Assembly (NCBI GenBank): GCA_046570105.1
Contig: JBKHVI010000030.1
Coordinates: 1 to 32,035, forward strand
Direction: 5' to 3'
Length of the DNA stretch: 32,035 nt
Source of the DNA: Bacteriovoracia bacterium
GTDB taxonomy: Bacteria; Bdellovibrionota; Bacteriovoracia; Bacteriovoracales; Bacteriovoracaceae
Within the stretch, counting starts at the first letter, position 1, and the number at the start of each line of letters is the position of its first letter. Position numbers and translations under genes: made by a program. The notes under the pieces are model-generated. The model did no database searches. It was not told where the DNA came from and saw only the letters and a program-made list of their open reading frames with translations. Below, piece by piece: positions 1 through 32,035 of this stretch.

Positions 1-108
1 CCGAAGGAAACTCAGAAATTTCCGGTAAAAGCGTCAATCTACCACCGAACAATGAAACCTAAGACAATAAAGGAGCTCCGTGATGCAAAGTCTTTTCTCC
101 GTGGATAA
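1..108 (+). CDS. 3' end of an upstream gene (partial)
   Basis: Frame 1 is open from base 1 (PKETQKFPVKASIYHR...) to TAA at 106-108 and overlaps the next start, as in the rest of this operon. Confidence 0.4.
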   Translation, partial: PKETQKFPVKASIYHRTMKPKTIKELRDAKSFLRG

Positions 109-541
109 ACACAAGGAGATGGCCCAGGGCCTACTTTTAAAGGTGAATCTCGGGCTCATTATTCTTACCACAATCATCCTCCTATATGTTTGCAGTCAGA
201 GGATCTTCATTACGGAATCTGAGCTGGTCAGCAATGAAGCATCTAAGCGGGACTTCTGCGCTTTAACTATGAAACAGATGATTCAGAAAAAACTCTCACC
301 CAAACTGATGCAACAGGCCCTTTTTGATCTTGTCACCCGAGATAACTATTCGGCCCTCTTCCTAAAGGGGAAAGAAAAAATAACTGGTCTCTGGTCAGGA
401 GAAGAGTCTTGCAAAATTCTGATTAAAGGTGAGGTGCTTCGATCATTTGATTTTTATCTTACAGCCTCCGGTGAGTTCCCTTTCTATTATCAGGTGAAAA
501 AAATTACTGAGAATGAACTTTATGAAAAGGAGATGGAATAA
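80..541 (+). CDS. Single-TM protein, probable T4SS inner-membrane component (VirB8/TraE-like position)
   Basis: AGGAG at 71-75; one N-terminal hydrophobic helix (LGLIILTTIILLYVC); lies before VirB9/VirB10-like genes. Family call is from context only. Confidence 0.5.
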   Translation: MMQSLFSVDKHKEMAQGLLLKVNLGLIILTTIILLYVCSQRIFITESELVSNEASKRDFCALTMKQMIQKKLSPKLMQQALFDLVTRDNYSALFLKGKEKITGLWSGEESCKILIKGEVLRSFDFYLTASGEFPFYYQVKKITENELYEKEME

Positions 542-1008
542 TGGATTTTTATATCCTCGCCAAAAGTATTGCTTGTCTCTTTCTATCTCTCAGCTCTCCG
601 ACCACACTGGTTTTCCAAGAACCCATTGAGTACGTGAGCGCAGGTAAGAATGGAGATTTTGTCCTGAATCGCTCTAACAATCAAAAAATCCTGGTCATCC
701 AGCCACGTAAAGATATCGGCGAAACAAGTATGGTCGTTATCACCAAAGATCAACATTTCCAGTTCAAGGTGAAGACCGTAGATAAAGGGCACCATGCTTT
801 TGTTTACGTCTATCCCGGAATGGTGAATAAAACTTTCATCAAAAAAATGGATACAAGTGTTTATCGAATTCTTGAGGGCGACACCTCAATTCTAGTTCAG
901 AACAAACGGGACGTCCCTCTCCGAGTTAATGGGAAACAGGTTAAGCGAGAGGAGCATTTCTCTAAAGGAGTTCCCCTCTTTATCAACGACCAACGGGTAT
1001 TGAACTAA
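541..1008 (+). CDS. Probable T4SS core protein (VirB9/TraK-like, short)
   Basis: Signal-like N-terminus; beta-rich PTTLVFQEPIEYV...ILVIQP...TSMVVIT..FQFKV pattern; immediately upstream of the VirB10-like gene. Confidence 0.55.
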   Translation: MDFYILAKSIACLFLSLSSPTTLVFQEPIEYVSAGKNGDFVLNRSNNQKILVIQPRKDIGETSMVVITKDQHFQFKVKTVDKGHHAFVYVYPGMVNKTFIKKMDTSVYRILEGDTSILVQNKRDVPLRVNGKQVKREEHFSKGVPLFINDQRVLN

Positions 1009-1009
1009 A

Positions 1010-1786
1010 ATGAAACAGGCCATACTTATTTTCCTGCTCAGTATTCCATGCTGGGCCGGAGAATCATTACTTAAAATTATTCCTCCAAAGTCTAAAACGA
1101 CTATAACTTCTCCTAAGAGGGCCTGGAAAAGTGCTCACCCTCTTCCGAAGATGGATTCTGCTCTTCTCCGTCTGGAGGAGCAGAATCGTAGGATCAATGA
1201 TGCTTTAGGTGTTCATCAACAAAAACCCGCAATCTGGGATTTTACCAATCAGTATGATTTAAAAACTGGATCAGTATTTCGAGGAATCCTTCTTAATTCC
1301 ATCGTCTCCACCAATCTTGAATCTCCCATATTAGTTCAAATCACAGCAGGTCAGGAATTGCCTGCCGGAACGAAGTTTTCATGTATTGGAGTGACAAAGT
1401 ATAAGCGTGTTGTAGCGGCCTGCAATCGGTTGATCATGCCGGATGAAGACCGAGAGTTTGAAGTACAAGTCAGTCTTCTTAACCTCGATGGCTCAAGTGG
1501 TCTAAAAGCTGATTACTACTATACGGGGAAGGAAGAGTTTGTTGCCGCAAGTGTCGCCACTTCTTTCGCCCGAGGCATGATTGAGCTTCAAACCGAGCGT
1601 CTGGCAACTCCACTTGGAGAACTTACAGCAAATACCTCAAAAAACCGCATTCTTAATGGTGCATTGGGTGCAACTGATGAAGTTAACAGTCTGGTGAAGT
1701 CCGAGATGCAAAACAAAGAGCCTAAGGTTTATGTGAAATCCGGTAAAGAAATCTTGGTCTACTTTCATGAGAGGTTCAAACTATGA
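1010..1786 (+). CDS. TrbI/VirB10-like T4SS core protein
   Basis: LKTGSVFRGILLNSIVS...LPAGTKF...LDGSSGL...PKVYVKSGKEILVYF is the typical VirB10 C-terminal domain layout; N-terminal signal/anchor. Confidence 0.75.
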   Translation: MKQAILIFLLSIPCWAGESLLKIIPPKSKTTITSPKRAWKSAHPLPKMDSALLRLEEQNRRINDALGVHQQKPAIWDFTNQYDLKTGSVFRGILLNSIVSTNLESPILVQITAGQELPAGTKFSCIGVTKYKRVVAACNRLIMPDEDREFEVQVSLLNLDGSSGLKADYYYTGKEEFVAASVATSFARGMIELQTERLATPLGELTANTSKNRILNGALGATDEVNSLVKSEMQNKEPKVYVKSGKEILVYFHERFKL

Positions 1787-2274
1787 AAAACTATCTATTT
1801 ATTCTTTTTTTTCTTTTAGGAATTACTTCCTGCTCATCTCTTAAAAAATCATTGGTCTATGGAGGACTTGCAGGGGCCGCAATCGGTGTCTCCGGTGGCA
1901 ATGCTTTAAGTCCTGATCCTGAGTCACGCAATCCCAATATGGCCGTATGGGGCAGCCTGGGAGTAATTGTAGGGGCAGGTCTTGGTTATCTGTTTTATAT
2001 GGATGACCCGGAAAACCTGGAGCTTCCTTCCATGATCCTTCCCGCTGGAGAGAAGCCTTATTCTCATGATCAAAAATTCAATAAGGCCATCATCATTCCC
2101 AGTGACTCTAAAAAATACAAAGTTGAGTCTGGCCCCTTACCGGATCATCTCAAGAACAAAGTGAAAAAACCATACGTCATTGAGCACGAGATTCCCGAAA
2201 GAATCGAAGAGCTGAAAAATGGAAAGACGATCACGATTGAAGCCCACAAGGCCTGGGAGGTATCGTTTGAGTAA
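1783..2274 (+). CDS. Conjugation-associated lipoprotein with glycine zipper
   Basis: Lipobox GITSC; GGLAGAAIG / GSLGVIVGAGLG glycine-rich helices; ATGA overlap with the upstream gene. Confidence 0.7.
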   Translation: MKNYLFILFFLLGITSCSSLKKSLVYGGLAGAAIGVSGGNALSPDPESRNPNMAVWGSLGVIVGAGLGYLFYMDDPENLELPSMILPAGEKPYSHDQKFNKAIIIPSDSKKYKVESGPLPDHLKNKVKKPYVIEHEIPERIEELKNGKTITIEAHKAWEVSFE

Positions 2275-3694
2275 CAAGGGAGGGCAAGGATTTGATTTAT
2301 TCTCACCGCTGATGGAAGGATTTGTTGAAGTTTTTCAAAGTCTCGCGGATGTTGGCATAAAACTTTTAGGGAGCAAATTTCAGACTGCTTTTAAGCCCAC
2401 AAAAAATCAAGGTCGGATGAGAGTTGATTACTCAATGCTGACAGATAAAAGGCAGGCAACAGGACCAGATGATTTAGGATGGTCAATTAATCAGACAGGC
2501 AACTATAAACTTCGCTACCTTTCTCCTCACCTTCATACCTTTATTATTGGCGCGTCAGGCTGGGGGAAGACGAATTTATTGAATATTCTTATGGAAGATA
2601 ATCTTAAAAATGGTCGTCCGATCATCTTTATTGATCCCAAAGGGACAAAAGAATCAATCAAGCATTTTCAAGGCCTCTGCCAGCGATACAGCAGAAGCCT
2701 TTATGTATTTTCTGAGCACAGTCCTGGAATGAAAAGGTTTAACCCTCTGGCATCAATGGATGCAGATCAGGCACTCATTATGATTATGCGCTCATTTGAC
2801 TGGGGTGAATCTCCTAACGAATATTATCTGAACTGCTCAAGGAAAGCACTAAAAATGGTTTTAGATGAACTCTATGCTTCAAAGAGGAAGTTTGGCCTGC
2901 ATGAGGTTTATAAGGAATTAGAAGCAAAACATGCAACAGAAGAAACTTCAGGTCTTCGCACTCAAATGTATCTTTTAATTAGTTCAACCTTTGGGCATTT
3001 ATTCGACGTCTCTGGCGGAGATGAAGCCATGAACTTCAGGAAGGCCTGGGAAGAAGGAGCATGTTTATATCTCGGGATCTCCACTATGGGTTATGGAACA
3101 CTCTCCAGAACGATAGGTAAAATGTTTGTGAGTGAATTGCAAACTCTCGCCCATAACGTAGGAGTTATTTTTGACAATCAAGATGAGGCGATAAAGAAAT
3201 CGATTGGAGTTTTTATCGATGAAGCAGGAAGTGTGCTTTTTTCTGACTTCATTGATCTCGCCAACAAAGCAAGGTCAAGTGGTGTCAATCTAACGATTGC
3301 CGTTCAATCCTATTCAGACATGGAAATGGTATCAGGCTCAGAAACTCTTATGAAGCAGCTGATGGAATCCTTTTCTACTTGGATTGTTCAAAGGCAGCTC
3401 AACCCTGACAATGCAGAGAAGCTTGCAAGCATTTTTGGTACTTACTTATCTGAAAAGAAAACAGCCATGACTGAGGCAGGTTCAGAATCCTTAAAGGGAA
3501 GTGTGCGTGAAGCTTATGAATATTTCACTCATCCTGATGTTTTAAAATCCATTAACATTGGGCAAGCATTGTTACTTACGATGAGCCCAAAGGACATTCA
3601 TCTATTGAATGTTCGTAATGCCAAGGAAACCCAAAAATTTCAAGAAGAAGTAAAAGAGAAAGTCTTCAAAGATCGCTTAGGAGGTCAAAAATGA
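2267..3694 (+). CDS. Type IV coupling protein (VirD4/TraD-like ATPase)
   Basis: Walker A GASGWGKT, IDPKG, Walker B VFIDEAG, KARSSG..AVQS; start re-called to TTG 2267 with GGGAGG at 2255-2260. Confidence 0.9.
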   Translation: MSNKGGQGFDLFSPLMEGFVEVFQSLADVGIKLLGSKFQTAFKPTKNQGRMRVDYSMLTDKRQATGPDDLGWSINQTGNYKLRYLSPHLHTFIIGASGWGKTNLLNILMEDNLKNGRPIIFIDPKGTKESIKHFQGLCQRYSRSLYVFSEHSPGMKRFNPLASMDADQALIMIMRSFDWGESPNEYYLNCSRKALKMVLDELYASKRKFGLHEVYKELEAKHATEETSGLRTQMYLLISSTFGHLFDVSGGDEAMNFRKAWEEGACLYLGISTMGYGTLSRTIGKMFVSELQTLAHNVGVIFDNQDEAIKKSIGVFIDEAGSVLFSDFIDLANKARSSGVNLTIAVQSYSDMEMVSGSETLMKQLMESFSTWIVQRQLNPDNAEKLASIFGTYLSEKKTAMTEAGSESLKGSVREAYEYFTHPDVLKSINIGQALLLTMSPKDIHLLNVRNAKETQKFQEEVKEKVFKDRLGGQK

Positions 3695-4437
3695 CAGTCG
3701 ATTTTTATCTTGAACAATATGACCCCATTTTAAAACAAGTTCTAAAATGGCGCGCCCTACCTCTCCCACTTTTAAAAGAGCTTTCGGATTACCAAGGACT
3801 CGACAGTAGCTTTAGAAAAGTTATTCAAAAGCTTGAAAAAGTGGCTCTCCTGAAAAGTCGTCCCTTCAAAGGTAAGTCTAAACTTGTCTATCTTGGCCCA
3901 GAACTCATTAAGAGTTCTCCTGGTCGGGTGATCCCTCTCTATGACGAAAGTCTTATTCATGAGGCCGTTGTGACAATGGTTTCTAACCGCTTTTTGCAAT
4001 GGGGAGTCTTCAAGGAAGTGATTCTCGCTCATGAGGTCATTACATCATCTTTCGGTTTTGGAATCCGTCGTTTACCCGATGCCATCCTCGAAGGCAAGAT
4101 TGGTAATGACTCTTTCAAACTTGCTCTGGAAATTGAGCTGACTCAAAAAGCAAAAACAAGAATAAAGAACAAGATTGAAGACTATCTATCGAATAAGGTT
4201 TTCGACTACATCTTTTACATCTTCAATGATGAGGCAGTCTATTCAAGTTATAAGAAGACAATCGTCGATATAATCAAATCCAGAGACAGTAAATGGAAAC
4301 AGGAAGCTGAAATAAGATTCATCCTGGGCTTCAAAAAGGACATCTTACATACCGGAATTAACTTGCATGACCTTGAAGTATTTTACAAAGGCCATCATAC
4401 CAGTGTCGAGAATGTCTTCAATGGCCAAGATGAGTGA
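3691..4437 (+). CDS. Replication-relaxation family / MOBC-type relaxase
   Basis: PD-x16-EIELTQKAKTR matches the MOBC signature D-x(6-17)-ExE(R/L)xxKxxxR; wHTH-like N-terminus; ATGA-coupled to the coupling protein. Confidence 0.75.
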   Translation: MTVDFYLEQYDPILKQVLKWRALPLPLLKELSDYQGLDSSFRKVIQKLEKVALLKSRPFKGKSKLVYLGPELIKSSPGRVIPLYDESLIHEAVVTMVSNRFLQWGVFKEVILAHEVITSSFGFGIRRLPDAILEGKIGNDSFKLALEIELTQKAKTRIKNKIEDYLSNKVFDYIFYIFNDEAVYSSYKKTIVDIIKSRDSKWKQEAEIRFILGFKKDILHTGINLHDLEVFYKGHHTSVENVFNGQDE

Positions 4438-4497
4438 TATGGGAGCGACACTGGGATTTAAAAAGAGCGTGAATGAAGGGGTCTATTTTAAAGTAAC

Positions 4498-4614
4498 CCC
4501 AACCGTGCGAATTCTTTGAAGAAATTGCCTCTCCAAAACTGACCTCCCTCCCTCAACGTTGTATCGAGAAGGAGGTCAGTTTTGGTCGGCAATAGAAGAA
4601 TTCGCACGGTTGGG
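4498..4614. repeat. 117-nt imperfect inverted repeat; candidate oriT
   Basis: Perfect stems: 4498-4516/4596-4614 (19 bp), 4524-4529/4588-4593 (6 bp), 4533-4547/4571-4585 (15 bp). The IR is directly visible; the oriT role is inferred. Confidence 0.9.
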
Positions 4615-4637
4615 AAATCAACAAGGAAGAAAAAAAG

Positions 4638-4687
4638 TGAATCAAGTAATGAATGTATTGAGTGGAAGAATGAATTTGGAAATGAAG
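4638..4687 (+). repeat. Five phased TGARK pentamers next to the large IR
   Basis: TGAAT 4638, TGAAT 4650, TGAGT 4659, TGAAT 4671, TGAAG 4683 (spacings 12, 9, 12, 12). Confidence 0.45.
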
Positions 4688-4768
4688 AAGAAAACGGGGA
4701 CGAGATCGGAGGCAGTAGGAACTTTAGAGACAGGAATTGCAAAAGAGACAGAAGGAAGGAGGAACTTT

Positions 4769-5149
4769 ATGAATACGAATGAAATAGTTACAGAAGAAGG
4801 AACTAAGAAAAGGAAGGGCAGGAAAAAAAAGGAATCAAATGAAGGAGACCAGGCCAGTAAGGAACAGAACAAATTTTTCATTGATGTTAGCAAGGATGCT
4901 GAGAGCAAGGAAATGCTCTTGTCTCTACTCGCTCAAGTAAACAATAAGACCTATGGCCGCGAAATAATCCTCAAAGACCTCATTCTTGTCGCTCTACCTA
5001 AGCTTTCCTCAAAAGACCTGGAAAAGATTCAAGAGAATAGTCTGTCGGAAATGGAAAAGGTCGAACGCGCTCTGGATGAGCACAACAGAAAGTCAGATGT
5101 GAAACTTACCCTCGGTGAATTTCTGGTAAGAAAACTTGGCATTAATTAA
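4769..5149 (+). CDS. Small DNA-binding protein (possible ribbon-helix-helix relaxosome accessory), 126 aa
   Basis: AGGAGG at 4757-4762 supports ATG 4769; basic disordered N-terminus followed by KFFIDV strand-helix-helix pattern; adjacent to the candidate oriT. Confidence 0.55.
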   Translation: MNTNEIVTEEGTKKRKGRKKKESNEGDQASKEQNKFFIDVSKDAESKEMLLSLLAQVNNKTYGREIILKDLILVALPKLSSKDLEKIQENSLSEMEKVERALDEHNRKSDVKLTLGEFLVRKLGIN

Positions 5150-5162
5150 AAGGAGATCACAA

Positions 5163-5465
5163 ATGTCAGAACAAAAGATTATATTTGGAAGGCTTGGCAA
5201 AAACCCAGAGCTTAAGTACACCAGAAAACAGGAGCCAATCTGTTACTTATCGGTCGCCGAAAATACAAAAGAGAGCGATAAACCCCACTGGCATAAGGTG
5301 ATCGTCTGGGGAAAGCAAGCCGAACAATGCAGCGTCTTCCTAAAAAAAGGTCTGCCCATTTTTGTGCGTGGCCAAAATCACAGTCGGGAATTTACTACGG
5401 AAGCAGGAGAGAAGAAGCAATTGATCGAGCTAAAAGCTGATCTTGTTGGCTTCACCTTTTCCTAA
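5163..5465 (+). CDS. ssb: Single-stranded DNA-binding protein, OB fold only (100 aa)
   Basis: GRLGKNPELKYT...WHKVIVWGKQAE...LKKG..IFVRG; AGGAG precedes ATG 5163. Confidence 0.9.
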   Translation: MSEQKIIFGRLGKNPELKYTRKQEPICYLSVAENTKESDKPHWHKVIVWGKQAEQCSVFLKKGLPIFVRGQNHSREFTTEAGEKKQLIELKADLVGFTFS

Positions 5466-5494
5466 AGACTTAACCAATTTTCCAAGGAGATTGA

Positions 5495-5755
5495 ATGGGT
5501 CGAAATGGACAAATTCTTCATCACATTTCAAATAAAGAATGTTATCCTAAGTCTGGCATTGAGGAGTCCAATTCTCGAAGCCAGCTCTTTAACAATTTAA
5601 TATGGGGTATAGACGAGGTATCTCGCTTCACATCTTATTCTAAGGGTACAATTTACAACTTAGTTTCAGAGGGCGACATACCATACAGAAAGAGACGTGG
5701 AAGGCTCTGGTTCATTCCTAGTGAAGTCTTAAAATGGCTTAAAGGAGAACTATGA
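5495..5755 (+). CDS. Excisionase-like helix-turn-helix protein
   Basis: IDEVSRFTSYSKGTIYNLVSEGDIPYRKRRGRLWF..SEVLKWL is the HTH_17/Xis pattern; overlaps the integrase start. Confidence 0.85.
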   Translation: MGRNGQILHHISNKECYPKSGIEESNSRSQLFNNLIWGIDEVSRFTSYSKGTIYNLVSEGDIPYRKRRGRLWFIPSEVLKWLKGEL

Positions 5756-7002
5756 GTAAGAAAGGTTATGTAAAAGTTAAAGGTGCGGAAGGCATCTACA
5801 AGTATCAGAAGTCTGGAAACTACCTTGCGATGAAAAAAATCAACGGCAAGCAGTACCAGGAGACTTTCAATACTATTTTTGAAGCTAAACAGTGGCGTAA
5901 AACTTTTGATGGGATTTCTTTTGTCCCAACAGCAGAAGCCGCTGAAAGCAAATCAAATTTCTCGACACTTCAAGAAATTTGGGAGGTGATGCAAAAGCAT
6001 CACTTCCCTACTCTCGCCACAAGTACCAAGGACATTTGGCGCCGTCGCTATGAGCTTCTTAAAGACCTTGAACATCTTCCGATGGATAAGATTACGCCAT
6101 CCAAGATTACCTCTTGGGTCAACAAGCATGTCGAACACTTTAAAAGTGAAGAATACCAAGGCTCAGGCCGAGGTCGTGCAGGAAGGTGTAACCTTAACAA
6201 CGAACTTAACATGTTCGTAACCATCTTCAATTGGTACAAGGGAAGTGAGCAGTTTGAAAAAGAAGCGGTTCTTCTGACAAGTCCAGTAAAAACCAAGCAT
6301 CGAAAACTTGGGTTCATCAAGCCTGTTCCTGACAAGAAGAAGCAAATTGATGTTCAAAGTGCTTTTCTATTTTTTGATTATCTTCCTCCGCTCTATCGAG
6401 AGCTGGCCCAGATGCAGTTTTACTGTGCTGGTCGAATTGGCGAGATTTGCGGAATTCAGTGGAGCAATGTTGATCTGAAGAATCGTCGGATGTTGATTAA
6501 GCACTCTTGTACCTTTCATTCAGCGAATAAGACTTTCCTTGAACTCAAACCATTCCCAAAGAACAAAGAAGCAAGACCGGTTTTCATCACGGATGAAATC
6601 CTGGAAATCCTAAAAAAGCGGGAAGCTTTTAGAATTTTGGGAAATGACTTTGTTTTTCATGTGGAGGGAAAGCCGATCAACTACGGCACTGTTCAGATGA
6701 ACTATCGAGATGCACAAAGAAAAAGTGGTATTCCTTATTCAGGAACTCACATCCTGAGGCATGGGATGGCCAAGCTTGCTAGACAAATTGGTGGTGGCCT
6801 TGATGCTGTAATGGCCATGACAGGCCATAAAGATTTGAAACTTGCTGACCACTATTCCAAGTGTGACGAAGACGACCAAAAGCACTTTTCGGAAAAGATT
6901 ATGGATCATATCCGTAAGACAATCCATCCCGAGGATGCTGGTCATGCCAGCTTCGAGAACGTTGTCTCGTTACGAAAGTTCAAAAATGCCACTAATTCCT
7001 GA
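5752..7002 (+). CDS. Tyrosine recombinase / integrase
   Basis: Catalytic set GRIGE (R), HILRH (HxxR), TGH...DHY (H, Y); 416 aa with an N-terminal arm-binding-type region. Confidence 0.95.
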   Translation: MSKKGYVKVKGAEGIYKYQKSGNYLAMKKINGKQYQETFNTIFEAKQWRKTFDGISFVPTAEAAESKSNFSTLQEIWEVMQKHHFPTLATSTKDIWRRRYELLKDLEHLPMDKITPSKITSWVNKHVEHFKSEEYQGSGRGRAGRCNLNNELNMFVTIFNWYKGSEQFEKEAVLLTSPVKTKHRKLGFIKPVPDKKKQIDVQSAFLFFDYLPPLYRELAQMQFYCAGRIGEICGIQWSNVDLKNRRMLIKHSCTFHSANKTFLELKPFPKNKEARPVFITDEILEILKKREAFRILGNDFVFHVEGKPINYGTVQMNYRDAQRKSGIPYSGTHILRHGMAKLARQIGGGLDAVMAMTGHKDLKLADHYSKCDEDDQKHFSEKIMDHIRKTIHPEDAGHASFENVVSLRKFKNATNS

Positions 7003-7008
7003 TTTTCA

Positions 7009-7048
7009 GGCTGGCATGGGCTGGCATAGAGCATTTTTGTGTTACAAT
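7009..7048 (+). promoter_or_regulatory. Tandem GGCTGGCAT repeats plus extended -10 promoter facing mutM
   Basis: GGCTGGCAT at 7009-7017 and 7019-7027; TG-T-TACAAT at 7040-7048. Confidence 0.55.
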
Positions 7049-7079
7049 TTACGAGTATTTTCAAAAGGTTAAATGACAT

Positions 7080-7895
7080 ATGCCTGAACTACCCGAAGTT
7101 GAAACGATTCGCTCGCAACTCTCCGCGATACTTCCTTTTGAAGTAAAGTCCACCGCACAGACAAAACAACTCAAGCAAAATGTTTTGCACACGAACCTCG
7201 CCTTAAACGGCCTCACCTTCACTCGTGCCGCCCGCAAAGGCAAAATGCTCGACTTCATTTTGTCTGACGGGTCTCATCTGCTCTCGCATCTCGGCATGAC
7301 CGGCACATGGCTTATCACTGACACACGTCCCACCAATAAACACGCGCATCTCATCCTCGAAGGAATCACCCCTCTTGGACCCAAATTTCTGGTCTATGAT
7401 GATCCGCGCCGCTTTGGTCATATGTATCATCTCTCTGATCCCGAAGCGCATGTGAAGCTCGCAGAACTCGGCCCCGATCTTACAACTCCTGAATTCACTT
7501 TAGAGTTTATGATCGCGGCATTTAAACGCATGCCCGGCCGCGCGATTAAAGTCGCGCTCCTTGATCAAAAATATTTCGCGGGTTCTGGTAACTACATCGC
7601 TAATGAAATCTGCGCTCACGCCGGCATCCGTCCCACGCGTCTGTGCTCCAAAATTAAAGCTGTGGAGTTTCCTAAAATCTTCGCCGCCATTCACTTAGTG
7701 ATTAGCGGAGCGATTAACTCCGGAGGTACCACCTTCCAAGGCGGCTATCGCGATACCTCAGGTGAGAAAGGTCTGGGAGTGAATAACTTAGTGGTGTTCT
7801 GGCAGAAGACTTGTCAGTTATGTAAAAAAACAGCGGTCAAAAAAATCGTGCTCGCGCAACGAGGCACTTACTATTGTCCTAAATGTCAGAGTTAG
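7080..7895 (+). CDS. mutM: Formamidopyrimidine-DNA glycosylase
   Basis: MPELPEVET N-terminus, RKGK, HLGMTG, DPRRFG, LLDQ..AG.GNY, C-terminal CxxC...RGTYYCPKCQ zinc finger. Confidence 0.97.
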   Translation: MPELPEVETIRSQLSAILPFEVKSTAQTKQLKQNVLHTNLALNGLTFTRAARKGKMLDFILSDGSHLLSHLGMTGTWLITDTRPTNKHAHLILEGITPLGPKFLVYDDPRRFGHMYHLSDPEAHVKLAELGPDLTTPEFTLEFMIAAFKRMPGRAIKVALLDQKYFAGSGNYIANEICAHAGIRPTRLCSKIKAVEFPKIFAAIHLVISGAINSGGTTFQGGYRDTSGEKGLGVNNLVVFWQKTCQLCKKTAVKKIVLAQRGTYYCPKCQS

Positions 7896-8095
7896 AATTC
7901 TTTTGAAGCAATAAGCCCCGTCGTACCATCCAACATCGGCAAGACACGCCAACTGGACTCTTTTTTCTCTGCTTTGGTTTTTCCCATCTTGAGTTCTTCC
8001 ATCCCCACCACATACCCCATGGCAATTCCTAGGGGATAGTCACTCGCCCAGTGCACACCGTTGTTGACCATCTGATAGCCCAAGGCGGTGAGCCA
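7892..8095 (-). pseudogene. 3' remnant of a PAP2-family phosphatase gene
   Basis: Only the last PAP2 motif remains (QMVNNGVHWASDYPLGIAMGY); motifs 1-2 and a credible start are missing. Confidence 0.7.
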
Positions 8096-8478
8096 CTCGC
8101 CAAACAGTGACACAAATTAAAATTGCTGAACCCAGGCAGAGACCTAATCGCCTGGATAATGAAAGCTTCCCTTCTGGCCACTCGGCACGGGCCTCATCTA
8201 AGCGTCACTTGATTGCGCATAATCTGGAGGCGAGCGATATTAATCCCCATGTGCGTAATGGCATTAATACTATCAATGGCCTGATGACGGCCTCAGTGAT
8301 GTGGGCGCGGGTCGAGGCGAATAAACATCATCTCTCCGATGTGCTCGCTGGCTATTCGGTAGGCTATTTCTTGTCGGGTGTCTTCTATGATTCTCTTTTG
8401 AATCTAGATACTGCCGAGACATTCGTGGTGGTGCCCTCAACTGATAAAGTCATGGCGCTTTATTCAGTGAGTTTCTGA
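8092..8478 (+). pseudogene. 5'-truncated PAP2-family phosphatase gene
   Basis: K..RQRP, SFPSGH and ARV....HHLSD motifs are present, but the frame is closed by TGA at 8089, just upstream of motif 1, and there is no RBS. Confidence 0.7.
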
Positions 8479-8679
8479 AGACTCCGGTTGAATTGATTCC
8501 GTAACTGGTGCTATCTCCCCCGGCAAATCCCCTGGCAAAATGCCTTGTGGCTGATTTTGTCCTAGAAAATAATTCACCGAGTATTCAGTGCCAGGCAGTG
8601 TGACGTCAGGATGCAACCAAGCATAACCGAGCCCACACAAAGCGAGCCATAGGACAAAGAAAAACGCCCACAGCTTCAC
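8464..8679 (-). CDS. Small single-TM membrane protein (71 aa)
   Basis: GTG at 8679 overlaps the upstream TGA (GTGA coupling); MKLWAFFFVLWLALCGLGYAWL hydrophobic helix. Confidence 0.6.
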   Translation of the reverse strand: MKLWAFFFVLWLALCGLGYAWLHPDVTLPGTEYSVNYFLGQNQPQGILPGDLPGEIAPVTESIQPESSETH

Positions 8680-9071
8680 GGCACCACCCTTGTCCACGTT
8701 TCGGAGCGCCCGAAGAGTGCGATCCCCAGATAACCTCTGAGTGTCAGTGTGTTGGGATTTTCGAGCTTGAGTTTGCATGAGTAAGTGCTCCCTGAATCAG
8801 GATCGTAAATTTTTCCGCCGGTGAATTCATCACCGTCTTTTTTAAGATTCGACATAATGGTGAGGCCTAAAATCTCGCGCTCTCGTAAAGTCTCGTCGGG
8901 ATTTTTTTGATCTTTGCCATCGCCGCGTTTTTCACCACCGACAATTTTGCCAAAAAACTTATCATCTTTTTGATAGATTTCGATGACGCCTTTCTTGTCA
9001 CTGGTGAGCCACTGGCCTTCAATTTGCGCCAGAGCACTGAAACTGATCAGCCAACAAAGGATAAACCGCAT
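8676..9071 (-). CDS. DUF2147 family secreted protein
   Basis: Signal peptide; G.W.T, D.KNPD..LR.R.ILGL, GGKIYDPDSG.TY.C, RGYLGI.LFGRSETWTR. Confidence 0.92.
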   Translation of the reverse strand: MRFILCWLISFSALAQIEGQWLTSDKKGVIEIYQKDDKFFGKIVGGEKRGDGKDQKNPDETLREREILGLTIMSNLKKDGDEFTGGKIYDPDSGSTYSCKLKLENPNTLTLRGYLGIALFGRSETWTRVVP

Positions 9072-9571
9072 CAGAATTTCTTGCGATCTAAGACACGTAC
9101 AGTGAAAGGATATTGGTTGTCCGCATCTTGCGGCACAACGACTTCACTGACGAGATTCCAGTTTTTTAGAGAGAGAGATGGGAAATAGGTATCGCCCTTC
9201 ACTTCTGCTTGCACTTCGGTGAGATATAAACGATCAACCAGCGAGAGGCATGCTTTGTAAATCTGTGCTCCGCCGATGATAAAGACTTCTTTTTCGCCTT
9301 GGCGTTCGGCGTGTTTTAAGGCGCGAAACACAGAATTAAACCAAATCACATTTTCCGAAGCTGCTTTGGGTTCGTTAGAGAGGATCAAATGCATGCGACC
9401 AGGCAGAGGTTTTCCCCCGAAAGAATCAAAGGTCTTCCTTCCGAGGATCAAATGATGGCCCATGGTGACTTTTTTAAAGTGAGCGAGATCACTTTTGAGG
9501 GTCCAAGGAAGTTTGTTTCCAAGGCCAATCACTCCGTTCAAACTTTTTGCCACAATCATGGATACGCGCAT
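9071..9571 (-). CDS. folA: Dihydrofolate reductase
   Basis: NGVIG..NKLPW.L.SDL.HFK, GRKTF, PLPGR, IIGGAQIY, GDTYFP. Confidence 0.97.
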   Translation of the reverse strand: MRVSMIVAKSLNGVIGLGNKLPWTLKSDLAHFKKVTMGHHLILGRKTFDSFGGKPLPGRMHLILSNEPKAASENVIWFNSVFRALKHAERQGEKEVFIIGGAQIYKACLSLVDRLYLTEVQAEVKGDTYFPSLSLKNWNLVSEVVVPQDADNQYPFTVRVLDRKKF

Positions 9572-9572
9572 G

Positions 9573-10367
9573 TTAGACCGCCACTGGTGCTTTAATATGA
9601 GGATGAGCTTGGTAATTTTCTAAAGTAAAATCTTCAAACTTAAAGCCAAAGATATCTTTGACGTTAGGATTAATTTTTAAAGTCGGAAGCGCATAGCAAT
9701 CACGTGTCAGTTGCAATTGGGCCTGCTCGATATGATTAGAATATAAATGGGCATCGCCCATGGTGTGAACGAAATCACCCACTCCGAGATTACACACCTG
9801 TGCCACCATCATCGTGAGGAGTGCATAAGAAGCAATATTGAAAGGGACGCCTAAGAATATATCGGCCGAGCGCTGATAGAGCTGACAAGAAAGTTTGTTA
9901 TTGGCGACGTAGAATTGGAAAAGCGTGTGACAAGGTGGCAGCGCCATTTTATCCACATCACTGACGTTCCAAGCTGAAACGATCAAGCGGCGCGAGTCAG
10001 GATTTTTTTTGATCATCTCAATCAAATTTTTAATCTGATCTATCGTGCGCCCATCATGAGTTTTCCATGAACGCCACTGCACGCCGTAGACGGGACCCAA
10101 ATCACCATTCTCATCGGCCCACTCATTCCAGATCGAAACGCCGTTGTCTTTGAGGTATTTGATATTGGAGTCACCTTGCAAGAACCACAGAAGTTCATGA
10201 ACGATACTCTTCATGTGAATTTTTTTGGTGGTCACCATCGGGAAACCATCGTTCAAATTGAAGCGCATCTGATGGCCAAACACCGAGAGCGTTCCCGTAC
10301 CGGTGCGGTCTTCTTTTTTGGTGCCTTCAGCGAGTACGCGTTGAAGTAATTGATGATATTGCTGCAT
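9573..10367 (-). CDS. thyA: Thymidylate synthase
   Basis: [46 protein letters not shown]. Confidence 0.99.
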
Positions 10368-10413
10368 AACTCTCCCCTAGGAAAACGTTAGCATGATCGT
10401 TAGGATAAAAGCT

Positions 10414-10821
10414 ATGTCAGAAAACCGTCGCATTCTCCATTTGATCAAAACCTTAGACGGCGCTACTTGGGCCTTTCATCAGATCCTCGAGCTGCGTCGT
10501 TTAGGCTGGGACGTGCATATCGCTGCCCCGACAAATGTGGGCCGCTTTTTATCTGACATGCAGAAAACCGGCGCGCCCTTGCATGTTCTACCCGTAGAAT
10601 TTCCAGTCAAAACTCCTTGGCTTCTGCCCCGCCACAGTGCAGGACTAAAAAATTTAGTGCAAGAGCTTAATCCAGCTCTCATTCATTCACATTTTGTCAG
10701 CACCACCCACCGCACATTTGCCCTGCCGTTTCACAATAAGCTGACAGCAGAAGAATGCCAGCAAGTGGTGCGAGCACTCAACGATGTACTGGCCACACTT
10801 GCTAAGAAACAAGCCGCCTAA
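10414..10821 (+). pseudogene. Chimeric remnant: GT4 glycosyltransferase N-terminus fused to a DegT/DnrJ aminotransferase C-terminus
   Basis: RILHLI...G.DVHIAAP...PALIHSH (GT4 N-domain) switches at ~10705 to RTFALPFHNKLTAEECQQVVRAL (DegT-type tail). Confidence 0.75.
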
Positions 10822-11747
10822 TTCTTCCCATGTAAAATCAACGCCGCCGCACCAAGAACCGATCCGGTTTCTTGGTTGGTGGACGTTGTTTTCACGCGTG
10901 CTTCATGACGAATACCTTTAAAGGCATAGTGATCAAGCCAATGCTGAACGCGTTTTTCAAAGTCTTCGGAAATTTGTGAAACTCCACCGGCCAAGACGAA
11001 AAGTGATGGATTCAAAACTGCTGCCATCGTTGAAAGTCCAAGCCCTAACCACTCGGCGGTCATCTCCACGACTTGTTCAGCTTTCTTATCACCCTTCTTG
11101 GCCAGATCACTGACTTCTTTAGCTGTCACAGGACGGCCAAAAACTTCATGGGCTGTCATCTCAACACCAGGAGATGAGGCGTAAATCTCTAAATGGCCTT
11201 GGCCTCCGCAAGCACACATGCGGCCCTTGGGTTCAATCACAATATGACCACCCTCACCGGCCTTGCCATTTTCCGAACGAATGATTTGCCCTTCAGCAAA
11301 GATCCCCGTGCCCACGCCTGTTCCCAACGTCACCATTGTAAAATCGCGCACACCTTTGGCGACTCCAAAGAGGGCCTCGCCGATAGCGGCGGTATTAGCA
11401 TCGTTATCAAGTTCGACCGGCAGGCCGACCGCTGCCTCTAATTGATGGGCGAGATCAACTCGACCCCATTTCAAATTCACTGGACTCACGATATGGCCAT
11501 TATTCCAGTTTGCATTGGGAGCTCCCACGCCAATTCCGGCAATGGGAATGTCCGCCAACGAAGTCGTTTTTTTCAAATCAATTAACTCGTGAATATGGCG
11601 CACAAGTTCTTTCAAGTAGTCAGCAAAATCCTGATGCTCTTGAGTTTTAAAAGTCCGTGAGCCACGAACTGAGCCATCGTGCGTGACGAGGGCCAGTTTC
11701 GTGTTAGTGCCACCAATATCAATACCGATTGCGACTCTGGCCTTCAT
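10818..11747 (-). CDS. ROK family sugar kinase (glucokinase/NagK-like)
   Basis: GIDIGGT, GIGVGAP, NDANTAA.GE, TLGTGVG.G, GEGGH, C.CG..G.LE; no HTH domain. Confidence 0.93.
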   Translation of the reverse strand: MKARVAIGIDIGGTNTKLALVTHDGSVRGSRTFKTQEHQDFADYLKELVRHIHELIDLKKTTSLADIPIAGIGVGAPNANWNNGHIVSPVNLKWGRVDLAHQLEAAVGLPVELDNDANTAAIGEALFGVAKGVRDFTMVTLGTGVGTGIFAEGQIIRSENGKAGEGGHIVIEPKGRMCACGGQGHLEIYASSPGVEMTAHEVFGRPVTAKEVSDLAKKGDKKAEQVVEMTAEWLGLGLSTMAAVLNPSLFVLAGGVSQISEDFEKRVQHWLDHYAFKGIRHEARVKTTSTNQETGSVLGAAALILHGKN

Positions 11748-12919
11748 TTCACGCTCCGTGTGCGGTACCAGCCGAAGTAAGCGATATAAATGTATCCAAC
11801 TAATGGAACAAGATAAGACCAGCGAAGGCCCACACTTCCATCAGCAAGTTGCGCTTGAATAAGTGGAAGAATAGCACCGCCGACAATCGCCATACACAAA
11901 AGTGCTGAACCTTTTTTCGTGTAGGCACCGACGCCATCCAATGCTTGCGTGAAGATGGTGGGGAACATAATTGAGTTGCAGTAACCCACTAAGAGCAAGC
12001 AGGCCAAAGCGTTCATGCCTCTTAAGACAAATGAGAGGCCAATCAAAATCACCGCGACGATAGCGTGAATAAAGAGCGTGCGTGCTGGTCCCCATTTTTG
12101 CATATAAGCAGAACCTGCAAAGCGGCCAATCATCGCTCCTGTCCAATAAAGCGAAACATATTTCGCGGCTTCCACTTCTTCCATGCCACCCATTTCAGAG
12201 AGACCCATCAAACTGACGAGAAAACTACCGATCGCCACTTCTGCGCCAACATAAAAGAAAATACCAAGGATACCCAAAATCAATTGGGGGTGATCAGTCA
12301 GCTTGCCACTCGAACCGCTTACTTCATCCTCTTCTTCTTTGATGGCAGGAAGTTCCGTGAAGACGACACCAACAGCTAGAAGAATGAGCATACCTGCAAG
12401 ACCCAAATAAGGACCCACTACTGATTCAGCACCACTGAAGCCAGCGCGGAAAATCAAGAGAGCACCTAACCAAGGAGCCACCGCGGTACCAAGCGAGTTA
12501 AACGCTTGCACCAAAGTCAAACGACGAGAGGCGGTTTCAGGAGATCCGAGACGAGCGATATAAGGATTGGCAGCGACTTGCAAAAGCGCAATACCACCGG
12601 CCAAGACAAAGAGAGCGGTCAAAAATAAATTAAATGAATGAGTCTTCGCGGCAGGTGCAAACATGGCACAACCTACCGCCATGATGACCAGACCAATGAT
12701 GACGCCTTTTTTATAGCCGATTTTTTCCACAATTTTGCCCGACGGTGGCGAGATGACAAAATAGGCCGTGAAAAAGCAAAACTGGACTAAAATAGAGCGG
12801 GTGTAATCCAAGTCGAAAGAGTTTTTTAAATGTGGAACGAGCAAATCGTTCAAGCAGGTAATAAATCCAAAAGCAAAAAACAAAAACGACAGTAGACTCA
12901 AAGCGCGCGTTTGCACCAT
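11744..12919 (-). CDS. Sugar MFS transporter (FucP/GluP/NagP family)
   Basis: LND.LVP.LK, VQFCFF.AYF, LQVAANPY, QAFNSLG, YVGAEV, NSIMFPTIF, MAIVGGA; GGAG favours ATG 12919. Confidence 0.93.
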   Translation of the reverse strand: MVQTRALSLLSFLFFAFGFITCLNDLLVPHLKNSFDLDYTRSILVQFCFFTAYFVISPPSGKIVEKIGYKKGVIIGLVIMAVGCAMFAPAAKTHSFNLFLTALFVLAGGIALLQVAANPYIARLGSPETASRRLTLVQAFNSLGTAVAPWLGALLIFRAGFSGAESVVGPYLGLAGMLILLAVGVVFTELPAIKEEEDEVSGSSGKLTDHPQLILGILGIFFYVGAEVAIGSFLVSLMGLSEMGGMEEVEAAKYVSLYWTGAMIGRFAGSAYMQKWGPARTLFIHAIVAVILIGLSFVLRGMNALACLLLVGYCNSIMFPTIFTQALDGVGAYTKKGSALLCMAIVGGAILPLIQAQLADGSVGLRWSYLVPLVGYIYIAYFGWYRTRSVK

Positions 12920-12989
12920 GGACTTCACTCCAAGTTAAGGGCTAAAATAAGAGCAAATCATATACAGCTGTTACTGAAAGGGCCACGCA

Positions 12990-14186
12990 ATGAAATCCAA
13001 AGTTCTGACCGGTCTTGAGCGTTTACTCACTGATCCCTCCCTTCAAAAGAAGTTCCCAGGGAAAATTGGCTATCTTTGCCACGCTGCATCCGTGACTCCC
13101 GAGATCGAACACGGGCTTTTAGCCTTAAAGCGCGTCTTCGGTGATCGCTTGATTAAGGTTTTCGGCCCCCAACACGGCTTTGTCACCGATGTTCAGGACA
13201 ATATGGTGGAGTCCAAACACACCATCCACCCCTATTTCAAATTACAAGTTTACTCGCTCTACTCTGAAACTCGCATCCCCACCCAAGAGATGCTGGAAGG
13301 TTTGGATCATGTGTTTGTTGATCTACAAGATGTGGGAACGCGCATCTATACCTATATCTACACCATGACTTATATGATGGAGGCCTGCCAAAAGGCCGGT
13401 GTCCAAGTGGTCATTCTCGATCGCCCCAACCCGATTGATGGTGTGACTCTTGAGGGCAATGTCCTAGATATGAAATTTGATTCTTTCGTCGGTCGTCACC
13501 CCATTCCTGTGCGTCACGGACTTACCATGGGCGAAGTCGCACTGATGAACAAAAAATTCTGGACCGCGCCGGATTGCAATCTGCATGTGATCGAGATGAA
13601 GGGCTGGCAGCGCTCTATGAGTTATGAAGACACGAATCTTCCCTGGGTGCTTCCCTCACCCAATCTTGCGACCATTGAAGCCGCCTATACTTTTGTCGGC
13701 ACTGTGCTTTTTGAAGGCACCAATATTTCTGAAGGCCGTGGCTCAACTCGCAGCTTAGAAATTATCGGTCATCCCAAGATTGAAGCCTTCTCGATGCACG
13801 ACAGATTAAAAAAAGTTATGAAAGAAGAAGAACTTTTTGGTTTTGTCCTTCGTCCTTTGGTTTTCTTGCCGACATTTCAAAAACATCAGGGCCTTCCTTG
13901 CGGCGGCTTTCAGATTCACGTAACTGACCGTCAAAAATTTGAACCATGGCGCCTCTGCCAAACACTTTGTCGCGAATTGTATCGCGAACTCGGTGCTGAA
14001 TTTAAATGGAAACAACCTCCCTACGAATATGAATATGATCGCATGCCGATTGATCTCATTAATGGCACCGATAAATTGCGTCTGTGGGTAGAGAAAAATG
14101 GCTCACGTTCAGAGTATGAAAGTATTATGAAAGATGGCTTTGCTGATTATGTGGCAAAAAGAAAGGAAATCTTGATTTACGAATGA
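12990..14186 (+). CDS. namZ: Exo-beta-N-acetylmuramidase NamZ family (DUF1343)
   Basis: FGPQHG, YSLY, DLQDVG.RIYTYIYTM, LDRPNP, RHGLT.GE, WV.PSPN, SEGRG. Confidence 0.9.
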   Translation: MKSKVLTGLERLLTDPSLQKKFPGKIGYLCHAASVTPEIEHGLLALKRVFGDRLIKVFGPQHGFVTDVQDNMVESKHTIHPYFKLQVYSLYSETRIPTQEMLEGLDHVFVDLQDVGTRIYTYIYTMTYMMEACQKAGVQVVILDRPNPIDGVTLEGNVLDMKFDSFVGRHPIPVRHGLTMGEVALMNKKFWTAPDCNLHVIEMKGWQRSMSYEDTNLPWVLPSPNLATIEAAYTFVGTVLFEGTNISEGRGSTRSLEIIGHPKIEAFSMHDRLKKVMKEEELFGFVLRPLVFLPTFQKHQGLPCGGFQIHVTDRQKFEPWRLCQTLCRELYRELGAEFKWKQPPYEYEYDRMPIDLINGTDKLRLWVEKNGSRSEYESIMKDGFADYVAKRKEILIYE

Positions 14187-14231
14187 GTGCAAGGATGTTC
14201 TCCTAAAGTCTATTAACTTTAAGGAGACAGC

Positions 14232-15605
14232 ATGTTGCAACAACTTGAAAAGCTCACGGGCGATTTCGTGGGTCTTGTTTGGGGTGTGCCCCTCGTCGTT
14301 TTACTCGTCGGATCTGGCATTATCTTCACCATTTATTTTGGTTTTCCTCAACTGCGTTTCTTCAAACACGCCATCGATATTATTTTCGGCAAATACGACA
14401 AAGCGGAGGACAAAGGTGAAATCTCTCACTTTCAAGCACTCTGCGCTGCCCTTTCTGCAACAGTAGGACTTGGGAATATCGCCGGTGTGGCAGTGGCCGT
14501 TTCTTTGGGAGGTCCAGGTGCGGTTTTCTGGCTATGGGTCGCCGGCTTCATTGGCATGTGTACCAAGTTTACTGAAGTCACACTGTCACTTTCCTATCGC
14601 GATGTGATGCCAGATGGCACTGTTCACGGTGGACCGATGTTTGTGATTAAAAACGCTCTCTCAAAAAACTTCTATCCGATCGCATGGATCTACGCTTTCT
14701 TCACCATTCTCTCATCATTTGGTGCAGGTAATATGTTCCAGGCCAATCAAATGGCCTCTGTCATGAAGGCCTCGGCCGGTATTCCTGAATGGCTCTCGGG
14801 CATCATCTTCTGTATCGGAGCTTTCTTAATTCTGATTGGTGGTATCAAGCGTATTGGTAAAGTGACGGAAAAATTAGTTCCTGCCATGGTGGGACTCTAT
14901 ATCCTTGGTGCCCTCGCCATTATTTTTGTCCACATTGACCGCGTCCCAGAAATGTTCTCTATGATTTTCTCTAGCGCCTTTGCTGGTACCGCCGCTGTTG
15001 GTGGTTTTGCCGGTGCCGCCTTTAAAGATGTGATCGTCATGGGTATTCGTCGTGCGACCTTCTCAAACGAAGCAGGCATGGGTTCTTCGGCGATGGCCCA
15101 CTCAGCGGCCAAATCCACTCCGATTCAAGAAGGTATTGTCGCCCTACTCGAGCCCTTTATCGACACCATCGTCGTTTGCACTATCACTGCTATTGCATTG
15201 TTACTCACTGGAGTATGGAGCATGGAAGGTGTTCCGGCCGGTTCAGAAATGACGGCCCAAGCGTTTGAAAGTGTCATGGGGCCAACTGGCCGCTGGATCG
15301 TAACCGCAACTGTAACACTCTTTGCTTTCTCGACCATGATTTCTTGGAGCTACTATGGTGAGCAAGGTATTACCTTTATCTTTGGTGATAAATGGATTCC
15401 AGCTTATCGCTATGTCTTTATTGCTTTTATTTTCATCGGCGCCATCGCGCAGTTGAATATCGTTTTGAATCTCTCTGATGCGGTTTATGGTCTCTTGGCA
15501 CTCCCAAACATTATGGCGTGCTACATCCTCTTACCTAAAGTCAAAGAACAGCTCGATGACTACAAGGCGAAACTTAAATCCGGAGCGATCGCTCCAACGA
15601 AGTAA
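14232..15605 (+). CDS. Alanine/glycine:cation symporter (AgcS/AlsT family)
   Basis: SHFQAL..ALSATVGLGNIAGVA.A...GGPGAVFW, FSNEAGMGS, EPFIDT.VVC, FAFST.ISWSYYG. Confidence 0.95.
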   Translation: MLQQLEKLTGDFVGLVWGVPLVVLLVGSGIIFTIYFGFPQLRFFKHAIDIIFGKYDKAEDKGEISHFQALCAALSATVGLGNIAGVAVAVSLGGPGAVFWLWVAGFIGMCTKFTEVTLSLSYRDVMPDGTVHGGPMFVIKNALSKNFYPIAWIYAFFTILSSFGAGNMFQANQMASVMKASAGIPEWLSGIIFCIGAFLILIGGIKRIGKVTEKLVPAMVGLYILGALAIIFVHIDRVPEMFSMIFSSAFAGTAAVGGFAGAAFKDVIVMGIRRATFSNEAGMGSSAMAHSAAKSTPIQEGIVALLEPFIDTIVVCTITAIALLLTGVWSMEGVPAGSEMTAQAFESVMGPTGRWIVTATVTLFAFSTMISWSYYGEQGITFIFGDKWIPAYRYVFIAFIFIGAIAQLNIVLNLSDAVYGLLALPNIMACYILLPKVKEQLDDYKAKLKSGAIAPTK

Positions 15606-15611
15606 CACTTC

Positions 15612-15640
15612 AAGGCCACTCTTTTGGGTGGCCTTTTTTT
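15612..15640 (+). terminator. Intrinsic terminator between convergent genes
   Basis: AAGGCCACTC-TTTT-GGGTGGCCTT hairpin followed by a T-run. Confidence 0.85.
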
Positions 15641-16427
15641 AGATCGCACATATCCGTTGTGAGTGCTGAGCGATTCCCACCTTGGTGGAATTTAGTTCGT
15701 TGACAGCATAAACGAATTTGGAAAAACCTGAACGCTGCAAGTTAAACGTACGAATCAAATCCACAATCCAGTACGGTACCCGTGTCTCACACTTTAATTC
15801 CAAAATGACATTGGTTTCTGGCTCAAAGTAATTGGGATTATCATAAAACTGCATATCTTTGGAGCGATCGAACGTATAAGTGTCGCGAGCAACAAATCGC
15901 ATATCGCGATCAAAAGTCACTCGGGCGTAATCATCAATCGTTGAAAAATAGGCCTTGCGACGGTATTGCGTAAAAACCACTGGACGTGCCTGATTGATCA
16001 AGGCCTGATAGGCAAAATCGTAAGCATAATCCTTTTTAACCAGCTCATCTTTTGCTGGTAATAAAATATTATTCTCTAACGCCTCCAGCCACTCAGTGGT
16101 CGTTATTTTGGCACGCGTTTTTTTAACAAATCCTCCGGTCTTCTTTTTTATCTCTAAAAAATAGAGCGGGTTTTCTTCATCGCCATAAGTGCGTACGCGC
16201 ATATTAAAACGGCCATCATGGCCAACTAAGGCGTTCTGAAAAAACTGATAATGGGGAGTATCAAGATAGAGGTTATTGATGGAATAAAAATTATCAGGAG
16301 AGATTTTTGAGTAGTGATCCATCTCACAGAAGCCAGAGATATAATCTGAAATCTCAGCGACCATCGCCCAAGGAATATGGTACTTGAGTTCGTAGCGCTC
16401 ATAAAGCAGGGCCGTCTTAAGAGTCAT
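15639..16427 (-). CDS. VTC-domain polyphosphate polymerase-like protein (TTM/CYTH fold)
   Basis: RYELKY, I.NLYLDT, RVRTY, FLEIKKK, QYRRKAY, RVTFD, ILELK, FSK motifs. Confidence 0.9.
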   Translation of the reverse strand: MTLKTALLYERYELKYHIPWAMVAEISDYISGFCEMDHYSKISPDNFYSINNLYLDTPHYQFFQNALVGHDGRFNMRVRTYGDEENPLYFLEIKKKTGGFVKKTRAKITTTEWLEALENNILLPAKDELVKKDYAYDFAYQALINQARPVVFTQYRRKAYFSTIDDYARVTFDRDMRFVARDTYTFDRSKDMQFYDNPNYFEPETNVILELKCETRVPYWIVDLIRTFNLQRSGFSKFVYAVNELNSTKVGIAQHSQRICAI

Positions 16428-17578
16428 AAAGTATTGGTGAGTAGATTTTTATAATTAAAGATCTCACCGCTCTCTTTCGCGATTGAAAAGAAATTGGCGT
16501 ACACTTCCTTCAGCATACTCACCTGCTCTTCATTACGCTTAAACTCAAAGCTCATCACCTCAGAATAATCATCAAGGGCCAAGTTCTTGATCGCCTGCTC
16601 TTTCATTTTATTGACTTCCATCCGTTGCCCACGCGAGCGAGACGCGAGCAACTCAATATTACGTAGAGTTTGACTCACGATCATCTGATGCTCTTGGCGA
16701 TGATCTTTGATTTCTTTCATCAGCTTGAATTTCTTCTCAGTAAAGTCATTCATCTTCATGAGTTTGGCCGTATCATCACCCAAGAAGGGTAACGTCACCC
16801 CTACGGTAACCGCATGGTCTACTTCGCGATCACCATCTGATATCCGGCGCTGGTATTCAACATGTCCTAAAATGGCATTTTCTGAATTAAGGCGGATGTC
16901 TTTATCATATTGATTGACCAAGAGTTGCTGTTCTAGGACTTTTTCAGTCAGAGTTTTGCGACGCTCCTGTGAGATGCGCTTCAACATTTTACTCATCTGG
17001 GCCAAATCAATCATCCCAGCAAAGCTTATTTTCTTCATATCAAGTTTGTACTCAGTTGCGAGTGACTCACTTAAGATGGAAAGCGTTTCATTGGATTCAT
17101 CTAAGTTAGAGCGCACAATTTTGCGTTCATCTTCCATCTTCACAAAACGTATAAGAGAATTGTCTCGACGCTTAAGCGTCTGAAGGGTCTTTTCTAGCTT
17201 CGCCAAATGAGTAATCAGGCCTTGACGACGATCATTTTCTAATTTGTAGCTTACGATCTTTAAATAGAAGTCAGCGATTCGCTCGCCTTGGTAATACTTA
17301 AGAAAAAGTCGGTTTGACTTTTGAATCTCCGAAAAGCCCTTTTTCTTCGTGCCATACTGCCAAACATTATCAAAATTTACTCTTACTCGTAGCGAGTCTG
17401 CCCCAATATCTGACTCGCGCCAACCTAGCTCGGTGCTTTTTATGATGCTCGGACGATAGTTTTCCGTCCCTTGCATCTCAACTTTAAGTTGATGAGGAAG
17501 CTCTATCTCCTTCAAGCTTTGAGCACTTACCAACAACGGCAAGCATATAGCGATCAGGAAACTAGTTTTGCTGCTCAT
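16424..17578 (-). CDS. Divergent TolC-like outer-membrane channel
   Basis: Signal peptide; two repeats of beta-hairpin plus long helices (LRVRVNF...; HAVTVGVTLPFLG); follows a HlyD-like gene. Confidence 0.65.
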   Translation of the reverse strand: MSSKTSFLIAICLPLLVSAQSLKEIELPHQLKVEMQGTENYRPSIIKSTELGWRESDIGADSLRVRVNFDNVWQYGTKKKGFSEIQKSNRLFLKYYQGERIADFYLKIVSYKLENDRRQGLITHLAKLEKTLQTLKRRDNSLIRFVKMEDERKIVRSNLDESNETLSILSESLATEYKLDMKKISFAGMIDLAQMSKMLKRISQERRKTLTEKVLEQQLLVNQYDKDIRLNSENAILGHVEYQRRISDGDREVDHAVTVGVTLPFLGDDTAKLMKMNDFTEKKFKLMKEIKDHRQEHQMIVSQTLRNIELLASRSRGQRMEVNKMKEQAIKNLALDDYSEVMSFEFKRNEEQVSMLKEVYANFFSIAKESGEIFNYKNLLTNTL

Positions 17579-19274
17579 AGATCACTCCGTAGGAAGGATC
17601 ATCCCCATGATCAAATGTGACTATGAGCTTTTGACCAGCATCATGACAGTGAACTCCCTCTGGCTTCTCTTTTTTGTATTCGATTAATTTCTCAATCTTT
17701 TGCTGGCGCAAACGATAGATTCCACCCGTTTGCTCATCTTTACTGGCGGGCGCAGCGGCAATAATAAGCTCTTTTCCACAGAGAGAGAGATCAGAAATAC
17801 CTAACGCTCTCCCCTGGCCGTTTAATAATTTAATCTGGTGAGCGAGTTTAATGTCGGTAATTTCATTTTTTTCAAATAATTGATTCAGGCCTTCCAGACG
17901 GAAAATGAGCGCCTCACTTTTTTCATTTAAGCGTGTACGCAAGCCGAGCAGGAGGGAGTTGCCTTCCACCGCCATCCCTTCGATATCGATTTCCAACTCA
18001 CCATTTTTTTGAAGATAACTCAACTCAGAGCGAGTTGCGTTCTTTTTCAAAAAATCTTTCAGCAAATTATAAAGAGAAACACTGCCGGTCTTCTCAAAAT
18101 TGATTCCATCACGTTTGAGTCGAACGAGCTGCTGACGATCCCCTTTCCCAGAACTCTTCTTGCTGCCTACACTTAAAGAAGACACCACATAGATCGTCTC
18201 GTCAGCGCCAAGCGAGATGGCCTCGAAATCAGCAAGACCTTTGAGCTCTTTGATTTTTGTATCAGAGACATCCTCGCCATTGGCATTCACCAACACCACT
18301 TGAGTTTTCTTTTTAGTCGTTCTTCCGTCACTCACAACCAGGTATTTATTGATTTTGGGCAAGAATGTTACACCTGAGCCTTCAAATTTCTTTTGGCCCG
18401 GAGCTTTCAGCAGGAATCTTTTTGTTTCTAAGTAGCTGCCTAGGCCCGAAAGACCAAGTTTCTGGCCTTTTTTCTTGTCATCACTGGCATAGGCCTGATT
18501 AAAAAAACCACGGCTCGCTTCGTATTTAGCGATATAGACTTTCTCACCTAAGATCAGGTTATTGGTTTCAGGGATTTCAATCATGACCTCTCGCCCCCAG
18601 ACTGGACGAGTGGGATCTTTCAGCAGTCTTTCTGGGAAAGGCACGATGCTTGAGCCAAAGCTGATCACTTTACCAATGACTGAGCGCTCTTTGCCCGAAG
18701 CTGGATGGCTTACCAAAACTTCAGTTCCTATGCTCACTTCTCCCACTACGCTCTCATGTAAATAACCGCGAATAGTGGTGGGAGTCGACTCCAAGAGAGT
18801 CATAATGGGTAAGTGTGGTTGAGCGTTTTCTCCCTCTTTCTTTAGGATCGACTCGACTTTTCCATCAAATTTAGAAAAAATGAACAGTTCACTCTTTTCT
18901 TTTTCTAAAATGGCGAGCTGCTTTTTGAGTCCTTCGATATTAGAATGCTCTACTTTGTCGGTATTTACGATCGTTGAGAATATTTCTTTCTGCTCAAGCA
19001 AATAATCTAATTCAGCGGCAATTCGGTTAAGCTCTAGCTCCATCTGCGGGTTCTCTAGTTCTAAAAGAAGATCGCCCGTTTTTACTGTTTGCCCAGAAAT
19101 GACATGGATCTTTTTAACTCTCGCCGAAGTACTCGAAGTTATTTCTTGTGAACGTAATCCAACAATCCCAACAAAGTCGAGACGCTCTTTCTGAGTTAAT
19201 TGCAATGTCACAAGAACAAGAGCACAAAGGCCCCAAACTAATGCAAAAATTTTATTTCTACCGATTCGTTTCAT
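17562..19274 (-). CDS. HlyD/MFP adaptor fused to a C-terminal DUF3616-like beta-propeller
   Basis: N-terminal TM; VKKIHV.SGQ.VK.GDLL.EL and SKFDGKV lipoyl halves around a coiled coil; C-terminal DFEAI..YVVSS.S, IDIEGMA, LLGLR, GISDL, KPEG repeats. Confidence 0.8.
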   Translation of the reverse strand: MKRIGRNKIFALVWGLCALVLVTLQLTQKERLDFVGIVGLRSQEITSSTSARVKKIHVISGQTVKTGDLLLELENPQMELELNRIAAELDYLLEQKEIFSTIVNTDKVEHSNIEGLKKQLAILEKEKSELFIFSKFDGKVESILKKEGENAQPHLPIMTLLESTPTTIRGYLHESVVGEVSIGTEVLVSHPASGKERSVIGKVISFGSSIVPFPERLLKDPTRPVWGREVMIEIPETNNLILGEKVYIAKYEASRGFFNQAYASDDKKKGQKLGLSGLGSYLETKRFLLKAPGQKKFEGSGVTFLPKINKYLVVSDGRTTKKKTQVVLVNANGEDVSDTKIKELKGLADFEAISLGADETIYVVSSLSVGSKKSSGKGDRQQLVRLKRDGINFEKTGSVSLYNLLKDFLKKNATRSELSYLQKNGELEIDIEGMAVEGNSLLLGLRTRLNEKSEALIFRLEGLNQLFEKNEITDIKLAHQIKLLNGQGRALGISDLSLCGKELIIAAAPASKDEQTGGIYRLRQQKIEKLIEYKKEKPEGVHCHDAGQKLIVTFDHGDDPSYGVIYEQQN

Positions 19275-19282
19275 ATAACACC

Positions 19283-19969
19283 TTAGATTTCGACGGTGGC
19301 TTCCTGTAGCAAGAAAGTCACTCCCGTTACATCATTAAGACCTTTGAGCGATTCGATAAACACTTGGTAGTTCTTGTCGTCTTTGAGTTTTACTTGGTAG
19401 GCAAAGTCTAAGCGCTGTCCCTGCGATGTTTCACGCAATGTAACGAGGGCAAAATGTCGGCAATGATCCATCAAAACAGAGCGCAAAGTGCTCTCTACAT
19501 TTTTGTCGGCCGAACTCACTGAAAAACGCAAGAGTCCATCGAAACGATTTTCACTTGTCGTGGGAAAGTAATACAAGAAAAGCGCCACTGAACAAAAGGC
19601 CAATGAACCAACAGCAGCTATTTTAAATTGGTAAACACCACAGGCAATTCCTAAAGTGAGTGCCGCGAAAATAAAAATAATATCTTTAGGGTCTTTGATT
19701 GATGATCGGAAACGAATGATGGCGAGAGCGCCCATCATACCAAAACCACGAGCGACATTATCGCCAATCGCTTGCATAGCAATACAAGTGACTAAGCTTC
19801 CGAGTATCAGTGCTTGAATAAAGCTGCGTGAATATGAAAGTCCTTGAAAACTTTTTTGATAAGTCTTAGCGATGAGAACTGACAGTACAAAAGTGAGCAC
19901 CACCGAATAGAGAATGGAGAGCAGCGTAGGATCCTTGACGTTGGCCTGAATTTGCAGAATATCGAGCAT
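19283..19969 (-). CDS. DUF4956 family membrane protein (MgtC-like TM region plus ACT-like C-terminus)
   Basis: IGDNVARGFGMMGALAIIRFRS.IKDPKDI.FIF..L..G.ACG signature; start re-called to ATG 19969. Confidence 0.92.
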   Translation of the reverse strand: MLDILQIQANVKDPTLLSILYSVVLTFVLSVLIAKTYQKSFQGLSYSRSFIQALILGSLVTCIAMQAIGDNVARGFGMMGALAIIRFRSSIKDPKDIIFIFAALTLGIACGVYQFKIAAVGSLAFCSVALFLYYFPTTSENRFDGLLRFSVSSADKNVESTLRSVLMDHCRHFALVTLRETSQGQRLDFAYQVKLKDDKNYQVFIESLKGLNDVTGVTFLLQEATVEI

Positions 19970-20104
19970 ATAGCTGCGCCTAATTGTTAGCGTTCTGTTA
20001 AGAGCATGGTTATGGCCCAAGCCTTGGTTGGGGGCAATCGCCCTAATTCTTACTTCTTAATAGATTTGGTGACTTAAAGCGCAGGCACTGGATATCATAG
20101 GCCA

Positions 20105-21406
20105 ATGCAAATAATTACCCGCTTATTTACTCGCCTTTGTGAGCGCTTCTTACCGGATGCTTTAGGCTTTTGCGTACTCCTCACCTTCACGGTGTATTTT
20201 CTTGCACTTATCATCACTCCCCACGCTCCCTTGGCGCTTATTCGTTTCTGGGGAGATGGCCTTTGGAATCTCAACGGATTTGCCTTCCAAATGATCACCG
20301 TTTTGGTGACCGGCCATATGTTGGCGACCAGTCCTTTCATAAAGCGACAGTTAGATAAATTGGCGCAACTCCCACGCTCTCCCGGGACAGCGCTGGTTCA
20401 ACTCTCAGTCATTTCTCTTTTGGCCTGTTGGATAAACTGGGGTTTTGGTCTGATTGTTTCGGCGGTGATGGCGATGAAGCTTGCTCGCCGTTTTCCGCAA
20501 ACCTCAGTGGGAGTATTTCTCTCAACCGGTTATGCCGGTTTTGTCGTTTGGCATGGAGGTCTTTCGGGCTCTATACCTTTGAGTATTGCCGGGGCGGACA
20601 AAGTGTTAGTGGCACTCAATCAACCGGCCATTCCGCTCACGCAAACCCTTTTTTCCATCACAAATCTCACTATCGTAGCTGCTCTTTTTATCGCTTTTCC
20701 TATCCTCGCCTATCTCTTGCGGGCGGTTCCCGGAACTCCCCTTCCCGTCTCGAGTGAAACTCCGATTGAACCACCATCTCAAATCAGTAATTTCCGCGAA
20801 TGGGCAGAGCAATCCCGTATCCCACTTTTGCTTTTGGCGATCATGAGCACGACCTATCTTGTGCAAAAGATGGTGGCAAAACCCACTCCTGATATAAACG
20901 ACGTTAATCTCATTTTTTTCACATTGTGCTGCTATTTGCTCAAGAACATTTCCACGCTGCTTAATTCCCTGAAAGAGGCAGTTAAAAGTGTCGGTGGAGT
21001 CATCATTCAATATCCACTTTATGCCGGGATTATGGGCTTGATGCAGTTTTCAGGTCTGGGTGATATTTTATCGCAACAATTCGTGCAATGGTCTTCTCCC
21101 ACGCTCTTCCCTATTTTTAGTTTTTTAAGTGCGGGCCTCTTAAATTTCTTTGTCCCTTCAGGCGGAGGCCAATGGGTCGTACAGGGTCCAATTCTCATAA
21201 AGGCCGGACTTGAATTGGGCGTACCGGCCAGCAAGACAGCGCTGGCGATTGCTTGGGGTGATGCTTGGACTAATCTTGTTCAACCCTTTTGGGCGCTCCC
21301 AATGCTCGCGATGGCAGGACTCCAGCTCAAAGATATCATGGGAGCTTGCGTGAGCTTCTTACTCTTGTCGGGAGTGATTATCGGATTGGGATTCTTACTA
21401 TTTTAG
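20105..21406 (+). CDS. atoE: Short-chain fatty acid transporter
   Basis: ERFLPDA, FAFQM..VLVTGH.LA, NWGFGL, WHGGLSGSIPL, IQYP.YAGIMG, VPSGGGQW.VQGP, WGDAWTNL.QPFWALP. Confidence 0.93.
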   Translation: MQIITRLFTRLCERFLPDALGFCVLLTFTVYFLALIITPHAPLALIRFWGDGLWNLNGFAFQMITVLVTGHMLATSPFIKRQLDKLAQLPRSPGTALVQLSVISLLACWINWGFGLIVSAVMAMKLARRFPQTSVGVFLSTGYAGFVVWHGGLSGSIPLSIAGADKVLVALNQPAIPLTQTLFSITNLTIVAALFIAFPILAYLLRAVPGTPLPVSSETPIEPPSQISNFREWAEQSRIPLLLLAIMSTTYLVQKMVAKPTPDINDVNLIFFTLCCYLLKNISTLLNSLKEAVKSVGGVIIQYPLYAGIMGLMQFSGLGDILSQQFVQWSSPTLFPIFSFLSAGLLNFFVPSGGGQWVVQGPILIKAGLELGVPASKTALAIAWGDAWTNLVQPFWALPMLAMAGLQLKDIMGACVSFLLLSGVIIGLGFLLF

Positions 21407-21513
21407 TTATTCGCCAGGCCAAAGACAGGCAGCGCCACGACACCTAAAACAAAGGCCCACCACAAAAGAAGTTGAAAGAAACCAACTGTTTTCATCCACA
21501 GGCGCGGGGACAT
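21403..21513 (-). CDS. Small hydrophobic protein (36 aa), below the ORF-track cutoff
   Basis: GGAG 6 nt before ATG; MSPRLWMKTVGFFQLLLWWAFVLGVVALPVFGLANN; stop overlaps the atoE stop. Confidence 0.6.
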   Translation of the reverse strand: MSPRLWMKTVGFFQLLLWWAFVLGVVALPVFGLANN

Positions 21514-21601
21514 GCAGGACTCCAGAAAAATTAAATTTGCGCATCTTTAGCGCATTTTTAAAATCTCCGCAAAACCTCTGCATGCCCTTTGAAGTTTTTA
21601 C

Positions 21602-22321
21602 TTAAACTTTTCGGCAATCCAAAATCATAAAAGTGGGAATTCGGCTGTAGCGCTCGTACTTCATGGAGTCGACATCTTTAAGCGCTTCGATTGGTTTGGT
21701 ATCTACGATCTGGCAGACATTAAATCCCGCAGCGACTAAGGGATTAAGCATTTCGGCAAATGAGCGGTAGTAGTCCGGCATCATCACCGGCTCCCCACCA
21801 AAGCCTTTCCACAAGGCCTCGACATACTGAACCCCATAAGCATTCTCTGGTCGATACCATTGATAGGCACCCACGGGATGCTGAACCGACATGACGAGAC
21901 GGCCTTGTGGCCTAAGGACACGCGCAAACTCGGCCAGTGGCACACTCCAGTCAAAAACATAATCGATCGCTAAAGACGAAACGATGAGATCAAAACTTTG
22001 GGTACCTAGTTTGGGAAGAGGTTTGGCCATGTCGGCGATAAATAACTCCGCCATGCCACCGGTGCGGGTTTTGGCGATCTCCACCATCTTGGGTGAAATA
22101 TCAAAGCCGACAACCTTGGCCTCATGCTCAAGTAACCAGTGTGAAAGAAAACCTGGACCGCAACCGGCATCGAGTACTTTTAATCCTGCAACTGGGCCTA
22201 TCTGCTTACGCATCGCTGGATGCTCAATATAGCCATTCTCCGCTTTGGTTTCTGCCACCTTGGCGTAGCGCTCAGCTAGCTTTTCATACGCACTTAAAGC
22301 AATAGGTTTTGAATTATTCAT
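21602..22321 (-). CDS. Class I SAM-dependent methyltransferase
   Basis: VLDAGCGPG, GFDISPKM, SFDLIVSSL, RVLRPQGRL. Confidence 0.92.
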   Translation of the reverse strand: MNNSKPIALSAYEKLAERYAKVAETKAENGYIEHPAMRKQIGPVAGLKVLDAGCGPGFLSHWLLEHEAKVVGFDISPKMVEIAKTRTGGMAELFIADMAKPLPKLGTQSFDLIVSSLAIDYVFDWSVPLAEFARVLRPQGRLVMSVQHPVGAYQWYRPENAYGVQYVEALWKGFGGEPVMMPDYYRSFAEMLNPLVAAGFNVCQIVDTKPIEALKDVDSMKYERYSRIPTFMILDCRKV

Positions 22322-22329
22322 GAAAATCC

Positions 22330-23238
22330 TTAAAAGCGAAGACGACGCACCTTATAGCCTTCTCTCATCAGCATTTTCAAGACTGTTTCCCCGGAATGTT
22401 CCAAATGGTAGAGCCCAACAGCAATAAAGGGGCGCTTATACTGACGAAGGCTGAATTTGATCTTATTCATCCACTGTTCGTTTCGCCCTTCCAGCAAGCA
22501 GCCTCGCGCGGTTTGCTCACGTCTAAAGAAGTTTTCATTGCCGCTGCGATAGGCATTCATTAAACGAATAAAAGGATCTCGATCTATTTTGTGAGGAGAA
22601 TCGCTGAGTAAAGTGAGTATGTTCTTCTCGTAATCTTGGGCGGCACCATAACGATGATAGATAGAACAAGAAATAAAGCTCTCAGATTCCAATTCATCCA
22701 ACGTTAAAATTGATTTTTTTTGAATGATAGCTCGCTCGGTCAGCTCTTGGTCAAGGCTCCCCAATTGAATCCGTCCACCCTCAAAACTTTCTAACTCATT
22801 TTTTATATGAACTTCTTTCTGATGAGTCGCTAACAAAAAAGCATACACTCCCATCAGAGTAAATCTATCAAGCATCTCCTGAGCTTTTTTAGGATATCTC
22901 TCGTATAAATACTTTTCCAGAAGTTGATAAGTCTTGGGTCTCACACCATCTCGCAAAGGAGTATCTTCGCCGCTTCTAAACATGCGTTGCTGAAGCCCAC
23001 GCTCGATTAATGGAATCTGCTTTGTCATATCGACTTCTGCGACAAAAGCATCACTTAGATTGAAATAGCGCCAAAAATTCGCTGGTAAGTCTCTCGCCGC
23101 GACATTCACATGAACGGTGCCAAAGAAGTAGCCGCGCTCACTTCCCTTAGAAACTTCATAGAGAAAAGGTCGATCAATGCTCTTGTCTGTCGTTGCGCAA
23201 CTTATCAGCGTAAGAAAAGTGAGCCAGAATAATCTCAT
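22330..23238 (-). CDS. TraB/GumN (Tiki-like) family lipoprotein
   Basis: Lipobox LISC; LYEV....YFFGTVH, RNEQW, FIAVG..HL....VL..L..EGYKV. Confidence 0.85.
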   Translation of the reverse strand: MRLFWLTFLTLISCATTDKSIDRPFLYEVSKGSERGYFFGTVHVNVAARDLPANFWRYFNLSDAFVAEVDMTKQIPLIERGLQQRMFRSGEDTPLRDGVRPKTYQLLEKYLYERYPKKAQEMLDRFTLMGVYAFLLATHQKEVHIKNELESFEGGRIQLGSLDQELTERAIIQKKSILTLDELESESFISCSIYHRYGAAQDYEKNILTLLSDSPHKIDRDPFIRLMNAYRSGNENFFRREQTARGCLLEGRNEQWMNKIKFSLRQYKRPFIAVGLYHLEHSGETVLKMLMREGYKVRRLRF

Positions 23239-23612
23239 GATTTCTTGCAGGCCAAGGCTTCTTCCATTTTCATTCTCTTTACTTCGCGAGGCAAAGTCGT
23301 CAGCACTTTACCAAGACGGGAACGAGTGGAGATCGTTTTCTGTTTACCATCAAGGCGGTAAGTCATCATGTCTCTTTCATCAGAGCGCTGATGATTGAGT
23401 TTATTAAAATTATGATATTGCTTTAAAAACCGATCAAGAATGTGAGCATTACAACTCGATCGCTTCATGGAGAAATTCATTCGATGAGATGTTAAATACA
23501 AACTTTGCTCATCCCAAGTCACTTGGTAATTGATGCGAGTCGATTGAACTTTAAGGCTAATCGCCCATACCGGAGTGGTCATTAAACACAGAACAACAAT
23601 TTTTATAAACAT
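23235..23612 (-). CDS. Hypothetical secreted protein
   Basis: Signal peptide (…PVWA); overlaps both neighbours in the operon. Confidence 0.7.
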   Translation of the reverse strand: MFIKIVVLCLMTTPVWAISLKVQSTRINYQVTWDEQSLYLTSHRMNFSMKRSSCNAHILDRFLKQYHNFNKLNHQRSDERDMMTYRLDGKQKTISTRSRLGKVLTTLPREVKRMKMEEALACKKS

Positions 23613-25528
23613 AGATGAAACCTAACTGTGGGTTCTGTTTGTATCAGTTCTTCGCAAGCCGTGGAGAGAGGCAGTCCTTTATGGATGGCTTCTCGCAATG
23701 AGCGAGTGAGCCCTGAAGAATGAGAGTCAATGCTGATCGGATTTACAATAGAGGCCCCTTCGTACTCAAGTCCATCAACTGACTTATCTAGCAGGGCACA
23801 TGAAAAAATACCGCTTGGATTGCTCGAGGCCCTAAACGCTAAGAGGTCGGCCATGTCTTCTTCGCTTCTCAACTGATCACCCGGGTGAACCCAAGGATAC
23901 TCGCCTTCTGGTAAAGGTTCAGCTTCTTCCCAACGATTAATGCACGCTCGATCTTTTTGAAACTGCTTCATCGACTCACCACTTAGAGGATCTTTGGCGG
24001 CGGTAATACTGAATGCATGACCTAATTCATGCGCCAAAATATCCATTCCCAAGGCGGGGTGAGTGCATGAAAAATGCGACACCATAATATTATCTTTATC
24101 GGCAACAGCATCACTTGGCATTTCTTCTGCATCAAAGTGCTTCTGCTCTACAAAGGCATCCCAAATGGTATAACTCATCGTCGATGGACAAACGTTGCCA
24201 CTAAAAGCATCTGCCGACATATCGTAAATACTTAACTTGTCAGTTGTATATACTAACAATGAATAAACATCACTCAAGTCGTTGATTGATTCTTCTTTTG
24301 TCGCTTCTTCGTCAATCTCTTCTAAAAAATCATCAATGCCGGTAGCACCTTTCGGTGGCGACTTGAGAACCACATTCAATTGCTCATCAAAATACTTCTG
24401 CACTTTTTGACGAGAAGTTTCACTGTACTTACCAAGGGCCCGACTAATAAATGCATCTTTTACTTTGGGGATATTTTCACGAATAAAGCTGGCATCCGCA
24501 TCGAGTAATGTGAGTTCGGCCATCATGGAGCGACAGTAGCTGAGTTGTTTCTCGACCAGCCTAGGCTCGTTAAGACTTTTCTCCATCGAATCCATCAGCT
24601 TTGACCAATTGAGCTCATTTACATATCGCCCTAAGGCCTCTCGGCATGTATCAGAAGCACAGCTTTTAAGATTCTTGTCCGGAAATATCCGCTCACGGCT
24701 TTCAACCGATGCTAGCGTGTAATCAATCGTGCTTAATGACATGCTAATTTCACAGGCAAGGACTTCATTCATTTCGCCACTCATCGCAAGTGCTAGATGC
24801 TCTTTAACTTGGGTGAGACTATCTGCAAGAAGAGTCGGGAATTTGATCAGCGCCTGATCAAAATCAGCTTTAATTAATTCCGCTCTGCGCTTGAGTTCAA
24901 CTTTTAATTCATCCAGAGTATAAACATCCATATAGCAAGCGGTAGTGAAGTGGGCGGTAGGCTTCTTGCTATATTCGGGTATCATCGCCTGAAGCAGCGA
25001 CTTAGTTTCTGCTGACAAAAAATCTGTTTCAGAAAGTGTCACTTTCACACGCTCATCCAGAGGACGCTCTTTATCAATATCAACCGTTAAATGTTGTGAA
25101 AGAGTATAGCCAAAAATGGTCTCGAGCTTATCCTCATCAAGTCCTTCGAGGCTCAGCTTCTCTCCCTTCGCTAAGCGCTCACGCCAGGCCTTAAGAATCA
25201 GATTCCCTTCCTTGCTACGTCGCTCAATAATTTTTTTGAGTTTGTCTTCATACGGGAGAATCTTTGCGTATTGCTCCTGATCAACGATGCCGACGATCGT
25301 TTCATCATTGAGTTCAGCAGTCGGAGTTGTCTTGGGATCACCACATAAATCCCGGGCGCAAATAAGGGCAAGCTTCTCTTTACTGCCTAGCTCATCACAA
25401 GACACTGGCACCTTGGTTTCAATCCCTCGCTCATTAAATGAATTGAGTAGATTTACTAGGTGATTTCCTGAGGCCAGGGCAGGAGTCATAAAAAACAAAA
25501 GAGGCCATAAATGTAAGGCGAATTTCAT
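23603..25528 (-). CDS. Secreted zinc metallopeptidase, divergent M13/gluzincin-like
   Basis: Signal peptide; ILAHELGHAF (HExxH) with downstream EEDMAD (ExxAD third ligand); Cys-rich. Confidence 0.7.
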   Translation of the reverse strand: MKFALHLWPLLFFMTPALASGNHLVNLLNSFNERGIETKVPVSCDELGSKEKLALICARDLCGDPKTTPTAELNDETIVGIVDQEQYAKILPYEDKLKKIIERRSKEGNLILKAWRERLAKGEKLSLEGLDEDKLETIFGYTLSQHLTVDIDKERPLDERVKVTLSETDFLSAETKSLLQAMIPEYSKKPTAHFTTACYMDVYTLDELKVELKRRAELIKADFDQALIKFPTLLADSLTQVKEHLALAMSGEMNEVLACEISMSLSTIDYTLASVESRERIFPDKNLKSCASDTCREALGRYVNELNWSKLMDSMEKSLNEPRLVEKQLSYCRSMMAELTLLDADASFIRENIPKVKDAFISRALGKYSETSRQKVQKYFDEQLNVVLKSPPKGATGIDDFLEEIDEEATKEESINDLSDVYSLLVYTTDKLSIYDMSADAFSGNVCPSTMSYTIWDAFVEQKHFDAEEMPSDAVADKDNIMVSHFSCTHPALGMDILAHELGHAFSITAAKDPLSGESMKQFQKDRACINRWEEAEPLPEGEYPWVHPGDQLRSEEDMADLLAFRASSNPSGIFSCALLDKSVDGLEYEGASIVNPISIDSHSSGLTRSLREAIHKGLPLSTACEELIQTEPTVRFHLCL

Positions 25529-25697
25529 CTCAAAATTATAGCGCCATTATACTATTCCTCTCTAGCGGAAGAATCTGCAAAATTATCAACCAAGACACAT
25601 TCCGACCAATCAACTCCCCTAATCCTGCTATTCAACTGATTTTGCGACTCATGGCCCTTTACGACTGTCACTATTCCACGTAAATAATTCGTTTAAA

Positions 25698-26489
25698 ATG
25701 AATTATTACAAAGCAACTCTACAATACGACGGCACTGATTATGCTGGCTTTCAGTGGCAAAAAGATGCGCCCACTGTTCAAAATGATTTGAATGTTGCTT
25801 TTAAAAAGATCACATCAGGAAAAGTCACAACGATGGGGGCCTCGCGAACTGATTCTGGAGTTCATGCCTTTGAGCAAGTCGTGAAGATTACCACCGAGAA
25901 CAAATTCGATTGTCATCAGATCTTGCCTCAACTCAATAGTGAACTCCCATCGACAATTCGTGTTTTAGCCCTCAGCGATACCACCAGCGACTTCAGGCCC
26001 GCGAGCGACGGCCGTTCAAAAGAGTATCGCTATCTGTTCACCAACAAATCTGCTTTCTCAAAACAAGAGCGTAAATACATTGCCAATATTGCCAAGCCTT
26101 TGAATATCGCTGCCATGATAAAATGCGCCCAGGCCATCAATGGCACGCACGATTTCTGTAATTTTGTCTCGACAGGAAGTAATGTCAAAACGACTATCCG
26201 AACAGTCAGCATAAGTGAACTTTCAGAAATAGACCCACATCAATTTTTTGCTCAATCGTCTCTGTTTCACATCCCCAGCGAACTTCAAACTTGTTATCAG
26301 TTTAAAATTGAGGCCAACGGTTTTCTCAAACAAATGATTCGTCATCTGATACGTGGGCTGTGGATGGTAGGAAGCGGGAAGATCACAGAAGAAGAATTTC
26401 TCACTCTACTGGATGGCCCAAAAATAGATAAGCAGATGTGGCGAGTGGCACCGGCGAGTGGGCTTTATCTTTATCGAATTTATTATTAG
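25698..26489 (+). CDS. truA: tRNA pseudouridine synthase A family
   Basis: YDGT.YAGFQ.Q, GASRTDSGVHA, G.HDF.NF, ANGFLKQMIR, APASGLYL; may be a paralog. Confidence 0.9.
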   Translation: MNYYKATLQYDGTDYAGFQWQKDAPTVQNDLNVAFKKITSGKVTTMGASRTDSGVHAFEQVVKITTENKFDCHQILPQLNSELPSTIRVLALSDTTSDFRPASDGRSKEYRYLFTNKSAFSKQERKYIANIAKPLNIAAMIKCAQAINGTHDFCNFVSTGSNVKTTIRTVSISELSEIDPHQFFAQSSLFHIPSELQTCYQFKIEANGFLKQMIRHLIRGLWMVGSGKITEEEFLTLLDGPKIDKQMWRVAPASGLYLYRIYY

Positions 26490-26637
26490 TTTAAATCGCT
26501 CTTTTTAAATCAATATCTCTCAACGAATAAAAAATATAAAAAGAAAATTTTTCATTAACACTCAATTTAAAATATTCGTCCCAACTTCTCATGTTAGCAG
26601 ATCTTTATTGATAACTAATTCTTCCAAAGGACTCCAC

Positions 26638-27252
26638 ATGACGAAAACTATTTTAGGAATTTCTTTGCTGCTCACTTCACAGGTATTTGCCGGTGAAAAA
26701 CTATATATCAACGGCGAAGACTTAAGAGGGCAACTTATCGAGATGTATGAAAGCAGCACGACCCCCTACCCCATTGAGGAAGAAGCACGCTCAGATGCCG
26801 ATGCGCCATCCTTCAAAGCATGTGCATTCATCAAAAAAAATGGTCAAATTATTGTAGAAGACTCAGAACATTACATCTTAAAATATCGCACTCTTGTAAG
26901 TTCAGCAGCTGGTCCACTTCTGCCTGCAGTCTACAAATATCAAACGCAACTCAGTGAGCGTGGCCTTCTAGATTCATTTATCGAAAATGGTGCCAAATTC
27001 AAGGATGGTGTTCTTGATTTTACTAATTTCTCCCTCTCAAGAAGCAGCAAATCCCCTGATTGCAAAGACGGGACTAGCGTAAAGCAACACTGGCTTAATA
27101 CTGAAACAGCAATTAATCCAGAGGGCACCGATTTCGTTTACCGAGTTACATGTAACGACGGGACAGTTACTCATGAAATGCTTAAGCGTAAGTCTGGCGA
27201 ATACTTAGTGTTTAAAATTCTTGGCGATACCTACGGTTATTGCTGGCGATAA
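26638..27252 (+). CDS. Hypothetical secreted protein
   Basis: AAGGA RBS before ATG 26638; signal peptide MTKTILGISLLLTSQVFA; ends YGYCWR. Confidence 0.75.
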   Translation: MTKTILGISLLLTSQVFAGEKLYINGEDLRGQLIEMYESSTTPYPIEEEARSDADAPSFKACAFIKKNGQIIVEDSEHYILKYRTLVSSAAGPLLPAVYKYQTQLSERGLLDSFIENGAKFKDGVLDFTNFSLSRSSKSPDCKDGTSVKQHWLNTETAINPEGTDFVYRVTCNDGTVTHEMLKRKSGEYLVFKILGDTYGYCWR

Positions 27253-27263
27253 TCGTCATCAAT

Positions 27264-27295
27264 GTAGAATGAGACCAATGATGGCCTCATTCTAC
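27264..27295. terminator. 14-bp hairpin between convergent genes
   Basis: GTAGAATGAGACCA-ATGA-TGGCCTCATTCTAC, one mismatch; no T-tract. Confidence 0.5.
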
Positions 27296-27936
27296 CTTGA
27301 ACGTTTAAAGATCTTCTCAACTGCTGCATCTGCCCATGCTTTAGCGATGGGAATACCGGCCGGAAACCAATAGTGAATTCCATCGCCGCCAGCAGCAGGA
27401 TATTGAGTCACTAAATGACTTTCAAATACTTCACAATAATCTGAGACCGCCTCATGCACCAAAGAGACTAAGCGTGAAATCCGTTCTGGATAGAGACGCG
27501 TATGGGGAGTTGTAATCCAAAAACATTGGGCACCGCTTTCTCGAATCTGTTCCACCATTGCTCGCATATCGTCTTTGCTAAATTGATCGGAGCGCTGTTG
27601 ATAATTGCCTGAAAGTTCAACCACCACGATATCGGGTTGATGCTTTTTTAAAAGCTCGCCAAAAATAGGTGTCGAGGCCGTCGGTTGACTTACTTCAACT
27701 CCGGCTTCCGAGCGCTCCCAATATCCGCAAGGAGTCTTGTGGCCCGTCACCCACCACTGGGCAATCGATCCGCAGGAAGCATAAGTGGCAACTCGCGAGA
27801 TGCCCCCTTGTTGGCGCACCAGGCGATCAAACTCCCATCCAAAGGGTCCTACGGCATGGGAATCCCCTATCACCAAGACACTTTTGGCATGGGCGATAGA
27901 GAGACTAAGGCACAGAAGGACAATGAATTTAAGCAT
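27292..27936 (-). CDS. Secreted SGNH/GDSL hydrolase
   Basis: VLVIGDSH, ELSGN, DGIHY; signal peptide from ATG 27936. Confidence 0.85.
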   Translation of the reverse strand: MLKFIVLLCLSLSIAHAKSVLVIGDSHAVGPFGWEFDRLVRQQGGISRVATYASCGSIAQWWVTGHKTPCGYWERSEAGVEVSQPTASTPIFGELLKKHQPDIVVVELSGNYQQRSDQFSKDDMRAMVEQIRESGAQCFWITTPHTRLYPERISRLVSLVHEAVSDYCEVFESHLVTQYPAAGGDGIHYWFPAGIPIAKAWADAAVEKIFKRSR

Positions 27937-28057
27937 TTGCAAGCTATAGCATGAACACCTACAACTGGCGACACTGTAAGTACTATAGGCTTTCTCTCCC
28001 AAGCGCGACTTGCCCTAAAATGAGTCTATGAAATCATTATTTTTTTGCTCTGAAGAT

Positions 28058-28492
28058 CTAGTTTAGCTTTAGATTCTCTGCCAAATCTTCCTGACTGATC
28101 GATTCGCCAGACATGCGACTTAAGATTGTCGTGATCTTAGTGACGTCAAAAGTCTCGCGCTCATTTTTCTTGATGATGATTTCCACTTTAGCTCCATCAA
28201 CCGGACGATCATCGCGCACACAGCTCACGAGATCGACTTGTGAGTTCTCACCAGTGACAACACACTCCATACCGCGCTGATCGAAATCCACTCGATGAAC
28301 AACACCACCCACCATACGACTCACCCATTCCGAGCGAAGCTTTACACGGGCACCTTTAGCGAAATCTTTTTTCTTAATAGTAAGTTCCGTCAAGGCCCCA
28401 TCAAAAGGACGATCGTCACGGCTAAATTTTAATTCACAGGCGATGGCCGGAACTGTGCTCATAAGAGTGATAGCAAGCAAGAGAGACTTCAT
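28058..28492 (-). CDS. Hypothetical secreted protein with an internal two-fold repeat
   Basis: GGAG RBS, signal peptide; RDDRP(F/V)DGA..E..IKK...SRM.G occurs twice. Confidence 0.8.
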   Translation of the reverse strand: MKSLLLAITLMSTVPAIACELKFSRDDRPFDGALTELTIKKKDFAKGARVKLRSEWVSRMVGGVVHRVDFDQRGMECVVTGENSQVDLVSCVRDDRPVDGAKVEIIIKKNERETFDVTKITTILSRMSGESISQEDLAENLKLN

Positions 28493-28681
28493 TTGCGCTC
28501 CAAGGGAGAGATGTATTTTTTCGATGGCCAACCATAGCCCCTGCCCACTTAAGACGTCCTTAAATTGAAAATTTTACGAGTAGGCACAGACATCTGAACA
28601 CTTAGGATCCTAACCTCTTGGTTTTCCTATGGGAAAAGCTTGCTTTGTTTCCACAAGAGCGACTCAAGCTATAATCGATGG

Positions 28682-29908
28682 ATGAATAATCTTAAAATTA
28701 CCCTTACGACACTCCTCTTTTCCGCAACTGCTTTTGCCATGGAAAACTGTACTGACCCCACCTTGTCTTCATCAGCGACTGCTGAAGAATTAGTAGAACA
28801 AAACTGTGAAGTCATCGACCAGATGAGATCTTGTGCTGAAAAACCCATTGATCCAGATGCCGCCAAAAAACGCATTGAATATCTCTTGGGAAAAGTTGAA
28901 GCGGGTGAGCCAACCAAATATTGGCAAAGCGCTAAAAAAATCTATCCACCCTACAATCAGTTTTATGACCTCGATCAAAGCCCCGGGCAGAATCCTCCAA
29001 AAGATATTTTGGATTGGTTGAGTGATGCTAAATACTCTGGCGCAGAAGTAGATCAAGCAGCGCTCAAAGAATCCATTATTAAAAAATATGTCGAATATGC
29101 CAAAGAGTACGATTGCACACCCGTGCTGAAGCACGGCTACACTCATATTTCATATCCACAAAAAGTGAAGGCCAACAGCTACCAAGAGCTGCAACGTCAG
29201 GTTGATAAACCCGATATCAAAGCGGCTAAAGATGAGTACTTCAAAAATTATAATGCTAAATCGAGTGAAACGTTAACCACCTGCAATCCTGCTCGCTATA
29301 GTAATAGCGCTTGGCAAGATGTGGCACAGATTTATCCTCCTTGCTCTGGAAATGTATCGGGACTTTTTAAAGACAACGTCTCTGACGTCTCTACACTGGA
29401 TCAAGAAATAGTGGGATCAGAAACCAACGAAGTCTCTCAATGTATCCAAAGCGCTCTCGCCAAAGGGGCAAAGATTCATCACGTCTCAATTAGTAGCTCG
29501 GCTTCTGCTCTCAATAATACTGGTGAAGCAGCTAAAAAGTTTTGTCGTAAAGGCTTTCTGGCGCTCTCTCAGGCCAGAGCTGAAAGTGCCCGCGATAAAA
29601 TCCTTCCCACCATTTTCCTCAAGGCCGGCCAAGAAAATTATGACTACACTTCAAAAATTCAAATGGACTTCAAAGGCAGTAATGGCGACGGCACTTCAGG
29701 CGCCTGTCCCTATACGATCGTAGACGGTAAAGAGGTGCTCAAAGAACAGTACCGCACTCCTAAGGGTAAAAAAGAGCTTGATGCTTATAAATACATCAAC
29801 GTTCACGTGACCTTTGAAGACAGCATGAAGCGTATTGATACCAAAAAGAGCTACTACGCGCCTTTCTATAGCTGTAAAAGAATTTATTTTGAATGTGCTC
29901 CGAAATAA
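28682..29908 (+). CDS. Secreted Cys-rich protein with a divergent OmpA-like C-terminal domain
   Basis: Signal peptide (…ATAFA); V.I.SSAS...LALSQARAES resembles the OmpA_C LS..RA motif. Confidence 0.6.
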   Translation: MNNLKITLTTLLFSATAFAMENCTDPTLSSSATAEELVEQNCEVIDQMRSCAEKPIDPDAAKKRIEYLLGKVEAGEPTKYWQSAKKIYPPYNQFYDLDQSPGQNPPKDILDWLSDAKYSGAEVDQAALKESIIKKYVEYAKEYDCTPVLKHGYTHISYPQKVKANSYQELQRQVDKPDIKAAKDEYFKNYNAKSSETLTTCNPARYSNSAWQDVAQIYPPCSGNVSGLFKDNVSDVSTLDQEIVGSETNEVSQCIQSALAKGAKIHHVSISSSASALNNTGEAAKKFCRKGFLALSQARAESARDKILPTIFLKAGQENYDYTSKIQMDFKGSNGDGTSGACPYTIVDGKEVLKEQYRTPKGKKELDAYKYINVHVTFEDSMKRIDTKKSYYAPFYSCKRIYFECAPK

Positions 29909-29932
29909 AAAAAGCCACCCGAAGGCGGCTTT
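29907..29932 (-). terminator. Intrinsic terminator, best on the minus strand and probably bidirectional
   Basis: Minus strand AAAGCCGCC-TTCG-GGTGGCTTT followed by a T-run; cUUCGg tetraloop. Confidence 0.85.
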
Positions 29933-29942
29933 CTTTAAAAAT

Positions 29943-29957
29943 TGGTGGAGACCACCG
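29943..29957 (-). other. Displaced 3' end of a tRNA/tmRNA gene; candidate att site
   Basis: Minus strand CGGTGGTCTCCACCA (acceptor strand + A + CCA) directly upstream of a terminator, with no T-loop or rest of an RNA gene. Confidence 0.7.
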
Positions 29958-30024
29958 AAAATACAATAATTTGAGCTAGATGAGGGGAATCAAGGAGACT
30001 TACAGCGGGGTCCGGTCAATTCGA

Positions 30025-30285
30025 TTAATTTCCGTTTCGATTAATAAATGAATATTTATCTAAAATCTCGGAGCAAATATTATGCTCAAATTCTAATTCA
30101 TCTGCACGAGTCATAAGCTCACTATGGTCTTTGGCATTGAAGCGAATACAATAATCATCAAGCTGCGCCTTGTATGCTTTTAGCGCATCATCCATCGAAA
30201 TAACTGGCGTGTTTTCAAACTTCGTCAACGCCGCTTCTCTTGCAGCTGCTGAGACTTCAATTTTTTCTGTACTGATTCGCTTCAT
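30025..30285 (-). CDS. Hypothetical protein, third gene of a TA-like operon
   Basis: 86-aa ORF starting 6 nt after the upstream stop. Confidence 0.7.
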   Translation of the reverse strand: MKRISTEKIEVSAAAREAALTKFENTPVISMDDALKAYKAQLDDYCIRFNAKDHSELMTRADELEFEHNICSEILDKYSFINRNGN

Positions 30286-30291
30286 TTTAAA

Positions 30292-30657
30292 TTACGCCTG
30301 CTTCTTCTCTTGAACTCGCTCAACATTGTTAAGTCTTTTGTTTAATTCTTCAATCTGTTTACTAAGCTCTCTTATCTCAATTTGCGAATCTTTTCTCAAA
30401 TAGGGAGCGTCACCAAGTAAATACATTTCAAGCAGCCTGTCATTAATGATCTTTTGATAACCTACGCCCAACTCTTCAGCTTCACGTTTAGCGGCATCAA
30501 GCACCCTTAGGTCAAGCCTAATAGTGATTTTCTCTCTATCTTCTAAACGCCCAACCTTATCTGCCAAATCATAAGACAAAATGTCTTCATCACCGATTTG
30601 GTCTTTTGGAATGCGTTCAAGTGCTGCTTTAAATTTCGCTCTTTTCGGATTAACCAT
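30292..30657 (-). CDS. BrnA/CopG-like antitoxin (RHH) with a C-terminal coiled coil
   Basis: EKITIRLD.RVL...K.EA...GVGYQ.IIN..L is the BrnA-type signature. Confidence 0.8.
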   Translation of the reverse strand: MVNPKRAKFKAALERIPKDQIGDEDILSYDLADKVGRLEDREKITIRLDLRVLDAAKREAEELGVGYQKIINDRLLEMYLLGDAPYLRKDSQIEIRELSKQIEELNKRLNNVERVQEKKQA

Positions 30658-30943
30658 GCAAAGCCTCCCATACTTTTAGCAGATATTCATCGTTGGATTC
30701 CTGTCCTTCCGACGGCTCATTAAAAATGACCTCTCCAATCATCTCTATATCTTTATTCGAAAAACCTTCAGTGATAACTATCACATCAGATCCATCTAAA
30801 AAAACCTTCAACTCTGGAAACACCTCCGCCTTACGGTTTTTAACTTTGCGACTCTTTTTTGATGTCACGTGGCAGTGGGGCTTTCCATGTTCTCGCGGTG
30901 GAGGGAAGACTGAGATTGCGATCTCATCGCAATCAATAATCAC
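30650..30943 (-). CDS. DUF4160-like putative toxin; start uncertain, possible frameshift
   Basis: REHGKPHCHV resembles the EH.PPH.HV motif; C-terminal LL..WEALHG. Confidence 0.65.
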   Translation of the reverse strand: MIIDCDEIAISVFPPPREHGKPHCHVTSKKSRKVKNRKAEVFPELKVFLDGSDVIVITEGFSNKDIEMIGEVIFNEPSEGQESNDEYLLKVWEALHG

Positions 30944-31018
30944 CCCGACATCTCTTTCCTCATTTCTACGTGGATTTTGCTCTTTTTGAGTTTCTTAACC
31001 AAAATTCACCTCGCCTTC

Positions 31019-31058
31019 ATTATAGCACAGATCGCCATCTTTTGCCATACAGTGCCAT
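31019..31058 (-). promoter_or_regulatory. Extended -10 promoter overlapped by three ATGGC direct repeats
   Basis: Minus strand TG-C-TATAAT (31027-31019); plus-strand GCCAT at 31034, 31044 and 31054 (exact 10-bp period). Confidence 0.7.
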
Positions 31059-31127
31059 CCATTTGTAATTATTGCTAACAATGGCTCTTAAATGGTCTTT
31101 AAGCCATCTAAGGGCCTAAAATCACAA

Positions 31128-31333
31128 CTATCTAATCTTCACCACATTCTCTTCATCAAACACCTTCGGCATCACCTTGAAGTTATCCGTGACGCCTTTC
31201 ACGTCTACGCCAGCCATGCGGACGTAGATTTGGAAGGTTTTGAAGTCGGCCCAGCCGCCCATTTTCATCACCTGAGTAGGCTCTGCACCTGATGCCAGAA
31301 CGTTGGTCGCAAAACAAGCTCTGAGGGTATGAA
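31128..31333 (-). pseudogene. C-terminal fragment of a tyrosine integrase
   Basis: HTLRACFAT...MKMGGW....FQIY catalytic motifs; begins abruptly at HxLR next to an IS end. Confidence 0.88.
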
Positions 31334-32035
31334 TGTTCACATATTTTTCAATAGTGATATTTTCTTATGCAAACACGACACTGGTGTTTTTGATGACTTC
31401 GAATTTCCTGCTGCTTCTGTTTTAGCGCCTGGAGATGAGCATTATTTTCTTTAACCAAAAGTTGACCTGATAGAAGCTCAGCAGGTGTAGAACCTTTTAA
31501 AGATGAATGAGGTATTACGAAATTATGTTCTTGAGCATACTTTTGAATCGCTATCTGAAACATATTTAGCGAACGAGGATTTCTAATCTCCGGAATTCTC
31601 TTCATCTGCCTAAAAACGGCTTCCACAATTGAGTTTGAAAAATTCACATCTGAGTTTGCAACTAAATGTGTAACTCCCTTGCCGATAAGAATTTTTGCTA
31701 CACTGGAGTTAACATTCTCTTTGCCCCCATCAGTCAAAACATATTTAGGTCGTAATATTCGCGAATCATCTAAACATTTTAATGTCTTGAGCGAGAGTTT
31801 TAGATCCTTTCGATAACCCGTTTTAAAAGAAATGATTGAACGTGAAAAATTATCAACAATAAGTTGCAGATATAATTTCTGAAAGCTTTGAGTCTTCACT
31901 TCTGTGATATCGATATGCCAAAGCTCATTCGGTTTAGTCGCTCTAATCCCTTGACCATAATGTTTTCTTTTTTCTGCGACCAACCGAGGCCTTACGACTT
32001 GATTCATCTTGAGATATTTATACCAAGAATCTATA
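31334..32035 (-). mobile_element. Insertion sequence (IS481/IS3-type DDE), one end only
   Basis: Terminus TGTTCACATATTTTTC from 31334 on the plus strand, 14 nt beyond the transposase stop. Confidence 0.7.
31348..32034 (-). CDS. rve/DDE transposase (5'-partial)
   Basis: PNELWHIDIT, VDNFSR, LTDGG.E, NS.VEAVF, PHSSL.G.TP; the frame stays open to the window edge. Confidence 0.9.
   Translation of the reverse strand: MDSWYKYLKMNQVVRPRLVAEKRKHYGQGIRATKPNELWHIDITEVKTQSFQKLYLQLIVDNFSRSIISFKTGYRKDLKLSLKTLKCLDDSRILRPKYVLTDGGKENVNSSVAKILIGKGVTHLVANSDVNFSNSIVEAVFRQMKRIPEIRNPRSLNMFQIAIQKYAQEHNFVIPHSSLKGSTPAELLSGQLLVKENNAHLQALKQKQQEIRSHQKHQCRVCIRKYHY

Follow-up and report, generated by a model that had tools for sequence, protein, structure and literature searches.

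A conserved four-gene cassette joining VTC and DUF4956 proteins to an adaptor and a TolC-fold protein: a candidate polyphosphate exporter of the bacterial envelope

What could an adaptor and a TolC-like protein export when the operon that encodes them holds no pump? In all characterised adaptor-TolC assemblies known to us, the pump belongs to one of a small number of transporter families. The Bacteriovoracia DNA analysed here (the window, a stretch of 32,035 nt) carries a conserved cassette in which the place of the pump is taken by an enzyme together with a small protein resembling MgtC. Its four open reading frames are intact, lie on the minus strand and are packed into 4.3 kb. They encode a DUF4956 membrane protein (19283..19969; 228 amino acids counted from an ATG), a 570-amino-acid adaptor-propeller protein (17562..19274), a 384-amino-acid TolC-like protein (16424..17578) and a 262-amino-acid VTC protein (15639..16427). 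Recomputing the junctions returned the 8-nt gap, 17-nt overlap and 4-nt overlap from which an earlier note had described four co-oriented, coupled genes. The ORF finder gave the DUF4956 gene an upstream start, a TTG at 20020, which is absent from aligned homologues. A broken or frameshifted pump gene was ruled out since the four intact frames abut. The cassette was also judged not to belong to the mobile element on the left side of the window, from which 8.6 kb and several housekeeping genes separate it.

We found that the 262-amino-acid protein is a VTC-domain protein (Pfam PF09359, E 4e-46, 158 bits against a cut-off of 23, residues 11-244 of 262), and in the PDB its profile matched Vtc2/3/4 chains only (best E 4e-12). 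Residues K15, R77, R79, K94, Y155, R157, E210, S236 and K237 correspond to Vtc4 K200, R264, R266, K281, Y359, R361, E426, S457 and K458, the first pair being assigned by eye from the aligned motif, and all nine are invariant in 30 of 30 aligned homologues. The nine-residue list comes from 10.1101/2023.01.27.525886, according to which polyphosphate synthesis depends on K458; the equivalent of this residue, which tells active Vtc4 from inactive Vtc2/3, is retained here. At two places the protein departs from Vtc4: it has Ala66 where Vtc4 has R253, and its counterpart of the loop by which, as the same paper describes, Vtc4 docks onto its pore is four residues shorter. Judged by its residues, the Vtc4-type active site is intact, and the protein is a putative polyphosphate synthase. 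Triphosphate tunnel residues bind triphosphates in general, and other tunnel enzymes are hydrolases. Hydropathy gave no signal, transmembrane (TM) or other hydrophobic segment in this protein, and Pfam matched no SPX domain in any of the four. The three-helix VTC membrane domain is absent from the VTC protein by hydropathy and, at the sequence level, from the DUF4956 protein by profile. The Bacteriovoracia genome also encodes PPK1, so cytoplasmic polyphosphate is already catered for, which we counted in favour of export.

We next considered the membrane partner. The 228-amino-acid protein matches DUF4956 (PF16316, E 1e-12). It looks like MgtC in its weak profile matches, its small multi-helix layout and its C-terminal domain, yet it scores far under the curated cut-offs (Pfam E 0.008, 17 bits against 31.4; NCBIfam E 0.002, 17.4 bits against 255), and a pairwise comparison of profiles against a single MgtC-like protein fell short of significance (E 0.47). 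Hydropathy and positive-inside counts suggest that there are probably five TM helices, at about residues 17-35, 50-68, 72-85, 97-113 and 114-132. The C-terminal domain would be cytoplasmic and, by analogy to a Streptococcus intermedius homologue, of the ACT type (10.1101/2024.04.20.589940). Alignment showed conservation of K39, R48, D70, R74, R86, R88, K92, D93, K/R95 and D96, and the pattern of basic residues is compatible with an anion path. The profile found no meaningful match in the PDB (best E 0.89) and no Vtc chain, including Vtc1, at E up to 10, so no solved structure supports the putative pore role. An Atlas search returned DUF4956 clusters only and no model.

The first 253 residues of the 570-amino-acid protein (18516..19274) form a periplasmic adaptor. 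Its AlphaFold2 model has a TM anchor (4-27), a lipoyl domain, a short alpha-hairpin (76-128) and a beta-barrel, all the parts that define a membrane-fusion protein, and W226-G227-R228 of the barrel are invariant. Pfam matches to HlyD_3 and biotinyl-lipoyl exceeded their cut-offs, DUF3616 and DUF6929 were also matched, and the NCBIfam matches (MdtN, EmrA, RND_mfp) all fell under theirs. Foldseek placed the model with MacA, EmrA and ZneB (E 5e-11 to 6e-10), and residues 28-253 aligned to EmrA (4tko) with Z 14.2. Neither the model nor the structural alignment contained a membrane-proximal domain, so a small membrane partner fits. A low-confidence linker follows (residues 254-278, 18441..18515, pLDDT <50). 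It holds an A-x-A motif that resembles a leftover signal peptide, and independent propellers with hydrophobic N-termini exist. The remainder (residues ~279-570, 17562..18440) is a YjiK/SdiA-regulated-like beta-propeller, which aligned to YjiK (3qqz) with Z 21.4 and rmsd 2.8 over 222 residues in VIA-align; its profile found no match among PDB sequences.

The 384-amino-acid protein had no Pfam match, and its sole NCBIfam match was irrelevant (E 0.03). Its single-chain AlphaFold2 model (pLDDT 83) matched TolC in Foldseek at E 8e-9 and aligned to Escherichia coli TolC with Z 20.4 over 361 residues (rmsd 4.2 Å, 6-8% identity). Two homologues exceed the Pfam OEP cut-off. Thus, of the four families assigned in the earlier note, Pfam recovered DUF4956, HlyD_3/biotinyl-lipoyl and VTC, and the TolC-like call, left without a Pfam match of its own, held up through the modelled fold and the OEP-passing homologues. 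The protein has a hydrophobic N-terminal signal (~1-19), four amphipathic beta-strands by strand alternation and long helical hairpins. Lumen-side position 66 (R66) is K or R in 93% of homologues. Counting against an anion duct, the lumen strands of the family hold conserved acids besides bases; net charges are near zero, with no anion bias. The family is highly divergent (median identity 15%), which counts against the explanation that we favour below. Single-sequence searches retrieved no more than 8 and 7 proteins, with matches in 4 of 61 related genomes; the family had to be collected by gene position, so these figures are too low.

We then asked whether the arrangement is conserved. Among 401 genomes searched, all 47 with this type of VTC encode an adaptor beside it on the same strand, 42-1797 nt away, 28 of them belonging to one family and so not being independent. 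VTC-selected metagenome loci with long flanks gave an adaptor in 20/20, a TolC-like gene in 19/20, an ABC gene in one and RND in none. Across 58 non-redundant loci we counted DUF4956 in 58, the adaptor in 58 and the TolC-like gene in 53; the four-gene linkage that the earlier note had put forward for survey is conserved. Pump profiles, home-built from few sequences, detected RND at none of these loci, ABC at six and MFS at six, the pump genes varying in position and strand. Around G418, the search at phylum level took in a single genome. No pump adjoins the cassette in the window, where the MFS sugar-type gene is ~2.7 kb away with two other genes intervening, and the survey contained no conserved one, in agreement with the claim that the operon has no ABC, RND or MFS pump. 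Gene order changes among loci while the four genes stay together, and the four gene trees mostly agree (14-17 of 19-21 supported splits in common, 0-2 conflicting). Chance adjacency was ruled out, as the arrangement recurs in many genomes.

Reduced variants exist. Locus L065 has a hairpin region of 7 residues, and in L140 the adaptor consists of the TM segment and beta-barrel only; both are missing the TolC-like gene, and both have a CotH gene directly upstream. In every measured locus with a TolC-like gene the hairpin region spans 55-147 residues. These loci indicate a core of VTC, DUF4956 and adaptor beta-barrel, with an outer-membrane half that is optional in some loci. Two observations were weighed on the other side: L138 and L101 keep the hairpin though no TolC-like gene was detected, counting against the favoured explanation, and the hairpin has 56 residues here versus ~143 in other lineages, so the duct may fall short of spanning the periplasm.

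We hypothesized that the cassette encodes a dedicated four-part envelope machine, in which cytoplasmic polyphosphate is passed through DUF4956 and the duct outward, driven chiefly by the membrane potential, and we give this explanation an even chance. The soluble VTC protein, judging from its active site, would build polyphosphate out of ATP in the cytoplasm. It would then dock on a DUF4956 oligomer, the weakest step of the proposal, where basic residues flanking a glycine-rich helix (R74; R86/R88) would form the inner-membrane anion path. Physics and the yeast precedent suggest that the inside-negative potential, worth ~14 kJ per mole of charge at 150 mV, would draw the polyanion out, and that synthesis would feed the chain and contribute less than the potential. 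The adaptor beta-barrel would sit on DUF4956 and its hairpin would reach the TolC-fold protein, letting the chain diffuse to the surface; the folds are modelled, and the assembly is our proposal. The optional propeller might bind calcium or trim the chain. A likely use would be as a phosphate donor or mineral scaffold for the secreted kinases and surface proteins that are often co-encoded.

The earlier note had taken polymerisation from ATP as the driving force. Transfer from ATP to polyphosphate exchanges one phosphoanhydride for another. In yeast, according to PMC9911596, the VTC domain works slowly in isolation, and the whole complex needs a proton gradient and a positive lumen. For both reasons a polymerisation drive is doubtful, and by analogy with yeast the membrane potential is likelier to be the main one.

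Potential-driven export of this kind would resemble the eukaryotic VTC complex (yeast Vtc4/Vtc3 or Vtc2/Vtc1; 3g3q, 7ytj, 8i6v) in its tunnel domain with the nine residues and, by analogy, in that synthesis is proposed to be coupled to movement of the product to the positive side by way of a basic channel in the membrane. In contrast to the yeast complex, the cassette enzyme is free (262 amino acids, with neither SPX nor TM domain), its MgtC-like membrane partner could not be matched by profile to the three-helix VTC membrane domains, and an adaptor and putative TolC-fold duct are added. With tripartite efflux and type I secretion systems (AcrAB-TolC, MacAB-TolC, EmrAB-TolC, HlyBD-TolC) the cassette shares an adjacent, co-oriented adaptor and TolC-fold factor, and its adaptor, anchored by a TM segment and devoid of a membrane-proximal domain, is nearest the EmrA type. 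Unlike those systems, it has DUF4956 and an enzyme instead of an RND, ABC or MFS pump, its adaptor frequently carries a fused propeller, and its outer-membrane factor is only 6-8% identical to TolC. Alginate Alg8/Alg44/AlgE joins polymer synthesis and export in one step, as is proposed for the cassette, and the periplasmic part of Alg44 is membrane-fusion-like. In synthase-dependent exopolysaccharide secretion the glycosyltransferase itself serves as the channel and the polymer leaves through a porin, whereas the cassette has a soluble tunnel metalloenzyme and a TolC-fold exit.

Literature searches on the four-gene system (including DUF4956 with VTC), on Bdellovibrio polyphosphate with TolC and VTC, on polyphosphate as phosphoryl donor for CotH or extracellular kinases, and on polyphosphate export to the Neisseria pseudo-capsule found no paper; further matches on VTC or polyphosphate were eukaryotic or unrelated. 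If the cassette does export polyphosphate, it would provide an export route for this polymer in bacteria, the equivalent in them of the yeast VTC complex but made of other membrane parts, and a candidate source of phosphoryl donor for kinases outside the cytoplasm. The wider claim is of a new exporter class, in which VTC-made polyphosphate passes an MgtC-like channel and a potential-driven adaptor-TolC duct to the surface, there supplying phosphoryl groups to CotH-type and other secreted kinases that lack ATP; it would assign DUF4956 a function and extracellular polyphosphate of bacteria a route, and we regard it as possible, at somewhat less than an even chance. With four genes in 4.3 kb and natural reduced variants, the system is directly testable.

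The neighbouring kinases also bear on a different reading, in which no bulk polymer is exported and a small phosphoryl donor (short polyphosphate, tripolyphosphate or a nucleotide) is delivered to kinases beyond the cytoplasm, the duct deciding only between periplasm and surface as its destination. We consider this unlikely, though it has the most on its side among the alternatives. CotH kinases lie beside 14 of the 58 loci and all five new loci of the Desulfoluna-phylum sample, and directly upstream in both variants that have lost the hairpin and the TolC-like gene. Two more families, apparently secreted and with kinase-like motifs, flank 16 other loci, and one of them has a Fam20C-like lead at 0.91. 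Single-membrane bacteria, too, have a trio of CotH, VTC and DUF4956: in the Gram-positive pel cluster of S. intermedius (SIR_1592-1594) its function is described as unknown, deletions left Pel and aggregation largely unaffected, and the authors did not find it outside pel operons (10.1101/2024.04.20.589940). That trio has the same VTC and DUF4956 core with CotH, but it is tied to pel and described with no adaptor or outer-membrane factor, whereas CotH flanks many cassette loci where neighbour scans saw no pel genes. The same authors suggest that polyphosphate from their VTC homologue may remain cytoplasmic (10.1101/2024.04.20.589940), which, like the slight effect of the deletions, counts against our favoured explanation. 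Against the small-donor reading, 28 of 58 loci have no detected kinase-like neighbour, Pfam matched no CotH in the Bacteriovoracia genome (88% complete), and the two extra families lack relevant Pfam, PDB or profile-profile support as kinases.

The propeller raises the opposite direction of transport, namely that polyphosphate or organic phosphates enter by the TolC-like tube and are hydrolysed by the propeller, with DUF4956 taking up the phosphate and VTC either trapping it as polyphosphate or splitting tripolyphosphate. After YjiK, the propeller aligned with glutaminyl cyclase (Z 18.9), calcium-activated nucleotidase (Z 17.4) and beta-propeller phytase (Z 14.4), and the model together with conservation (E298, D316, D349, E351, D430, E432, R446, E539, D555) confirmed the fold with a central acidic cluster. 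A PiT transporter lies within the operon at four metagenome loci, and PhoX, a purple acid phosphatase and a type I phosphodiesterase occur near the cassette at single loci each, a phosphate setting that we counted for export as well. MgtC is tied to phosphate metabolism, according to 10.1101/2024.04.20.589940. Even so, we judge import improbable: the propeller, found in 48 of the 58 loci, is missing and hence dispensable in 10, anion uptake opposes the membrane potential, and the K458 equivalent required for polyphosphate synthesis in Vtc4 is retained. Known adaptor-TolC assemblies are, moreover, exporters.

We also weighed whether the adaptor and TolC-like protein serve an ABC or RND pump encoded elsewhere, leaving VTC and DUF4956 as a cytoplasmic or regulatory module of their own, tied to the duct genes by shared regulation only. 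VTC and DUF4956 do occur without duct genes, including at a second locus in the Bacteriovoracia genome, where RND pumps on contigs C8, C25 and C45 have no adjacent adaptor that we could see, which also counts against the favoured explanation; those pumps, however, have adjacent TolC-type genes of their own. This reading is very unlikely given that the adaptor is without a membrane-proximal domain, that the four genes travel together in shifting order with congruent trees, and that the adaptor beta-barrel stays by DUF4956 when the hairpin and TolC-like gene are lost. Least credible of all is export by the same duct of another phosphorylated molecule that the tunnel enzyme makes or removes (e.g., a triphosphatase or cyclase product), to which the catalytic diversity of tunnel metalloenzymes, the N-terminal motif (R-x-E-x-K versus R-x-T-x-K in Vtc4) and a literature search that gave, by title, no bacterial VTC-domain polyphosphate polymerase lend something, but the PDB matches of the enzyme at E up to 1 are VTC subunits with no CYTH cyclase or triphosphatase among them.

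By Pfam, the cassette is flanked by a short-chain fatty acid transporter gene in the opposite orientation and a convergent Na/alanine symporter gene. A promoter scan found sites to be rarer than in shuffled sequence. Three nucleotides past the VTC stop, between the convergent genes, lies a GC-rich hairpin (15612..15635) with its T-run on the plus strand, which may, if used on the minus strand, terminate the cassette transcript as well.

The cassette is a real, dedicated system that lies outside the known classes of tripartite exporters on the features tested. Its four minus-strand genes encode a DUF4956 protein (19969-19283; Pfam DUF4956, E 1e-12), an adaptor (i.e., membrane-fusion protein) fused to a propeller (19274-17562; Pfam adaptor and propeller families), a TolC-like protein (17578-16424) and a VTC enzyme (16427-15639; Pfam VTC, E 4e-46). 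The junctions, in gene order, are a gap of 8 nt, an overlap of 17 nt and an overlap of 4 nt, which confirms the earlier note's four co-oriented and tightly coupled genes. Three of the families named there were recovered with Pfam, while the 384-aa TolC-like protein has no Pfam assignment and owes its TolC fold to a structural model. Unrelated transporters in the opposite orientation lie on both flanks, and the GC content of the cassette is 0.42-0.43 vs 0.446 for the genome.

We asked how widely these genes travel together. Starting from the adaptor, we searched 401 genomes of the phylum and found a match in 56. Loci were fetched for 40 of 60 listed places, picked for score and spread, with 3 and then 13 more added; two duplicates and a second VTC locus from the same genome as the cassette were removed. 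Adaptor and VTC occurred together at 44 loci. At 40 of them the cassette is complete and the TolC-like gene (only weakly similar at locus L077) separates these two; one has the four genes in another order, two are ended by contig ends and one has no TolC-like gene. VTC was missing from ten loci: seven had a propeller on its own, two an ordinary adaptor, and one stopped at a contig end. In the reverse search, a VTC profile at E ≤1e-40 matched 47 of the 401 genomes (28 of them from one family), and in each of the 47 an adaptor match lay 42-1797 nt away on the same strand of that contig; the profile came from VTCs of the cassette, so this linkage describes one VTC subtype. The phylum that contains Desulfoluna gave a VTC match in 6 of 301 genomes, and five new loci there contained the adaptor (5), CotH, a kinase family (5), the TolC-like gene (4) and DUF4956 (4). 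Of the best 80 among 485 metagenomic relatives, 20 have flanks of 4.5 kb or more in both directions; all 20 contain an adaptor, 19 a TolC-like gene and 19 DUF4956 within 5.5 kb, with no RND and one ABC pump. We pooled 67 long loci and clustered them by VTC at 95% identity; DUF4956 and the adaptor occur in all 58 clusters, TolC-like in 53, CotH in 14, ABC and MFS in 6 each and RND in none, by home-built pump profiles that distant members may escape. The 38 clusters at 70% identity gave DUF4956 38, adaptor 38, TolC-like 33, CotH 9, RND 0, ABC 4 and MFS 2. These surveys support a conserved four-gene linkage, which the earlier note proposed to check. Gene order varies and flanks change between loci, and the four gene trees over 40 loci largely agree, an agreement that shared descent alone would also yield.

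As modeled in single-chain form, the 384-aa protein is a TolC-fold outer-membrane factor. The AlphaFold2 model (alignment of 10 sequences; pLDDT 83) gave 39 Foldseek matches at E ≤0.001, led by TolC, OprM and relatives, and aligned with Escherichia coli TolC at Z 20.4 (rmsd 4.2 Å, 361 residues) vs Z 8.3 for the best unrelated fold. The alignment starts at residue 20, past a hydrophobic signal, and across 30 homologues all four strands alternate hydrophobic and polar residues. Median identity in the family is 15%, and two homologues pass the Pfam OEP cut-off. At one position facing the lumen, 93% of the 30 homologues have K or R; conserved acids likewise on the lumen side and a median net charge of +1 count against a special anion duct.

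The adaptor model comprises a transmembrane (TM) helix (4-27), a lipoyl domain, a short hairpin (76-128), a beta-barrel, a disordered linker and the propeller. Its N-terminal half matches MacA, EmrA (Z 14.2) and ZneB, and in the model it has no membrane-proximal domain. Since other adaptors use that domain to contact RND and MacB pumps on their periplasmic side, its absence fits a small inner-membrane partner. The propeller, nearest in fold to YjiK (Z 21.4) and then to glutaminyl cyclases and calcium-activated nucleotidase, carries conserved acidic residues and is optional (48 of 58 loci; elsewhere a stand-alone gene). Hairpin-region lengths fall into lineage classes of about 56, 65-73 and 138-147 residues, which possibly follow periplasm width. 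Two natural variants contain CotH, DUF4956, adaptor and VTC with no TolC-like gene; the adaptor has a 7-residue hairpin region in one (L065) and is reduced to TM helix and beta-barrel in the other (L140), while the hairpin region spans 55-147 residues in every measured locus with a TolC-like gene. This joint loss indicates that the hairpin serves the TolC-like protein and that the beta-barrel goes with DUF4956. As counter-examples, the hairpin persists at L138 and L101, where no TolC-like gene was detected; at L077 and L163 the TolC-like position is occupied only by a divergent gene comparable in size.

A profile of 30 cassette VTCs matched 10 PDB sequences, all Vtc2, Vtc3 or Vtc4 (best E 4e-12). 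According to one study, polyphosphate (polyP) synthesis by Vtc4 requires K200, R264, R266, K281, R361, K458, S457 and Y359, E426 is a metal ligand, and K458 is the sole difference separating Vtc4 from inactive Vtc2/3 (10.1101/2023.01.27.525886). Equivalents of all nine are invariant in 30 of 30 cassette VTCs (eight mapped by HMMER alignment, K200 through a motif matched by eye). These tunnel residues predict an active enzyme with polyP as candidate product, although residues are no proof of product. At the position of R253, 25 of the 30 enzymes have K or R, but the one from this genome has Ala; it is also four residues shorter in the loop that docks Vtc4 onto its pore. The genome encodes the polyP kinase PPK1 as well. 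The DUF4956 protein has four clear hydrophobic segments and a glycine-rich fifth (72-85, mean hydropathy 1.66), and its loop charges alternate (mean K+R 2.4 and 4.0 vs 0.0 and 0.1), as predicted for five helices with the C-terminus inside. R86, R88, D93 and D96 are invariant, and R74 occurs in 27 of 28. By analogy with basic TM1 residues described as suiting an anion path in a yeast VTC report (PMC9911596), this pattern would suit such a path. DUF4956 showed weak profile matches to MgtC and no sequence similarity to solved structures, Vtc1 included; its putative pore and the proposed docking of VTC are the weakest links of the export reading.

When the ATP gamma-phosphate is transferred to polyP, a phosphoanhydride bond is replaced by another of the same kind, and most of the energy gained derives from the ATP/ADP ratio, at about 6 kJ/mol for each tenfold change; one negative charge moved outward across 150 mV yields about 14 kJ/mol. 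The earlier proposal that polymerization is the driving force is therefore doubtful. For yeast, two reports describe a slow isolated VTC domain and vacuolar polyP that needs a proton gradient and a positive lumen (PMC9911596; PMC10657179), and the bacterial periplasm has the polarity of that lumen. Since synthesis yields less, yeast VTC depends on the gradient and the polarity is the same, we favor, at roughly an even chance, polyP synthesis coupled to potential-driven passage through DUF4956, after which polyP would pass passively through the adaptor/TolC-like duct. The cassette would most plausibly work like the yeast VTC complex, while tests for the VTC membrane domain and SPX were negative and it is therefore not a member of that class.

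Delivery of a small phosphoryl donor to kinases outside is unlikely, if the strongest alternative; CotH adjoins some loci, and this genome (88% complete) gave no CotH match. Inward scavenging appears distinctly less probable. A PiT/PHO4 phosphate transporter lies between the TolC-like gene and VTC at four metagenomic loci, probably of one lineage (L145:5311-6918, L151, L160, L168), and PhoX, purple acid phosphatase, type I phosphodiesterase and S1/P1 nuclease each occur once near cassettes. Slightly less probable again is that the adaptor and TolC-like protein serve a pump in trans; the genome has eight ordinary TolC-type genes and five RND pumps, and this explanation stays alive because on three contigs (C8:11204-15583, C25:12730-17508, C45:3-3322) an RND pump gene directly follows a TolC-type gene and no adaptor was seen next to it. 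Another product of the tunnel enzyme is the least probable alternative.

Two preprints describe Gram-positive pel clusters with accessory cotH, polyphosphate polymerase and DUF4956 genes (10.1101/768473), and a cotH/VTC/DUF4956 trio whose membrane protein is termed MgtC-like with an ACT domain, whose polyP, its authors suggest, may remain cytoplasmic and whose deletions had little phenotype (10.1101/2024.04.20.589940). Our literature search, with limited coverage of subscription journals, found no adaptor-TolC version of VTC and DUF4956 and no pairing of DUF4956 with VTC by name.

The neighbor scan took in 89 of 143 listed flanking ORFs plus one more nearby ORF picked manually (L138:9309-10730), with one re-cut reference included in the count. 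Lamin-tail proteins recur. A family of apparently secreted proteins of 500-1300 aa, with atypical-kinase-like motifs by eye and no relevant Pfam match, often adjoins cassettes (L012:611-4558, L057, L058, L060, L075, L083) and occurs elsewhere in this genome (C17:4532-7858, C19, C48:13018-14790, the last followed by a gene CYTH-like by eye). Another family, of 450-520 aa, adjoins VTC (L051-L056, L063, L066, L076); its members have a hydrophobic N-terminus and share the invariant motif Q-D-R-x-G-N ... D-N-D. For this family a high-scoring Atlas lead suggests Fam20C-like kinases, and a small protein weakly matching tyrosine phosphatases usually comes next. A recurring gene block next to the cassette (L046, L049, L068, L076) includes PPDK N-terminal (ATP-grasp) and beta-lactamase-fold proteins, apparently secreted. 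The second, different VTC (202-205 aa) and DUF4956 locus of this genome (G000:C19, L013:2102-12300) runs with two UbiA-family genes, a 505-aa kinase-like-motif protein, a CYTH-like protein with a hydrophobic N-terminus and an MMPL transporter, with no adaptor or TolC-like gene seen.

The window contains no tRNA. Part of an integrative conjugative element occupies 80-7002 (plus strand; CagX-like, TrbI/VirB10-like, TraD/TrwB coupling protein, SSB, tyrosine integrase), and a fragment-like 142-aa ORF (10393-10821, plus) comprises no more than the N-terminal portion of a GT4 glycosyltransferase. At 10818-15605, a minus-strand ROK kinase and MFS gene diverge from a NamZ exo-muramidase and Na/alanine symporter, in what is probably a cluster for recycling peptidoglycan sugars. 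Pfam gave no match for two large proteins that are apparently secreted (23603-25528, minus, with an H-E-x-x-H motif; 28640-29908, plus). A CopG-antitoxin-like gene with a small upstream partner and, at the contig end, an rve-type transposase lie at 30292-32035 (minus).
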